This document shows, piece by piece, positions 1-64,000 of a DNA stretch of 64,000 bases. The notes beneath the pieces were generated by a model. It saw nothing but the letters and a program-made list of their open reading frames with translations. It searched no databases and was not told the DNA's origin. How positions within the stretch are numbered: position 1 is the stretch's first letter; every line of letters starts with the position of its first letter. The stretch spans positions 248-64,247 of the forward strand of contig VBKL01000044.1 of assembly GCA_005879805.1 (NCBI GenBank), given 5' to 3'. The DNA is from Deltaproteobacteria bacterium (GTDB taxonomy: Bacteria > Myxococcota > Myxococcia > Myxococcales > 40CM-4-68-19). Both the position numbers and the translations under genes were made by a program.

Positions 1-2
1 TG

Positions 3-365
3 CTTGCCAACCCGAATGGCAGCGTGGCGCAGACGCCGAAGAACGTCCTCACCCAGGCCGCGTTCTGCGATCAGGTGGTGCCGAATCCGTTCAACTTCAT
101 CCTCGACTCGACGATGGGAACGGGGCCGTTGCCGGGGCTCCCCGGCTTCCCCGCGGCCAAAGCAACCTTCCAGCTATTCGCGCACGGCGCGCCTGATTTC
201 ACCACCTGCCCCGCTCCCCCGACCGCCGGTGCCCCCGCTGCCGCTGCCCCGCATGCCTTCTTCACGGACTGGTCGATTCCCGCGCTGACGGTGGGCGGCC
301 AGACCGATGCGGCGAACTTCCTGGCTGACCCCGCGACGCTTCCTCCCTCCGTCCGCGTCTTCTAG
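3..365 (+). CDS. 3' end of an unidentified gene entering from the left edge (partial)
   Basis: Frame is open from the window edge to TAG 363-365. It shows the same GC3-rich codon pattern as the supported genes. It is the tail of ORF-track 24..365. No motif recognised. Confidence 0.4.
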   Translation, partial: LANPNGSVAQTPKNVLTQAAFCDQVVPNPFNFILDSTMGTGPLPGLPGFPAAKATFQLFAHGAPDFTTCPAPPTAGAPAAAAPHAFFTDWSIPALTVGGQTDAANFLADPATLPPSVRVF

Positions 366-378
366 CGAGAACCCACCA

Positions 379-1596
379 ATGCGCTCCCTGCTCGCCGCCC
401 TGATCCTCGCCCCCGCCACCGCCTTCGCTGGGGCGTACGCGATTCCCAACGAGAATGCCCGCGACCTTGCGCTCTCGCAGTCCAACGTGGCCGCGCAGAA
501 CGGCCCCGAGGCAGCCCATTCGAATCCGGCGGCTCTCGCCGGTCAGAAAGGCCTGGCCGTCGCCGCCAGCGTGGAGTTGCTTGCCAACCAGACGAAGTGG
601 TCCGACCCGACGCTCGGGTCGGCGTCGCTCAGGGGGCATTCGAACTTCCCGCCGGAGCTCGCGGCCTCCTACGGCAATGCGCTGCCGAACGGCATGCCGT
701 ACGGAGTAGGTCTGTCGCTCATGCTTCCCGGTGGCGGCTCGCTGCCCTGGCCCACCAATTGGCCGGGCGCCAATCGGATCCAGGACGTCGATCAGAAGGT
801 CTGGCTCACGCAAGCGAGCGCCGGTATCCAGCCGCACCCCCTCTTCAAGCTCGGCGCGAGCCTTCTCTATTATCGAGTGCAAGAGAAGCTCGCGGTCCAG
901 ATCCTCGATGCCGGCGCGGCGCAACTCGGTCTCGCGGGCGGCGCGTTCACCTACGGGGTGGCAGGCGAGTTCCATGCGCCCGAGGGCATTCCGCTCACCA
1001 TCGCCATCGACTACAAGCACCAGGCGCCCCTCGAGCTGACGGGCCGTGCCCATTTCGACAACATTCCCGGCTCGCTGACGGCTCAGCTTCACGACCAGAA
1101 CGCGACCGAGCACGTGACGGCGCCGAACATCCTCTACATCGGCGCGGCCTACGAGTTGGTCCCGAACCTCAAGGTGATGGGAAGCTGGAACCTCGAGCGC
1201 TGGAAGTCGTACACGTCGGATACGTACTTGGGCGAGAGCGGGGGCCCGCTCGTCAGCGTGCCGCGCAACTACAACAACGCGTGGGTCTACCGTTTCGGCG
1301 CCGAGTACGCGAACACGCCCTTCCTGCCTCCGCTGACGTTGCGGCTCGGGCTCTTGCGCAGCATCTCCGAGCAGCCGGCGTCCACCATCGACCCGTCGCT
1401 CACCGACGGGAACAGCTGGGCGGTGTCGGTAGGCGCCGGATACGAATTCATCCGCGGTCTGCGTTTCGACGTCGGCTACCAGTACGCATTCTTCGATAAG
1501 GTCACAGCTACCGGGATCGAGGCGTTCCCCGGCACCTACGACACGAAGGTGCACCTCGTCTCGGCCGGGATCACCTGGCGGGCGCCGGGGATGTAA
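379..1596 (+). CDS. Outer-membrane beta-barrel channel, FadL/OMPP1-like
   Basis: ORF 307..1596. Internal ATG 379 gives signal peptide MRSLLAALILAPATAFA. The sequence is beta-strand-like and alternating, with an aromatic-rich C-terminus. Family assigned from general features only. Confidence 0.65.
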   Translation: MRSLLAALILAPATAFAGAYAIPNENARDLALSQSNVAAQNGPEAAHSNPAALAGQKGLAVAASVELLANQTKWSDPTLGSASLRGHSNFPPELAASYGNALPNGMPYGVGLSLMLPGGGSLPWPTNWPGANRIQDVDQKVWLTQASAGIQPHPLFKLGASLLYYRVQEKLAVQILDAGAAQLGLAGGAFTYGVAGEFHAPEGIPLTIAIDYKHQAPLELTGRAHFDNIPGSLTAQLHDQNATEHVTAPNILYIGAAYELVPNLKVMGSWNLERWKSYTSDTYLGESGGPLVSVPRNYNNAWVYRFGAEYANTPFLPPLTLRLGLLRSISEQPASTIDPSLTDGNSWAVSVGAGYEFIRGLRFDVGYQYAFFDKVTATGIEAFPGTYDTKVHLVSAGITWRAPGM

Positions 1597-1603
1597 AGCT
1601 CGA

Positions 1604-3118
1604 TCACGCGAGCGCGTAGCGACCTGTACGGTCCCTCCGCGCCCGGCCTTCGCGCACCAGCTTCTCCAGGTGCGCGAGGAGGCTTCGCTCGGCGAAGGGA
1701 TACATCTCCGGCTTCACATCCGGATAGCTCGGCGGCACCAGCTCGGCCGGCGTGGCCGGCCCGGTCGAACGGAGCGCCGCGACGACGCGCTCCTCGCGCT
1801 CGAGGCGATGCGTGATGTAGCCGGAGATCTTCTCCGGTCCCGCCGGGACTACTGGACCGTGCGCGGGATAGATCGTGCCGGGCTTCAACGAGGCGAGCCG
1901 CCGCAGCGAGGCGAGGTAGTCGGCCATGTCGCCCTCGGGCGGATCGACGATCACCGTCCCGATGCCGGCGATGAGGTCTCCCGCCACCACCGCGCCGCTT
2001 CCCGACTCGATCAGGCAGAGATGTCCGCGCGTGTGCCCGGGCAGGTGGACGCAGGACCATCCCCGCGGACCCGTCTCGATCCGTTCCCCGTCCTTGACGA
2101 TGCGATCGACGCGGAAATCGAGCTGCTCCTGGGTTTGCCCGGTAGCGGCGATGGGCAACCGCCGCGAACGCGCCAGGGCCACCGCTCCTCCGACATGGTC
2201 GTGGTGGTGGTGCGTGAGCAGGATGCCGACCGGCTTGCGGCCCTCCTCGACGAGCAGGGACAGCGCGCTTTCCAGGGTGGCCTGCTCTTCCGGATAGGGA
2301 GAGCCCGGGTCGACGACCCACAACTCCTCGTCCCCGAGCAGGAGGCAATTGGTGTATGTCGCCGGCGGAAGCGTCGGAGTCCGGAGCGGGACCACGATCA
2401 CTCCGCGCTGGAACTCGATGCGCTCCACCACCCAGTCGTGCATCGGCAGCTTCCACGGCGCGCGCGACGGATCCTGCAGGAGCGGAACGGCCTTCGTAAC
2501 CCCGAGCGCCAGCGCGCTCAGCGAGTGCCATGCCGGCGGATGCAAGAGCGCCGTGCCCGCTTCCCAGCGCCGCAGCGCCTCCGCCGGACGGATCCACTCT
2601 CCATCGACCAGTTCCCCCGGCCAGACGTCGGCGCGCTCGCCCGGCGGGAGGGGCGCCAGATAGAAGCGCGCGTCGAAGCGGATGGGCATCGCGGGCGGCG
2701 TTATCCAGCGGCCTGCGGGCGTGAACGATCGCGCGTCGATTCGCAGGCCGTGCGAGGCGAGGAAGTCCGCGAACGCTCCCTCCTTGGCGCGGGGGGCCTC
2801 GCGGCGCAGCAGCGCTTCCCGGGCGGCCATGCGCGCCTCGGCCGGCACCCGGTCCGCTCCCGCGGCGACGAGGACCCCGGTCTCCTCGAAGAGCTCGCGC
2901 GCGGCGGCGGCGATGCAGGCCATCTCCTCCGCCCCGAGTCCTTCCTTGCCCTCGAGCGGCAGCGACGCGTCCGCCGCGTCGACCCGACCACCCGGGAACG
3001 CGTAGAAGCCGCCCGCGAAGCGAAGCTGCTCGCCGCGGCGGACCCAGAAAATCTCGCTCCCCTGCGGTCCCTCGCGGTGCAGGAGGACCGAAGCGGCGGG
3101 CCTCAGGGCTACTGGCAT
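1604..3118 (-). CDS. Nudix hydrolase / metallo-beta-lactamase-fold hydrolase fusion protein
   Basis: ORF 1604..3118. The N-half has a Nudix box '...ARELFEETGVLV'. The C-half has 'LLTHHHHDHVGG' and 'HLPGHTRGH'. Confidence 0.85.
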   Translation of the reverse strand: MPVALRPAASVLLHREGPQGSEIFWVRRGEQLRFAGGFYAFPGGRVDAADASLPLEGKEGLGAEEMACIAAAARELFEETGVLVAAGADRVPAEARMAAREALLRREAPRAKEGAFADFLASHGLRIDARSFTPAGRWITPPAMPIRFDARFYLAPLPPGERADVWPGELVDGEWIRPAEALRRWEAGTALLHPPAWHSLSALALGVTKAVPLLQDPSRAPWKLPMHDWVVERIEFQRGVIVVPLRTPTLPPATYTNCLLLGDEELWVVDPGSPYPEEQATLESALSLLVEEGRKPVGILLTHHHHDHVGGAVALARSRRLPIAATGQTQEQLDFRVDRIVKDGERIETGPRGWSCVHLPGHTRGHLCLIESGSGAVVAGDLIAGIGTVIVDPPEGDMADYLASLRRLASLKPGTIYPAHGPVVPAGPEKISGYITHRLEREERVVAALRSTGPATPAELVPPSYPDVKPEMYPFAERSLLAHLEKLVREGRARRDRTGRYALA

Positions 3119-3170
3119 CCGTGTGCTCTCTCCTTGCGCCCGGAAGTCCTTCGAGTTACTTCCGAACGGA

Positions 3171-3857
3171 ATGTTCTACCTCGTCCCCCACCCGAAGCTC
3201 GATCGTCCGCGCCGGGGCAGCCCGCGCATGTTCACCATCGACTGGGTGGAGAAGTATCTCTCGCGGGTGCGTCCCTGGCACGTGCTGCTCATCTGGGGGC
3301 CGGTCATCTCCTGGCTGCTCGTCAAAGGTGCGCAGGATCCGGCGGTCTCGGCCATCGGCCTCGCGGGTCTGTTCCTGCTCGGCATCCTGGGCTGGACGCT
3401 GCTCGAGTACCTGCTTCATCGGTTCGTCTTCCATTTCGAGCCGGCTCCGGACAAGGAATGGCAGCGCGACGCTTCCTTCCTCATCCACGGGATCCATCAC
3501 GATTACCCGTACGACCGGGACCGGCTGGTGATGCCGCCCACCGTCTCGGCGATCCTCGCCGTGATCGTCTGGTTCCCCGTGCAAGCCGCCTTCGGGCCGC
3601 ACCTGCACCGGCCGTTCTTCGCCGGTCTCGTGGCCGGCTACGTGATCTACGACCTCACGCATTACTACCTGCACCACGCCGTTCCGCGCACCGCCTTCGG
3701 CAAGTGGCTGCGCAAGTACCATCTCGTGCACCACTTCCAGACGCCGGATGTCCGGTATGGCATCACCTCTCCCTTGTGGGACTTCGTCTTCCGGACCTAT
3801 CCGCGCGACCGGTACCAGGGCCTCTCCGTGTCGGAGCTGGAGTCCGGAATCCGCTGA
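3171..3857 (+). CDS. Membrane fatty-acid hydroxylase / sterol desaturase superfamily protein
   Basis: ORF 3123..3857. Histidine boxes 'HRFVFH', 'HGIHHDYP', 'HYYLHH' and 'HLVHHF' sit between hydrophobic segments. ATG 3171 was chosen because GC3 bias begins there; ATG 3228 is also possible. Confidence 0.75.
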   Translation: MFYLVPHPKLDRPRRGSPRMFTIDWVEKYLSRVRPWHVLLIWGPVISWLLVKGAQDPAVSAIGLAGLFLLGILGWTLLEYLLHRFVFHFEPAPDKEWQRDASFLIHGIHHDYPYDRDRLVMPPTVSAILAVIVWFPVQAAFGPHLHRPFFAGLVAGYVIYDLTHYYLHHAVPRTAFGKWLRKYHLVHHFQTPDVRYGITSPLWDFVFRTYPRDRYQGLSVSELESGIR

Positions 3858-4816
3858 AGCTCGTCCTCGCCGTCCCGCTCCTCGCCGCCTGCGCTACGGC
3901 CAGTGCGCCGGTGCGCCTGCGCTCCGAAGATCCGGCGAGCGATCGCGAAACCGAGGCGGCCGCGCGCTTCGCCGACAAGAGTTGCCGGCCGCCGCTCGCC
4001 GCCTTCTACCCGGGCCTCGGACATCTCAGCTGCGGCCGGCCTTCCGAGGGCAAAGCGCTGGTCTCCGCCGGTACCGTGGAACTGGCCGGCGCTCTCGCCG
4101 GCGCCATCGGTCGCGGTCCCGGCAGCGCCGCCGCGCAGCTTCCGCTGCTCGCATACAGCGATCTCCTAGTCGCCTCGACCTTCGATCTGATCCTCGACTC
4201 CCAGCGCGCAGAGCGGCTCGTCTACACGCCGCAGGAAGATCTTCCCGCCCTCTTCGCCGCTCCCTTCGATCCGCACGTGTTGCGCGACCCGCTGGTCTGG
4301 GGAGGCATCGCCGGGACGCTCGCTGCGGGCTTGCTCGTGTCTCGCGTGATCGACGGTCCCTTGAACACCGATGGCCTCGGGCAGGAACCGGTCATCTTCG
4401 GCGCGCGAATGCACGACGCGGTCGGCTATCCGCTGGCCGGCGCGCTGGGAACGGCGCTCTTCGTCCAGGTCGCCGCCGCCGAGGAGATGGCGTTCCGCGG
4501 CGTCCTGCAATCGGGCTGGGCGCGCACTTCCGGCGAGACGGCGGGCTGGGTGTACGCGTCCCTTTCTTTTGGCCTCGTTCACGCGAGCAATCTGCCCTTC
4601 ATCGAGCGCGGCGCCCGGCTCAAGTACCTCTACGCGGGCGTGCCCTTCATCACCCTGCTCGGGAGCTATCTGGGACTCGCCTATCGATACGGCGGATATC
4701 GGCTGTCGAAGCCCGTCGCCGTGCACTTCTGGTACGACTTCCTGGTCGAGGCGATCGGATTCGCCGGCGACCCGAAGCACTCGCCGCTCTCGGCGGGGAT
4801 CGGGCTGCGGTTTTGA
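3854..4816 (+). CDS. CPBP (CAAX-type) intramembrane metalloprotease family protein
   Basis: 3' third of the artefactual ORF 1670..4816. Lipoprotein-like start 'LKLVLAVPLLAAC'. CPBP motifs 'AAEEMAFRG' and 'FGLVHASN' are present. No ATG/GTG/TTG lies upstream of the signal peptide; CTG 3854 overlaps the preceding TGA (CTGA). GTG 3911 would remove the signal peptide. Confidence 0.6.
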   Translation: MKLVLAVPLLAACATASAPVRLRSEDPASDRETEAAARFADKSCRPPLAAFYPGLGHLSCGRPSEGKALVSAGTVELAGALAGAIGRGPGSAAAQLPLLAYSDLLVASTFDLILDSQRAERLVYTPQEDLPALFAAPFDPHVLRDPLVWGGIAGTLAAGLLVSRVIDGPLNTDGLGQEPVIFGARMHDAVGYPLAGALGTALFVQVAAAEEMAFRGVLQSGWARTSGETAGWVYASLSFGLVHASNLPFIERGARLKYLYAGVPFITLLGSYLGLAYRYGGYRLSKPVAVHFWYDFLVEAIGFAGDPKHSPLSAGIGLRF

Positions 4817-4818
4817 CG

Positions 4819-4866
4819 GAGGAGCGGGCTTCGCCCGCGACGGGTGGAGGCCGAAGGCCGGAGCAT
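4819..4866 (+). repeat. REP-like two-hairpin intergenic element, copy A
   Basis: 'gaggagcgggcttcgcccgcgacgggtggaggccgaaggccggagcat'. Hairpin 1 is gcgggc-ttc-gcccgc; hairpin 2 is ggcc-gaa-ggcc. It lies between convergent stop codons (4816 and 4875). Confidence 0.8.
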
Positions 4867-4874
4867 CCGGACGG

Positions 4875-6614
4875 TCACTGCGCTTCGAAGACGACCCGCC
4901 CACCGACTACCGTGAGCACGGGCTTCGCGTCGAGCAGCTTCGCTTCCGGCGTCTTGAAAAGGTCGCGGTCCCACACCACCAGATCGGCGAGCTTTCCCAC
5001 TTCCAGCGTCCCTTTGTCGTTCTCCTGGAACTCCGCGTAAGCGCTCCCGGTCGTGTAGAGGCGAATGGCGTCGGCCAGGGTCAGCTTCTCGGACGGGATC
5101 CATCCGCCGGCGGGGCCGAAGGGCGCCTCGCGGCTCTGCCTCGTCACCGCGCTGTAGAGGCCTTCGATGGGCGCGAGCGGCTCGACCGCGAAGTCGGTGC
5201 CGAAGGCGATCCGCGCTCCCGCTTCGAGGAGCTTGCGCCAGGCGTAGGCGCCCGCCGCCGCGCGCTTCGGCCCGATCCGGTCTTCCGCCCAGCGCAGGTC
5301 GCTGGTCGCGTGCGTCGGTTGCATCGAGGCGACGACTCCGAGCTCGGCGAAGCGCGCGATGTCCGAAGGAGCGAGGACCTGGGCATGCTCGATGCGATGT
5401 CGCGCTCCGCGCCGGTCCGTCGCGCGGGCCGCCTTCTCGAAAGCGTCGAGCACTTCCCGATTCGCCGCGTCTCCGATGGCGTGTACCGCCACCTGCAGCC
5501 CTGCGCGATCGGCGGCGAGTACCAGCGCTTCGAGCTCCGGGACGGGGATGCGGCGGATGCCGCGCGTGCGTGAATCGTCGGCATACGGCTCGAGCATCCA
5601 GGCAGTGCGCGACCCGAGGGTCCCGTCGGCGTAGGCCTTGAGGAGCCCGCGGCGGAGCCAGTAGTCGCCGAACGGCGCTTCCTCGCCGAGGCCCTTGAAA
5701 CGCCCGATCTCCTCCTCCGTCAGCTCCACCCAGCCGTACACGCGCAAGGTCAGCCGTTCTTCGCGGCGCAGATCGGTGTAGACGGCGAAGTCCTCGGCGG
5801 GCGCATCGGTCTGCACGCTGGTGACGCCCGTGCGAGCCGCCAGCCGGAGCGCGGCGAGGATGCCGCGGCGGCGCTTGTCCGGGCTGGGCGGCGGCACCTT
5901 CGCCGCCACCAGCTCCGTCGCGCGCTCTTCGAGGATTCCGGTCGGCTCTCCCCGGGCGTCGCGCACGATGCGCCCTCCAGAAGGGTCCTGCGTTCGCGCA
6001 TCCACGCCGGCGATCTGCAAGGCCCGGGAGCTCGCCCATCCCGTGTGCCCGTCTACGCGGCGCAGATACACCGGATGATCGCCCCCGGCCCGATCGAGAG
6101 TTTCCTTCGTCGGCCAGCCGCCCGGCCCCAGCTCGCGAGAGGGAAGACGCGTCTGGTCCCAGCCGCGTCCGGTGATCCATTCGCCAGGCGCCGCGCTCTT
6201 CGCGCCCTCGGCGACGCGCCGCTCGATCTCCGCGAGCGAGGTGGATCCGCGCAGGTCCACCTCGAGGAGCCCGAGGCCGCCCGCTCCGAGATGGCAATGG
6301 GCATCGTTCATTCCTGGCGTGGCGAGGCGCCCGCGGAGATCGACGACGCGGGTGCGCGGGCCCACCAGTGCCTCCGCGTCGGCATCGAGGGCGACGACGC
6401 GGGCGAGCCGGACGGCCAGTGCGCGGTGTGTCGTCCCGGCGGAGTCGGCGAGGAAGATCGGTCCCCCGCGCAGGAGGAGGTCTGCCTCGAAGGCATCGGC
6501 ACGCTGCCGCGAGGCGCAGGCGCAGGCGAGCGCCGCGAGGGAAAGCAAAAGGGCGGACGAGCGGGCTTTGCCCGCGACGGGCGGAGGCCGCAGGCCGGAG
6601 CATGGGTGGTGCAC
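4875..6614 (-). CDS. Amidohydrolase family (Amidohydro_3-like) metal-dependent hydrolase, secreted
   Basis: ORF 4875..6779. 'GMNDAHCHLG' HxH metal motif and signal-peptide core 'ALLLSLAALACACA'. In-frame starts are GTG 6614/6629 and ATG 6638/6644; the ATGs would overlap the divergent HD gene. Start uncertain. The N-terminus runs through REP copy B. Confidence 0.75.
   Translation of the reverse strand: MHHPCSGLRPPPVAGKARSSALLLSLAALACACASRQRADAFEADLLLRGGPIFLADSAGTTHRALAVRLARVVALDADAEALVGPRTRVVDLRGRLATPGMNDAHCHLGAGGLGLLEVDLRGSTSLAEIERRVAEGAKSAAPGEWITGRGWDQTRLPSRELGPGGWPTKETLDRAGGDHPVYLRRVDGHTGWASSRALQIAGVDARTQDPSGGRIVRDARGEPTGILEERATELVAAKVPPPSPDKRRRGILAALRLAARTGVTSVQTDAPAEDFAVYTDLRREERLTLRVYGWVELTEEEIGRFKGLGEEAPFGDYWLRRGLLKAYADGTLGSRTAWMLEPYADDSRTRGIRRIPVPELEALVLAADRAGLQVAVHAIGDAANREVLDAFEKAARATDRRGARHRIEHAQVLAPSDIARFAELGVVASMQPTHATSDLRWAEDRIGPKRAAAGAYAWRKLLEAGARIAFGTDFAVEPLAPIEGLYSAVTRQSREAPFGPAGGWIPSEKLTLADAIRLYTTGSAYAEFQENDKGTLEVGKLADLVVWDRDLFKTPEAKLLDAKPVLTVVGGRVVFEAQ
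6556..6603 (+). repeat. REP-like two-hairpin intergenic element, copy B
   Basis: 'gacgagcgggctttgcccgcgacgggcggaggccgcaggccggagcat'. Hairpins are gcgggc-ttt-gcccgc and ggcc-gca-ggcc. It lies between divergent genes. Confidence 0.8.
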
Positions 6615-6636
6615 CCTGCTACAGTACACAGACCGC

Positions 6637-7905
6637 ATGCACATCCGCGACCCCATCCACGGCGCGATCGAGATCAGCGCGGACGAGCGCGCTCTCGTGG
6701 ACAGCCCGCAGTACCAGCGGCTGCGCAACGTGAAGCAGCTCGGGTTCGCCGATCTCGCCTTTCCCGGCGCGACACACACCCGCTACGCCCACGGCCTCGG
6801 CGCGATGGCGGTGGCGACGCGGGTCTTCGATGCGCTCGCGCCGAAGCTCGACCTGCCCGATCGCGATCGCGACCGCCTGCGGCAGGCGCTGCGGCTCTCG
6901 GTGCTCTTCCACGATCTCGGCCACGCCCCGCTCTCCCACGCTACCGAGCGGATCATGCCGCCCGCCGCGGACCTCCGCATCCCCGACTGGACGCAGCCGC
7001 TGAAGCGCAGAACGCCGGGGCGGCGCGCGAACCATGAGGACTACACGCTCAAGCTCATCCTCGACTCGGGGCTCGCCGCGGAGATTTCCGCGCGCATGGG
7101 ACCGCGCGGCATCGAGCCTTCCCACATCGCCGCGCTCATCAGCGGGCAGAAGCCGCCGGGCGGGAACCCTTTCACGGTCGGCGATCGCGATCTGCTGCCG
7201 CTCCTACGGCAGATCGTTAGCGGCGAGCTGGACGCCGATCGGATGGACTACCTGCAGCGCGACTCCTTCTTCACCGGGGTGAACTACGGGAAGTTCGACC
7301 TCGACTGGATCGTGCAGAACCTGGAGACCGTCGAGCGCGCCGGCCGCGTGCACCTGGCGTTGCAGCACCGCGCCGTCTTCGCCTTCGAGGACTTCCTGCT
7401 CTCGCGCTACCACATGTTCCTCTCGGTCTACTTCCACTACGCCTCGGTCGGCTACGAGCAGCTTCTGCAGCGTTACTGCGATACCAGCGGCGGGGAGTAC
7501 GAGCTGCCCGCGGACGTCGACGAGTACCTCGAGCACGACGACGTGACCCTGACCGCCGCGCTGCGGGCGAGCAAGAATCCATGGGCGATGCGCATCGTGC
7601 GCCGCCAGGGCTACCGGCTGCTCCTCGAACGGGGGCCATTCCTCGATCCGCGCGGCGCGCCCGATCTGGAAGAGGGGCTCTCGCTGCTCGCCTCGTCGGG
7701 AATCGACGGTTTCATCACGCTCTCGCGGGGCATCCTCGCCACCTACGGACGCGACGCGCCCCTCTGGGTGCGAACGCCGCGAGGCGAAGTGCCGATCGCC
7801 GAGTACACGCCGCTCTACGAGCGCTACGCGGAGCCGGCGATGCTTTCGCGCCTCTACGTTCCGCCGGAACGATTCGACGAGGCGCGCAGGCTGGTCGATT
7901 CCTGA
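6637..7905 (+). CDS. HD-domain phosphohydrolase (SAMHD1/dGTPase-like, COG1078-type)
   Basis: Inside ORF 6172..7905 starting at MHIRDPIHG. Motifs 'THTRYAHGLG', 'LFHDLGHAPLSH' and 'DADRMDYLQRD' are present. Confidence 0.85.
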   Translation: MHIRDPIHGAIEISADERALVDSPQYQRLRNVKQLGFADLAFPGATHTRYAHGLGAMAVATRVFDALAPKLDLPDRDRDRLRQALRLSVLFHDLGHAPLSHATERIMPPAADLRIPDWTQPLKRRTPGRRANHEDYTLKLILDSGLAAEISARMGPRGIEPSHIAALISGQKPPGGNPFTVGDRDLLPLLRQIVSGELDADRMDYLQRDSFFTGVNYGKFDLDWIVQNLETVERAGRVHLALQHRAVFAFEDFLLSRYHMFLSVYFHYASVGYEQLLQRYCDTSGGEYELPADVDEYLEHDDVTLTAALRASKNPWAMRIVRRQGYRLLLERGPFLDPRGAPDLEEGLSLLASSGIDGFITLSRGILATYGRDAPLWVRTPRGEVPIAEYTPLYERYAEPAMLSRLYVPPERFDEARRLVDS

Positions 7906-9015
7906 TCAGGAATTCGGGGCCCGGCGCACCGCCAGGATCACCGCGGCGCTGCCTTCGAAGGGAACCGCCCGGGCAACCACCGCGACGAGGATGTCGGGAC
8001 CCGTCGCACTTCGCAGCCGGAGCTGGTGCTCGGAAGGAGGCTGGCCGCCGCGCACCGAGACGAGGCGCGCGACCTCGACACGATCGACCGCCGCGAAAAG
8101 ATCGGCGAGGGCCGCCCCGGAAAGCTGTGCGGGGTCCGATGCGCCCGCGAGCAGCGCAAAGGCGGGATTGGCGTAGAGGATCCGTCCGTTGCGGATGAGA
8201 CCGAGACCCTCGGGGGCCTCGTCTACCAGCAGCTGCAAGCGGGAGTCCGTAACGCGCTGGTCCTCGGCAGCCTTCCGCCGATCGGTCGTGTCGCGCACCA
8301 CGCTGAGCAAGAGCCGTTCGCCGCCCACCTCGATGGTCGTGGAGCTGACCTCCACCGGAAAGATGCCGCCGTCGCGGCGGCGGTGACGGGTCTCGAAGAA
8401 GATTCCGTCGTGCTGGGCCCGCTCGATCTGGCGCTCCACCTCGGTCAGGGTGGTCGGATCGCGCAGGTCGCTGACCTTGAGCTGCACCAGCTCCTCGCGC
8501 GGATATCCATAGGCCCGCATCGCGGCGCGGTTGGCGTCGACGATCCTGCCGTCCCAGGTGAGCATGAGGACGATGTCGCGCGAGTGATCGAACAGCGCGC
8601 GGCAGCGCGCCTCCAGCGCCTCGAGCTTGCGGCGGTCGCTGATGTCGCGCACGACGACCATGTGCGCGTCGATCCCCTCGAAGGAGAGCGGGGAGCTGAG
8701 CGTCTCGACGTCGAAGGTCGATCCGTCCTTGCGGCGGTGCCTCATGCCCGGTCGCGCCATCTTCCGCGCGCCCTTGAAGACGCCCGCGCGCGAAGGCTCG
8801 TAGATGAGACCGAGCTGGCCCGCGTCCTCCGGAGGGTGGAGCTGCCGGGCGTCCATCTTCTCGAGCTCCTCGCGCGAGTACCCGTACTCGAGGAGGAAGG
8901 CCTCGTTGGCCGCGACGATGCGCAGCGTCTTCAGGTCGTAGACGAAGATCGGCTGCGGATTCGTCTCGAACAGATGGCGGAACCCGTCCTCGGTGCCCAT
9001 CGGGAGGTCGGACAT
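7906..9015 (-). CDS. Triple-PAS-domain sensor protein without recognisable output domain
   Basis: 3' part of composite ORF 7906..12000, starting at MSDLPMG (ATG 9015). Three PAS-like repeats each end in '...RDISDRR', '...RDTTDRR' or '...VRRAPNS'. The stop abuts the stop of the convergent HD gene. Confidence 0.75.
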   Translation of the reverse strand: MSDLPMGTEDGFRHLFETNPQPIFVYDLKTLRIVAANEAFLLEYGYSREELEKMDARQLHPPEDAGQLGLIYEPSRAGVFKGARKMARPGMRHRRKDGSTFDVETLSSPLSFEGIDAHMVVVRDISDRRKLEALEARCRALFDHSRDIVLMLTWDGRIVDANRAAMRAYGYPREELVQLKVSDLRDPTTLTEVERQIERAQHDGIFFETRHRRRDGGIFPVEVSSTTIEVGGERLLLSVVRDTTDRRKAAEDQRVTDSRLQLLVDEAPEGLGLIRNGRILYANPAFALLAGASDPAQLSGAALADLFAAVDRVEVARLVSVRGGQPPSEHQLRLRSATGPDILVAVVARAVPFEGSAAVILAVRRAPNS

Positions 9016-9087
9016 AGCAAAACCGCCGTCCGTGCGCATGGCCGACGGTCCCGCGCGGCCGCGCCGCCTCTGATAGACTTCGTCGCG

Positions 9088-10584
9088 ATGGATCGCCTCC
9101 AGGCGCGGGTCGCGAAACTCGGGAGAATCCTCGAGGTGGCGAAGGCTCTCGTCGCCGAGCGCGATCTCGATCGGCTGCTCAAGCTCATCGTTCAGGCGGC
9201 CGCCCGCGTGGTCGAGGCCGATCGCTGCTCCCTCTTCCTCGTCGACAAGGCGAAAGGCGAGCTGTGGAGCAAGATCGCCCAGGGCGTCGGCACGCGCGAG
9301 ATCCGCTTCCCGATGGGAAGGGGGATCGCAGGAACCGTCGCCGAGACGAACACTCCCATCAACATCGCCGACGCCTACGACGATCCGCGCTTCAACCCCG
9401 ATGTCGACAAGGAAACCGGCTACCGCACCAAGAGCATTCTCTGCGTGCCGATGCGCTCCCTCGAGGGAGAAGTGGTCGGCGTCCTGCAGGCGCTCAACAA
9501 GATCCTCGGCGGCACCTTCACCGAAGAGGACGAGGAGCTCCTCTCCGCGCTCGGCGGCCAGGCCGCGGTGGCGGTCAACAACGCGCTCGTCAACCAGGAG
9601 ATCGCGCAGCTCTTCGAAGGATTCGTCCGCGCCAGCGTCGTGGCCATCGAGTCGCGCGACCCGACCACCGCCGGCCATTCGGACCGCGTCGCCCGGCTTT
9701 CCGTCGGGCTCGCCGACGTCCTCCCCAGCGCCGGCCACACCGCCGGGCGGTGGAAGGATTTCCGCCTCGGCAACGACGAGCGGCAGGAGTTGCGGTACGC
9801 GGCGCTCTTGCACGACTTCGGCAAGGTGGGAGTGCGCGAGAACGTCCTCGTGAAGGCGAACAAGCTCGAGCCGGGCGAGCTCGAGACCTTGCGAGCGCGC
9901 TTCGAGATGGTGCTCGCCCATGCCGAGATCGAGGCGGAGAAGCGCAAGGTCCAGCGCCTCGTGCAACATCCGCGCGAGGCGCCGCGGATCATCGCGGAGG
10001 AGGACGCCCGGCTCGCGGACCGGCGCCGTGAGCTGGACGGGATGTTCCAGTTCATCCTGGGCTGCAACCTCCCGACCGTCATGGAGGAGGGCACCTTCGA
10101 CCGGCTCTTCGAGATCGGAAACGTCCAGTACACGAGCCCCGTGACGCAAAAGGTGCAGCCCTTCCTCACCGAGGGAGAGATCCTCAAGCTCTCCGTGCGC
10201 AAGGGATCGCTCACCGAGCTCGAGCGCCGGGAGATCGAATCCCACGTCACCCACACCTACCGCTTCCTCCAGCAGATTCCCTGGACGCGCGCGCTGCGGC
10301 GCGTTCCCGACATCGCTTACGGACACCACGAGAAGCTGGGAGGCGGCGGTTATCCGCGCTCGCTGACCGATCCGGACATCTCGCTTCCCACGCGGATGAT
10401 GACCATCAGCGACATCTACGACGCGCTCACCGCCAGCGACCGGCCTTACAAGAAGGCGGTCCCCAAGGAGAAGGCGTACGAGATTCTCGAGGACGAGGCC
10501 AAGCGGGGCGACGTCGACTCGGATCTCCTCGGCGTCTTCATCGAGGCCGACATCCCCGCCCGCTTGAAGTCGGAAGAGGATTAG
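9088..10584 (+). CDS. GAF-domain HD-GYP phosphodiesterase (c-di-GMP)
   Basis: Inside ORF 8026..10584 starting at MDRLQARV (ATG 9088). GAF-like N-half ('CSLFLVD...ELWSK...GIAG'). HD-GYP motifs 'HSDRVA', 'LLHDFGK' and 'GHHEKLGGGGYP' are present. Confidence 0.85.
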   Translation: MDRLQARVAKLGRILEVAKALVAERDLDRLLKLIVQAAARVVEADRCSLFLVDKAKGELWSKIAQGVGTREIRFPMGRGIAGTVAETNTPINIADAYDDPRFNPDVDKETGYRTKSILCVPMRSLEGEVVGVLQALNKILGGTFTEEDEELLSALGGQAAVAVNNALVNQEIAQLFEGFVRASVVAIESRDPTTAGHSDRVARLSVGLADVLPSAGHTAGRWKDFRLGNDERQELRYAALLHDFGKVGVRENVLVKANKLEPGELETLRARFEMVLAHAEIEAEKRKVQRLVQHPREAPRIIAEEDARLADRRRELDGMFQFILGCNLPTVMEEGTFDRLFEIGNVQYTSPVTQKVQPFLTEGEILKLSVRKGSLTELERREIESHVTHTYRFLQQIPWTRALRRVPDIAYGHHEKLGGGGYPRSLTDPDISLPTRMMTISDIYDALTASDRPYKKAVPKEKAYEILEDEAKRGDVDSDLLGVFIEADIPARLKSEED

Positions 10585-12000
10585 CGCGCCGCCGTCTTGC
10601 GCGCCTTCTCGAACTCGTCCCCCGGTTTCCACTGTGGAAGCGAGGTCGCGTTGGCGATCCGCAGGCCGACGAGCAGATCGAGCTGCGCGTCTTCCACCGC
10701 GCCTGCGAGGTCCCAGTCTCCGTGGTACTCGTCGGTCACCTGGTGGTAGTCGGTGCGCTCGAACGCTTCGTGCTGCGCGGCGCCCCAGCCCGGAGGGCGG
10801 CCCAGGTAGTTCGGGCCGCCGCGGATGGCGACGACCGGAACTCCGATGCGCGCCAGCTCGAACTGATCGGATCGGTAGAAGGCGCCGCGATCGGGGAACG
10901 GATCCCCATGCACCTCGCGGCCCTGCTCGGACGCGACCTGCTTCACGACCGCGTCGAGAGTGGACTTGCCGAGGCCGAGCATCCCTAGATCCGCCGTGCG
11001 CCCCCACTTGTTGACGCTGTCGATGTTGATGTCGGCGGCGATCCTGCCGGGACGGACGGTCGGGTGCTGCGCGAACCAGCGCGATCCGAGGAGGCCTTGC
11101 TCCTCGGCCGTGACGAAGACGAAGAGCATCGAGCGCCGCGGCGCCGCTTCCGTCGAGCGAGGTGCGCACCGGCATCGCCACTGGCCGGAAGCTCTTGCTC
11201 TCCGCCTGCGTGCGAAGCGCGTCGAGGTCCTGGCCGCCGAGGCGCAGAAGCTTTCGCGCGCCGTCCTCGGTGACCCAGCCCTGGAACTGCAGGCGCGGCT
11301 CGTCCTTGGGAGGCAGATCGATGCGCACGCCGTCCGCGGAGGCGGACAAGACCTGCCAGGGATATCCGGCGGAGGCGGTGGTGTGGATGATGAGCGCGCC
11401 GGCAGCGCCGTGTGCCGCGGCGGTCAGGTACTTGTAGTCCCAGCGCCCGTACCAGAGGCGCACGCCCGGGCCGGCGAACGGCGGGTTGAAGTTCATGAGC
11501 ACGACGATCTTCCCGCGCACGTCGACGTTCTTGTAGTCGTCCCAGCCGTACTCGGGCGCGACGATGCCGTACCCGGCGAAGACGAGCCCGGTGTCCCGCA
11601 CGCTGGCGACCGCGACGTGGGCGTCGGGATCGATGCGCAGATCGGACTTCACGCCTTGTCCGATGGAAAGCGACAGGTCGCCGCTCGGCCCGCGGAAGAC
11701 CATTTCGCGGGGCAGGCGCCCGTGCAATTCCACGAGCGGCACGGGCTGGAACCAGGAGGGGCTGCCGTCTTGCGCGGTCGCGCCCGGGGAGAGGCCCATC
11801 GATTCCATCTCGGCCGCGATGTACTTCACGGCCAGGTCCGCGCCGTGGGTACCGGGCTTGCGGCCTTCGAGCAGGTCGTCGGCGAGGAAGCGGATGTGGC
11901 CGGAGATCTCCGCGGCAGTGATGTGCGCGGCGGCGGTCCGTTCGGTGGCCGAACCATGGGCGGGCGCCGCGGCGAAGAGCGCGAGGAGCAGGATGGGCAT
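10581..12000 (-). pseudogene. PA-domain M28 family aminopeptidase, disrupted (internal deletion plus frameshift)
   Basis: The N-terminal ~278 codons (signal peptide MPILLLALFAAAPAHG, PA-like 'VRGKIVVLMNF') are in the frame of ORF 7906..12000. The C-terminal part ('PRRSMLFVFVTAEEQGLLGS', 'ADINIDS', 'YHQVTDEY') is in ORF 10581..11129, a different frame. Only ~10 codons separate the two parts. No HxD or DNxSG-type ligand segment occurs in any frame. Confidence 0.7.
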
Positions 12001-12008
12001 GCCTCATC

Positions 12009-12866
12009 CTAGCCGAAGCCCGGCTCGGGACCGGTCGCGACGGGCGTCTCTGGCCGGCTGCTCCAGTCGGAGAACGATCCGACGTAGAGGCGGCCGGGCG
12101 GAAGGCCCGCGAGATCGAGAGCGAGCAAGGTGTGGCAGGCGGTGACGCCGCTGCCGCAGGAAGCGATCACCTCCTGCTGCCCTGCGCCGAGCCTCTCGTA
12201 AAGCGCGCGCAGTTCCGGAGGCGGCAGGAAGCGGCCGTCGCGCAGGTTCCCGGCGACGGGAGCGTTGACCGCACCCGGGATGTGGCCGGCGCGGGGATCG
12301 ACGGGTTCCACCTCGCCGCGGTATCGCTCGGGCGCCCGGGCATCGGTCAGGATCGGGCCGCGCTCGCCCTTCTTGCGCCGCGAGATCGCTTCGACTTCGG
12401 TGCGCTCGGCCAGCCGACGGCGATCGAGGACGAGCAGGGGCGGATCGACCGGCGAGATGCGTGGCTCGTCGGTCGTCACGGGGAGGCCGGCGGCCTTCCA
12501 GGCCTGGAAACCGCCGTCGAGCACCGAGGCACGCTCGTGTCCGTGTACGCGGAGAAGGAACCAGAAGCGGGCCGCGATCGAACCGCCGGCGTCGTCGTAC
12601 GCGACGACGTGGGTCTCCGGCCCGACTCCGATGCTTCCGAGGAAGCGCGCGAAGTCTTCGGTCGCGGGGAACGGATGGCGCCCCGGTCCACCGGGACGCG
12701 AGAGGTCGCGATCGAGGTCGACGTAGACCGCGCCCGGAATGTGTCCTTCCCGATACTTCTCCCAGCCCGAAGGACCCGTGAGAGACCAGCGCACATCGGC
12801 GATCCGGAGGTGGGGTCCCGCATCTGCGACGAAACGTGTGTCCACGAGCGGGTGGGTGTGCGACAC
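12009..12866 (-). CDS. sseA: Tandem-rhodanese sulfurtransferase (3-mercaptopyruvate type)
   Basis: ORF 12009..12866. Two rhodanese-like halves. Active-site loop 'CGSGVTA', typical of 3-MST rather than 'CRKGVTA'. Confidence 0.8.
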   Translation of the reverse strand: MSHTHPLVDTRFVADAGPHLRIADVRWSLTGPSGWEKYREGHIPGAVYVDLDRDLSRPGGPGRHPFPATEDFARFLGSIGVGPETHVVAYDDAGGSIAARFWFLLRVHGHERASVLDGGFQAWKAAGLPVTTDEPRISPVDPPLLVLDRRRLAERTEVEAISRRKKGERGPILTDARAPERYRGEVEPVDPRAGHIPGAVNAPVAGNLRDGRFLPPPELRALYERLGAGQQEVIASCGSGVTACHTLLALDLAGLPPGRLYVGSFSDWSSRPETPVATGPEPGFG

Positions 12867-12997
12867 GGGAATCTACCTCCTCGCCAAGGCGCATTGACTC
12901 CTACCCTATCTGCCGGGCGAATGAAGGCTATGCAAAATTACGGCTGGGGGAACCCCCACCCCAGGATGGTAAAGTGCCAGCTCTTCGAGGGGGCCTC

Positions 12998-14170
12998 ATG
13001 GCGGACGTAGAACGGCTACTGGTAGTCGACGACGAGGGTCCAATCCTGCACGCGTTGCAGAGGACCTTCGAGGCCGCCGGCTATGAAGTGACCGCCTGCC
13101 TCGATCCCGCGCAGGCGCTCACCGCGATGGAGCAGCGGGAGTTCCAGGTCATCTCTGCCGACTACATGATGCCGGGGATGACCGGGGCGGACTTCCTCGC
13201 CCGCGCCCGGGCCATGCAGCCCGCGACCATCCGCATCCTCATCACCGCCGCGCACGACTTCAGCGCCGCGGTGGACGCGATCAACAACGGCGAGATCTTC
13301 CGCATCCTCTCCAAGCCGTGGAACCGGCTCGAGCTGCTCGGCACCGTCCGGCAGGCCTTCGACACCTACGCGCTCCGGGAGAAGAACCGACAGCTCACCG
13401 AGCTCGTGCAGAAGCAGAACGGCGAGCTGGCCGAGCTGAACCGCGGCCTCGAGTGCCTCGTGCAGGAGCGCACCACCAACCTGCTCGACGGCATGGTCGC
13501 GGTCCTCGACTACCGCGATACCGAGACCCAGTGGCACTCCCGCCGCGTAGCCCGCTTCACCCGGCGCATCGCCGAGGAGCTCGGCATGAAGGACGAGCAG
13601 CAGCTCGATACCATCGAGCGCGGCTCGCTGCTCCACGACATCGGGAAGATCGGCGTGCGCGACGCCGTGCTGCTCAAGCCGGGGCCGCTCGACGCCTCGG
13701 AGTGGAGCGAGATGCGCGAGCACCCGCGGCTCGGCTGGGCGCTCCTCCAGCGCATCGAGTTCCTCCGCGAGGCGAGCGAGATCGTGCTCCAGCATCAGGA
13801 GCGCTTCGACGGCAAGGGGTATCCGTCCGGGCTGAAGGGCGAGCAGATCGTGATCGGCGCCCGGCTCTTCGCCGTCGCGGATACCTACGACGCGATCACC
13901 TCCGATCGGCCCTACCGGCGCGCCGCTCCGCACGACGCGGCGGTCGCCGAGATCCGGCGCGTCGGCGGGACGCAGCTCGATCCCACGGCGGTGGAGGCGT
14001 TCTGCCGCGTGCCCGAGTCGGAGTGGATGAGGATCCGCGCCGAGGTGGAACAGATCTCCTTGCTCGAGGCGCAGTGGGGCTGGACGCCGCCCAAGCGCAT
14101 CTTCGACGTGGTGCGCGACGCGGCGGCCAAGCAGCGCACCGGCGTTCGCGAGGCAGTCGCCGCGAAGTAG
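12998..14170 (+). CDS. Response regulator receiver + HD-GYP phosphodiesterase (RpfG-like)
   Basis: Inside ORF 12836..14170 starting at MADVERLLVVDDE (ATG 12998). REC motifs are 'VVDDE' and 'ISADYMMPGMTG'. HD-GYP motifs are 'HSRRVA', 'LLHDIGK' and 'HQERFDGKGYP'. Confidence 0.88.
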   Translation: MADVERLLVVDDEGPILHALQRTFEAAGYEVTACLDPAQALTAMEQREFQVISADYMMPGMTGADFLARARAMQPATIRILITAAHDFSAAVDAINNGEIFRILSKPWNRLELLGTVRQAFDTYALREKNRQLTELVQKQNGELAELNRGLECLVQERTTNLLDGMVAVLDYRDTETQWHSRRVARFTRRIAEELGMKDEQQLDTIERGSLLHDIGKIGVRDAVLLKPGPLDASEWSEMREHPRLGWALLQRIEFLREASEIVLQHQERFDGKGYPSGLKGEQIVIGARLFAVADTYDAITSDRPYRRAAPHDAAVAEIRRVGGTQLDPTAVEAFCRVPESEWMRIRAEVEQISLLEAQWGWTPPKRIFDVVRDAAAKQRTGVREAVAAK

Positions 14171-14191
14171 CGGCGCGGGCCAAGGCCGCCT

Positions 14192-15370
14192 TCAGGCCGG
14201 CGCGATCAGGAACCAGGCCTTCAGGTATTCCGTCTCCGGAACGCCGACCAGCGAAGGATGGTCGCGCGCGGCTCCCCGGCGTTCGAGGAGCTGGAGCGGC
14301 CGCTTCGCTTCGCGCGCCGCCCACTCGATCACCTCGCCGAAGATCTGCGGCGTCACCTTCCCGGAGCAGGAGCAGGTGACGAGCAGCCCGCCGGGAGCGA
14401 GGAGCCGCACCCCGCGGTAGTTGATCTCCCGGTAGGCGCGGAGCGCTCCTTCGAGGCCTTCGCGGCGCTTCGCGAAGGCAGGCGGGTCCAGCACCACGAC
14501 GTCGAAGCGCCGTCCCTCCCGCTCGAGGGCGCGGAGCTGCTCGATGGCGTTCTGGGCGCGCGCCTCGAGGTTCTGGATGCCGTTGCGGCGCGCATTCTCG
14601 CGGGTGCGAGCGACCGCGGCCGGGTCCTGGTCGAGGGCGAGGACGGTCTTCGCCTTGCGCGCGAGCTGCAGGGCGAAGCCGCCGTGGTAGCAAAAGGCGT
14701 CGAGTGCATCGCCGCGGGACAGTTCCCCCGCCCGCAAGTGGTTCTCGCGTTGATCGAGATAGCCGCCCGTCTTGTGATCGGCGAGCAGGTCCACCTCCAG
14801 CTCGAGATCGCCTTCGTGGTAGCGCGCCACGACCGGGGCGGATCCTTGCAAGAGCCCGACGCGCCGGGGCAGCCCCTCGAAGTCGCGGGAGCTGCCGTCG
14901 TCGCGCGCCACCACGGCCCGGGCGCCGGACACCTCCGCCAGGATCCCCGCGAGGGGCTCCTTGCGAACCTCGGCCCATTCGGCGAGGTGCTGGACCGCGG
15001 CGCTTCCGCCGTAGAGGTCGACGAAGTAACCGGGCAACAGGTCCGCCTCGCCATGAACCATGCGGAAAGCGTCGGCCCTGGGGAAGAGTGCCCTGCGCCG
15101 TGCGAGTGCCTGCTCGAGCCGGCCGCGGAGGAAGGCGGCATCCAGGGGGACGTCCGCCCGGCTGAGCAGGCGGACGGCGATGGGCGAGCCCCGCGCCCAG
15201 AAGCCTCGACCCAACAAATTGCGGCGCGCATCGACGGCGCGGACCTCGGCGCCGGCCTCTGGACCATCGCCCGGCGTCTCCACGTCGGAACGGAAGATCC
15301 AAGGATGCCCGCCCCGGGCCCGGGCGGCCCCCCGAGGCCCCAGCACTACCTCGGGCACACCGCCGTCCAT
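14192..15370 (-). CDS. rlmI: 23S rRNA (cytosine-C5)-methyltransferase RlmI-like, class I SAM-dependent
   Basis: ORF 14192..15388. PUA-like N-terminus 'GHPWIFRSDV'. MTase motifs 'VLDAFCYHGGFAL' and 'VVLDPPAFAK'. ATG 15370 preferred; GTG 15388 possible. Confidence 0.8.
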   Translation of the reverse strand: MDGGVPEVVLGPRGAARARGGHPWIFRSDVETPGDGPEAGAEVRAVDARRNLLGRGFWARGSPIAVRLLSRADVPLDAAFLRGRLEQALARRRALFPRADAFRMVHGEADLLPGYFVDLYGGSAAVQHLAEWAEVRKEPLAGILAEVSGARAVVARDDGSSRDFEGLPRRVGLLQGSAPVVARYHEGDLELEVDLLADHKTGGYLDQRENHLRAGELSRGDALDAFCYHGGFALQLARKAKTVLALDQDPAAVARTRENARRNGIQNLEARAQNAIEQLRALEREGRRFDVVVLDPPAFAKRREGLEGALRAYREINYRGVRLLAPGGLLVTCSCSGKVTPQIFGEVIEWAAREAKRPLQLLERRGAARDHPSLVGVPETEYLKAWFLIAPA

Positions 15371-15394
15371 GTGCGCACTCTCGCACACACTTTC

Positions 15395-16462
15395 ATGCGA
15401 GGCGGAAGGGGGTCGCTCGCGTTAAGCTGCCAGGCTGTGATTCCCGCCGACGTTTCCGCCCCTTTGAAGGCTCTTCCCCGCGAAATTCCCGCCGAAGAGG
15501 CGCAGCCTCTGACGCCCCAGGAGGCCCTCCGCCTCGCCCGGTCGCTGGAGGCGAACGTCGCCCGCGCCCTGCGCGGCAAGGCCGAGGTCATCGAGCTTGC
15601 GCTGGCCGCCCTCGGCGCCAACGGACACCTGCTCCTCGAGGACGTTCCCGGCGTCGGCAAGACCACGCTGGCGCACGCGCTAGCGCGGTCGCTCGACCTG
15701 TCCTTCGCGCGCATCCAGTTCACGAGCGACCTGCTCCCCGGCGACATCACCGGCGTCTCCGTCTACGAGCAGCGCAGCGGGCAGTTCGTCTTCAAGTCGG
15801 GTCCGCTCTTCGCGAACCTCGTGCTCGCCGACGAGATCAACCGCACCACCCCGCGCACCCAGAGCTGTCTGCTCGAGGCGATGGCCGAGCGGCAGGTGAC
15901 GGTGGACGGCACGCCGCGCGCCTTGCCCTCGCCTTTCCTCGTCCTCGCGACGCAGAACCCGCACGAGCATTCGGGAACGTATCCTTTGCCCGAGTCTCAG
16001 CTCGACCGGTTCTTGTTGCGCCTCTCGGTGGGATATCCCGAGGCGGGCGTCGAGCGCGAATTGCTCCTCGGCGGCGGCACCGAGGAAGAGCTGCACGATC
16101 TCCGCCCGGTCGCCACGGCCGGCGATCTCCGCCGCCTGCAAGCAGCCGTTTCCGAGGTGCGGGTCGCCGACGAGGTCGCCGATTACGTCCTCGCCATCGT
16201 CGCCGCTACGCGCAGCTCGCGATTCCTCTCGCTGGGCGTTTCGCCCCGCGGAGCGCTTTCGCTCATGCGCGCCGCGCAGGCGCGCGCGCTCCTGCGCGGC
16301 AGGGACTATCTCGAGCCGGACGACGTGAAGGCGCTGTGCATTCCCTGCCTCGCGCACCGCGTGGTGCTGGCGGGTCACGGAGGCATCCGGCCGGGTCTCG
16401 AGCGCGAGGCCACCGAGCGCGCCATCCGCGAGATCGCCGAGCAGGTACCGGTTCCGGTGTGA
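15395..16462 (+). CDS. MoxR-family AAA+ ATPase
   Basis: 3' part of ORF 14258..16462. Walker A 'DVPGVGKT', Walker B 'LVLADEINR', and 'ATQNPHE'. Start is ATG 15395 or GTG 15437. Confidence 0.88.
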   Translation: MRGGRGSLALSCQAVIPADVSAPLKALPREIPAEEAQPLTPQEALRLARSLEANVARALRGKAEVIELALAALGANGHLLLEDVPGVGKTTLAHALARSLDLSFARIQFTSDLLPGDITGVSVYEQRSGQFVFKSGPLFANLVLADEINRTTPRTQSCLLEAMAERQVTVDGTPRALPSPFLVLATQNPHEHSGTYPLPESQLDRFLLRLSVGYPEAGVERELLLGGGTEEELHDLRPVATAGDLRRLQAAVSEVRVADEVADYVLAIVAATRSSRFLSLGVSPRGALSLMRAAQARALLRGRDYLEPDDVKALCIPCLAHRVVLAGHGGIRPGLEREATERAIREIAEQVPVPV

Positions 16463-17276
16463 TCCCGGCAGCGCAAAGCGCCGTCGCAGATCCGAAGGCT
16501 CGGCCGAAGGCGAAAACCAGGACTCCTTCCTGGCGTCGCCGGCTCGGCTTCACCCGTATCGGACGCTGGTACGTCGGCTTCACCATCGGCGTCGGCCTCG
16601 CCGCGGTGAACACGGGCAACAACCTGCTCTTCCTCGTCCTCGGCCTGCTCCTTTCCAGCATCATCGTCTCCGGCATCCTCGCCGAGAGCTCCATCAAGGG
16701 CGTCGAGGTGCAGCGGCGGCTCCCGGACATGGCCATCGCCGGGACGCCGGCGCTCGTCGGCTTCGCGGTGAAGAACCGGAAGGCGCGCTCTCCCTCCTTC
16801 TCGCTCGAGGTCCGGGAGCGCGGCGGGGACGCTTCCGGGGGTTGATGCGGCAGGGCGACGAGGGGACGAGCAGGATCGGCGTGGGGCAGGAGGTGCATTC
16901 GCTCCGGGATCACCGCCCCGGCGAGGACGTACGCGCCATCCACTGGCGCACCTCCGCCCGCATCGGCCGCCTCATCGGTATCGACCGCGAGCAGGAGCGC
17001 CGCCGCCGGATCTGCGTGGTGCTCGACCAGCGCGGGCTTTCGGGCGATTCGCTGGAGCGCGCCGTCGAGGACGCCGCCGCGCTCTTCGAGCGCGAGCTGG
17101 ATCAGGGCGGCGACGTCGGGCTGGCCATTTCCGGCGAGACCCTTCCCGCGGCGAGCGGACCGGGGCATCGCGCCGCCGGGCTTACCCTGCTTGCTCTGCT
17201 CGAGGTGCGCGAGGGGATGTCGGCCCCGATTCCGGATCCCTACGCCTCCTCTCTTTACGTTTCGGGTCGAAGGTGA
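16459..17276 (+). pseudogene. DUF58 (MoxR-associated, vWA-like) protein, split into two frames
   Basis: Part 1 is 16459..16845: a GTG overlapping the MoxR stop as GTGA, TM segments, and 'VEVQRRLP...SLEVRERGGD'. Part 2 is ORF 16842..17276: '...GVGQEVHSLRDHRPGEDVRAIHWRTSAR'. The frames differ, and most of the beta-sandwich region expected between these motifs is absent. Confidence 0.6.
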
Positions 17277-19372
17277 TCGACGTCCTTCGCCTCCGCCGTC
17301 TGAGCCTCGCGAGCGCCCAGCAGTGGGCCAGCTCGCTGGCAGCGGCATGCGCGTTCTGCGCCGTCGCGGCGGGCGGCGAACTGGCGCTTCCCATCGCCAT
17401 CGCCTTTCCGCTCGCCCTCGGATTCTCGGTGGCGTTCGGCGACCGCGTGGCAGGCAAGTACCAGTGGGCGTGGACCGCGGCGCTCGTCCTGGCGGTCGTG
17501 ATCGAGTTGGTCCTCGTCGTCCTCGGACGCGAGGACCCGGTCCTCGCCGCCGCGCAGTTCTCGGTGCTCTTGTGCATGCACCGTCTGTGGCACCGTCGGA
17601 ACGAGCGCGACGAGTATCTCCTGCTCCTCTTGTCGCTCCTCATGGTGTGCGCGGGCGCGGCGCTCTCCGCCGAGCTTCTCTTCGGCGTCAGCTTCGTCGC
17701 CTACGCGATCTGCGCCACCTGGGCCCTGGCGCTCACGCACCTGCGCTTCGAGGTCGAGCGGCGCTCCGAAGCGCCGCGCCGGAACGTCCTCGCCCCGTCG
17801 CTCCTCGCGAGGCTCGCCGCGCTGGCGGTGCTCGGTCTCGCCGGCACCACGCTTCTCTTCGTCGGCTTTCCGAGAATGGCGTTCGGAGGCCTGCGCCGTC
17901 ATCCCGCGGCCTCCCGTGCCGTCGCCGGGCTGAGCGATCAGATCACGCTCTCGGGACACGGCACCATTGCCGACGACCCGCGCGTCGTGCTGCGGGTCCA
18001 GGCGGCGAAGGACGAGGACGGGATGAAGCTCGTCGGCATGCACTGGCGTGCCCGCTCGTTCGACGTCTGGACCGGCAACGGGTGGCGCTCGCGCAGCGAT
18101 CTCGGGCGGCGGCGGGTGCTCTCCGAGGCTCCTCCGATGCGCAGGGATCCCGACTGGCGCGCCAAGCGCGCCGACGTCCAGTCCTTCGAGGTGGAAGCCG
18201 TGGCCGGGTTCTCCGACGGGGTCATTCTCACCCCCGAAGGCTGGCCCGTCTCCGCGTTCTTTCCCCACGGGTTCGGCGGCCGCGCGCCCCGGGTCTTCCG
18301 CACGCCGAGCGGCGACTTCCTCTATACGCCACTGCAGGCCTCGGACGTCCGCTACGTCGTCAACGTCGATCGCACGATGGCCAACCACGCCGAACTTCGC
18401 GGACGCGGTCGCGACTACCCTCCCGAGGTCGCCGTCGACCTCGTCGTTCCCCCCAACCTCGACCCACGGGTCCAGGCGCTCTCGAGCAGGCTCACCGCAC
18501 GCAAGGATCCGGTCGACGCCGCGGCCTCCGTGGAGACCTGGCTCTCCAACGCCCTGGCTTACTCGCGCGACCTGAGCGGCGAGTCGCAGGATCCCATCGC
18601 GAACTTCCTCTTCCGCACCAAGAAGGGACATTGCGAGCTCTTTTCCAGCGCGATGGTCATCCTCCTGCGGGCCGCGGGCATCCCGGCGCGCAACGTTACC
18701 GGGTACTACGGCGGCACCGAGACCGACAGCGGTTATGTGGCGATTCGCGCGGGTGACGCCCATTCCTGGGTCGAGGTCTATTTTCCCGGCGCGGGCTTCG
18801 TGCCCTTCGATCCCACTCCTTCCGCGGGCCGTGGAGCGCGCACCGAGGGACTGTGGCCCAGGGCGGTGCTCGCCTGGGACTCGCTGGCCCAGCGCTGGAG
18901 CCGATTCGTCATCGACTACGACCTGGTCGCGCAATCGCGCGTCCTGAGCAGCGTCGGCAAGGGCCTCTCGCGCATCGGCGACCGGCTCCGCGGCAAGCAA
19001 GGCGCCGCGACCGCGTTTCAGTGGGCGTTGCCCGCCGGGATCGCCGCGGTCCTGCTCGCCGCGGGCGCCTTCTACGCGGCACGCCGCAAGCGACGCGCCG
19101 GCACTCACGGCCGCACGCTCTCCGGCGACGAGGCGCGTGCACGAAGCCTCTGGCTCGCGGCCCGCCACCGCCTGGAAAGGTCGCACGTTGCGGTCGCGCC
19201 TTCCGCCGGCGTTCGCGAGGCGGTGGAGCGGATCGCTCTCCACGTTCCCAGGGCCAGGGGGCCGGTCGAGAAGATTGCCGAGGCCGTTCTCGCCGCGCGC
19301 TGGGGCGGGCGCCCGCTCGAGCGTCGCGAGGCGCGGGCGCTGCTCGAAAGCCTCGACGCCGCGCTCCGGTAG
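17273..19372 (+). CDS. Transglutaminase-like membrane protein (TgpA-like)
   Basis: ORF 17273..19372. The GTG overlaps the DUF58 stop (GTGA). Multi-TM N-half. Cys-His-Asp core 'KKGHCELFSS', 'DAHSWVEVY' and 'FDPT'. Confidence 0.88.
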   Translation: MIDVLRLRRLSLASAQQWASSLAAACAFCAVAAGGELALPIAIAFPLALGFSVAFGDRVAGKYQWAWTAALVLAVVIELVLVVLGREDPVLAAAQFSVLLCMHRLWHRRNERDEYLLLLLSLLMVCAGAALSAELLFGVSFVAYAICATWALALTHLRFEVERRSEAPRRNVLAPSLLARLAALAVLGLAGTTLLFVGFPRMAFGGLRRHPAASRAVAGLSDQITLSGHGTIADDPRVVLRVQAAKDEDGMKLVGMHWRARSFDVWTGNGWRSRSDLGRRRVLSEAPPMRRDPDWRAKRADVQSFEVEAVAGFSDGVILTPEGWPVSAFFPHGFGGRAPRVFRTPSGDFLYTPLQASDVRYVVNVDRTMANHAELRGRGRDYPPEVAVDLVVPPNLDPRVQALSSRLTARKDPVDAAASVETWLSNALAYSRDLSGESQDPIANFLFRTKKGHCELFSSAMVILLRAAGIPARNVTGYYGGTETDSGYVAIRAGDAHSWVEVYFPGAGFVPFDPTPSAGRGARTEGLWPRAVLAWDSLAQRWSRFVIDYDLVAQSRVLSSVGKGLSRIGDRLRGKQGAATAFQWALPAGIAAVLLAAGAFYAARRKRRAGTHGRTLSGDEARARSLWLAARHRLERSHVAVAPSAGVREAVERIALHVPRARGPVEKIAEAVLAARWGGRPLERREARALLESLDAALR

Positions 19373-19426
19373 AAGCGTGCGCCCGCCGCGCTTGCATCCC
19401 GCGGTCCCTGGATCCATGAGTTCGCG

Positions 19427-20392
19427 GTGCCCGAGCTCCCCGAGGTCGAGATCGCGTCGCGGCAGCTGCGCGCCTGGGCGGAAGGAAGGCGCATCGTCGC
19501 CGCCCGCGCCGAGCGGACCCGCGTCATCCGCGGGCAGTCGCCGCAGCGCTTCGCGCGCCTCGTGGGCCACGAGCTGCGATCCATCGAGCGCTCCGGCAAG
19601 TGGATGCTCCTGCTCTTCGACGGCGACGAGGCATTGCTTTCGCATCTGGGCATGACCGGCAAGTGGATCCGGCGCCGCCGCACTGCCGCGCCTCCCTCGC
19701 ACGTCCGGGCGACCATCGAACTCGACGATGGATACGCAATCGACTACCGGGATCCGCGCCTCTTCGGCCGGCTCATCCGTGGGACGCCCGACGAGCTCCG
19801 CGCCCTGCCGCAGATGGCGGCGCTGGGGCCCGATCCGCTGAGCGGGATCGACCGCGCGCGCCTCGGGAACGTATTGCGCAAGACCCGGCGCTCCTTGAAG
19901 GAAGCGCTGATGGACCAGCGCACGCTGGCGGGCCTCGGCAACATCCAGGTCTCCGAATCGCTCCACCGCGCCAAGCTGCATCCGGAGCGCCTCGGCACCT
20001 CGGTCGACGACGACGAGGTCCGCCGCCTCGCCGCTGCCATCAAGGAGTCGCTCGACGCAACGCTCCGGGGCGAGGACAGCCCGGAGCCCATCACCTACGT
20101 CGAAGAAGGCGGAGAGAACGTCTTCCTCGTCTACGATCGCGCCGGCCAGCCTTGCCGGACTTGCCGTACTCCGATCGAGCGCATCGTGCAGGGAGGCCGC
20201 AGCACGTACTTCTGTCCTCGATGCCAGCCCGCCCGGCGCCGGCGGCTGGCAGGGTCGAAAGCGGGCGTGTCCGCGACGCGGTTGGCGGCCGTCCGCCCTC
20301 TGCGCATGGGATCGGGCGAGCGCGGGCGCCCACGTTCTGTGGGCGAGCAAGCCGGCAAGCGCAAGCTGCGTGTCGTTCGCGATTCGAGCTGA
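19427..20392 (+). CDS. mutM: Formamidopyrimidine-DNA glycosylase
   Basis: ORF 19427..20392. N-terminal 'PELPEVE' and zinc finger 'CRTCRTPIERIVQGGRSTYFCPRCQ'. An unusual ~50-aa Arg-rich tail follows the zinc finger. Confidence 0.88.
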   Translation: MPELPEVEIASRQLRAWAEGRRIVAARAERTRVIRGQSPQRFARLVGHELRSIERSGKWMLLLFDGDEALLSHLGMTGKWIRRRRTAAPPSHVRATIELDDGYAIDYRDPRLFGRLIRGTPDELRALPQMAALGPDPLSGIDRARLGNVLRKTRRSLKEALMDQRTLAGLGNIQVSESLHRAKLHPERLGTSVDDDEVRRLAAAIKESLDATLRGEDSPEPITYVEEGGENVFLVYDRAGQPCRTCRTPIERIVQGGRSTYFCPRCQPARRRRLAGSKAGVSATRLAAVRPLRMGSGERGRPRSVGEQAGKRKLRVVRDSS

Positions 20393-20476
20393 CGACAGAA
20401 TGGTTTGCCGCTCCTGCGCGCAGTCGCCAAGTTGGACGACGTGCCCGGCGCGGTGGCGGTCCAAGACCCCGAAGAA

Positions 20477-21247
20477 ATGAGCGCTCACCGGCGGGCCCTC
20501 GAGGTCCTCCAGCGAGGCGGGATCGATCCCATGGTCGGCGGCGCTTACGCCCTGCGCGCGCACACCGGGATCTGGCGAGATACGAAGGATCTCGACCTCT
20601 TCGTGCGCAAGGTCCAGATCCACGAAGCGCTCGCTTTGCTGGCCAAGAATGGCTATCGCACTGAGCTCACCGATCCGCTCTGGATCGGGAAGGCGTTTGC
20701 CGGCGACTACTTCGTGGACCTCATCTTTTCCTCGGGCAATGGCGTCGCCACCGTCGACGAGCACTGGCAGAGGCGCGCGCTGCACGCCACGGTGCTCGGG
20801 CGGCAGGCACTCATCGTCCCCGCCGAGGAGATGATCTGGCAGAAGGGCTACATCCAGGAGCGCGAGCGCTTCGACGGCGCCGACATCCACCACCTCATCC
20901 GCGCCAAGGGCGAAAAGCTCGACTGGCAGCACCTCGTTGCGCGGTTCGGCGACCACTGGCCGGTCCTGCTCGGCCATCTCGTCAGCTTCCGGTTCTCGTT
21001 CCCTTCGGACAAGGAGAAGATTCCGGCGTCGGTGATGAAGGATCTGCTCACCCGTCAGCTTGCCCTCGAGGAGCGGCCCGCGTCCTCCGAGCGCCTTTGC
21101 CGGGGGACCTTGCTTTCGCGCCAGCAATACATGAACGAGCTCGAGGAACACGGCTATCTCGACGCGCGCGATCGCGAGGTGGCCGGGTGGACCGGAGACC
21201 AGGCCTATCCGGTGAAGCGCCGCGCCGGTCCGGTAAAACGGGACTGA
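20477..21247 (+). CDS. Uncharacterised nucleotidyltransferase-fold protein
   Basis: ORF 20405..21247. 'GGAYALRAHTGIWRDTKDLDLFV' resembles the G[GS]..-D.D signature of pol-beta-type nucleotidyltransferases. ATG 20477 preferred; TTG 20405 possible. Confidence 0.55.
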   Translation: MSAHRRALEVLQRGGIDPMVGGAYALRAHTGIWRDTKDLDLFVRKVQIHEALALLAKNGYRTELTDPLWIGKAFAGDYFVDLIFSSGNGVATVDEHWQRRALHATVLGRQALIVPAEEMIWQKGYIQERERFDGADIHHLIRAKGEKLDWQHLVARFGDHWPVLLGHLVSFRFSFPSDKEKIPASVMKDLLTRQLALEERPASSERLCRGTLLSRQQYMNELEEHGYLDARDREVAGWTGDQAYPVKRRAGPVKRD

Positions 21248-21256
21248 GGAAGAACC

Positions 21257-21967
21257 ATGCGCATCGCAGCCGTTGGCGATCTCCACTGCCGAGCCGACAC
21301 GCGCAAGAACATCGGTATCGCCCTCGCAGGCGTCGATTCGGAAGCGCAATGCCTGCTTCTCGCCGGCGACCTTACGGACCACGGCACCCCCGAGGAAGCG
21401 TCCTGGCTCGCCGAGGAATTGTCCCACTTCAAGGTCACCAAGGTGGCCGTGCTGGGCAATCACGACTACGAATCCGGACAGGAGATGGTGGTCAAACAGA
21501 AGCTCGAGGAGGCGGGAATCCGCGTTCTCGACGGCGAGCCGCTGGCCCTCGGCGAAGAGGTGGGAATCGCCGGGATCAAGGGATTCGCCGGCGGATTCGA
21601 GCATGCGCAGTTGCAGCGATTCGGAGAGGTTCCACTCAAGGCTTTCGTCGACGCCTGCATCGCCGAGGAACTGAAGCTCGAGAACGCGCTCTTCCAGCTC
21701 CGCACGCGCGTCCGCATCGGCTTGCTCCACTACTCCCCGTGCCGGCCGACCCTCGAGGGAGAGCCGCTCGAGATCTTTCCCTTCCTCGGAGCGACGCGTC
21801 TGTCGGGGCCCATCGACCAGCTGCGGCCGGCGGCCGTCTTCCATGGCCACGCGCATCGCGGAACCTTGCGAGGCGCTACCCGAGGCGGCGTTCCCGTCTA
21901 CAACGTCGCGCTTCCCGTCCTGCGACGGCTCGAGAAGCCGATCGGATACCTCGCGCTCGACCTGTAG
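21257..21967 (+). CDS. Calcineurin-like metallophosphoesterase
   Basis: ORF 21257..21967. Motifs 'GDLH', 'GDLTDHG', 'GNHD' and 'HGHAH'. Confidence 0.85.
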   Translation: MRIAAVGDLHCRADTRKNIGIALAGVDSEAQCLLLAGDLTDHGTPEEASWLAEELSHFKVTKVAVLGNHDYESGQEMVVKQKLEEAGIRVLDGEPLALGEEVGIAGIKGFAGGFEHAQLQRFGEVPLKAFVDACIAEELKLENALFQLRTRVRIGLLHYSPCRPTLEGEPLEIFPFLGATRLSGPIDQLRPAAVFHGHAHRGTLRGATRGGVPVYNVALPVLRRLEKPIGYLALDL

Positions 21968-21975
21968 GGACGGCT

Positions 21976-22302
21976 CTACTCCACCGGTTCCGGCGAGTCC
22001 TCGGTCACCGTGCCTTCCGGAAGAGCCACCTCGGTCCGTTCGGTGGGCTCGGCCGCGATTTCCCGGTACAGGTAGGTCAGGCGGATCTCCCGGCGCCGGG
22101 CGAGCACCAGGGCCTCGGTACCGATGCGCAGGAAGGGAACCGAAGTCTTCCCGTAGCGTCCGACCAGCCATTTGAGCATCTGGCTCGCCCAGATGGAAAA
22201 CATCGGCCGCTTGCGGAACTTCTCCGCGCCGCGCCAGTACGTCGTGTGCGCGTAGAGCCGCGCCGGCTGGATCTCGCCTTCCCCGGCATCCGGAATCTTC
22301 AA
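21976..22302 (-). CDS. Hypothetical protein
   Basis: ORF 21976..22302 (TTG start) with GC3-rich codons. No motif recognised. A possible 5' extension in another frame is described in findings. Confidence 0.4.
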   Translation of the reverse strand: MKIPDAGEGEIQPARLYAHTTYWRGAEKFRKRPMFSIWASQMLKWLVGRYGKTSVPFLRIGTEALVLARRREIRLTYLYREIAAEPTERTEVALPEGTVTEDSPEPVE

Positions 22303-22393
22303 GACGATCGTCGATCAGCGCGCTCACGTCGCGCTCCAGAAGGAAGAGCCAGATCTGCCGGGCCGGCATCCGCGGACGATGGCACAGGCGCCG

Positions 22394-24112
22394 TCACTCG
22401 ACCACGACTGAGATTCCGTCGGTTCCTTCCTCGCTCGCGGTAACTTGAAGGTCGTAGGTCCCGCGCCTCAGGAAGCGGCCGTACCAGAGCCCGCCCCGGA
22501 CGAGTTCTCCGCCGGGAAGTCGCCACTGCACGGAGGAGGCGGTGACGCCCGGCGCCAGGCCCGCAAGGGAGATCGCGCAGCTCGATCCTGCCGGCACGTG
22601 CAGGGCGTCGTCGCGAAGGGCGCAGGGGCCATCGACGGCAATCGCCGGGCCCGTTCCGACTCGCAGGGAAACCTCCAGAACCGTACGCGCCGACGGTTGA
22701 TCGGCCCACGACACGGCAACGTGGCCGGTGTGCGCTCCGCTCGAGAGGCCCGCGGGGTCGACGCGGACGGTGAGCCGCGCCGGGGCCTCGCCGGACGTCT
22801 TTGCCAGCTGGATCCACCCCGCGTCGGTCTTCGCGACCCATTGCTTCGAGCCCCCGCCCTCCTGGCGCAGCGTGATCGTCTGTGCGCGAGGCGTCTTCCC
22901 CGACGCCGCCGCGAATTCGAGCTTGGCGCGGGACAGGTGCGGAGGCTGAGCCTGGTCTCCACCTCCACCCGTCACTCCGAGCGCATCCAGCGCCTTCGCG
23001 ACGTCGATTTTCTTGTCCGCGCGGCCCGCCGATTCGAGGAGCGCCTTCTTCACCTGCGCGAGCGTCGCGGCGGGCCGCGCGGACCAGAGCAGGGCGGCCG
23101 CGCCGGAAACGTGCGGGGCGGCCATGCTGGTTCCGTCGTAACGCGCGTACTGGCCAGGTGCGGTGGTGGAGAGGATTCCCACTCCCGGCGCCGTGAGCAT
23201 CGCGCCCCGATTCGAGAAGCTGGCGAGCGTACCGTCCGGATTGAGCGCGCCGATGATCGCGCGCAGCGCCATGATGGAAACCTTCCAGTTGACCCCGACG
23301 ACTCCGGCCCGGTTGTCGCCGACCGCGCCGATGGTTCCCGAGACGTGCGAGCCGTGCCAGCGCTCCGCGCCGGAAGAAGCGGGCCCGGGCTGCGCATCGT
23401 TGTCGACGAAATCCCATCCGTGCACGTCGTCCACGAGACCGTCCCCGTCGTCGTCGCGTCCGTTCGACGACGATTCCTCGGGATTGACCCAGATGTTCGC
23501 GGCCAGGTCGGAATGGGTCATCGCGACGCCGTCGTCGATGACGGCGACGGCAATGGCGCGGTCACCCACCGTCGTCGACCACGCGGACTCGACGTCGATG
23601 GCCTTGAGCCCCCACAGCTCCTTGTAGCGGGAGTCGTTGGGCGTCTTGCTCGAGGTGTAGATCGCGATCGGCTCGGCGAGCGCAATGCCGGGCTGCGCCG
23701 ACAGCGAGCGCGCGTACTCGTCCGGCGTTTGCCCGGCGGGAACCGGCACCCGGAGGATCGGATCCGAATCCGCGGGCGCGACGGAAGCGACCTGCACGAT
23801 GGGCGGGCCGGCATCGTCCCCGCGCTGCGGGGGCGGCAGGGTCGCGCCTGGATCGAGCCGGACGAGCACGGCGTCGGTTGCGTAGACCGGCTGCGACGAC
23901 GGATCGCCGCAAGCGCTGGTGATCAAGGCGGCCACCGCGGCGGCTCTCAGGGGCGCGGTGCGCAGCCGCTTGTGAGGTCGCCTCGGGTACTCCCGGAGAT
24001 CCTCCAGGCTCGGGCCGTCGAAGAGCGGATCCTCCGGCGCGAGGCGCTCGAGCGAATGCAGAGCGCCATCGGTGGCGAAAGGCCTTTCGCGGACGTTGCA
24101 GGTTTCGTGCAT
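22394..24112 (-). CDS. Subtilase (S8) serine peptidase with C-terminal beta-rich domains; catalytic domain internally shortened
   Basis: ORF 22394..24112. Asp 'AVIDDG', His 'HGSHVSGTIGA' and Ser 'GTSMAAPHVSG' are present, but His-to-Ser spacing is only 76 codons and no 'AAGN' oxyanion segment exists. Start uncertain (long leader before 'AAVAALITSAC'). Confidence 0.75.
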   Translation of the reverse strand: MHETCNVRERPFATDGALHSLERLAPEDPLFDGPSLEDLREYPRRPHKRLRTAPLRAAAVAALITSACGDPSSQPVYATDAVLVRLDPGATLPPPQRGDDAGPPIVQVASVAPADSDPILRVPVPAGQTPDEYARSLSAQPGIALAEPIAIYTSSKTPNDSRYKELWGLKAIDVESAWSTTVGDRAIAVAVIDDGVAMTHSDLAANIWVNPEESSSNGRDDDGDGLVDDVHGWDFVDNDAQPGPASSGAERWHGSHVSGTIGAVGDNRAGVVGVNWKVSIMALRAIIGALNPDGTLASFSNRGAMLTAPGVGILSTTAPGQYARYDGTSMAAPHVSGAAALLWSARPAATLAQVKKALLESAGRADKKIDVAKALDALGVTGGGGDQAQPPHLSRAKLEFAAASGKTPRAQTITLRQEGGGSKQWVAKTDAGWIQLAKTSGEAPARLTVRVDPAGLSSGAHTGHVAVSWADQPSARTVLEVSLRVGTGPAIAVDGPCALRDDALHVPAGSSCAISLAGLAPGVTASSVQWRLPGGELVRGGLWYGRFLRRGTYDLQVTASEEGTDGISVVVE

Positions 24113-24255
24113 GGACCCTCCCGGCGCGAGAGCGCGCCGCGCGGGCCGGTGCAGATGCCGTGCCGCTGGCTTTACGCTCGAAGCGAGCGTGGCCGGGCGG
24201 TGTCAGAATCGGATCCGGGTGCCAGTTCGAGACGTCACCCGGGAGGTCCCGCGGC

Positions 24256-24560
24256 GTGTCCGCATCCGTCGACTTCCATCGCTGGATCGGCAACGACCTC
24301 GAGCTGCGCATCCGGGCACAGCCGGGAGCGAGACAGACGGAGGTGAACGGGCTCCACGGCGAGCTTCTCAAGATTCGCGTGCGCGCGCGAGCGATCGAAG
24401 GCGCGGCCAACGAAGCGCTTCTGGAATTCCTGGCAGACGAGTTGCAAGTGCCGCGGGGGCGATGCGAGCTCGTGAGCGGAGAAAAGCACCGCGAGAAGCG
24501 GATCCTGGTACGCGAGGCGCCGCGTGCGCACTGCGAGAGCGTCCTCGCGCGGTGGGCCGC

Positions 24561-24582
<22 letters not shown>
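24256..24582 (+). CDS. DUF167 (YggU) family protein
   Basis: ORF 24160..24582. GTG 24256 is preceded by 'gggagg' at 24241-24246. 'LKIRVRARAIEGAANEALLEFLADEL' matches the family core. The 3' end overlaps alaS by 22 nt (convergent). Confidence 0.7.
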
Positions 24583-27251
<2,669 letters not shown>

Positions 27252-27386
27252 GGGGGCGGGAAGATAAGGAGATCGATGCCCCTTGTCACTCGAGCATCGA
27301 CCGGGGGCCCGCACGCCTGTCCAGAAGGCGGATCGATGGCGGCGGATGCGAAAATTCGTCCAAAAATCGCCATCTTAGACGGATCG

Positions 27387-28361
27387 CTAAGCGGAAACTG
27401 CGGCGCGCTGCCTGAGGATCAGGGCGTGGAAGAGCTGGGCAAAACCGCCCTTCGCCGAGGCATCGGGCCAGCGCGGCGAACCCAGCGGGGGCAATTCGAG
27501 CAACAACAGACGCGACAGCCAGGGAAACCGGCGCCGCACCTCGCTCGCCGGAGCAGCGAACACTTCGCACCGGGCGAGCCGCCGCAGGCGCCAGAGGTCG
27601 GTGTAGCTCGCGCAGCGCACCGAGAGGTCGGCTTCGAGAAGCTCGTGCAATGGGACCTGCTCGACGTCGAGGCCCGCGCCGCGCGCCGCTTCGCGGAGCT
27701 GGCGGAAATCGATCGACCATTCCACGTGCCGTCCGGCGCCCGCCCCAGCGACGAGCTCGATCGGAGAGGGCGGGAAATCGCCGCCGAACTCGATGAGCAC
27801 AGCGGCGGCCGAAGGGGCGAGGATGCGCGCAATTTCGCGGACGACCTCGATCGCTCCGGTGTTCGTGCCGCCTTGGACGGGGAGATCGGCGATGACCTCG
27901 TTGGCGAGGAGCAGTCCGTCGAAGCGGCGGACGGGGAGATCCATCGCGTCGGCGCGAATTCCTCGCCAGCGCGGAGGCGCTCCCTGGGCAGCAGCGGCAT
28001 CGAGCAGCCGCTGCCGCTGCGAGCGGAGGAGTCGCGGCGAGAGATCGAGCGAGATCCACGGCACGCCCGTGAAGGGCCCGGCATCGCCGCGCAGCGCGCA
28101 TTCCGCGACGTGGCCCGCGCCTCCGCCGATCTCCAGGACACCGTCGCGCCCGGGCCCGATCCGGCGCGCCGCCAGCCCCTGCAGGAGCGCCTCGCCGTAG
28201 CGGCGTCCCTTCAGCGCTGGATGTGGGTGGCGGAGCAAGTGCGAGATGGTGCACTCGACTTCGTCGAAGCGGCGCCGCGGCGACAGGCTGTCGAGGCGAT
28301 GGTGCGCCCGCGTCTCGTCCTCGGGCGCCCCCGCGCCGCGCGTTCGATGGGCGTCGCTCAC
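27387..28361 (-). CDS. Class I SAM-dependent methyltransferase (MidA/NDUFAF7-like)
   Basis: ORF 27387..28361. 'VLEIGGGAGH' SAM motif and 'LLLANEVIADLPV'. Confidence 0.6.
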   Translation of the reverse strand: MSDAHRTRGAGAPEDETRAHHRLDSLSPRRRFDEVECTISHLLRHPHPALKGRRYGEALLQGLAARRIGPGRDGVLEIGGGAGHVAECALRGDAGPFTGVPWISLDLSPRLLRSQRQRLLDAAAAQGAPPRWRGIRADAMDLPVRRFDGLLLANEVIADLPVQGGTNTGAIEVVREIARILAPSAAAVLIEFGGDFPPSPIELVAGAGAGRHVEWSIDFRQLREAARGAGLDVEQVPLHELLEADLSVRCASYTDLWRLRRLARCEVFAAPASEVRRRFPWLSRLLLLELPPLGSPRWPDASAKGGFAQLFHALILRQRAAVSA

Positions 28362-28373
28362 ATCTCACGCCGC

Positions 28374-29258
28374 CTAGCAGAACGGAGGGATCTCGACGGT
28401 GATCGTGCCGGGTCCGGACGAGCCTGCCTGGAAGGTGAACTGCAGCGGCGAAAGCGGGTCGACGGCGGGCCCGTTGACCACCTCGCCGTCGAGGAGGAAC
28501 ACGGATCCGTGGCAGGGACAGTGCAGCCGACCCGTGAGCGGTAGCACCGTGCAGGTGAGGTGGGTGCAGAGCGCGGAGAAGACGAGAAAGCCGCCCTGGG
28601 CAGTGACAGGAGGGTCAGGGCGGGTCACGACGATGGGGGAGGGGGCGCCGTCGGGATGACCGACCACCGCTCCGCCCGGAGATTGCAGCGTCCGGTACTT
28701 CGGCTCGGCGAGGTCGATGACCACCGATCCGTTTGTTACCGGCGGAAAGACCTTGTCGCCCGCGAAGAGGTTGACGACGACCGATCCCGAGGCGTCGAGG
28801 ATTGCGGGATAGGTCTGGAGATCGGTAACGGCCGGTCCGCTCAGCACCGTCCCGTCGCCGGCGAAGCGCGAACCGTGGCACGGGCACTCCGCCTGGCGGT
28901 CCTTCTCGACCCAGGCGATCTCGCAGTTCGCATGGGGACAGAGCGCGCTCATGGCGAGGATGCCGGATCCCGTGTTCACGATCAGAACCGGATTGGCGAC
29001 GCATGGGTTGTGGGCGACGATGGCCCCGCCCGCGCGAGCGAGCTCGCGAAAGTCGCTCGTAGAGAGGACGAGCTTCCCGTCCACCGGCGCGCCGACGTTC
29101 ACGTCGCGGTCAGGCGAGATCCGGCCACACCCCACCAGCGCCCCGACTGCGGGAGCGCAGGCCGCGAGGGCGGCGCCGCGCATGAGTTGCCTGCGCGAGC
29201 AACCCTGCCCGGGCATGCCGGTCGGCAAAGCGATCACTGGAAGCTTGTCGTCTGCCAT
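28374..29258 (-). CDS. Tat-exported protein with two tandem Rieske [2Fe-2S] domains
   Basis: ORF 28374..29258. Twin-arginine motif 'SRRQLMRGAAL'. Cluster 1 is 'CPHANC...CPCHGSRF'; cluster 2 is 'CTHLTC...CPCHGSVF'. Both carry the extra Cys pair of bc-type Rieske proteins. Confidence 0.88.
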   Translation of the reverse strand: MADDKLPVIALPTGMPGQGCSRRQLMRGAALAACAPAVGALVGCGRISPDRDVNVGAPVDGKLVLSTSDFRELARAGGAIVAHNPCVANPVLIVNTGSGILAMSALCPHANCEIAWVEKDRQAECPCHGSRFAGDGTVLSGPAVTDLQTYPAILDASGSVVVNLFAGDKVFPPVTNGSVVIDLAEPKYRTLQSPGGAVVGHPDGAPSPIVVTRPDPPVTAQGGFLVFSALCTHLTCTVLPLTGRLHCPCHGSVFLLDGEVVNGPAVDPLSPLQFTFQAGSSGPGTITVEIPPFC

Positions 29259-29266
29259 GCGCCTTC

Positions 29267-29923
29267 TCAGAAGGTGAGGACGAGGAAACCCGCGGCCGTT
29301 GCCGCGAGCGTGGTGTAGCCGACGATCTGGTGCGCGACCGCGAAGTTGCGCTGCGCGAGCGTGCCTTCCTTGCCCGCCGTGAGGATGCCGAGCACGATCT
29401 GGGTCGCCATTCCCGCGGTGGCGACGATCATCGTCGCCTTGTGCAGGGTGGCGGTGTCGAGCCGGAGAGGCTTCTCGAAAGGGTTGGGAGCGAGGACCGA
29501 GAGGATCCCGGTCGCCGCGAAGACTCCCGCGGCGGTGTACGCGACCAGCGTGTGCGGCGTCCTGTAGGTCCCGATGTCCCCGCCGCCCCCGTACTTGTCG
29601 ATGTAATTGAGCTGCCCGAGGACCACCGTCGCCGTCATGGTGGCGAGAGTGGCGTATCCGCCGATCTGGTGGAGTCGCAGGAGCGTCCTGCGCCGGTTGA
29701 CCTCGCTCTGGATACGCGCCTGTCTCGCGAGCGCGGCGGCGTCCGGCTTCTTTTCGGGCGCGAGCAGGTTGAAGTCGTCGTCCGGCGGCTTCGTCTTCGG
29801 AGGCTCGGTTCCCTGCGACTGCGGCGACGACTGGGCGAGCAGCGCTGCCTCACGGAGCGAAAGGAGGGTCGGGCTCGGGTGGAAGACCGGCGCGACGGCG
29901 ATGAGGACGGCGAGAGAGATCAT
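29267..29923 (-). CDS. Membrane protein with four His-initiated TM helices (putative di-haem b-type)
   Basis: Inside ORF 29267..29953 starting at MISLAVLIAV (ATG 29923; 1-nt TGATG overlap with the upstream gene). A Pro/Lys-rich linker is followed by 4 hydrophobic helices beginning 'LHQIGGYAT', 'PHTLVAYTA', 'LHKATMIVA' and 'AHQIVGYTT'. Confidence 0.6.
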   Translation of the reverse strand: MISLAVLIAVAPVFHPSPTLLSLREAALLAQSSPQSQGTEPPKTKPPDDDFNLLAPEKKPDAAALARQARIQSEVNRRRTLLRLHQIGGYATLATMTATVVLGQLNYIDKYGGGGDIGTYRTPHTLVAYTAAGVFAATGILSVLAPNPFEKPLRLDTATLHKATMIVATAGMATQIVLGILTAGKEGTLAQRNFAVAHQIVGYTTLAATAAGFLVLTF

Positions 29924-30492
29924 CAGTTCCTCTGCGCGCCCTGCGCGATCCATTGCCGGACCACCGCCACCGCCTCCGGGCAGATGGTTCCCGGAGCATC
30001 GGCAGGCATTCCCGATCCGTACTGAGGATTTGCAGGGTCCGTGAGCTGGAGCTTGCGGACGAGGAAGCTGCCCTCGGGGCTATCGTCCTCAGGCTTGACG
30101 AGGATGAATGTCTGTAGGTGCACGGTGGCGCCGAGGTTCCGGGCGGTGCGGTTGACGAGATTCGTGAACGGGTCGGTCGAGAGATCGAGGCCGCTCGAGC
30201 TCGCCGCGCCTCCACTGGAATGGCAATTGATTGCTTTCTCGCCGCTGACCCCGCACGAGACGCGGAAAAGGCCCTTGTCGATGCTGGAGAGCTTCGGCTC
30301 GAGGGCAGGGCAGGTGCGCGTTCCCTGCAAGCACTGCCCCGCGGAGCAGAAGGCATTCGCTCCGCAATCCGGGTCGATGGCGCAGTCGACCGGTTGCACC
30401 GCGGGACCGCACGCTGCCGCGAAAAGCGCCGCGGCGCACGTGACCGCGAGAGCGGCACCTATCCTCGCCCCGGATCCCCCCATGCCCCTCAT
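29923..30492 (-). CDS. Lipoprotein with PSCyt1 (planctomycete cytochrome c)-like domain
   Basis: 3' part of ORF 29923..31017 starting at MRGMGGSG (ATG 30492). Lipobox 'LFAAAC'. '...SCGVSGEKAINCHSSGG...GLDLS...VKPEDDSPEGSFLVRKL...MP...VAVVRQWIAQGA' follows the PSCyt1 pattern, but with C-X9-CH instead of CxxCH. Confidence 0.55.
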   Translation of the reverse strand: MRGMGGSGARIGAALAVTCAAALFAAACGPAVQPVDCAIDPDCGANAFCSAGQCLQGTRTCPALEPKLSSIDKGLFRVSCGVSGEKAINCHSSGGAASSSGLDLSTDPFTNLVNRTARNLGATVHLQTFILVKPEDDSPEGSFLVRKLQLTDPANPQYGSGMPADAPGTICPEAVAVVRQWIAQGAQRN

Positions 30493-31052
30493 CACTGGCG
30501 CGCCTCGAAAAGGAGGTTGCCCTCGATGGTCATCTTGTCGTCCACCTTGACGAGCAGCAACTCCGGCCGCTCGACCTTGTGGGCATCGAGGCTGACCGGG
30601 AAGCTGAACTTCGCGCGGATGCCCGATCCCTCGGGCGTCAGCGTCACGGGGATCGTCTGCCGCTCGCTCTCGCCGTTCAACTCCACGCGCGCGTCGAGCG
30701 GAAGCTGCGTCGGTCCCGAGAGCGGAAGCTGCAACGACGGCAGGGTGCCCTTCACCTCCACGTAGGGGTGCGCGGCCTCGTGGGTCGCCTCGCGCATGTG
30801 CGAATCGCGGTTGGAGTTCCCGCTGTCGAACGAGGCCACCGGCACGCGCACCTGTACGAGCGTGGGCCCGCCGGACTGGATCTTGGCGAGGCCTTCCAGC
30901 TTGCGCGACGTTCCGTGCACCTCGTGGAGCTTGTGCACGAGGGTGTACGTGATCGCGCCCTCCTTCACTCCGTAGAGCGAGACGGGCGTCTGCTGCGCCA
31001 GCGCGGCGCAGACGCAAACGACCGTCGCGGCAACGGCGATGCGAGCGCGCAT
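30492..31052 (-). CDS. YceI-like periplasmic protein
   Basis: ORF 30492..31055. Signal peptide MRARIAVAATVVCVCAALA. 'VASFDSGNSNRDSHMRE' is typical of the YceI family. Confidence 0.8.
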   Translation of the reverse strand: MRARIAVAATVVCVCAALAQQTPVSLYGVKEGAITYTLVHKLHEVHGTSRKLEGLAKIQSGGPTLVQVRVPVASFDSGNSNRDSHMREATHEAAHPYVEVKGTLPSLQLPLSGPTQLPLDARVELNGESERQTIPVTLTPEGSGIRAKFSFPVSLDAHKVERPELLLVKVDDKMTIEGNLLFEARQ

Positions 31053-31124
31053 CAACGGATGCGGGCCGGGATCCGGGCGGCGAGAGGTTCGAGCGAGGAG
31101 AAGGTCGTCATTGGCCTCCGGGGG

Positions 31125-31904
31125 TCAGGTGTGCGGCAATGCGCCTACGAGGACGATCGGTCCGAGCGGCTGGGGCGCCCCTCCTGCCGATTCCACCGTG
31201 ACGGCCAGCGCGTCCGGCGTCTCGCTGAGCAGGGCGGGATCGATGCGAGCGAGAATCGCGCCTGAGGGCTGCGTACGCAAGAGGCCTGCGGGGAGCTTCT
31301 TGTCGCCGCGGATGACCCAAAGCTCATAATCCTTCCCCGAAGGGGCCGGCGGCCCCGCCGCGTATAGGACCGCCGCTCGCGACGGCAGATTCACCAGCGC
31401 GCGGGCCGTGATGCTCGCGCCCGCTTGCTGGGGCGCAAGGGCGACGACCTGCGTCGAGGGAGAGGCGAGAAGGGCGAGCGCCTCGCGCTGGAGCACCGCG
31501 TCGCTCCGGGCCTCGGCGAGGTCGCGGGCGCACTGATCGCGCTCGGCGCTGGCTGCGCCAAGGGTGGCGGCGCGACGCTCCGCGCGGATGCGCGCCCCTT
31601 GCACCCCGACGACCGCGAGGGCGAGCGCGGCGGCGACGGCCCAACCCGTCCAGGTGCGGATGGCCGCCGCACGCGGCTTCTGCTCGATGCGAGAAGCGAT
31701 GCCTTGCCAGACGCGCGCATCCGGGCGCAAAGGCGGCAAGGATCGTCCCACCGCATCCCAGGTGTCGGAGGCCCGCCGCAGCGCCTCGAAGCATCCGTCG
31801 TGCGTCGGTTCGCCGAGATGCTGCTCGGCGGCGGAACGCTCGGGAGGATCGAGCGCTCCGGCGGCGAACAGCGCGGCGATCTCCTTGAACTCGACGCAGG
31901 TCAT
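31125..31904 (-). CDS. Anti-sigma factor (RskA-like, single TM)
   Basis: 3' part of composite ORF 31125..32978 starting at MTCVEFKE (ATG 31904; ATGA overlap with the sigma gene stop). Central TM 'WAVAAALALAVVGV'. C-terminal 'DYELWVIRGDKKLPAGLL'. Confidence 0.75.
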   Translation of the reverse strand: MTCVEFKEIAALFAAGALDPPERSAAEQHLGEPTHDGCFEALRRASDTWDAVGRSLPPLRPDARVWQGIASRIEQKPRAAAIRTWTGWAVAAALALAVVGVQGARIRAERRAATLGAASAERDQCARDLAEARSDAVLQREALALLASPSTQVVALAPQQAGASITARALVNLPSRAAVLYAAGPPAPSGKDYELWVIRGDKKLPAGLLRTQPSGAILARIDPALLSETPDALAVTVESAGGAPQPLGPIVLVGALPHT

Positions 31905-32494
31905 GGAAGCGCATTCCTCTTTTCGTCGTCGAGGAGCGCGGCGAGCTTTTCCAGGGCGAGGCGGACCCGCGTCTTCACGGTACCGAGCGGGTCGCCAGTG
32001 CGCTCGGCGATCTCGCGCTGCGTCAGGCCGGCGAAATAGGAAAGCTCGATGGCGCCGCGCTGCTCCGCGGGCAACGCCGCGAGGGCGCGCTGCACCCGCT
32101 CGCGATCCTGCCGCTGCACGGCTGACTCGATGGGCAAGGGCGACGGCTCCGGCTCCTCGCGAGCGGATGCGGCGACGGCCCGCTCCGCGCTTCCCCGCGA
32201 CCGGAGGCGGTCGAGGGCGCGGCTTCTGCAAACGGCGAGGACGAACGACGATGCGCTGCCGCGCCGCGGATCGAAGCTCGCCGCCCGTCGCCAGACCTCG
32301 ACGAACGCCTCCTGCACCACGTCCTCCGCCTCGGACTTCGCACGCAGGATGCGGAAAGCGACCGCAAGCGCCGCCGCGGCGTGGTGATCGTAGAGCGTGC
32401 GCAGGGCCCGGGAGTCTCCCGCTGCGACGCGCCGCAAGAGCGGCTGGTCGGCCTCCGCGCGACCCACGACGCCGAGCAGCGCGGCGAGGAGCAT
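31901..32494 (-). CDS. ECF (group IV) RNA polymerase sigma factor
   Basis: ORF 31901..32662. Region 2 'AEDVVQEAFVEVWRRA' and region 4 'LSYFAGLTQREIAERTGDPLGTVKTRV'. ATG 32494 preferred; ATG 32545 possible. Confidence 0.85.
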   Translation of the reverse strand: MLLAALLGVVGRAEADQPLLRRVAAGDSRALRTLYDHHAAAALAVAFRILRAKSEAEDVVQEAFVEVWRRAASFDPRRGSASSFVLAVCRSRALDRLRSRGSAERAVAASAREEPEPSPLPIESAVQRQDRERVQRALAALPAEQRGAIELSYFAGLTQREIAERTGDPLGTVKTRVRLALEKLAALLDDEKRNALP

Positions 32495-32648
32495 GGCTTG
32501 TGTGCGATACCCCGGCGGGCGCAGGGCTGCAACCCCGGCCGTCATGCAAGGGGTACGGAGCCGGAAGGCCCGTGGATTCGTGCCCGAAAACGGAGCGCGC
32601 GCTCTTACAGCGCGGTGGCCTCGCCCTTGCGTTCCGCCGCGCGCTGCC

Positions 32649-32978
32649 CTCTTCGTACTCATCGGGGATGGAGAGGCAGCCCTCGGTGTAGCTGAACTCG
32701 CCCTCCGCCTCGCGGATGACCGGGTCGATGAGCCAGAAGAGGCCTTCCCCCTTCTTCTTGGGGGCCTCGCCCTCCTTCGGCTTCTGCTCGACGTCCATGG
32801 CGATGATGTTCTGGTGCACGCCGACCTGGGGCGCGGCGAGGCCGACGCCGTGCGATTCGTACATGGTCTCGGCCATGTCGTCGCACAGCTTGCGGACGGC
32901 GGCGTCCACCGCGCCGACGGGCTTTGCCTTCTGCTTGAGGCGGGGATCGGGCCAGATGAGGATTTCGCGCAAAGCCAT
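32649..32978 (-). pseudogene. def: Peptide deformylase, 3'-truncated (lacks HExxH motif)
   Basis: The first 110 codons of ORF 31125..32978 carry 'GVGLAAPQVG' and 'EGCLSIP'. After '...DEYEE' similarity ends, and no 'HExDH' occurs in any frame before the sigma gene. Confidence 0.7.
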
Positions 32979-33067
32979 GCTTCGGATTGCCCTCCGTCAC
33001 TGGAGCGGACGCGCTTTCCAATCTAACGCGGTTCCAGGGATTCCGCCCACAACGGATCGATTCGTCG

Positions 33068-35437
33068 TCAGGCCAACGAGGCCGGGTCGACGTCGACCGC
33101 GAGTTCCACGCCCGGCGGTAACCGCTCCGACAACAGCGCCCGGGCCAGCCGATGGAGCGGGGCGTGCGCGTCGGCCCGCAGCAGCACCTGGAGCCGCTCT
33201 TTGCCGCGCAGCCGGGCGATGGGGGCCGGCGCCGGGCCGAGAACCTCGATTCGCTCTCCCCTCGATGCGGCCTCCCGGGCCCGTGCAGCCAGGCGCTCGG
33301 CTGCTCCCTCGACCTTGGCGAGGGCGTTCCCCTGGATGCGCAGGGCGATGAGTCGCGACCAGGGCGGAAACCGCAGCGCCTGCCGTCGCAGGTCTTCGAC
33401 GTCGGCGAAAGCCTTGTAGTCTCGGGCATATGCGATTGCGGGCTCCTCGGGCCGGAGGGCCTGGAGGATCACGCGTCCCGGCTGGGTGCCGCGGCCCGCC
33501 CGTCCAGACACCTGTGCGAGAAGCTGGACGCAACGTTCTGCGGCGCGGAAGTCGGGCATGTGGAGCGGGCCGTCGGCATCGATGACGCCCACCAGCGTCA
33601 CTCCGGGGAAATCGTGGCCCTTGGCCACCATCTGGGTGCCGGCCAGGACGTCGATTTCACGGCGGGCGAACCTGGCGAGGATGGCCGCGGCACGGCCTGA
33701 AGCCGCGGCCGCATCGCGGTCGAGCCGGGCGATGCGCGCCTTGGGGATGATGCGCGAAAGCTCCTCCTCGAGATGCTGGGTTCCGAACGAAAGCGGCGCG
33801 ATGCGCAGCGATCCACAGACCGCGCAAGCGCGCGGCATCTCCTCGTGCCCGCAGAGGTGGCAGCGCAGCATGGTTCCGCCCGCGCGATGGAGGACGAGGG
33901 CCACCGAGCAGTTCGGACAGCCGACGGCGCTGCCGCAGTCCTTGCAAAGGAGGCTGCGCTCCTGGCCGCGTTTGTTGAGGAAGAGGATCGCTTGCTCCGA
34001 GCGGGCCACGCATTCCTGCAAGGCACGAGCGAGTGCGTCGGTGAGAAGCTTTCCGGCGGGGACCTGCTTGCGATCGACGATCTCGATCGCCGGCAGCGGC
34101 CTTCCGTCGACGCGCTCGGGAAGCCTGAGCACGGTGAGCTTGCCTTCCGCGGCCCTCCGCAACGTCTCCAGCGAAGGCGTGGCGCTGCCGAGCACCGCGA
34201 CCGCGCCGGCGTCCTTCGCCCGCACGAGGGCGAGATCGCGCGCGTTGTAGCGGAGGCGTTCCTCCTGCTTGTAGGAAGGCTCGTGCTCCTCGTCGACGAC
34301 GAGGATGCCGAGATGCGCGACCGGCGCGAACACCGCGCTGCGAGCGCCGACCACGATGCCCGCGCGCCCTTCGCGCACGCGGTGCCACTCGGCCTGCCGT
34401 TCGCGATCGGTGAGCCCAGAGTGGAGCACGGCCACGTCGTCGCCGAAGCGGGCGCGAAACCTGCCCGCGAGCTGGGGAGTGAGCGCGATCTCGGGAACGA
34501 GCGCGATGGCACCTTTCCCCTTCTCCCGCGCCCGGGCGATCGCTTCCATGTACACGAAGGTCTTGCCGCTCCCGGTCGCGCCGTGCAGCAGGAATGGCGC
34601 GAAGGTGGACGACTCGAGCGCCGCGCGGAGTTGACCGAGCGCCGCGAACTGGGCGGGGCTCGGCCGCAGGGCGCCTCCGCCCCAGGGCGCGTCCGGAGCC
34701 CGCAATGGTCCCGCTGGTTCGTTGCGGATCGTCGCCAGACCCCGGGCTACCAGCCGGCGCAGGTGCGGCCGGGATCCGGGGAATGCCGCAAGGAGCTCCT
34801 CGACCGGCACGCCTGCCTCGTCGCGGGCGAGAAGCCAGGCCAGCACCTCCGCTTGCCTCGGCGCTCTGGACGGCGGCTGCGCGCCTGGAACCGCGGCGGC
34901 GACTTCCACGTCGGGCGCCGGCCGCGCCGAGACGGCGACGCGGCGAAGCTCGATGAGTCCCCGTTTCTCCAGTGCCTGCAGACGGGCCCGGGCCACGGGT
35001 TTGCCGTCCGCCACCGCCTGCAGCAGCACGCGGGTGCGCGTCGCCGATCCCTTCGCCGCGGGAAGGAGCTCGGTCTGCGCCGACTCGACGAGCTCCCTGC
35101 CTCGCTCCGTGAGGACCCCGGAAAGCTCCTCCTTCAAGCCGCCCCCGGGTGGCAGGGCAGCGCGAATGGCGAGCCCGAGCGGCGACAGATAGTGCGCGGC
35201 GGCGAAGCGGCATAGCCTCACGACGTCGTCCGGCAAGAGGGGAGCGTCGTCGAATACGCGCAGCACCTCGCGCACCTCGCCGCGCGGGACGGAGGCTTCC
35301 CCGAGCACCACACCGGTCGCCGTGCGCGCGCCGAACGGGACGGCGACGCGCCGGCCCGGCTCCGCCACGAGCCCCGCGGGCAGCCGGTAGGTGAATACGC
35401 CGTCGTTCGCCGGGACCGGAAGCGCGACCTCGATCAG
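33068..35437 (-). CDS. priA: Primosomal replication-restart helicase PriA
   Basis: ORF 33068..35368. Walker A 'GATGSGKT', 'VVDEEHE', and a Cys-rich zinc region 'CKDCGS...CPNCS...CHLCG...CAVCGS'. PriA-like sequence 'LIEVALPVPANDGVFTYRLP' continues upstream of GTG 35368 with no ATG/GTG/TTG, so CTG 35437 is proposed. The conservative start is 35368. Confidence 0.88.
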   Translation of the reverse strand: MIEVALPVPANDGVFTYRLPAGLVAEPGRRVAVPFGARTATGVVLGEASVPRGEVREVLRVFDDAPLLPDDVVRLCRFAAAHYLSPLGLAIRAALPPGGGLKEELSGVLTERGRELVESAQTELLPAAKGSATRTRVLLQAVADGKPVARARLQALEKRGLIELRRVAVSARPAPDVEVAAAVPGAQPPSRAPRQAEVLAWLLARDEAGVPVEELLAAFPGSRPHLRRLVARGLATIRNEPAGPLRAPDAPWGGGALRPSPAQFAALGQLRAALESSTFAPFLLHGATGSGKTFVYMEAIARAREKGKGAIALVPEIALTPQLAGRFRARFGDDVAVLHSGLTDRERQAEWHRVREGRAGIVVGARSAVFAPVAHLGILVVDEEHEPSYKQEERLRYNARDLALVRAKDAGAVAVLGSATPSLETLRRAAEGKLTVLRLPERVDGRPLPAIEIVDRKQVPAGKLLTDALARALQECVARSEQAILFLNKRGQERSLLCKDCGSAVGCPNCSVALVLHRAGGTMLRCHLCGHEEMPRACAVCGSLRIAPLSFGTQHLEEELSRIIPKARIARLDRDAAAASGRAAAILARFARREIDVLAGTQMVAKGHDFPGVTLVGVIDADGPLHMPDFRAAERCVQLLAQVSGRAGRGTQPGRVILQALRPEEPAIAYARDYKAFADVEDLRRQALRFPPWSRLIALRIQGNALAKVEGAAERLAARAREAASRGERIEVLGPAPAPIARLRGKERLQVLLRADAHAPLHRLARALLSERLPPGVELAVDVDPASLA

Positions 35438-35441
35438 GCGG

Positions 35442-36143
35442 TCAGCGGGCGTCTTCGTCCTCTTCCCGCGCCGCTCCTTCGCGGAAACCGCGGGTCTGCG
35501 TGACTTCGAAGCGGGCGACGAGCTTGTCGTCCTGGAACAGCTCGAGAAGGCGAGGGAACCAGTTGGCAGCCGCGGGATTGCCGTACCCGTAGAGGCGCAG
35601 GTCGACGAGCTTTCCGTCGCGGCGGGCGATGAGCCGGGCGGGCGCGAACGAGTCCTTGTAGAGCCACATCTGCGGCTTCGTCAGGTCGTGTGGTTGCGCA
35701 CCGATCAGGATCGCCACCTGGTCGCTCATGCGATCGAGGCCGATCACTGCTGCAAGGTCCGCGCCTGCCGCCTCGGCGGCGCCGCGCAGGACCTTCTCCG
35801 CGTCCGCGATGGTCAAGGTCCGGTAGGCGATGAGCGGACAGGCAAGCTCGAGGAGCGTGGCGTCGGGTCCCTCGCGGTCGGCGCGGGCGGCCGGGGTCGC
35901 CACCGTGTCCTTTACTTGTGGTCCGTTCTCGAAACGGCAGGAAAGTGGCAGCCGCAGCGCCAGCGTGCGCGGCTCCGGCTTCTGCCCGGCCACCGTGTAC
36001 ATGCCCTGCATGGTGGCCTCGCGCGAGCGCGATCCGTCCCGCGCGCGTTCGGCGGCGTGTCGCAGTGCCGAGCCCGGGCCCGGCACGTAGGCCGCGGCCG
36101 AGACCGCAGCCAACGCCAGAAGCGCCGCGGGAATCCGTCTCAT
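35442..36143 (-). CDS. Hypothetical secreted protein
   Basis: ORF 35442..36143. Signal peptide MRRIPAALLALAAVSAAA. GC3-rich. ATGA overlap with the galU stop. No motif recognised. Confidence 0.6.
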   Translation of the reverse strand: MRRIPAALLALAAVSAAAYVPGPGSALRHAAERARDGSRSREATMQGMYTVAGQKPEPRTLALRLPLSCRFENGPQVKDTVATPAARADREGPDATLLELACPLIAYRTLTIADAEKVLRGAAEAAGADLAAVIGLDRMSDQVAILIGAQPHDLTKPQMWLYKDSFAPARLIARRDGKLVDLRLYGYGNPAAANWFPRLLELFQDDKLVARFEVTQTRGFREGAAREEDEDAR

Positions 36144-37039
36144 CGGGTCACCTCGCGGAGGAAGGCGAGCAGTCCTTCGCGCAGGTCGGCGCGCTTCAAG
36201 GCATAGGCGATGTTCGCCTGCAGGTAGCCGAGCCGATCGCCAGCGTCGTGGCGCGTCCCGGTGAAGCGCACTCCGAGGAGGCGGCCCTGGCTCGCCAGCA
36301 CGGCGAGGGCGTCGGTGAGCTGGATCTCGCCGATGGCGCCCGGTTTCAGGTTGGCGAGCACCTCGAAGATGTCGGGCGGGAGCACGTAGCGTCCGATGAC
36401 CGCCAGGTTGGAAGGGGCGTCAGCCCGCTTCGGCTTCTCGACGATGCGATCGACGAGGATGTGCCCGTCCTCGAACGGCTTGCCCGCGCCGATGCCGTAG
36501 AGGTGGACCTGCGACTCGGGCACCGGCATCAGGGCAACGGCGGCCTTGCCCGTCTTCTGGCACAGTCGCGCGAGCTGGCCGATGGCGGGATCGTCGCCGT
36601 CCACCACGTCGTCGCCGAGCATCACGCCGAACCACTCGTTGCCGACCGCATGACGGGCGGCGAGAACCGCGTGGCCGAGGCCGAGCGGCTCCTTCTGCCG
36701 CACGCTGATGATCCGGACCGAGTCGCTGATGCGCCGCACCTGCTCGAAAAGATCCTTCTTCCCCTTGTTGCGCAGCTCCGTCTCCAGCTCGTAGGAGCGG
36801 TCGAAGTGGTCCTCGATGGCGCCCTTGCCGCGGCCATTGACGACCACCACCTCCTGCGCTCCGGCGCGGAGCGCCTCTTCCACGATGAGCTGGATGGTCG
36901 GGGTATCGACGATGGGCAGCATCTCCTTGGGCACCGCCTTGGTGGCCGGCAGGAAGCGCGTGCCCAGGCCGGCGGCGGGGATGACGACCTTGCGCAACGG
37001 TTGGTTCACGGGCACCTCGCGGGGCGCGAAAGGTAGCAT
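36140..37039 (-). CDS. galU: UTP--glucose-1-phosphate uridylyltransferase
   Basis: ORF 36140..37039. 'VIPAAGLGTRFLPATKAVPKEMLPIVD' and 'GLGHAVL'. Confidence 0.92.
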   Translation of the reverse strand: MLPFAPREVPVNQPLRKVVIPAAGLGTRFLPATKAVPKEMLPIVDTPTIQLIVEEALRAGAQEVVVVNGRGKGAIEDHFDRSYELETELRNKGKKDLFEQVRRISDSVRIISVRQKEPLGLGHAVLAARHAVGNEWFGVMLGDDVVDGDDPAIGQLARLCQKTGKAAVALMPVPESQVHLYGIGAGKPFEDGHILVDRIVEKPKRADAPSNLAVIGRYVLPPDIFEVLANLKPGAIGEIQLTDALAVLASQGRLLGVRFTGTRHDAGDRLGYLQANIAYALKRADLREGLLAFLREVTR

Positions 37040-37093
37040 CGAATCGGCCAGAAAACCGGCGGAACGCGCGAAGTTCGCCTATGCTTCGATTGT

Positions 37094-37142
37094 ATGCTCC
37101 GCGCCTTCGCGCTCCGCCCGTCGCGGGCAAAGCCCGCTCCTC
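37094..37142 (-). repeat. REP-like two-hairpin element, copy C1 (inverted orientation)
   Basis: 'atgctccgcgccttcgcgctccgcccgtcgcgggcaaagcccgctcctc' is the reverse complement of the A/B consensus. Hairpin 2 is changed to gcgc-cttc-gcgc. Confidence 0.8.
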
Positions 37143-37146
37143 TCCA

Positions 37147-37196
37147 ATGCTCCGCGCCAGTGGCGCTCCGCCCGTCGCGGGCAAAGCCCGCTCCTC
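37147..37196 (-). repeat. REP-like two-hairpin element, copy C2 (tandem to C1)
   Basis: 'atgctccgcgccagtggcgctccgcccgtcgcgggcaaagcccgctcctc'. Hairpin 2 is gcgcc-agt-ggcgc. It ends 4 nt before ATG 37201. Confidence 0.8.
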
Positions 37197-37200
37197 CGTA

Positions 37201-38061
37201 ATGCGCGCGATCCCGCTCGTCGTCCTCGCGTGCGCCTTCGCTGCCCGCGCGCAGAACAAGGCCACCGACCCGGGAGCTCCCTGGCCGGTGTCGGTCGATC
37301 TCCCGCGCGCGACCTCGATGGGCGGGGCGCACGCGGCGATCGCCACCTCGAACGACGCACTCACGGTGAACCCGGCGGGCCTCGCCCAGCTACGCCGCTA
37401 TCACCTCGAGGTGGACGGGCTCACCGACCCGCGCTTTCCCGCCCAGGCGCTGATGGTGAGCATCGTCGATTCCATGAGCTCGCCGGTGGCTACGGGGCTG
37501 CTCTTCTCACGATGGGGCAGCGGGCAGCCCGGAGGGCGTGGCGAGGGATGGTACGGCGGCCTCGCTTACTCGTACGGAATCGGCTCGACCTACCTCGGAG
37601 GCATGACGAAGTACTACCGATTCGCGACACCCGACGGCGAGGCGCATCGTTTCGCGCAGGACTTCGGGCTCCTCTCCAAGCGAGGGAACTTCGGGTACGC
37701 GCTGGTCGTACAGAACATCTCGACGAGCTCGATCCCTGCCTTCCCCATCACCGCCGCGGCGGCGATCGCCTGGGGGAACGACACCGACTGGCACATCTCC
37801 TTCGACTACAAGGCGGACCTCTCCGACACGAAGAACGTGAAGAGCAAGATCGCGGGAGGCGGAGAATTGCTCATCGAGCAGGTGATGGCGCTCCGCTCGG
37901 GCGCGACCTTCGATGCGACCCGCGAGCTGTGGTGGATCTCGGCGGGGGTAGCCCTCCTCACCGAGCGGGGCGGCGTGCAGATCGTCTGGCGCCGGCGGGT
38001 CGCGGGGGCGCCTGGATTCGATCAGTTCTTCGAAGGCGGCATCACGCTGTACCTGGAGTGA
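37201..38061 (+). CDS. Putative outer-membrane beta-barrel protein
   Basis: Inside ORF 37081..38061 starting at MRAIPLVVLACAFAARA (ATG 37201). The upstream 40 codons are just the translated REP copies. The sequence is beta-strand-like and ends '...GGITLYLE'. Confidence 0.65.
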   Translation: MRAIPLVVLACAFAARAQNKATDPGAPWPVSVDLPRATSMGGAHAAIATSNDALTVNPAGLAQLRRYHLEVDGLTDPRFPAQALMVSIVDSMSSPVATGLLFSRWGSGQPGGRGEGWYGGLAYSYGIGSTYLGGMTKYYRFATPDGEAHRFAQDFGLLSKRGNFGYALVVQNISTSSIPAFPITAAAAIAWGNDTDWHISFDYKADLSDTKNVKSKIAGGGELLIEQVMALRSGATFDATRELWWISAGVALLTERGGVQIVWRRRVAGAPGFDQFFEGGITLYLE

Positions 38062-38842
38062 TCTTCACGGTGACGAGCGGCCGCCCGCTGCGGGGATGGG
38101 CGAAGACGTCGAGGCGCGCGCGGTAGACGCGCTCGAGGATCTCCGCGCGGAGGACTTCCGCGGGCGTTCCCGCTGCCGCGATCTTGCCCTGGTCGAGGAG
38201 CACCACGCGGTCGCAGGCGGATCCGGCGAGCGACAGATCGTGCATCACGAGGAGCGCGCAGCCGCCTCGGCGCGCGCGGTCGCGCAGCGCCTCGACGAGC
38301 TGCGCCTGGTGGCGGAGGTCGAGCGCGTCGGTCGGTTCGTCCAGCACCAGGATCGGCGCTCCCTGCGCGAAGGTGCGCGCCAGGTAGACGCGTTTGCGCT
38401 CGCCCCCGGAGAGTTGGGAGACGGGACGATCGGAAAGGTGCGCGGCGTCGAGCTCCTCGAGGGCGGCCTGGGCCTGTGCGCGGTCGCTCTCTCCTTCGAG
38501 CGCCCAGAGCCCGAGGTGCGGCGCCCGGCCCATGAGCGCGATTTCACGGGCGGTGAAGGGGAGATCGCCGGGCTCGTCCTGGGCGAGGAAGGCCACCCGC
38601 CGCGCCCTCTCGCGGCGGGAAAGCTCGCGGGCGTCGGTTCCCGCAAGGCGCACCAGGCCCGAGGAGGGAACGAGGAGCATCGCGGCGATGCGCGCAAGAG
38701 TGCTCTTGCCGGCGGCGTTGGGCCCGACGACGCCCACGATCTCCCCCGGGTCCATTCGCAGCCTCGCGCCCGAGACCGCATCGCCCGACGCGCCGGGATG
38801 TCGGAAGTGCACCTCCGCGAGCTCCAGGGCGGGATCGCTCAC
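38042..38842 (-). CDS. btuD: ABC transporter ATP-binding protein (FecE/BtuD type)
   Basis: ORF 38042..38842. Walker A 'GPNAAGKST', signature 'LSGGERKR', Walker B 'ILVLDEP'. Symbol inferred from the upstream B12 riboswitch. Confidence 0.8.
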   Translation of the reverse strand: MSDPALELAEVHFRHPGASGDAVSGARLRMDPGEIVGVVGPNAAGKSTLARIAAMLLVPSSGLVRLAGTDARELSRRERARRVAFLAQDEPGDLPFTAREIALMGRAPHLGLWALEGESDRAQAQAALEELDAAHLSDRPVSQLSGGERKRVYLARTFAQGAPILVLDEPTDALDLRHQAQLVEALRDRARRGGCALLVMHDLSLAGSACDRVVLLDQGKIAAAGTPAEVLRAEILERVYRARLDVFAHPRSGRPLVTVKITPGTA

Positions 38843-39861
38843 GCCCGCCTCCGCAAGAGGAAGACGAAGAGCGGCGCACCGACCACGGCGGTGACGGCGC
38901 CCACGGGAGGCTCGGCTCCGAGACCGCGGAAGAGCAGCCGCGCGGCGGCGTCGGCAAGGACGAGGAAGGCGGCGCCGCCCACCGCGGAGGCAGGCAAGAC
39001 GACGCGATGGTCGGGGCCGACGAAGAGTCGCACGGCATGTGGCACGACGAGCCCGACGAAGCCGACCAGCCCGGTCAGCGCGACGGCGGCTCCCACCGCC
39101 GCGCTCGAGGCGATGAAACAGATGAGGCGGGTCGCCTCGACGTCGATTCCGAGGGCAGCTGCACCTTCCTCGCCGAGAGCGAGCAGGTTGAGGCGTCCGG
39201 CGAGCGCCGTGAGCACCAGCGCGGGAAGGAGCACGGAGACCGCCGCCGCCGAGAGCACGGGGCCCGTCTCGTAGCCGAGCGTGCCGGAGAGCCAGAGCAG
39301 CACTGCCTGGGTCTTCTCCGGCGCCAGGATGGCTTCGAGGGAAAGGACGAGCGCCGAGGCGAAGGAGTTGAAGACGACCCCGACGAGGAGCGCCCGTTCG
39401 GGGCGGAGTTGCCCGCGAGACCGCCCGAGCGCGACGACGAGCAGCGCGGCGGCGAGCGCGCCGAGCACGGCGGAAAGCTGCGCGGGAAGAAGGCCGGCCC
39501 AGCTGGCGGCGGCGACCGTCGCGGTCCCCACCACGGTTCCGCCGGCGGCGACCGCGAGGGCGGCCCCGATCGCCGCGCCTCCGGAAAGACCGAAGACGAA
39601 CGGGTCGGCCAGGGGATTGCGTAGCAGGGCCTGCAGCGTCGCCCCCGCGATGGAGAGCGCCGCTCCCACCTCGGCGGCGAGGAGCACGCGCGGAAGGCGC
39701 AGCCGGAACACCAGTGTCGCGTCGGGCTCCACGCCGCGCAGCGCGTTCGCGATGGAGGCGTTGCCGGCGCCGAGCGAGAGCCCCGCCAAAGCCGCAAGCA
39801 CGAGCAGCGGCACGAGAACGGCGAGGGCGAGCGCCGCGCGCGCCGCGGCCGATCGTGTCAC
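38839..39861 (-). CDS. btuC: FecCD-family ABC permease
   Basis: ORF 38839..39861. About 9-10 hydrophobic segments and a 'GAPLFVFLLRR' C-terminus. GTGA overlaps at both ends. Confidence 0.8.
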   Translation of the reverse strand: MTRSAAARAALALAVLVPLLVLAALAGLSLGAGNASIANALRGVEPDATLVFRLRLPRVLLAAEVGAALSIAGATLQALLRNPLADPFVFGLSGGAAIGAALAVAAGGTVVGTATVAAASWAGLLPAQLSAVLGALAAALLVVALGRSRGQLRPERALLVGVVFNSFASALVLSLEAILAPEKTQAVLLWLSGTLGYETGPVLSAAAVSVLLPALVLTALAGRLNLLALGEEGAAALGIDVEATRLICFIASSAAVGAAVALTGLVGFVGLVVPHAVRLFVGPDHRVVLPASAVGGAAFLVLADAAARLLFRGLGAEPPVGAVTAVVGAPLFVFLLRRRA

Positions 39862-40694
39862 GGGACGCGCGGCCCCGCGCTACGTACTGCCACTTCCAGA
39901 TCGTCGAGCGCCTCGACCAGGCGCGGACCGGGATGGAGCAGCGCCTGCGAGCGCAGAGGCGCGACCGGCACCCGGTCGAGGCCGGGCACGACGGGGCGAC
40001 CCTTGGGTGGGTCGACGCCGGCGAGGACGAGCACGTCGGGCGCGGCCTGCACCGCCGCCTCCACCGAGAGCCGGGCGAACGGCCGGGTCAGTTCCTGGGC
40101 TGCATTCTCGATCCCGAGATCGGCGAGGAGCTGCCCCGGATATCCGTAGGGACCGGCGACGACCAGGGGATCGATGCCGAAGATGAGCAGCGCCCGCACG
40201 TGCTTGTGCGCAGCGGCGGCCTTGCGAGCGCGGACCCGCCGCTCCTCGATCGCGGCCACCTTGGAGTCTCCCTCGCCGCCCTTTCCGAGAAGGCGCCCGA
40301 CGCCGCGGATGGCCCCTTCGATCTGCTCGACGGTGCCGAGCGTGAACGCCTCGATGGGCACGCCGAGCCGCGCGAGCGCCTCGACTGGGCCGCGGTTCTC
40401 CGGGCCGGTCTGCGCCAGGACGAGGTCGGGATGGAGCCCGAGAACGGTCTCGGGCTCCGGATCGTTGAAGCCGCCGACGCGCGGGAGGGCCTGCACGCGT
40501 GGGTCCTCGTCGAAGCGGGTGACGCCCACCAGGCGATCGCGAGCGTCGAGGGCGAGGACGAGCTCGGTGAGCGACGGCGCCAGGGTGACGATGCGGTGGA
40601 CCTCGGCGGGAACCGGAGGGCCAAGGTGCTGCCGGTCGACTGCGATCGCCGCATGTGCCAGCGCGACGGCGAGGACGAGGATCCGCGCCGTCAC
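39858..40694 (-). CDS. btuF: Periplasmic substrate-binding protein (BtuF/FhuD-like, cluster A)
   Basis: 3' part of ORF 39858..41501 starting at a GTG (VTARILVLAVALAHA). 'IVTLAPSLTELVLAL' and 'DLVL' are typical of this class. GTGA overlaps at both ends. Confidence 0.7.
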   Translation of the reverse strand: MTARILVLAVALAHAAIAVDRQHLGPPVPAEVHRIVTLAPSLTELVLALDARDRLVGVTRFDEDPRVQALPRVGGFNDPEPETVLGLHPDLVLAQTGPENRGPVEALARLGVPIEAFTLGTVEQIEGAIRGVGRLLGKGGEGDSKVAAIEERRVRARKAAAAHKHVRALLIFGIDPLVVAGPYGYPGQLLADLGIENAAQELTRPFARLSVEAAVQAAPDVLVLAGVDPPKGRPVVPGLDRVPVAPLRSQALLHPGPRLVEALDDLEVAVRSAGPRVP

Positions 40695-41812
40695 TGGACC
40701 GCTGTGAGCTTGCGCGAGACCACGTCGCTCGTCGCGTAGTTCACGACCACCACCTGGTCGTCGTCGATCGGCTCGAGATTGAAGGGGCTCGTGCCATCGC
40801 CCGTGTTGGCCTCCGCCACCACTTTCGGCCCTCCTGATGCACCGAGGTCGATCTTCTGCACGGTGTTGCTTCCGGAGGCGACGGTGAAGAGGAACTGATC
40901 GCGCGCTTTCACGTCCTGCAGGGTGGAGGTCGGGCTCTTGAAGGTCAAGCCGACCTGCGAGGACATCGGGTTCCCGAGGTTGACGAGGGAGAGCGTGTTT
41001 TCGAGCGAGTTGACGATGGCGATTCGCCCGTCGGAGGTAGCGACGAACTGGGTGGGGCTCGCGCCGACCGACGCTTGTCCCTTGCTGGCTCCGGTCGCGG
41101 CGTCGAAGCGCCCGAGGATTCCCGCCGTGCTCGTGGCGCAGAGGGCGTAGAGGTCGCCTCCGACGATGCCGACGTACGGGACATAGGGGAACTGTCCTTC
41201 GGTGGGGCACTTCGCGGGAATGGGCGGATGGGCCGCGTCGGCGCCGTCGACGGGCGCGAAGGTGGCGCGGTCGAAGCTGAGCAGCTGCGGAGTGAGGGAG
41301 TCGCCGATCCAGATCCTGGTCGCGGTCAGCGCGACACCGCTCGGCACGGTGCCTTGCGGAATCGCGGCGCGCCGGCTGACCGTGCGGGTCCCGGGATCCA
41401 CTTCGACGAGGGCCCGGCTCGGATCCGTTCCGTCGAACGAGGCGGCGCACACAACGTAGATCTTGCCAGAGTCCGCGCGCACGACGCCCGGGTTCTTGCA
41501 CTGCTGCCCGTCCGCTCCGCCGAGGTCGATGAGGTTGACCGTTCCCGTGGTCGGATCGATGGCGGCGAGAAAGCCCGGTCCAGCGGTGACCGGGAATCCA
41601 CCCGCGAGGCGTGCGTTGGTGAGACCCGCATAGACGATCCCGTTGAGCTGCGCCGTGTAGTTCGGGCGCGCCTCTCCGGGCTGACCCGGATCGTACGGTT
41701 TGAGGGCCGCTCCGGTGGGAAGAGCGATGTGGGGTTGCGCGGGCGGAGCGTGGAAGGTGGAGCTTCCGCAGGCGGCGGTGACGGCGAAGCAGGCGGCGAT
41801 GAAGCGTTTCAC
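40691..41812 (-). CDS. Lipoprotein of unknown function with beta-propeller-like short repeats, in B12 uptake operon
   Basis: Inside ORF 40691..41935 starting at GTG 41812 (VKRFIAACFAVTAAC lipobox). Recurrent strand motifs: 'IYVVCAAS', 'LYALCATS', 'IAIVNSLEN', 'LFTVASGSN' and 'VVVVNYATS'. Confidence 0.65.
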   Translation of the reverse strand: MKRFIAACFAVTAACGSSTFHAPPAQPHIALPTGAALKPYDPGQPGEARPNYTAQLNGIVYAGLTNARLAGGFPVTAGPGFLAAIDPTTGTVNLIDLGGADGQQCKNPGVVRADSGKIYVVCAASFDGTDPSRALVEVDPGTRTVSRRAAIPQGTVPSGVALTATRIWIGDSLTPQLLSFDRATFAPVDGADAAHPPIPAKCPTEGQFPYVPYVGIVGGDLYALCATSTAGILGRFDAATGASKGQASVGASPTQFVATSDGRIAIVNSLENTLSLVNLGNPMSSQVGLTFKSPTSTLQDVKARDQFLFTVASGSNTVQKIDLGASGGPKVVAEANTGDGTSPFNLEPIDDDQVVVVNYATSDVVSRKLTAVQ

Positions 41813-41823
41813 GGCGTCTCCTT

Positions 41824-43809
41824 TCACAAGCGCACCCGGACGATCGCGGCGAGCGAGAGACCGGGCAGCGGGTACTGGAAGAGGTCTTGGAGCCTGCGGT
41901 CGTCGAGGAGGTTCTTGGCCTCGACGTCGAGCCATACGGGGCCCGCGAGGCGCGCGCCGGCTCCGGCGTTGATGAGCAATTGCGAGGGCAGAAAAGCGGT
42001 ATCGAACTGGTTGCGCGGCATCGAGGCAGTGAAGTTCGCCTCGGCGTAGGCCTCCGTGCGGTCTCCGCGGTGGGCGGCGCGCACGAAGAGGCGGTGCGGC
42101 GGCCGGTAGGAGAGCGTATGGCCTTCGAGCCGGCCGGGCCGGAGGTTCTCGGCGGAGAGGAAGCTGTAGGCCGCTTCGGCGGTGAAGCCGTAGGGCAGCG
42201 CGGCGACGGCCTGTAGCTCGATCCCTGCGATGCGGGCGGCGCCGACGTTGAAGGGCTTGACGGCCAGCGGGGGGAACTGCTCGTAGACGATCAAGTCGCG
42301 GTAGCGGGACCAGAATGCGCCGGCGCGGACGGTGAGCGCCCGGGCTCGCCAGCCGAGTCCCGCGTCGAACGAGAAGGCGTGCTCCGGAGTTAGATCCGGA
42401 TTGGGGGCAAGACCGCCCTGGCGAAGGTACAGCTCGCTGAAGGTCGGCGAGCGGAAGGAAAGTCCTGCTCCGGCGCGCAGCTCCAAGGGTGCGAGGGCAC
42501 CGTTCGTGAACGGGCTCGCGCTGGCGGCGATCGCGGGACTCGCTCCGAGCTGCTTGCCGACCGCGTCGAACCGTACGGCCGGATGCAACGAGACGATCCC
42601 GATCTCGATGTCGTCCGCCAGGGACGCGGAGACGATGGCCCGCCGGCGGCGTCCCGACTCGGTCCCCGAGATGAAATCGCCTCCGGCCGCGATCCCGCTG
42701 CGCAACCAGTGCGCGCTTCCGACCGGAACACCGCCCTCGGCCTCGAGCCGCAGCGCGGACGAGCTTTGCGGGATCCGCGGGCAGTCCGCGGTGCCGTCGG
42801 TGCAGCTCCCGAGAGCGGAGGCGCCTCGAAGCTCTACGCCGTCGCTACGGCCCCAGGCGCGCATCGCGTACACGGCGCTCCCTTCGACCCCCTTGAGCCG
42901 CACGCCGGCGAGCCCGGAGGCGTCGAGCTCGCGCGACAGCGGCGTGATGCTCGCCTCGGGGCCGGGGAGACCGCGAGAGCCCATCGAGCCTTGCAGGAGG
43001 AGATCGATCTCGCTCGCGGGCGAGATCCGCTGCGCGACACGTGCGAGGGCCGAGACGCGGCGCGCGTCCGCGTTCGCGCGCTGCTGATCGAACCAGGGCG
43101 CGTTGTCGATCTCGGGCGTGAGCTGGCGCTGGTAGGTGAAATCGCCCGCCGTCCGATCCACCTGCACTGCCGCGACGGCACCGGTTCCGTCGCGGAGCGC
43201 GCCGGCGGCGTCGGCGGCCAGCCCGAACGAGCCGAAGGAGCCGGCGGTCAGCGTCGCTCCGCCGCGGAACGCGTCGTTGCCGGGCGCTCGCGGCACGAGC
43301 TCCGCCGCTCCGCCCAGGGCCCCGGCGCCGAACTGCGCGCCGAGGACGCCCCGGCTGATGATGACGCGATCGAGCAGCGTCGCCGGAAGCGTCGCGAGAT
43401 CGACGGCGCTTCCGCCGGGACCCTGCAAGGGGATCCCGTCGAGCAGGACCGCGGACTGGTCGGCGCTAGCTCCGCGCAGAGAGAGCGTCGCCGCCTGGCC
43501 CGGTCCGCCGAGCGCGTGCACAGAGACGCCCGGCGAGGTTGCGAGCAGCTCCGCGACGGAGCGGACCTCGCCTGCGAACCGGTTGGCCTCTACGACGGTG
43601 GTTTCGGAGCCCGGAGCTCGCAGCGAGCCGTGCGGCCGCTCCGCTACGATTTCCACCTCGGGGAGCTCGGTACGGGCCGGGCCCTCGTCCGTGCGCGCCG
43701 CGGCATCTTGCGCGCGCGCGGGAACCGAAACGGCCGCGACCAGCGCGACGGCGAAGATTCCACGGCGGCAACGATGAACGCGCCACGGTGTGGCGCAGGC
43801 GGGCGGCAC
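41824..43809 (-). CDS. btuB: TonB-dependent outer-membrane receptor (BtuB-like)
   Basis: ORF 41824..43809. Signal peptide '...AVSVPARA'. Plug-domain motifs 'TTVVEANRF', 'LSLRGASADQSAVLLDGIPL' and 'DRVIISRG'. Long beta-barrel. Cobalamin riboswitch directly upstream. Confidence 0.85.
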   Translation of the reverse strand: MPPACATPWRVHRCRRGIFAVALVAAVSVPARAQDAAARTDEGPARTELPEVEIVAERPHGSLRAPGSETTVVEANRFAGEVRSVAELLATSPGVSVHALGGPGQAATLSLRGASADQSAVLLDGIPLQGPGGSAVDLATLPATLLDRVIISRGVLGAQFGAGALGGAAELVPRAPGNDAFRGGATLTAGSFGSFGLAADAAGALRDGTGAVAAVQVDRTAGDFTYQRQLTPEIDNAPWFDQQRANADARRVSALARVAQRISPASEIDLLLQGSMGSRGLPGPEASITPLSRELDASGLAGVRLKGVEGSAVYAMRAWGRSDGVELRGASALGSCTDGTADCPRIPQSSSALRLEAEGGVPVGSAHWLRSGIAAGGDFISGTESGRRRRAIVSASLADDIEIGIVSLHPAVRFDAVGKQLGASPAIAASASPFTNGALAPLELRAGAGLSFRSPTFSELYLRQGGLAPNPDLTPEHAFSFDAGLGWRARALTVRAGAFWSRYRDLIVYEQFPPLAVKPFNVGAARIAGIELQAVAALPYGFTAEAAYSFLSAENLRPGRLEGHTLSYRPPHRLFVRAAHRGDRTEAYAEANFTASMPRNQFDTAFLPSQLLINAGAGARLAGPVWLDVEAKNLLDDRRLQDLFQYPLPGLSLAAIVRVRL

Positions 43810-43845
43810 GGCTCTCCCTCTTTCTCTCGAAGAGGTGAATCGCTA

Positions 43846-44040
43846 TGTCGCCGCCAGGCAGGTCTCCTGGCTCCCGGGTCTGCCGCGAGCACGTCGCGGC
43901 CCGCCGTCCCGCCTTCCCCGGCTATATGCCGAGTGGCTTCTGGGACTGGCTGCCCGGCTACAGTGGCGGGACCGCGCCGGCTTTCGACCGGCTTCCCTCG
44001 AAGGCCCTTTCGGGCGCCACGGCGGCGGGAACTACGCTTC
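43846..44040 (-). promoter_or_regulatory. Cobalamin (B12) riboswitch
   Basis: Minus strand reads 'gagggaagccggtcgaaagccggcgcggtcccgccactgtagccggg ... gccactcggcatatagccggggaaggcggg ... gagccaggagacctgcc'. The B12 box corresponds to forward 43857-43872. Downstream, 'cctctt-cgagaga-aagagg' (43817-43835) can sequester the SD before GTG 43809. Boundaries approximate. Confidence 0.85.
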
Positions 44041-44073
44041 GACGCGTGAAGTACGCCGCCGCGGGCTTTGCGG

Positions 44074-44421
44074 TCAAGGTCCAGCAGGCCGCAGCGTGGT
44101 CTCCCCTTCCACGGACAGATGCGTGCGGTTCTTCTGCACGACCGTCTTCATCCGTTTCATGCGGGCAAGCTCGTCGAGGCTCGAGAACGGCCGTTTCGCG
44201 CGTCGCTCCACGATGGCGTGGGCGCGCCCGCGCCCGATTCCGGGCAACAGGCGCAACTCCGCTTCGCTCGCGCGATTCACGTTGACGACGCCGGCCATCT
44301 TCGCCTTGGGAGGCTTCTTCTCGCGCGGGATCCTCGCGCTCGCTGCGGCGGCGGACGGCAGGGCGGGTGTAGCCGCCGTCGCTGCGCCGGCGAGGAGCGC
44401 GAACAGGACAGGGATGTGCAT
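44074..44421 (-). CDS. ComEA-like helix-hairpin-helix DNA-binding protein
   Basis: 3' part of ORF 44074..44820 starting at MHIPVLFALLAG (ATG 44421). 'VNVNRASEAELRLLPGIGRGRAHAIVERR...FSSLDEL'. Confidence 0.75.
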   Translation of the reverse strand: MHIPVLFALLAGAATAATPALPSAAAASARIPREKKPPKAKMAGVVNVNRASEAELRLLPGIGRGRAHAIVERRAKRPFSSLDELARMKRMKTVVQKNRTHLSVEGETTLRPAGP

Positions 44422-44423
44422 CG

Positions 44424-44765
44424 TCAGGCTTCCTTGCGCGCGGCCGTGTCGGCGCCCTGCTCGGCGGCGACGGCGAGAGCGCCCGGCTGCGCGGAGCGGC
44501 GCACGTCCTTGATGGGCTCGCGGATGTTGACCTTCCCGTCGATGGGGATCGCCTCGAGCAAGAGGCTGATCGACCCGTCGCGGTTGAGCCAGGCCGTGCC
44601 GATCCGGCTCCAGACCCGGCCCTTCATTCCGGGTCGGTTGGTGATGTGGTACGCGATCCAGGGCTTCTTCCAGTCGCCGTCCGCGCCCGGTCCCACCGGC
44701 TGCATGTGCATCACCTTCGCGTCCGCGCTCTCCATTCCGACCTCCGAGAAGGACCACCGCGCCAT
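44424..44765 (-). CDS. Hypothetical small protein
   Basis: ORF 44424..44765, GC3-rich, ending 2 nt before the ComEA-like start. '...WSRIGTAWLNRDGSISLLLEAIPIDGKVNIREP'. No family recognised. Confidence 0.5.
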   Translation of the reverse strand: MARWSFSEVGMESADAKVMHMQPVGPGADGDWKKPWIAYHITNRPGMKGRVWSRIGTAWLNRDGSISLLLEAIPIDGKVNIREPIKDVRRSAQPGALAVAAEQGADTAARKEA

Positions 44766-44852
44766 TGCGGGGGACGGAGGGCGAGGAGCACGCGCCGTGC
44801 CACCGCGCGTGCTCTCGCAAGAGCGGGAACGAAGCCCGTTCCAGAATGGGAG

Positions 44853-44873
44853 GGGGTCCCGAATCGGGACCCC
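44853..44873 (-). terminator. Stem-loop downstream of the DUF3467 gene (candidate terminator)
   Basis: 'ggggtcccg-aat-cgggacccc', a 9-bp perfect stem located 8 nt after the stop at 44881. Only a weak T-run follows on the minus strand. Confidence 0.4.
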
Positions 44874-44880
44874 GCGGCCT

Positions 44881-45177
44881 TCAGGCCTTGGGCAGCGAGT
44901 GCGGCGGAGGATTCGACACGTCGATGCGGCCGAACTGCGACTCGTACTTGGCGACGTTCTCTTGCAGCGCGAGGAGGAACCGCTTCATGTGCTTGGGGCT
45001 GTTGATGACCCGCGCCCGGACCACCGCTTTCGGTGGCGACTGCGGCTGCATGTAGATGAAGTCGATGGTGAACTCCGTCTCGTTGTGGTTGAGCATCGCC
45101 ATGTTCACGTACGCGCCGTTCGCGGTCGCGTCGTCGAGCTGAAGCTGGATCTGCACCTGCGACTGCGTCTCGGCCAT
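44881..45177 (-). CDS. DUF3467 family protein
   Basis: Inside ORF 44881..45312 starting at MAETQSQVQIQL (ATG 45177). 'GAYVNMAMLNHNETEFTIDFIYMQP...ARVINSPKHMKRFLLALQENVAKYE'. Confidence 0.75.
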   Translation of the reverse strand: MAETQSQVQIQLQLDDATANGAYVNMAMLNHNETEFTIDFIYMQPQSPPKAVVRARVINSPKHMKRFLLALQENVAKYESQFGRIDVSNPPPHSLPKA

Positions 45178-45244
45178 CCCCGTCTCCTTGGCTGTTTGCC
45201 CGCGTTCCCAAGGCATGCTACCGCCGCGGCCCTGCATGGCGCAG

Positions 45245-45294
45245 GAGGGCGCCGGGTCCCCCGGCGCCCGGGCGGAGGCCGAAGGCCGGAGCAT
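45245..45294 (+). repeat. REP-like two-hairpin element, copy D (variant hairpin 1)
   Basis: 'gagggcgccgggtcccccggcgcccgggcggaggccgaaggccggagcat'. Hairpin 1 is replaced by ggcgccggg-tcc-cccggcgcc. The 3' half is identical to copy A. Confidence 0.7.
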
Positions 45295-46067
45295 TGGAGA
45301 CCGCGGAACCATTTTCGTTGGGAGGGGGCGACGTCGCCTGCCTGCTCTTGCACGGCCTCACCGGATCGCCCGCCGAGGTGCGGCCCGTCGGCGAGGCCCT
45401 GGCGAAGGCGGGATTCCGCGCGGTGGGGCCGCTCCTGCCGGGCCATGGAACCACGCCCCGCGATCTGATGCGCGTCGGCCGGGCCGACATGCTGGCTGCT
45501 GCCGCCGATGCGCTCCGCTCGCTGGGCGGTGCACGGCGCATCTTCGCGTGCGGGCTTTCCATGGGTGCGCTGCTCTCCGTCGAGCTGTGCGCGCGAGTCG
45601 CGGCGCGCGATGGTGCGCCGGCCATCACAGCGATTGCGCTCCTCGCTTCGGCGGTGCGGATGGCGCGGCTGAGCCGCGTCTTCACCGAGGTGATCGGCAG
45701 GCTCCCCACGCTTCCCATCATCCTCGGGAAGGGTGCGCGAGACATAGCGGTGGCAGCGGCCGGCGGAGACGAACCGGCGAAACCTTCTGACGGTTCGTAC
45801 CAGGCAATCCCGTGGAATTGGGGCCGCGAGCTGCGCCTGCTCGGCGAGGAAACGATGGCAGATGCGCGGCGGGTCCAGGTGCCCGCTCTCCTCTTGCACG
45901 GTTCGCTCGACCGCACCGCCTCGCCCGCCGGCTCCCGGATGCTGCGCGACGCGCTGGGCGGCCCGGCCAAGGTAGTGCTCTTTCCGCGCAGCGGCCACGT
46001 CTTGCCGCTCGACGAGGAAGGTCCCCAGGTCGCGCAGGCGATCGTCGAGTTCTTCCAGGAGGCCTAG
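45294..46067 (+). CDS. Alpha/beta-hydrolase (carboxylesterase/lysophospholipase-like)
   Basis: ORF 45294..46067 (TTG start). 'LLLHGLTGSP' and nucleophile elbow 'GLSMGA'. C-terminal 'SGHVLPLD'. Confidence 0.8.
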   Translation: METAEPFSLGGGDVACLLLHGLTGSPAEVRPVGEALAKAGFRAVGPLLPGHGTTPRDLMRVGRADMLAAAADALRSLGGARRIFACGLSMGALLSVELCARVAARDGAPAITAIALLASAVRMARLSRVFTEVIGRLPTLPIILGKGARDIAVAAAGGDEPAKPSDGSYQAIPWNWGRELRLLGEETMADARRVQVPALLLHGSLDRTASPAGSRMLRDALGGPAKVVLFPRSGHVLPLDEEGPQVAQAIVEFFQEA

Positions 46068-47552
46068 ATGGCGAAGGTGGTGCTGGCGATCGACCAGGGC
46101 ACGACAGGAACGACGGCGCTGGTCCTCGACCGGCGCCTCGCCGTCAAGGGGAAGGCCAACGTCGAGTTCCGGCAGATCTTCCCCAAGCCCGGCCAGGTGG
46201 AGCACGACCTCGAGGACATCTGGACCTCGACGCAGAAGGCCATCGCGGGAGCGCTGCGCGAGGCAGGCGTGAAGGGCGCCGACCTGGAGGCGATCGGCAT
46301 CACCAACCAGCGAGAGACGACGCTGCTGTGGGAGCGGCGCGCGGGCAGACCCCTCTACCATGCGATCGTCTGGCAGGACCGGCGCACCGCGGGGGCGTGC
46401 GACGAGCTCCGCAAGCAGGGCAAGGAGCCCTGGATCCGCGAGAAGACCGGGCTCGTCCTCGACGCCTATTTCAGCGGGACGAAGCTCCAGTGGCTGCTCG
46501 AGAACGTGAAGGGCGCGCGCGAGCGGGCCGAGCGGGGCGAGCTGGCCTTTGGCACCGTCGATTCCGCGCTCCTCTGGAAGCTCACCGGCGGGGCGGTGCA
46601 CGCGACTGACGTCACCAACGCCTCGCGCACGCTCCTCATGAACCTCACGACCCGCGCCTGGGACGACGAGTTGCTCGCGCTCTTCGGGGTCCCCCGGCAG
46701 GTGTTGCCGGAGATCCGGCCCTCCGCCGGCGAGTTCGGAAGGACCAAGGGCGTCCGCGGGCTCCCCGACGGGATTCCCATCGCGGGCATCGCCGGGGATC
46801 AGCAGGCGGCGATGGTCGGGCAGGCCTGTTTCGCCGAGGGCGAGGCGAAGTGCACCTACGGTACGGGCGCCTTCCTGCTCATGAACGCGGGGCCGAAGCC
46901 GGTCACCTCCAAGCACGGGCTCCTCGGCACCGTCGCCTGGCAGATCGGCGACGAGGTCGCCTACGCCCTGGAGGGCAGCGCCTTCGTCGCGGGAGCGGTC
47001 GTGCAGTGGCTGCGCGACGGGCTCGGCATCATCCGGCAATCCTCCGAGATCGAGGCGCTCGCGAAGGAAGTTCCCGACTCGGGCGGCGTGGTCTTCGTTC
47101 CCGCGCTCGCGGGGCTCGGCGCTCCGCACTGGCGCCAGGATGCGCGCGGTCTCGTCTGCGGCATCGACCGCGGCGTCACCAAGGCGCATCTCGCACGAGC
47201 GGCCCTGGAGGGAATCGCGTTCGAGATCTACGAGCTCGCCCAGTCGATGGCGCAGGACATCGGCAAGCCGATGCCGATGTTCCGCGTCGACGGCGGCGCC
47301 TCGACCAACGATCTGCTCATGCAGTTCCAGGCCGACCTGCTCCAGACCCCGATCGAGCGGCCGCGCATGGTCGAGACCACAGCCCTGGGCGCCGCCTTCC
47401 TGGCCGGCATCGGCACCGGCATGTGGGCGGGGACGAAGGAAGTGGCAAAGGCCTGGAAGCCGGGAAGGCGCTTCCTGCCGAAGATGAAGGACGAGGCCCG
47501 CGAAGCCCACCTCGCGCGGTGGCGGAAGGCGATCGCCCGCGTCTGCGCCTAG
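46068..47552 (+). CDS. glpK: Glycerol kinase
   Basis: ORF 46068..47552. 'LAIDQGTTGTTA', 'GITNQRETT' and 'GDQQAA', with full-length FGGY architecture. Confidence 0.95.
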   Translation: MAKVVLAIDQGTTGTTALVLDRRLAVKGKANVEFRQIFPKPGQVEHDLEDIWTSTQKAIAGALREAGVKGADLEAIGITNQRETTLLWERRAGRPLYHAIVWQDRRTAGACDELRKQGKEPWIREKTGLVLDAYFSGTKLQWLLENVKGARERAERGELAFGTVDSALLWKLTGGAVHATDVTNASRTLLMNLTTRAWDDELLALFGVPRQVLPEIRPSAGEFGRTKGVRGLPDGIPIAGIAGDQQAAMVGQACFAEGEAKCTYGTGAFLLMNAGPKPVTSKHGLLGTVAWQIGDEVAYALEGSAFVAGAVVQWLRDGLGIIRQSSEIEALAKEVPDSGGVVFVPALAGLGAPHWRQDARGLVCGIDRGVTKAHLARAALEGIAFEIYELAQSMAQDIGKPMPMFRVDGGASTNDLLMQFQADLLQTPIERPRMVETTALGAAFLAGIGTGMWAGTKEVAKAWKPGRRFLPKMKDEAREAHLARWRKAIARVCA

Positions 47553-48898
47553 GTCAAGAGCGCCTCCATCGCGGCGCCGAGCGTGCCGACGCCGCACAAT
47601 TCGAGGGGCGCTCCCGTGATTCGCCGCGCGTTGGACTCCGGCAGGATGCAGCGCACGAACCCGAGTTGCGCCGCTTCCCCGAGCCGCTGCTCGATCTGCG
47701 TCACGCCGCGCACCTCGCCGGCCAGACCGACCTCGCCGAGAATCACCGTGCGCGGATCGAGCGGGACGTCGCGGAAGCTCGAGGCCAGCGCTGCCGCGAC
47801 GGCAAGATCCGCCGCCGGCTCTTCGAGCGTCGCGCCTCCGGCGACGTTCACGTAGATGTCCTGGTCCGACAACACGATTCCTTGCTTCCGTTCCAGCACG
47901 GCGGTGAGCAGGGCCACCCGTCCGCTGTCGACGCCGATCGCCGTCCGCCGCGCCGATCCTCCTCCGGCCGCGTCGGCGACGAGGGCCTGCACCTCGACGA
48001 GGAGCGGACGCGTCCCGTTCATCACCGCGACGACCGCGCTTCCGGAAGATCCGCGCGGGCGCTCGGCGAGAAAGAGCGCGCTCGGATTGCACACCTCCTC
48101 GAGGCCCTTGCCCTTCATCTCGAAGACGCCGATCTCGTTGGTGGAGCCGAAGCGGTTCTTGCAGGCCCGCAGGATCCGGTAGGCGTGGCTGCGGTCGCCT
48201 TCGAAGGAAAGCACCGCGTCTACCAGGTGCTCGAGCATGCGCGGTCCGGCGATGCCGCCGTCCTTGGTCACGTGACCGACGAGGAGGGTAGGCGTTCCCG
48301 TCCGCTTCGCCCATTCGATGAGCCGCGCGGCGACGTCGCGCACCTGGGTCACGCTTCCCGCCGAGGAGTCGAGACCCGCGACGTGCAGCGTCTGCACGGA
48401 ATCGACGGCGAGGACCAGCGGCCCTAGCCGGTCGGCGGCGGCGAGCGCGTCCGCGACGGACGAATCCGAGCGCAGGAGCAGGCCTGGCGAGAGCGCCGAG
48501 AGGCGTTCCCCGCGCATGCGGATCTGCGCCAGCGACTCCTCGCCGCTCACGTAGAGGACAGCGCGATCGGGCGCCTGCCGCGCGAGTCGATCGAGCGCCG
48601 TAAGGAGCAGCGTGCTCTTCCCGATGCCCGGCTCTCCGGCGAGGAGCACCACCGCGCCCGGAACGAGTCCACCGCCGAGGACGCGGTCGAATTCGCCGAT
48701 ACCGGTGCTCAGCCGCTCGCCCGATTCCGGCGGAACGCGGTCGATGGCTACCGCGTCAGCCGCTCCGGGCGCCGCGCACTCCTCGACGATCGACGCCCAT
48801 TCCCCGCATCCCGGACAGCGGCCGAGCCATCGCGAAGTCCGGAACCCGCACCCCGTGCACATGTGCTCGACCTTCGCCGCCCTCGCCGCCTTTGCCAT
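47549..48898 (-). CDS. radA: DNA repair protein RadA
   Basis: ORF 47549..48928 starting at MAKAARAAK (ATG 48898). Zinc finger 'CTGCGF...CPGCGEW', Walker A 'GEPGIGKST', 'KNRFG' and a Lon-like C-terminus. Confidence 0.93.
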   Translation of the reverse strand: MAKAARAAKVEHMCTGCGFRTSRWLGRCPGCGEWASIVEECAAPGAADAVAIDRVPPESGERLSTGIGEFDRVLGGGLVPGAVVLLAGEPGIGKSTLLLTALDRLARQAPDRAVLYVSGEESLAQIRMRGERLSALSPGLLLRSDSSVADALAAADRLGPLVLAVDSVQTLHVAGLDSSAGSVTQVRDVAARLIEWAKRTGTPTLLVGHVTKDGGIAGPRMLEHLVDAVLSFEGDRSHAYRILRACKNRFGSTNEIGVFEMKGKGLEEVCNPSALFLAERPRGSSGSAVVAVMNGTRPLLVEVQALVADAAGGGSARRTAIGVDSGRVALLTAVLERKQGIVLSDQDIYVNVAGGATLEEPAADLAVAAALASSFRDVPLDPRTVILGEVGLAGEVRGVTQIEQRLGEAAQLGFVRCILPESNARRITGAPLELCGVGTLGAAMEALLT

Positions 48899-49039
48899 GG
48901 AGCGGACCCTACAAGGAGGGTCCGACACGCCTCGCGAGCGCCTTCACCCCGCGTTCATCCGGGGAGCGAATCCAGAGGGGGCGCGTGTTCGCTCACGCGC
49001 GGGATGATATTCGAGGAGCGAGTCTCCCGGAGGTCCGGC

Positions 49040-50047
49040 ATGCGCGCTGCGGTGATCGGCGGAGGCGCCTGGGGCACGGCGCTCGCTACGGTTCTCGCCA
49101 ACAACGGCTACGCGGTGACCATCTGGTCATACGAGGCGGACGTCGCGGCCTCGATCACCGAGCGGCACGAGAATCACAAGTACCTTCCCGGCGCCACGCT
49201 TCCGCCCGGGATCCGCGGGACCGTCGATCTGGCCGAGGCGCTGCGCGAAGTCGAGCTGATCGTCGCCGCGAATCCCTCGCACGTCACCCGCGGGGTGATG
49301 GCGAAGGCGGTGCCACATCTTCCCAGGGCGACGCCGATTGTGAGCGCCACCAAAGGCATCGAGAACGACTCCCTCCAGACCATGGACGAGGTGCTGGAGG
49401 ACGTCCTGCCGCCCGAGATTCATCCCTATCTCGCGTTCCTTTCCGGACCATCGTTCGCCAAGGAGACGGCGCAGCGGATGCCGACGGCGGTGGTGATCGC
49501 GGCGACCTGGGAGCGGATCGCCAAGCAGGTACAGAAGGCGTTCTCCAACGATTACTTCCGCTGCTACACCTCCAACGACGTCGCCGGAGTGGAGCTCGGG
49601 GGCTCGCTCAAGAACGTCTGCGCGATCGCCGCGGGCATCGCCGACGGGATGGGGTTCGGACACAACACGCGGGCGGCGATCATCACCCGCGGCCTCGCGG
49701 AGCTGGTCCGTCTCGCGACGCGCAAAGGGGCAAATCCCATCACGCTCTCCGGCCTGGCCGGGATGGGCGATCTCGTGCTCACCTGCACGGGCGACCTGTC
49801 CCGCAATCGCACCGTCGGTCTGCGCCTCGGCAAGGGAGAGAAGCTGGATGACGTGCTCGCCTCGATGACCCAGGTCGCCGAGGGCGTCCGGACGGCGAAG
49901 AGCGTTCACGACCTGGCGGCGAAGCTCGCCTGCGAGATGCCGCTGCACGAGGCCGTATACCGGATCCTCTTCGAGGGCCTCGCGCCCCGTCAGGCGATGA
50001 GTCAGCTCACCTCGCGGGAACTGAAGAGCGAATTCGCCATGCATTGA
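49040..50047 (+). CDS. gpsA: NAD(P)H-dependent glycerol-3-phosphate dehydrogenase
   Basis: Inside ORF 48863..50047 starting at MRAAVIGGGAWGTALA (ATG 49040; 'ggagg' 7 nt upstream). 'KGIE' and 'GSLKNV' are present. Confidence 0.92.
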   Translation: MRAAVIGGGAWGTALATVLANNGYAVTIWSYEADVAASITERHENHKYLPGATLPPGIRGTVDLAEALREVELIVAANPSHVTRGVMAKAVPHLPRATPIVSATKGIENDSLQTMDEVLEDVLPPEIHPYLAFLSGPSFAKETAQRMPTAVVIAATWERIAKQVQKAFSNDYFRCYTSNDVAGVELGGSLKNVCAIAAGIADGMGFGHNTRAAIITRGLAELVRLATRKGANPITLSGLAGMGDLVLTCTGDLSRNRTVGLRLGKGEKLDDVLASMTQVAEGVRTAKSVHDLAAKLACEMPLHEAVYRILFEGLAPRQAMSQLTSRELKSEFAMH

Positions 50048-50053
50048 ACACAC

Positions 50054-50073
50054 GGGGCCAGAGTTCTGGCCCC
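50054..50073 (+). terminator. Stem-loop after gpsA (candidate terminator)
   Basis: 'ggggccag-agtt-ctggcccc', an 8-bp stem located 7 nt after TGA 50045-50047. No T-tract follows. Confidence 0.4.
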
Positions 50074-50150
50074 ACCGTCCAGAAATCTGGCCGCCGTGAC
50101 GAGGCGATTCTTCCGCCCGCGCCATTTCGATCGCGTACTATCCGCGCGCC

Positions 50151-52940
50151 ATGAACACCCCCCGACGGATTCTCGGAACGCGCGTACTCGTCATCGCGCT
50201 CGCCCTCGTCGCCGCATGCGGCGGCAACGTGAATGTGGTCAAGAAGCAGAACCTCGACCTGAAGCCCGTCAACCTTCCGCTCCGGACCTTCGCCTTCCCG
50301 TCGGGGCTGCGGGTCGTGGTCGAGAAGGACACGCGGACTCCGCTCGCCGGCGTGTTCGCGGTCGTCGGGAGCGGCTCGTCGAGCGACCCCAAAGGCAAGG
50401 AGGGTCTCGCGCATTACGTGGAGCATCTCGCCTTCCAATCGAAGCCGTTCGGACAGCTGCGCTTCGAGGACATGCTCGATGCCGCCGGCGCGATCGCCTG
50501 GAACGCGTCCACCAACTTCGACGCCACGACGTACTACGAGATCGGGCCCGCGTCCGCGCTGCCGCAGCTCTTGCGGGCGGAAGCGGTCCGGATGGTCGTC
50601 CCGGTGTCGGATATTTCGAGCTCGGCGCGAAAGGTCGAGCTGGACGTCGTGCGGAACGAGCTTCGCGAGCGGAACGAGACCGGGTTCGTGGGCGACGTCT
50701 TCTCGCGGATGCAAGTCGCGCTGTTTCCGCCGGGCCATCCGAATTCGAGCCCGATCGGCGGGACCCATCAGAGCCTTTCCTCGTTGACGAAGGCGGACGC
50801 CGATGCATTCGCCAAGGCGCACTACCGTCCCGACAACCTGACCATCGTCATCCTCGGGAACGTCGATCTCGACAAGGCGGGGGAGCTTCTCGCCGAGACC
50901 CTTCCGGAGGCGCTCGTCGCGGCGCCGCAACCGGTGAAGCTTCCCACGCGGCTCGCACCCGTCGCGCCCCCGGTGCCGGAGCCTCCACCGCGGCCCGACC
51001 GGATCCCGAAGGTAGAAGCCGCGATTCCCTCGCCCGAGCTGTGGATCGGGTGGTCGATGCCGCGAGGATTCGACCGCGACGCGTATCTGCTCACGTTCCT
51101 CGCGACGTCGGCGCGACAGAGGTTCGCCCGCCTGCGTCTCGACGACAAGGACATCACGAGCATCAACGTCTTTCCCGTCAGCGGAAAAGACGCCTCCGTC
51201 CTGCTCTGCCACATCGCCTTGAACGAAGCCTCGCATCCGGAAGACACGCTGCGAGACGTTCTCGGCGAAGTCGACCATGTCGTGAACCCGTTCATGCGCG
51301 ATCCGAACGACGAGGCGCGCTCGAGCATGAGGGGTTCGCGCTACACCGCCTCCGACGTCGCCTATACGCGCACGCGGCGCACCATCCTCATCGGGGAAAT
51401 CCTCGGTATGGAGGATCTCATCCAGCGAGGGCTCCGGCGGGCGACCGTGACGCATTTCGCGGAGGACCCGACGCTGCTTTCCCGCGCGCTGCGCGACCTC
51501 GCGGATTTGAATCCGGATCAGCTTCGCGAGTATGCGCGCCCATACCTGACCGCGGACCGGGCGCGGGCGATCCTCTTCGTTCCGAACGGCGCCTCGAGCC
51601 GCCTCGCGGAGGCGTCGGGCCGGGCGGCTTCGGCGGAGCACGAGCGCAAATGGGAGAAGCTCCCGCCGCCGCCCAAGGAGTGGATGGCCGAGTTGCTGCG
51701 CGATCCCGGGCAGCTCGCATCGCACCAGCTCAAGAACGGGGTTTCGGTAGTGCTGGTGCGGCGGCCGGGCCTGCCGGTCGTCACGGCCAGCGTTTCCCTC
51801 GGCATCAGTCCCGCCGCGGCGAAGGACGTCGGCGCCCGCGCCCTCGCGCAGGCGATGGCGTACCCCGCGAGCCACATGAATCCGGCATACGAGTATGGCG
51901 GGCTACGGTTCTCCCGCGAGACGAGGGACTCGATGACGTACATCGTCGAGGGGCCGTCGGGGAACGCGGAAGCCGTGCTGGCGACGCTCGCCGAGGAGGT
52001 GCGGAGCATGCACCTCGATCCGGGATCGACTCTCCATTACAAGGAGAGCGTCCTGCCCTCGTACCAGCGGTGGGAGCGCGATCCGCGCCATCTCGCGGAT
52101 CGTGCGTTCCTCTCCGCGGTGCTGCCAGGGAGCCCGTACGGGCACGTCTCCGATTACCGCGAGCTCGAAGCCGCATCGCAGGGCGCCGCGGCAGAGTGGA
52201 TCGAGCGGACCTTCGTGCCTGCCAACGCGACGCTGGTCGTGGTCGGCGACTTCGAGGCCGGACAGATGCAGGGGTTCGTGGAGGATTCCTTCGGTGGGTG
52301 GAGCGGCAGCGCCCCCGCCGTCGCGAAGGAGGCGCGCTCCGCGACATCGGATCGACCGGCGCGTACGGTGGTCATGCCCCGGCCGGGTGCGAGCCAGGGC
52401 GAGGTTCGTTTCGGCTGCCAGCTCCCGGACGTTGGCGGCAATGATGCGGTGGCGGTGCGCCACGACGTTGCCGCGGCGATCGCGGGTGATCGGCTGCAAC
52501 AGGTCCTGCGGGAAACCCTGGGCGCCTCCTACGGCGTCCATGTGGGCGCGGTGAAGCTCGCGGATGGCACGGCGTACCTCGACATCCGGACCGACGTGGA
52601 GAACGGGAAGCTCGCCGCGGCGCTGCGCGAGCTTCGCGGCGCGATCGAGTCGATGGCGGCGACGCCGGTCGATTCGCGCACGCTGGAATGGGCGCGATAC
52701 AGCAAGGCTGCGGCCATCGCGGTCGGGCAGATGAGCAACAATGAGGTCGCTGCATCCATCCTGCGACGGAAGCGGCTCGGGCTGCCGCCCGACCTGGCCG
52801 ATGTGAAACGCGATCTCGACGCCGTATCGGCGAAGGACGTGCAGAGCGATTTCCAAGCCTGCCTCGCAGCGCATCCGGCGGTGTCGATCGTCGGCGAGGA
52901 GCCCGTCGTGCAGGCCGCCCTGAAGGAAGGCTGGCGGTAG
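50151..52940 (+). CDS. M16 (pitrilysin/insulinase) family zinc peptidase, double-length lipoprotein
   Basis: ORF 50151..52940. Lipobox 'LALVAAC' and inverted zincin 'HYVEHLAF'. Two M16 active/inactive domain pairs in 929 aa. Confidence 0.85.
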   Translation: MNTPRRILGTRVLVIALALVAACGGNVNVVKKQNLDLKPVNLPLRTFAFPSGLRVVVEKDTRTPLAGVFAVVGSGSSSDPKGKEGLAHYVEHLAFQSKPFGQLRFEDMLDAAGAIAWNASTNFDATTYYEIGPASALPQLLRAEAVRMVVPVSDISSSARKVELDVVRNELRERNETGFVGDVFSRMQVALFPPGHPNSSPIGGTHQSLSSLTKADADAFAKAHYRPDNLTIVILGNVDLDKAGELLAETLPEALVAAPQPVKLPTRLAPVAPPVPEPPPRPDRIPKVEAAIPSPELWIGWSMPRGFDRDAYLLTFLATSARQRFARLRLDDKDITSINVFPVSGKDASVLLCHIALNEASHPEDTLRDVLGEVDHVVNPFMRDPNDEARSSMRGSRYTASDVAYTRTRRTILIGEILGMEDLIQRGLRRATVTHFAEDPTLLSRALRDLADLNPDQLREYARPYLTADRARAILFVPNGASSRLAEASGRAASAEHERKWEKLPPPPKEWMAELLRDPGQLASHQLKNGVSVVLVRRPGLPVVTASVSLGISPAAAKDVGARALAQAMAYPASHMNPAYEYGGLRFSRETRDSMTYIVEGPSGNAEAVLATLAEEVRSMHLDPGSTLHYKESVLPSYQRWERDPRHLADRAFLSAVLPGSPYGHVSDYRELEAASQGAAAEWIERTFVPANATLVVVGDFEAGQMQGFVEDSFGGWSGSAPAVAKEARSATSDRPARTVVMPRPGASQGEVRFGCQLPDVGGNDAVAVRHDVAAAIAGDRLQQVLRETLGASYGVHVGAVKLADGTAYLDIRTDVENGKLAAALRELRGAIESMAATPVDSRTLEWARYSKAAAIAVGQMSNNEVAASILRRKRLGLPPDLADVKRDLDAVSAKDVQSDFQACLAAHPAVSIVGEEPVVQAALKEGWR

Positions 52941-52971
52941 GGACGTCTCAGGGCGCGGTAGGGTTCGCGCC

Positions 52972-54243
52972 ATGACCCTACCGCTCGCTTCCCTTTTCGC
53001 CGCATTGCTCGCTGCTCCCGCGCCGGAGCCGGTCATCGCCTTGCGCGCCGCTCGCCTCTTCGACGGCATCGGCGAAATGCGCGCTCGAATGACGGTGCTC
53101 GTCCGCGGTGGACATATCGCCGCGGTCGGCGAGCGCGTCGACGTGCCGGCCGGCGCCGAGGTCATCGATCTCGGCGACGCGACCCTGCTGCCCGGGCTCA
53201 TCGACGCGCACACGCATCTCGCGCTGCACGCCGGCGACTACGACCGGCAGATCCTTCGCGAGACGCCGGAGCTGCGCACCATCCATGCGGTGGTGAGCGC
53301 GCGGAAGACGCTCGAGGCTGGCGTGACGACGGTTCGCGATCTCGGTAACGAGGCCGCGGGCTTCGCGGACATCGCGCTGCGCGACGCGGTCCGAGAAGGG
53401 CTCGTCCCGGGTCCTCGCGTGCTCGCGGCCATCCGGCCCGTCACCAGCACCGGTGCCTATGCGCTGACCGGCTACTCTCCGTATCTGGTCACGCCGCCGC
53501 TCTCTTCGAGCGCAGACGGCGTGGGGGAAGTGCGCAAGGAGGTTCGCCGGCTGCTCGCCCAGGGCGCGGACGTCATCAAGATCTACATGGAGTCGTACGA
53601 GAAGAAGCAGCCGCGGGAGGACGTGCTGAGCGGCGCGATGAACTACTCGAAGGAGGAGCTGGCGGCGCTGGTCGAGGAGGCGCACCGCGGCCACGTGAAG
53701 GTCGCCGCGCACACCTACAGCGACGAGGCCGCGCAGGTCGCGCTCGACGTCGGTGTCGACTCCATCGAGCACGGGCTCTATCTCTCCGAGGCCACCTTCC
53801 GGCGCATGGCGAAGCAGGGGACCGTCTACGTCCCCACGCTTCTCGTCTACGAGCTCTGGCGCGACGGACAGATCTTCGGCGGCATTACGCCGGAGAAGAA
53901 GGCGCAGCTCGCCAGGACCTGCGAGGAGCACGCGAAGAGCTTCCGGCGCGCGCTTGCGAGCGGTGTGAAGATCGCATTCGGCAGCGACACCTTCGAGCTG
54001 CCGGGGACCAATCCGCGCGAGCTCGAGCTCCTCGTGCGCGAGGGGATGAAGCCACTCGACGCGCTCCGCGCCGGTACCTCGGTCTCCGCGGCGCTTCTCG
54101 GCGTCGACGGCGTCACGGGCGCGCTCAAGCCGGCGCTCGCGGCGGACGTGATCGCGGTGCGAGGCGATCCGCGCACGAGCATGTCGGTGCTTCGCGAGGT
54201 GCTGCTGGTGATGAAGGACGGCAGGATCCACCTGCGCCGCTGA
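52972..54243 (+). CDS. Amidohydrolase family protein (Xaa-Pro dipeptidase/imidazolonepropionase-like), secreted
   Basis: ORF 52972..54243. Signal peptide. 'LLPGLIDAHTHL', 'KIYME', 'AAHTY' and 'GSDT'. Confidence 0.82.
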   Translation: MTLPLASLFAALLAAPAPEPVIALRAARLFDGIGEMRARMTVLVRGGHIAAVGERVDVPAGAEVIDLGDATLLPGLIDAHTHLALHAGDYDRQILRETPELRTIHAVVSARKTLEAGVTTVRDLGNEAAGFADIALRDAVREGLVPGPRVLAAIRPVTSTGAYALTGYSPYLVTPPLSSSADGVGEVRKEVRRLLAQGADVIKIYMESYEKKQPREDVLSGAMNYSKEELAALVEEAHRGHVKVAAHTYSDEAAQVALDVGVDSIEHGLYLSEATFRRMAKQGTVYVPTLLVYELWRDGQIFGGITPEKKAQLARTCEEHAKSFRRALASGVKIAFGSDTFELPGTNPRELELLVREGMKPLDALRAGTSVSAALLGVDGVTGALKPALAADVIAVRGDPRTSMSVLREVLLVMKDGRIHLRR

Positions 54244-54347
54244 GCAGTCCTTCGCGCCCCGGAACGGCTGCGCTGCTCGCGAGGAGACGCCGGTCCGCCT
54301 GGAGGAGAGGGGATGCCGGACGGGCACCACGTGGGTAGCTCTGCGAG

Positions 54348-54767
54348 GTGGGTTCGCGCCGGCAGCTCCGGTGGGTCTCGCTCGCTGCCGTCGCGGTAGC
54401 GCTCGCTTGCGCGCATCCGGCGGTGCGCAACGAACCTCCGCCCGAGCAACAGGCGCCCGCGCCCCGGCAGCGACACGAGTTCCAGAGGGGCGTCGCAAGC
54501 TACTACGGCAACGAATTCGAGGGCCGCCGGACCGCGAGCGGCGTTCTGTATAACAGCCGTTTCATGACGTGTGCGCACCGGACGCTACCGTTCGGCACTG
54601 TGATTCGCGTCACCGACGTCGAGACCAGCAAGAGCGTCGTCGTCAAAGTGACCGACCGCGGCCCCTACGCGAAGGGGCGCGTGGTCGATCTCTCGCTGGC
54701 GGCCGCTCGCAAGCTCGGCATTGTCGATCGCGGCCTGGCACGCGTTACCGTCGAGATCGTGCAATGA
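54348..54767 (+). CDS. rlpA: RlpA-like lipoprotein (double-psi beta-barrel domain)
   Basis: ORF 54348..54767 (GTG start). Lipobox 'VALAC'. 'GVASYYGNEFEGRRTASG...AHRTLPFGT...V.VTDRGPY'. Confidence 0.8.
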   Translation: MGSRRQLRWVSLAAVAVALACAHPAVRNEPPPEQQAPAPRQRHEFQRGVASYYGNEFEGRRTASGVLYNSRFMTCAHRTLPFGTVIRVTDVETSKSVVVKVTDRGPYAKGRVVDLSLAAARKLGIVDRGLARVTVEIVQ

Positions 54768-54844
54768 CGAAAAAATTTGTTCCGCGGGGCGCTTCCGGGG
54801 GGTCCCAGCAGCCATGACAGGAGGGGGGAAAAGGAAGACCCGAA

Positions 54845-56512
54845 ATGAAGGTTCGTCCCCTTAGTCCTGCTGTTCCCGTCGTCTGCCTGTTTCTCCTTGC
54901 CGCCGCTTGCGCACCCGATGCGGGTCCAGGCGATGACATCGCCGGCACCGAGCAACGGAGCTCGGAGCTCGTGCAGACGTGTACCGCCACCAACGTGACT
55001 GGCAATCCTTACAAGGGCAGGCTCTGCGGCGGAGCCTTCATCGACAATTGCACCCCAGGGCTCGTCTATTCCTGCCGCGGTGGCGCGCGCGGCACCACCG
55101 GTAATTGCACGCTCGGCACGACCTGCTCCGTCGCATGCTTGACCGGAGCCGGGGACACGCCGGTCACCGCCAACATCGGAACCGCGACGCCGGTCGCCAA
55201 CGACGCTTGCTTCAACGGGCCCGCGCCGCTGACGTTCTCGACCAACTCCACGACGGGCGGAAGCTACGTCACCATGACAGGGACGCTCACCCAGCCTCAC
55301 AGCCCGTACGCCATCGTCAATTTCAAGGGGACCACGGCGGACGTTCCGCCGCTCTGCAGCCCGCCGCTCTTCCTCTTTCCGAATACCAATTCCGTGAGCT
55401 GGATCGAGCCCACCAACGTCGTCGCTGCGTCGAAGACCGTTCCACTGTGGGCGCTGATCAGCTTCAACGACTCGACCGGCGCGGGTCGCAATCTCGTCTC
55501 CGTCACCAATCCGCTGACCCTCAACCCGGGCGGAACGCTTCCCAAGCCGGCGCTGGCCTCGTTCAGCGTCTCGGACGCGAACGGAACGCCCATCTCCACC
55601 ATCCCGGGAGGAAGCAACGCTTTCGCACATGGGACGCTGCCCGCGTCCACACCGGCTCCCGTGGGTGGAACGAGGGTAACGGTGACGAGCAACCCGGCGA
55701 ACGCGTTCGTCACCGACGGCAGCTTCAACATCGACGCCGGATGCTTCTCCAACACCACCGCGGGAACCCTGACGGCCACGAGCAGCCTCACCTCCAACCT
55801 CGCTGCCACGGTCAGCGCGACCAGTGGAGCGGGCGCGGCACTGAGCCAGAATGTCGTCGTGACCCCGCCGGCGCTCGCGGTCCAATCCGTCACGCTCACG
55901 CCGTCGACGGTGACCGGCGGCGCGTCGCTCACCGGAACGGTGAACCTCAACCGCGTCGTGCTCTCGAGCGACGCGAGCTCGACGGTCTCTGTGCGGATCA
56001 GCGAGGGAAACATCTCCGGCGCCAAGCTCGCGACCTTCTCCGGATGCACGGGTTCGCCGGCTTGCACGGGAACCGTCGCCGTACCGCGGGGTTCGCGGAG
56101 CGCCTCTTTCACCATCTCCACCAGCGCGGTCGGCTCCCAGGATTTCGTTACGGTCGCCGCGGGCGCCTCCTGGAGCAACACGTCGGCGAGCGCGCAATTG
56201 ACCATCAACCCCAGCGGGAACGCCTCGGCGTCGCTTTCGTCGCTGGTCATCTCTCCGTCGAGCGGTTTCTGCGGCTTCTCGGCCACGGGAACCGTCACGC
56301 TTACCGGCCCCGCACCCGCGGGAGGCGCAGCGGTCGCGCTCTCCTCGAGCAGCACGGCCAACGCGCAGGTTCCCGCCAGCGTGACGGTGGCTGCGGGACA
56401 GACCCAGGCGAGCTTCACCGCGACCACGGGTCCGAGATGCAGCGCATCCTCGGTCGTGATCACGGCGACGTACGGCGGGGCTTCGCAACAGAACGCGCTC
56501 TTCTTCAATTGA
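54845..56512 (+). CDS. Ser/Thr-rich lipoprotein with three ~100-aa Ig-like repeats
   Basis: ORF 54845..56512. 'ggagggggg' SD ~20 nt upstream. Lipobox 'LLAAAC' and a Cys-rich N-domain. Repeats share 'V.L.PS.V.GG...TGTV.L......GGA.V.LSS......VP.SVTV.AG...ASFT'. Confidence 0.7.
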   Translation: MKVRPLSPAVPVVCLFLLAAACAPDAGPGDDIAGTEQRSSELVQTCTATNVTGNPYKGRLCGGAFIDNCTPGLVYSCRGGARGTTGNCTLGTTCSVACLTGAGDTPVTANIGTATPVANDACFNGPAPLTFSTNSTTGGSYVTMTGTLTQPHSPYAIVNFKGTTADVPPLCSPPLFLFPNTNSVSWIEPTNVVAASKTVPLWALISFNDSTGAGRNLVSVTNPLTLNPGGTLPKPALASFSVSDANGTPISTIPGGSNAFAHGTLPASTPAPVGGTRVTVTSNPANAFVTDGSFNIDAGCFSNTTAGTLTATSSLTSNLAATVSATSGAGAALSQNVVVTPPALAVQSVTLTPSTVTGGASLTGTVNLNRVVLSSDASSTVSVRISEGNISGAKLATFSGCTGSPACTGTVAVPRGSRSASFTISTSAVGSQDFVTVAAGASWSNTSASAQLTINPSGNASASLSSLVISPSSGFCGFSATGTVTLTGPAPAGGAAVALSSSSTANAQVPASVTVAAGQTQASFTATTGPRCSASSVVITATYGGASQQNALFFN

Positions 56513-56535
56513 GCGAACGCGTTCGGCTACGCGTC

Positions 56536-56561
56536 GGCGTCGCGATCGAGATCGTGACGCC
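56536..56561. terminator. Stem-loop between convergent genes (candidate bidirectional terminator)
   Basis: 'ggcgtcgcgat-cgag-atcgtgacgcc', an 11-bp stem (one G-T pair) with a 4-nt loop, between stops 56512 and 56578. No T-tract. Confidence 0.3.
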
Positions 56562-56577
56562 GGCGTTAGCGGGGCGG

Positions 56578-57567
56578 CTAGCGCGCCGGGAACATCCGCT
56601 GGGGCATGGTCGCGTCCGGGTGCTGCGAGGCCGGGTCTTCGGCCTCGAGATGCCCGAGCAGGTGCGACGAGGCGACGAGGATGATCGGACGGAAGAGCAG
56701 GTTCATCACCGGCACCGCGAGCAGCGTCGCGGTCATGAAGGCGAAGCCCGTAGAAATGGTCGGATGCCCTTCCATGAGCGCGAACTCTCCGCGCCAGGGC
56801 AGCGAGAGCCGATCGCAGAAGCGGGCGAACTTCCGCAACGCGCCGGCGACCGGTCGCACCGGGATGTGGTCCGCGGCGCGCAGGAACATCCGCACGAACC
56901 AGGGGCTCCGGGCGCGCTGGTCGGTCGCTTCCGCGCTCTTGACGGTCTCGCCGGGAAGCAGGACCCGCGCGTCGTCGAAGGCGTCCACCACCACCCAGTG
57001 CACCGTCCACGCGCCGACGACCACCTGGGAGATGATCTTCCCGAAGAAGGGGATGAAGTGCCAGATCGCCGCCAGCGGCAAGAGGCCGATGGCGATGACG
57101 ATGGCCTGCTGGATCGCGCGCCGGAGCGAGGTGAAGAGCGGGTACTCGCGCGGGCCGCAAGCGCCGAATCCGAGCTTCCAGCGCACGAGCGCGGCCATCC
57201 GGGCGTAGTGCTTGGCGAAGACGATCGACGGAACCGGCGCGAGGACCGCGAAGGTCCGGTAGAAGGTCTTGAAACGACCCGCCCAGATGGGTCCGTCGGC
57301 GGGGCTGACGAGGGCGCAAACGGCGCAGAAGGCGGCGAGCCACACGGCGGGGACGAGCCCCTCGCGAAGCAACTCGGGATCCTTCAAGAGGATGCGCGCC
57401 CCGAGGATCGGCTGCGCCGCGCCGTAGAGGACGTTGACGGCGGGGTCCGCCTTCGCGGGCGGCGGCTGCATCTCGCGCGAGAACGACTTGAACCGCTTGC
57501 GCGCCCAGCGGGCCCGGAGGGCGAGGCTTTCCTTCGAAAGAACGGTGGGCAGGCTCGACGGAAACAT
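56578..57567 (-). CDS. Polytopic membrane protein, possibly EI24/CysZ family
   Basis: ORF 56578..57567, GC3-rich, with several long hydrophobic segments. Family guess is weak. Confidence 0.55.
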   Translation of the reverse strand: MFPSSLPTVLSKESLALRARWARKRFKSFSREMQPPPAKADPAVNVLYGAAQPILGARILLKDPELLREGLVPAVWLAAFCAVCALVSPADGPIWAGRFKTFYRTFAVLAPVPSIVFAKHYARMAALVRWKLGFGACGPREYPLFTSLRRAIQQAIVIAIGLLPLAAIWHFIPFFGKIISQVVVGAWTVHWVVVDAFDDARVLLPGETVKSAEATDQRARSPWFVRMFLRAADHIPVRPVAGALRKFARFCDRLSLPWRGEFALMEGHPTISTGFAFMTATLLAVPVMNLLFRPIILVASSHLLGHLEAEDPASQHPDATMPQRMFPAR

Positions 57568-57636
57568 CGGTTCTCTCTGTACGCTCTCCGCGCACCGTTT
57601 ATTGCACGGTGGCGTCGGGCCCTGGCAAGCGGCCGC

Positions 57637-58350
57637 CTACTCGCCGAGATAGGCCTTTCGCACCTCTGGACTGCGCAAGAGCTCCTGGCCTGTCCCACTT
57701 TGTACGACCTGGCCCGTCTCGAGCACGTGCCCATGGTGCGCGATGCCGAGCGCCAGGTGGGCATTCTGCTCGACGAGCAGGATGGTCACGCCCTGGTGAT
57801 TGATCTCCTCGATGATGCGGAAGATCGTCTCGGTCACTTGCGGCGCCAGCCCCAGGGAAGGCTCGTCAAGCAAGAGCAGCTTCGGCTTCGCCATCAAGGC
57901 CCGGGCGATGGCCAGCATCTGCTGCTCGCCGCCGGACAGCGTCCCGGCCATCTGTTTTTCCCGCTCTTTCAAGATGGGAAAGAGGGTGAACCCGCGCTCC
58001 ATGTCCTTGGCTATGCCGTCCGTGTCGCGCCGCAGGAAGGCGCCGAGCTGCAGGTTCTCGCGCAGCGTGAGGTTGGGGAAGATGCCCCGGCCTTCCGGCG
58101 CGTGCGAAAGACCCCGCTCGACCAGCTTGTGCGGCTTGAGCCCCGCGGTCTTCTCGCCGCGGTACTCGATGCTCCCGCCCGAGGCGCGCAAGAGCCCGCT
58201 CACCGCCCGCAGGGTCGTCGTCTTGCCGGCGCCGTTCGCGCCGATCAAGGTGACGATCTCTCCCTCGCCGACCTGGAAGGAGATGCCGCGGAGCGCGTGG
58301 ATCGCCCCGTAGTGCACGTTGAGGTCGCGCAGCTCGAGGAGCGCGCTCAC
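57637..58350 (-). CDS. livF: Branched-chain amino acid ABC transporter ATP-binding protein LivF
   Basis: ORF 57637..58350. 'GANGAGKTT', 'LSGGEQQM' and 'LLLDEPS'. GTGA overlap with the upstream gene. Confidence 0.9.
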   Translation of the reverse strand: MSALLELRDLNVHYGAIHALRGISFQVGEGEIVTLIGANGAGKTTTLRAVSGLLRASGGSIEYRGEKTAGLKPHKLVERGLSHAPEGRGIFPNLTLRENLQLGAFLRRDTDGIAKDMERGFTLFPILKEREKQMAGTLSGGEQQMLAIARALMAKPKLLLLDEPSLGLAPQVTETIFRIIEEINHQGVTILLVEQNAHLALGIAHHGHVLETGQVVQSGTGQELLRSPEVRKAYLGE

Positions 58351-60182
58351 GTCCGCCCCGCCTGCGCGATCTGCGCAGCGTGCTCGCGCGCGTACTTCTC
58401 GCCGAGGTAGGCCTCGATGACCTTGGGATTGGACTGGATCTCCCGCGGCAGTCCCTTGGCGATGGTGATCCCGTGGTCGAGGACGAGGATCCGCTCGGAG
58501 ACGCCCATCACCAGCTTCATGTCGTGCTCGATGAGCACGATGGCGACGCCGAAGCGGTCGCGGATCGCCCGGATGAGCGTCATCAGCTCGCCCTTCTCCT
58601 TGGCGTTGGTGCCGGCCGCGGGCTCGTCGAGGAGCAGCGCCTTGGGCCCGGTGGCGAGGGCGCGGGCGATCTCGAGGCGGCGCTGCTCGCCGTAGGGAAG
58701 GTTCTTCGCCAGGGAGTCGCGGCGGTTCGAGAGGCCCATGACCGCGAGAAGCTGGTCCGCCCGTTCCGCGACCCAGTCCTCCTCCACCTCGGCGAGCTGG
58801 CCCTGGCGGATCGCCGCCGCCATCGATTCGCGGGTCAGGTGGTGACAGGCGACGCGGATGTTGTCGAACGCGGTCAGCTCGCGGAAGAGGCGAATGTTCT
58901 GGAAGGTACGCGCCAGCCCGAGATGGGCGATGACGTGCGGCGCGAGCCCGCGCGTGTCGCGGCCGGCAACGAGGATCCTCCCCTCCGTCGGAGGGTAGAC
59001 GCCGGTGAGCAGGTTGAAGACCGTGGTCTTGCCGGCACCGTTCGGTCCGATGAGAGCGACGAGCTCGCGGGGCTTCACTTGCAGTGAAAAGTCGCTGACC
59101 GCGGTGAGGCCGCCGAAGCGGATGGTCGCGCGGTCGACGTCGATGAGGAATTCGGTCACTTCGGGCGCCGCGCGAGGTACCTCGATCCCCGGCTTGCGAA
59201 TGCGCTTGCGCCAGAGCTCGCGGACCCAGTCCCAGGCCTCGGTCGTCCCGAACAGGCCGCGCGGCCGCACCAGCATGAGCACGATGAGCGCGATGGAGTA
59301 GATGACCATGCGCAGATTGGCGAGGAAGCGCAGATACTCGGGGAGGAGCGTCAAGACCGCCGCCGCGATGGTCGAACCGGTGATGGAGCCCATGCCGCCG
59401 AGGACCACCATCGCCACCACCTCGAAGGAGCGCACGAAGGTGAAGCTCTGCGGGGCGAGGTTTCCCTCGAACGCGCCGGAGAGCCCGCCGGCGATGCCTG
59501 CGAGCGCGGAGCTGATCACGAAAGCGCGCACCTTGTATCCGGTGGTGTCGACGCCCATCGCCTCGGCCGCCACCTCGTCCTCGCGCACGGAGAGGAAGGC
59601 CCTGCCGTGGGTGGAGTCGCGCAGCCGCTTGGAGATGAGGATGGTGATGATCGCGAACGCCCAGATCCAGGTGAAGTCGGCGCGGTGGGGGATGGGCGAA
59701 AGGCCGATCGCGCCGCCAAACGCCCGCGTGTTCTCGATGATGACGCGGATGATCTCGCCGAAGCCGAGCGTGACGATGGCGAGATAGTCGCCGCGCAGCC
59801 GCAGCGAAGGCTTGCCGACGATGTACCCGGCGAGGCCGGCGGCGAGAGCCCCCGCGGCGAGAGCGGCGATGAAGAAGATCCGGTAGGGGTCGTCTTGCGG
59901 CCCGTTGATGAGGAGCAGCGCGGTGACGTAGCCGCCCACCGCCATGAAGCCCGCGTGGCCGATGGAGAACTGGCCGGTGAGGCCGTTCACCAGGTTCAAC
60001 GACACCGCGAGGATGATGGCGATGCCGATGTGGTTGATGTTCTGGAACGCGTATTCCCAGTCGGGCTGACCGGCGAACGCGGACTGGATGATCCAGAGGC
60101 TGGGGACGGCGGCGACGAAGGGGAGCCAGGCCTCGAGCGCGCGGCGCGAATGCTTGAGCGCGGAGCCGCCGAAGAAGGGCAT
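58347..60182 (-). CDS. Fused LivM permease / LivG ATP-binding protein
   Basis: ORF 58347..60182. The N-terminal ~340 aa form a polytopic LivM-like permease ending '...LVRPRGLFG'. The C-terminal part is a complete ATPase ('RFGGLTAVSDFS', 'GPNGAGKTT', 'LPYGEQRRLEIA', 'LLLDEPAAG'). Confidence 0.88.
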   Translation of the reverse strand: MPFFGGSALKHSRRALEAWLPFVAAVPSLWIIQSAFAGQPDWEYAFQNINHIGIAIILAVSLNLVNGLTGQFSIGHAGFMAVGGYVTALLLINGPQDDPYRIFFIAALAAGALAAGLAGYIVGKPSLRLRGDYLAIVTLGFGEIIRVIIENTRAFGGAIGLSPIPHRADFTWIWAFAIITILISKRLRDSTHGRAFLSVREDEVAAEAMGVDTTGYKVRAFVISSALAGIAGGLSGAFEGNLAPQSFTFVRSFEVVAMVVLGGMGSITGSTIAAAVLTLLPEYLRFLANLRMVIYSIALIVLMLVRPRGLFGTTEAWDWVRELWRKRIRKPGIEVPRAAPEVTEFLIDVDRATIRFGGLTAVSDFSLQVKPRELVALIGPNGAGKTTVFNLLTGVYPPTEGRILVAGRDTRGLAPHVIAHLGLARTFQNIRLFRELTAFDNIRVACHHLTRESMAAAIRQGQLAEVEEDWVAERADQLLAVMGLSNRRDSLAKNLPYGEQRRLEIARALATGPKALLLDEPAAGTNAKEKGELMTLIRAIRDRFGVAIVLIEHDMKLVMGVSERILVLDHGITIAKGLPREIQSNPKVIEAYLGEKYAREHAAQIAQAGRT

Positions 60183-61084
60183 CAGACCTTCTCCGCCTCG
60201 CCCCGGCCGAGGAGGCCCGACGGCTTGACGAGCAGGATGAGGATCAAGATCGCGAAGGCGACCGCGTCGCGCCAGCTGGAGCTGAGGTAGCCGCTCACGA
60301 TCTGTTCGGCGAGGCCGAGCAAGAGCCCGCCCAGCATCGCGCCGGGCACGTTGCCGATCCCGCCCAGGACCGCGGCGACGAACGCCTTGAGACCGGGCAT
60401 GAGACCCATGAGCGGATGCACGCTCGGGTACTTGCTCGCGAAGAGGATCCCGGCGGCCGCGGCGAGCGTCGAGCCGAGCACGAAGGTGAAGGAGATCACC
60501 AGGTCGACGTTGATCCCCATCAGCGCCGCGGTGTCCGGATTGAAGCTGACCGCCCGCATCGCCCGGCCCATGCGCGTATGGAAGACGATGAACTGCAGGA
60601 TGTACATGAGCGGCACGGCGACCAGCACCGTCACCGCGTCCACGTAGCCGAGGGAAACGGAGCCGATGTGGATCGGCGCGTTGTGCGGCAGCACGTTGAA
60701 GAAGCGGGGCGTCGCGCCGAAGAGGTACTGGCCGCCGTATTCGAGCAGGAAGCTCATGCCGATGGCGGTGATGAGCGAATTGAGCCGCGGCGAGCTGCGG
60801 ATCGGGCGGTAAGCGAGCCGCTCGATGAGGAAGCCGACCACGCCGCAGATCGCCATCGAGGCGAGCGTGACCCAGAGGACTCCGAAGATGGAAGGATTGC
60901 GCGCCTCGCTCGTCCAGCGCGAGGACACGTACCAGCCCATCATCGCCCCCAGCATGAAGACGTCGCCGTGGGCGAAGTTGATGAGCTTCAAGACGCCGTA
61001 CACCATCGTGTAGCCGAGCGCGATGAGCGCGTAGATGGCGCCGACGCTGATCCCGTCGATGATGTGCTGGAAGAGCTCGATCAA
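60182..61084 (-). CDS. livH: Branched-chain amino acid ABC transporter permease LivH
   Basis: ORF 60182..61084. The sequence matches LivH-type permease features throughout. 1-nt TGATG overlap with the downstream gene. Confidence 0.9.
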   Translation of the reverse strand: MIELFQHIIDGISVGAIYALIALGYTMVYGVLKLINFAHGDVFMLGAMMGWYVSSRWTSEARNPSIFGVLWVTLASMAICGVVGFLIERLAYRPIRSSPRLNSLITAIGMSFLLEYGGQYLFGATPRFFNVLPHNAPIHIGSVSLGYVDAVTVLVAVPLMYILQFIVFHTRMGRAMRAVSFNPDTAALMGINVDLVISFTFVLGSTLAAAAGILFASKYPSVHPLMGLMPGLKAFVAAVLGGIGNVPGAMLGGLLLGLAEQIVSGYLSSSWRDAVAFAILILILLVKPSGLLGRGEAEKV

Positions 61085-61138
61085 GCTGGGCTCAGAATCG
61101 GGACGAGCAGAGCAGGGCGCGCGCGGGTTCCACCAAGG

Positions 61139-62389
61139 CTATTTCTTCGGCTGCTCCCCGGAGGGTACTCCTTGCGGCTGCCCCGTGGTCGCCGCCGACT
61201 GGGCGCTGCTGCTCGAGCCGACCGGCGGCGTCCGCGTGGTGGTGGGCATCGTGCCCGGAGCGGGATTCGGGGCCGTGTTTCCCTCGGGCCGCGCAGTCGG
61301 CGACGACGGCTCCCCCGCGGCGACCTTCACGCCTTCCGGATAGATCTTGGTGACGAAGTCGTATTTGCCGCCCTTCGCCACCTGCAGGACGACCGCAGGC
61401 TTCAACGGATTGCGCTGGGTGTCGAGGGTGATGTCGCCGGTGACGCCGTGGAATCCTTTGGTGTCGGCGAGCGTCGAGCGGATGTTCGGGCCGGTCAGGT
61501 CGGGCGCCTTCTGCATCGCCTCGAAGAGCATCCCCGCAGCATCATAGGCCTGGGCGGCGAGGGAATCGGGAAGCTGCCCGCCGTACTCCTTCTTGAACTT
61601 GCCGACGAACTCCTGGATGCGCGGGCTCGGGTCGTCCACCGAGTAGTGGTTGGAGAAGTAGCTGCCTTCGAGCGCGGCGCCGCCGATCTCGTACAGCTTC
61701 TCGCTGTCCCAGCCGTCTCCGCCGAGGAGCGGTACGGTGATGCCGACCTCGCGCGCCTGCCGCGCGACCAGGCCGACGTCCGTGTAGTAGCCGGGAACGT
61801 AGAGCGCGTCGGGTTGGGACGCTTTCATGTTGGTGAGTTGCGCCTTGAAGTCGACGTCGCCGTTCGAGTAGCTCTCGGTGGCGACGATCTGCCCGCCCAT
61901 CTTCTTGACGTTCTCCTCGAAGTTCTGGGCGAGGCCCACCGAGTAGTCGTTACGCACGTCCTTCAGGATCGCGAACTTCTTCAGCTTCAGGTTGTCGGTG
62001 GCGAACTTCGCCATCACGTAGCCCTGGAAGGGATCGATGAAGCAGGCGCGGAAGATGTAGTCGCCTTTCCCGGTCACCTTCGGGTTGGTGGAGGAGGGCG
62101 AGACCATCGGGACCTTGGCCGGCTGCGCCTTGTCCGCCATGAACATGCTGCGGGTGGAGGCGACCTCGCCGAGGAGCGCGACCACGTGCTCGCTGGAGAT
62201 GAGGCGGGTCGCGGCGGTGGCGGCCTCTTCCGGCTTGCCCTGGTCGTCGAGGGCGATGATCTGGATCTGCCGGTTCTTGATGCCGCCCGCGCCGTTTACC
62301 TCCTTGACGCGCATCTGGATGCCGCGGTCGCTGGAGATGTAACACTCCGGGAAAGCGTGATCAACCGTACGGCCCGTCCTTGACGCCAC
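61139..62389 (-). CDS. Branched-chain amino acid ABC substrate-binding protein (LivK/J-like), apparently lacking its signal peptide
   Basis: ORF 61139..62389 (GTG start). '...RGIQMRVKEVNGAGGIKNRQIQIIALDDQGKPEEA' and 'VPMVSPSSTN' are present. There is a Pro/Thr/Ser-rich C-tail. No hydrophobic N-terminal signal, and only 26 nt to the divergent gene. Confidence 0.75.
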   Translation of the reverse strand: MASRTGRTVDHAFPECYISSDRGIQMRVKEVNGAGGIKNRQIQIIALDDQGKPEEAATAATRLISSEHVVALLGEVASTRSMFMADKAQPAKVPMVSPSSTNPKVTGKGDYIFRACFIDPFQGYVMAKFATDNLKLKKFAILKDVRNDYSVGLAQNFEENVKKMGGQIVATESYSNGDVDFKAQLTNMKASQPDALYVPGYYTDVGLVARQAREVGITVPLLGGDGWDSEKLYEIGGAALEGSYFSNHYSVDDPSPRIQEFVGKFKKEYGGQLPDSLAAQAYDAAGMLFEAMQKAPDLTGPNIRSTLADTKGFHGVTGDITLDTQRNPLKPAVVLQVAKGGKYDFVTKIYPEGVKVAAGEPSSPTARPEGNTAPNPAPGTMPTTTRTPPVGSSSSAQSAATTGQPQGVPSGEQPKK

Positions 62390-62415
62390 GAGGCCGGGGC
62401 CTAGAGTGCGGCTCG

Positions 62416-63786
62416 ATGGCGGGGCCTCGGATACTCGTCGTGGACGACAACGCGGAGCTCCTCACCTTGCTCTCCTCGTCGTTCGAGGAGGCGGGGTACG
62501 CCGTCCAGACGGCGACGAGGGGCCGCTCCGCGCTCGAGCTCGCCCGCAAGGAAAAGCCCGATCTGGTGGTCGTGGACGTGCTTTTGCCCGATCTGATGGG
62601 GTACGACGTCGCCGAGGGGCTCAAGCGCCTGCGCATCCCCTTCATCTTCATGTCGGGCGTGCACAAGGGCGGTAACACGGCCGCCAGCGCCAAGACGAAG
62701 TACGGGGCGCTCGCCTACTTCGAGAAGCCGTTCGAGCGGCGAGCGCTCCTCGACGAGGTTCGCAAGCGGCTCCCGGTCATCGCCCCTCCGCCGCCGATAA
62801 TGGGCCTCGACGTGGAGACGGCGCCGGAAGTCTCGGAAGAGGAACCCGAGATGCAGCTCACCAACCGCGTGCAGGTGACTGCCCCGGGCGGGCGCTCCAC
62901 GCTGAAGGGAGCGGGCCCCATCCAGCTGCGGCCAGTCGATTCGGGTCTGGCGGAGCGGATGAGTACCCACGAGCCGACTTCGCCGCAACGCGTCGCCTCG
63001 CGGAACGTGGTGGAGCCTCCGGCCACCGAGGAGCCGGCGCGCGCCGTCCCCGTGCCTCCCGAGGCACTCCGCCCGCTGGAGACGGAGGGCGTGCGCCGGG
63101 GCGAGCTGAAGGACAACCTCCCGCAGCTCTTTGCCGCCTTCTACGCGGCCAAGGAGACCGGCGAGCTCGGCCTCTCCAAAGGGCAGGTGAAGAAGGTCGT
63201 CTACTTCGAGGCGGGGATGCCGGTGTTCGCGCTCTCCAACCTCGTCGCCGATCGGCTGGGCCAGTTCCTCGTACGCGCCGGGAAGATCGACGAGGAGACG
63301 CTCAAGCACGCCGCCGACGAGGCGGCAGCGACCGGACAGCGGACCGGCGACGTCCTCATCCTCATGGGAACCCTCGGCGAGGACGAGCGCCTCTATTACG
63401 TCGCCCAGCAGATCAAGAGCATCCTCTACAGCCTCTTCGCCTGGGAGGAGGGGAACTTCCAGCTCGCCTTCCAGGACCGCGCGCAGAAGGAGGCGATCAA
63501 GCTCGACATCCACCCGGCCAACCTGATCATGCGCGGAATCAAGAAGCTCTACAAAGCGCCGCGCCTGCGCCGGCTCCTTTCCATGGAGGCGCGCCCCATC
63601 CCTTCGCAGGAGCCGCTCTTCAACCTCGCGGACGTGGAGTTGCAGCCGTGGGAGGCGCACCTGCTCCCGCGCTGCGACGGTACGCGTACGGTTCGCCAGC
63701 TCATCCAGCTCTCGGGGAAGTCGGAGAACGAGGCCCTCGCCTCGCTGGTCGCGATGTCCGCGCTCCGCGTGCTCGACGCGAAGTAG
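62416..63786 (+). CDS. Response regulator receiver protein with long linker and DUF4388/PATAN-like C-terminal domain
   Basis: Inside ORF 62380..63786 starting at MAGPRILVVDDN (ATG 62416). REC motif 'DLVVVDVLLPDLMG'. C-terminal 'GELKDNLPQLFAAFYAAKETGELGLSKGQVKKVVYFEAGMPVFALSN...'. Confidence 0.75.
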   Translation: MAGPRILVVDDNAELLTLLSSSFEEAGYAVQTATRGRSALELARKEKPDLVVVDVLLPDLMGYDVAEGLKRLRIPFIFMSGVHKGGNTAASAKTKYGALAYFEKPFERRALLDEVRKRLPVIAPPPPIMGLDVETAPEVSEEEPEMQLTNRVQVTAPGGRSTLKGAGPIQLRPVDSGLAERMSTHEPTSPQRVASRNVVEPPATEEPARAVPVPPEALRPLETEGVRRGELKDNLPQLFAAFYAAKETGELGLSKGQVKKVVYFEAGMPVFALSNLVADRLGQFLVRAGKIDEETLKHAADEAAATGQRTGDVLILMGTLGEDERLYYVAQQIKSILYSLFAWEEGNFQLAFQDRAQKEAIKLDIHPANLIMRGIKKLYKAPRLRRLLSMEARPIPSQEPLFNLADVELQPWEAHLLPRCDGTRTVRQLIQLSGKSENEALASLVAMSALRVLDAK

Positions 63787-63787
63787 C

Positions 63788-64000
63788 TCAGGCGCTCTCC
63801 CGGGCTTCCGCGCCCTCCAGCGTTTTCTCGATCGCCGCGGATCCCATCTCCATGAGCGTCCGGATCGCGGGCTCCATGTCGTCCGGGAGCAAGTCCGCGA
63901 TCCAGACGAGCCGCGCGCCGACGTAGGCCATCGCCGACTCGGGAAGCCAGCCGAGTTGATCCTGCGCGAGATGGAGGACGGCGAGGAGCGCGCTCTTGCG
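63788..64000 (-). CDS. 3' end of an unidentified gene (partial; 5' end beyond the right edge)
   Basis: The minus-strand frame is open from the window edge to TGA (63790..63788). Translation: '...ALLAVLHLAQDQLGWLPESAMAYVGARLVWIADLLPDDMEPAIRTLMEMGSAAIEKTLEGAEARESA'. GC3-rich. Absent from the ORF track because it has no start in the window. Confidence 0.45.
   Translation of the reverse strand, partial: RKSALLAVLHLAQDQLGWLPESAMAYVGARLVWIADLLPDDMEPAIRTLMEMGSAAIEKTLEGAEARESA

Follow-up and report, generated by a model that had tools for sequence, protein, structure and literature searches.

The described system closest to the locus reported here is LcoA-BcnA of Burkholderia cenocepacia, in which a cytochrome b561 and a YceI-family lipocalin act in lipid-peroxyl detoxification; the b561-YceI linkage and the peroxidation phenotype have both been published, and the Escherichia coli counterpart is yceJ-yceI (PMC9113575). 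The locus shares with these systems a predicted periplasmic YceI lipocalin encoded beside a small four-helix, four-His inner-membrane protein (PMC9113575). As with LcoA-BcnA, many genomes keep the two genes side by side, here in both gene orders, and there is a link to stress, here via an ECF sigma factor. The membrane partner (hereafter the 4-TM protein) differs in not being a detectable PF01292 member, and in two sequence features, a signal peptide predicted to be cleaved and a long periplasmic linker in which an LDFDLL motif is conserved. Redox lipoproteins predicted to be periplasmic are encoded in addition: a tandem Rieske protein plus a PSCyt1-like protein or, in a distant branch, a di-CxxCH cytochrome c. 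No fusion protein was seen among the loci compared here, and an Aldo_ket_red gene is adjacent in one locus only (L076), the LcoA-BcnA-PsrA system having a cytoplasmic aldehyde reductase partner. We give a probability of roughly 0.55 to the reading that the cluster encodes an envelope redox module analogous to LcoA-BcnA, which would be built on a di-haem b-type four-helix bundle.

The six minus-strand genes that the original prediction had placed at 28374-32494 of the window (the whole 64,000-nucleotide stretch of DNA analysed, from an uncultured soil myxobacterium) are all present at those coordinates when the sequence is re-read (Table 1), and the gene overlaps, the 8-nt gap and the Rieske motifs likewise stand as described. 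The sigma and anti-sigma genes overlap as ATGA (31904-31901), the YceI and lipoprotein genes as TGATG (30494-30490), and the lipoprotein and 4-TM genes as TGATG (29925-29921). Eight nucleotides, GAAGGCGC, separate the 4-TM stop (29267) from the Rieske ATG (29258). The genes had been called tightly chained, which fits these four junctions but not the passage from the anti-sigma gene to yceI, where the gap is ~70 nt. To the six we add a seventh gene, which encodes a 324-aa methyltransferase-like protein and begins 12 nt past the Rieske stop. No cytochrome b, cytochrome c1/f, arsenite-oxidase or oxygenase alpha gene was found within ~10 kb on each side, as read on near-identical contigs, which bears out the earlier statement that none lies nearby.

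Table 1. Features of the cluster, in window coordinates.
Feature	Coordinates	Strand	Basis
Candidate ECF-type promoter	32554..32579	-	GAATCC-N16-CCGTA match
ECF sigma factor, SigK-like	31901..32494	-	Sigma70_r2 3e-17, r4_2 8e-15
RskA-type single-pass anti-sigma factor	31125..31904	-	RskA_C 2.4e-16
Predicted periplasmic YceI-family lipocalin with Sec signal peptide	30492..31052	-	PF04264 7.9e-10
Lipoprotein: N-terminal Cys knot plus PSCyt1-like, cytochrome-c-like domain	29923..30492	-	Partial TIGR03806 match
Four-helix membrane protein, one invariant His per helix	29267..29923	-	Family alignment, AF2 model
Predicted Tat-exported lipoprotein, two bc/b6f-type Rieske [2Fe-2S] domains	28374..29258	-	Pfam Rieske 4.6e-22
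SAM-methyltransferase-like gene	27387..28361	-	Methyltransf_28 1.2e-6

The 4-TM protein belongs to a new, unannotated family comprising 520 clusters at 50% identity (E ≤ 1e-3). Its four His residues, one per helix (H85, H124, H161 and H198), are invariant in 46 divergent members (32 to 59% identity), as are G89, G103, A145 and G179; small residues stand in an i+18 pattern with His (H85/G103 and H161/G179). The AF2 model (pLDDT 86.9) has four long helices and is a confidently predicted four-helix bundle. Most family members have a cleavable Sec signal peptide, which would place the N-terminus outside. Each His lies at the very start of its helix, a position that would also suit interfacial metal sites.

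Searches with the window protein returned no Pfam family. Among the 46 members, however, there are weak matches to Cytochrom_B561 (PF03188; six), Ni_hydr_CYTB (two) and COX15-CtaA (one), which we take to be families of a single Pfam clan of two-haem membrane cytochromes. One relative, P0185, reaches the PF03188 cutoff (23.5 bits against 23), over TM1-TM2 only. The 4-TM protein shares with eukaryotic-type b561 (CYB561, PF03188) a run of four helices that carry one His apiece, and its His-to-His spacings of 39, 37 and 37 residues are similar to the 34, 34 and 39 of the b561 core. CYB561 has six TM helices, whereas the 4-TM protein has four, is bacterial with a signal peptide, and shows no recognisable ascorbate-site motifs. 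Prokaryotic cytochrome b561 (PF01292) matched 2 of the 46 relatives, weakly, and homology to the E. coli YceJ-type b561 was not detectable (hhalign probability 0.2%). By sequence, membership of the bacterial b561 family is not detectable for the 4-TM protein, and its similarity to the eukaryotic type is only marginal. No solved structure was found by sequence with the family profile, and Foldseek with the model returned generic four-helix bundles only (E > 0.1). We propose that it is a minimal four-helix di-haem b-type cytochrome. The original prediction had suggested an envelope redox module in which this protein may take the b-type role; that suggestion came through the refutation tests that could be run, among them His conservation down to ~32% identity and co-conservation of its neighbours.

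The gene beside it encodes a YceI-family protein scoring 39.7 bits against PF04264 (cutoff 23.7), with 26% identity to E. coli YceI (BLASTP, E 6e-7). Its N-terminus, MRARIAVAATVVCVCAALA ahead of QQ, reads as a signal peptide. We propose that this is a periplasmic lipocalin that would hold an isoprenoid quinone or lipid.

The 4-TM protein is the element that stays constant across ~70 related loci. YceI lies beside it in all def-alaS loci and in 12 of 17 distant loci. The window clade has the order YceI-4TM, and 11 distant loci have 4TM-YceI; in the twelfth, L058, YceI is upstream. L058 also has a di-haem cytochrome c nearby. A di-CxxCH lipoprotein follows the 4-TM gene in all 17 informative distant loci. 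The tandem Rieske and PSCyt1-like lipoproteins are linked to 4-TM genes in two differently organised cluster types, the second of which (type-B) combines a 4-TM paralogue with both lipoproteins, within other flanks, in the same genomes. Each def-alaS locus has either both or neither of the lipoprotein and Rieske genes, an accessory pair that ~half of the syntenic loci lack. Window-clade loci almost all share a priA-def ... MTase-alaS frame, and the named carriers all belong to one group of soil Myxococcota MAGs. Co-conservation holds for the 4-TM gene with YceI, in both orders, and with the Rieske and PSCyt1-like genes in two clusters, but not for a fixed set of six genes.

Under the envelope redox reading, these proteins would form an inner-membrane/periplasmic electron-transfer module with the 4-TM protein as its core. 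H85 (TM1) and H161 (TM3) would make a bis-His site near the periplasmic face, and H124 (TM2) and H198 (TM4) another near the cytoplasmic face. The partner would be the periplasmic YceI lipocalin with its isoprenoid quinone or lipid cargo, while the Tat di-Rieske lipoprotein and the C-x9-CH cytochrome-c-like lipoprotein would serve as lineage-specific, membrane-tethered periplasmic carriers. The module would move electrons between periplasmic targets and either the menaquinone pool or a cytoplasmic donor. If LcoA-BcnA is a guide, its most likely role would be the quenching of envelope oxidants or lipid radicals, as a protection against lipid peroxidation. Against this reading, half of the syntenic loci manage without the Rieske or lipoprotein genes, and most loci are without the sigma pair.

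The Rieske protein matches the Pfam Rieske profile in two stretches and NCBIfam PetC at 2.2e-22. Both modules have the form C-x-H-x-x-C ... C-P-C-H, comprising C107/H109/C112/C125/C127/H128 in the first and C231/H233/C236/C247/C249/H250 in the second. A Tat motif, SRRQLM (R22-R23), followed by a lipobox, LVGC with Cys44, marks the product as a Tat lipoprotein. All 12 cluster and disulfide residues, the RR and the lipobox Cys are invariant in eight homologues, which confirms the cluster ligands and extra Cys pair noted in both modules by the original prediction. It had also raised a match to an oxygenase ferredoxin as a possible objection; b6f/bc1-type models in fact score far better than oxygenase ferredoxins, the best being PetC and QcrA. 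The nearest solved structures of the domains are the 110-aa Rieske proteins 8hn2 and 5cxm. Compared with bc1/b6f Rieske proteins and free ones such as cyanobacterial PetC3 (5cxm), the protein is alike in its bc-type ligand boxes, disulfide and Tat signal; it differs in carrying two Rieske domains in one lipoprotein and in lacking an accompanying cytochrome b or c1/f gene. In high-potential Rieske proteins the position after box II is Tyr; here it is Phe, so a lower potential is possible.

The neighbouring lipoprotein contains C80-x9-C90-H91 and M162 in place of a CxxCH haem-attachment motif, which is absent. Seven of its residues (C61, C80, C90, H91, M162, C171 and W181) are invariant in 19 homologues, and relatives carry C-x6-CH or C-x4-CH, the latter in the type-B paralogue. 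It had been described as PSCyt1-like. In favour, there is a partial match to the C-terminal haem domain of TIGR03806, the SO2930-family model (E 4.5e-6; 26 bits, far below the cutoff of 313), and its post-motif layout (GLDL, GSGMP and a C-terminal WIxxGA helix) resembles by eye that of planctomycete-type PSCyt1 and SO2930-family di-haem cytochromes c. Against this, the canonical haem motif is replaced, an N-terminal myxobacterial Cys-knot is added, and scores fall far under the family cutoffs: the lipoprotein itself has no Pfam match, and the PSCyt1 profile (PF07635) matches 1 of the 19 members, weakly (E 0.12). The AF2 model (pLDDT 53) was too poor for a fold search.

A rival reading is an energy-linked, respiratory quinol oxidoreductase, a miniature Rieske/cytochrome-b-like complex. 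In it the 4-TM di-haem protein and the Rieske lipoprotein would oxidise menaquinol, and the c-type lipoproteins would hand the electrons on to a terminal or periplasmic acceptor, so that the cluster would serve respiration rather than detoxification. A disulfide Cys pair and a CPCHGS box are typical of quinol-oxidising bc1/b6f Rieske proteins, and both domains have them, with PetC and QcrA as best models; moreover, the 4-TM gene of the distant branch has c-type cytochrome lipoproteins as obligate neighbours, and L058 adds its di-haem cytochrome c. In cytochrome b/b6, however, each of two helices (B and D) bears two His, unlike the single His per helix of the 4-TM protein. No Qo-site-like sequence, c1/f gene or oxidase gene was found nearby, half of the loci do without any Rieske gene, and the tight YceI link and ECF stress regulator suggest an accessory system with a protective function. 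We consider the respiratory explanation unlikely. Less likely still is a bolder version, in which the cluster would be a third, independently evolved Rieske/cytochrome-b quinol-oxidising complex of the myxobacterial envelope, combining a new di-haem b class, tandem Rieske domains and C-x4/6/9-CH haem lipoproteins, with YceI as a dedicated quinone/lipid shuttle.

Metal stress responses often depend on ECF sigma systems, and the presence of such a pair is compatible with a module for metal handling or metal-dependent envelope chemistry. The 4-TM protein would then be no cytochrome; its two His pairs would bind Cu, Fe or Zn, one ion per membrane face, and reduction or oxidation of the metal would fall to the Rieske and cytochrome-like proteins. 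Helix-start His residues near the membrane interfaces and the lack of a significant match to haem proteins of known structure would suit this arrangement. Yet the weak, repeated matches are solely to two-haem cytochrome families, the invariant Gly/Ala residues share helix faces with the His, which is what haem packing would call for, and metal transporter or chaperone genes are not co-conserved. The recurrent YceI pairing, furthermore, mirrors known b561-YceI systems (PMC9113575). Metal binding thus seems distinctly improbable. That the genes form no functional unit and are neighbours merely by inherited def-alaS synteny, as their shared frame and single group of carriers might suggest, is already disfavoured and very improbable, because the 4-TM/YceI adjacency outlasts gene-order inversion and wholly different flanks, the trio of 4-TM, di-Rieske and PSCyt1-like genes recurs as a second cluster in the same genomes, and start and stop codons overlap.

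Regulation of the proposed envelope redox module by an ECF pair appears to be lineage-specific. The sigma factor has regions 2 and 4, with best NCBIfam matches to PRK12519 and SigK PRK09646, both under their own cutoffs, and is ATGA-coupled to a downstream membrane anti-sigma factor with an RskA_C domain (60.6 bits against a cutoff of 29.4) and a hydrophobic segment at about residues 84-105. The sigma start is 32494 or 32545, and L028, where the N-terminus is conserved, supports the former. GAATCC-N16-CCGTA sits about 60 nt upstream of 32494 and is the single match in the 64-kb window (0.02 expected). Across 46 loci, this motif occurs only upstream of sigma genes (L008-L011 and L028) and in the L005 remnant, and it is kept between the window and L028 in an otherwise diverged spacer; none was found directly upstream of yceI. 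It is a candidate autoregulatory ECF promoter. The pair resembles SigK-RskA (ECF18/ECF19) pairs in its sigma regions, its best NCBIfam similarity to SigK, its translationally coupled RskA_C anti-sigma and its candidate autoregulated promoter; it is unlike them in the genes that it would regulate, in its single sigma Cys, and in being lost in sister lineages (PMC7826278). In Mycobacterium tuberculosis SigK, a redox disulfide from a Cys pair has been described (PMC7826278); the window sigma lacks that pair and, with one Cys, cannot form it. Among the loci compared, the pair is intact in L028 and in the near-identical contigs L008-L011 and nowhere else. All that remains of it in three close relatives (L005, L007 and L014) are deletion remnants, and most loci are without it. 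The pair is therefore a lineage-specific add-on, and the ECF-sigma-headed layout of the original prediction applies to a sub-lineage only. There, a SigK/RskA-type pair inserted between def and yceI would confer envelope-stress-inducible transcription from one autoregulated promoter.

All def-alaS loci have the methyltransferase-like gene, and none was found next to the 4-TM gene of type-B or distant loci; the gene is probably co-transcribed with the cluster and probably does not belong to the module. There are in-situ RNA contigs for YceI, for Rieske and for the Rieske/methyltransferase junction, the last spanned by one metatranscriptome contig covering 28336-28583.

The closest described counterpart of the cluster is the LcoA-BcnA system of Burkholderia, equivalent to yceJ-yceI of Escherichia coli, in which the genes for a cytochrome b561 and a YceI lipocalin lie together and are in some cases fused (PMC9113575). 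Mutants in this system build up lipid peroxidation products, and its authors propose that the cytochrome re-reduces a lipocalin-held quinone (PMC9113575). We estimate a probability of roughly 0.55 that the window encodes an analogue of LcoA-BcnA in architecture, and we are less confident that it shares the physiological role. The YceI, ECF/RskA and Rieske proteins of the cluster are ordinary members of their families. The four-helix, four-histidine membrane protein (4-TM) failed the sequence test for PF01292, and the lipoprotein failed the test for CxxCH, which points to a system that may act like a b561-YceI module while having different or highly diverged components and extra carriers. In the mechanism we propose, a di-haem four-helix 4-TM protein would carry electrons across the inner membrane, and periplasmic YceI would present an isoprenoid quinone or lipid. 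In the window's lineage, the di-Rieske lipoprotein and the c-type-like lipoprotein would lengthen the chain in the periplasm, with the entire module under an envelope-stress ECF sigma factor.

All six genes of the original prediction are present in the sequence, and the claimed overlaps and Rieske spacer match it exactly (see table). The description of these genes as tightly chained holds for those junctions and fails between the anti-sigma gene and yceI, where the gap is ~70 nt. The Rieske stop codon is followed after 12 nt by the start of a 324-aa methyltransferase-like gene, which we rejected as a module member because it tracks def-alaS synteny and none was found beside a 4-TM gene in other contexts. 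Many relatives have a conserved, cytoplasmic-looking protein of 90-99 aa between module and methyltransferase (CLxRLYEMDxAL ... GAEARRRV ... LLLxPWD; related loci L001 10676-10975, L003 11651-11950 and L012 11909-12181); the window has none. An open frame of 1490 codons on the plus strand (24072-28544) lies opposite alaS, the methyltransferase gene and the 3' end of the Rieske gene; stop-poor antisense frames of this kind are usual in high-G+C genomes (the window is ~69% G+C), and it is no gene.

Features of the window and of related loci (L-numbered contigs, in their own coordinates)
Feature	Position	Strand	Detail
Six-gene cluster (ECF sigma, RskA anti-sigma, YceI, lipoprotein, 4-TM, Rieske)	between def (peptide deformylase) and alaS	minus	read from sequence
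GAATCC-N16-CCGTA	32554-32579		upstream of sigma gene; one match in window vs 0.02 expected
Sigma/anti-sigma junction	31904-31901	minus	ATGA overlap
YceI/lipoprotein junction	30494-30490	minus	TGATG overlap
Lipoprotein/4-TM junction	29925-29921	minus	TGATG overlap
Spacer ahead of Rieske ATG	ATG at 29258	minus	8 nt
Type-B cluster	L021 8001-14691; L022; L075 8001-14647; L076 8001-14479		
Type-B order, first half			4-TM paralogue; OMP-like gene (opposite strand); 675-aa PSCyt2-like protein with CxxCH; DUF1501-like Tat protein
Type-B order, second half			tandem Rieske lipoprotein; 245-aa protein; 147-aa PSCyt1-like lipoprotein with C-x4-CH
Di-CxxCH lipoprotein genes	L047 4702-5205; L062 3127-3537; L069 7041-7484; L056 ~7256-7678; others		

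The Rieske protein has 294 aa and two Rieske stretches, as had been proposed, of the bc type with an extra Cys pair. Its best profile scores are to b6f/bc1 Rieske models (2e-22), and all 12 cluster and disulfide residues are invariant across homologues from both type-A loci (the def-alaS kind of the window's clade) and type-B loci (a paralogous cluster with other flanks). The twin-arginine motif and lipobox Cys are likewise invariant. We dropped an oxygenase-ferredoxin reading because those models score far worse (1e-9 versus 2e-22) and because of the disulfide Cys pair. The type-A and type-B homologues also share an invariant Ser after box II and, two residues further on, an invariant Phe. 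High-potential Rieske proteins have Tyr at this position, so the Phe suggests a somewhat lower potential, as would fit a menaquinone organism. With bc-type modules beside a putative b-type protein, the cluster could also be read as a respiratory mini Rieske/b complex, a possible but unlikely alternative to the LcoA-BcnA analogue. Among solved structures, the closest are stand-alone Rieske proteins of 110 aa (8hn2 and 5cxm). A literature search on lipoproteins with tandem or double Rieske domains found no relevant paper.

The yceI product scored above the Pfam cutoff, and the lipoprotein matched no family in the Pfam profile search. The lipoprotein family is small (27 matches), with invariant C61, C80, C90-H91, M162 (in GSGMP), C171 and W181 and a nearly invariant N-terminal Cys knot. 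Its description as PSCyt1-like survives in part: judged by eye, the layout after the CH dipeptide is that of PSCyt1, and the motif is C-x9-CH in place of CxxCH, with Cys-to-CH spacings of 9, 6 or 4 among members. The C-terminal haem domain of TIGR03806 gave a partial match (E 4.5e-6) that is far under the cutoff. It is a reasonable inference from these residues that haem is covalently bound on C80/C90 with His/Met axial ligation, and that C61 and C171 form a disulfide. The AlphaFold2 model (pLDDT 53) was too poor for a fold search, and the literature searched held no paper on C-x4/6/9-CH haem c motifs.

The 4-TM protein of the window matched no family in the Pfam profile search, and its own family is large: 520 clusters at 50% identity with E<=1e-3, of which 151 have E<=1e-30. 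The predicted conservation of its histidines was borne out among 46 divergent members (32-59% identical to the window protein), whose alignment has eight invariant columns: H85, H124, H161 and H198, each placed at the start of a different helix, together with G89, G103, A145 and G179. The pairs H85/G103 and H161/G179 both have i+18 spacing, so that TM1 and TM3 each offer a His and a small residue five turns off on the same face. This is the layout that would be expected for two haems packed inside a four-helix bundle; that the His pairs instead bind a metal without haem appears improbable. The AlphaFold2 model is confident (pLDDT 86.9; helices 62-111, 121-144, 157-184 and 191-217). In most members a typical cleavable signal peptide comes first, then a variable Pro/Ala-rich linker and the conserved motif LDFDLL; this would place the N-terminus, H85 and H161 on the periplasmic side and H124 and H198 on the cytoplasmic one.

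Among the 46 members, weak Pfam matches were to Cytochrom_B561 (6), Ni_hydr_CYTB (2) and COX15-CtaA (1), all three from one Pfam clan of two-haem cytochromes. A single member (P0185) reached the PF03188 cutoff (23.5 versus 23 bits), over TM1-TM2. The family profile found nothing relevant among PDB sequences, and Foldseek with the confident model returned only generic four-helix bundles from the PDB (E>0.1), which is uninformative. An hhalign comparison with E. coli YceJ was null, and the protein therefore cannot be filed under PF01292. Thus, the 4-TM protein looks like a di-haem b561-type cytochrome, yet could not be assigned to either b561 family. A homology search with A2, a diverse alignment of the family, gave largely the close relatives found before and turned up no cultured organism.

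Both YceI lipocalins and the cytochrome b561 proteins they partner occur widely, and how they work is still unsettled. In this cluster the same partnership has apparently been rebuilt on a different, unannotated four-His membrane family of 520 clusters with no Pfam model. The added periplasmic redox carriers offer a natural variant for dissecting the electron path among b-type protein, Rieske centres, c-type haem and lipocalin ligand, and the non-canonical haem c motifs (C-x4/6/9-CH) and the two-Rieske lipoprotein are testable candidates. Note that this value is limited by the carriers, since those with names are uncultured soil Myxococcota, and by cofactors that are predicted from sequence.

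Neighbourhoods were drawn from contig look-ups, a one-genome-per-species scan (33 loci) and a scan of metagenomes that used distant members as seeds (28 loci), and the window's proteins were placed on all loci by tblastn. The genome scans were seeded with two narrower alignments (A1 and A4) and are pattern-based; they would miss remote members, and the taxonomic range is therefore a lower bound. All named carriers are uncultured soil Myxococcota MAGs. Every def-alaS locus of the window's clade has YceI, 4-TM and methyltransferase genes. The lipoprotein and Rieske genes co-occur, about half of these loci having both and the rest neither, apart from L029 (Rieske only) and L007 (where the Rieske gene is a 66-codon stump). 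Several of the same genomes also carry the type-B cluster, with unrelated flanks in the four loci tabulated. The 4-TM protein, tandem Rieske protein and PSCyt1-like lipoprotein are thus a trio that recurs in two architectures. In one instance, L076, an aldo-keto reductase gene (7210-8004) overlaps the start of the 4-TM paralogue by 4 nt, recalling the aldehyde reductase PsrA of the LcoA-BcnA-PsrA system.

A distant branch, whose 4-TM proteins are 38-49% identical, mostly has the inverted order, 4-TM then YceI, like lcoA-bcnA. YceI is present in 12 of the 17 informative loci of this branch, and in all 17 a small di-CxxCH lipoprotein (M-x-PG-x-DC-x-x-CH ... AGNFYT ... G-x-CN-x-CH) is encoded beside the 4-TM (and YceI) genes. 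This lipoprotein family had no Pfam or NCBIfam match above threshold, and no member was found in loci of the window's clade. Conservation of neighbourhood had been the main refutation test for the original prediction; the fixed six-gene set does not hold, whereas the 4-TM gene is persistently tied to YceI and periplasmic redox lipoproteins despite changes in order, partners and genomic location. Mere synteny, in which these genes are neighbours by inheritance alone, is hard-pressed to explain a tie that survives such changes, and we consider it very improbable.

The sigma factor gave SigK-like models as its best NCBIfam matches, below threshold, and the anti-sigma factor has an RskA_C domain. 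The cluster is ECF-headed in the window, in its near-identical contigs and in L028, a more distant MAG with the pair in the same position (64% and 47% identity). Elsewhere this feature was reduced to remnants or absent. At 8420-8870 of L005, an 85% identity relative, an internal deletion has joined sigma codons 1-21 with anti-sigma codons 162-259, L007 and L014 retain only the anti-sigma 3' end, and most loci have nothing in this position. Given this patchy distribution, the pair is a lineage-specific regulatory add-on and no defining part of the module. In L012, whose contig is 749 kb long, the def-yceI gap, where the window has its sigma/anti-sigma pair, is filled by a 124-aa gene and a DUF4399 gene (8575-9404). 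The GAATCC-N16-CCGTA motif reads as a candidate autoregulated ECF promoter. L028 has it with N17, and among 46 loci it was confined to the regions upstream of sigma genes and to the L005 remnant, where it lies ~425 nt ahead of yceI. The window sigma factor has a single Cys, so the redox disulfide described for SigK of ECF19 (PMC7826278) cannot apply.

The gap separating the anti-sigma gene from yceI has no terminator-like site, which makes read-through into the module plausible. Directly upstream of yceI we found no convincing ECF promoter motif or other shared motif, and conserved blocks differ by sub-clade. The block GAAGATCTGTCACAGTC is conserved ~60-100 nt upstream of yceI in L003, L016, L018, L033 and L045, the sub-clade that has lipoprotein and Rieske genes and no sigma gene, and could be another promoter or operator. 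In three soil metatranscriptomes, short contigs are exact matches to stretches of yceI (30491-30800), the Rieske gene (28794-28944) and def, which shows low-level transcription of the locus in situ. A contig across the Rieske/methyltransferase junction (28336-28583) hints that these two genes are co-transcribed, although such contig data cannot define an operon.

Four soil contigs from independent assemblies match the locus at 99.7-99.97% identity, and ~20 soil metagenome runs contain most of the 31-letter words sampled from it. The 4-TM protein has an identical counterpart, a hypothetical protein, in a soil 'Deltaproteobacteria bacterium' MAG. Relative to the four sibling contigs, def in the window (32605-32978) lacks ~193 nt at the junction 32647|32648, with loss of the HEMDH metal-site motif. 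No contig spans this junction among the DNA contigs of four soil runs or among the RNA contigs, and the loose ends of DNA and RNA contigs there run on into intact def sequence. The truncation beside the sigma gene is therefore most likely an assembly artefact or rare variant that leaves the module unaffected. The same pattern is seen in the near-identical contig L008, where two segments of ~230 nt each (16210-16439 and 17390-17617), in an S8 peptidase gene and the next, 207-aa gene, have no counterpart in the window (at ~23255 and ~22306).
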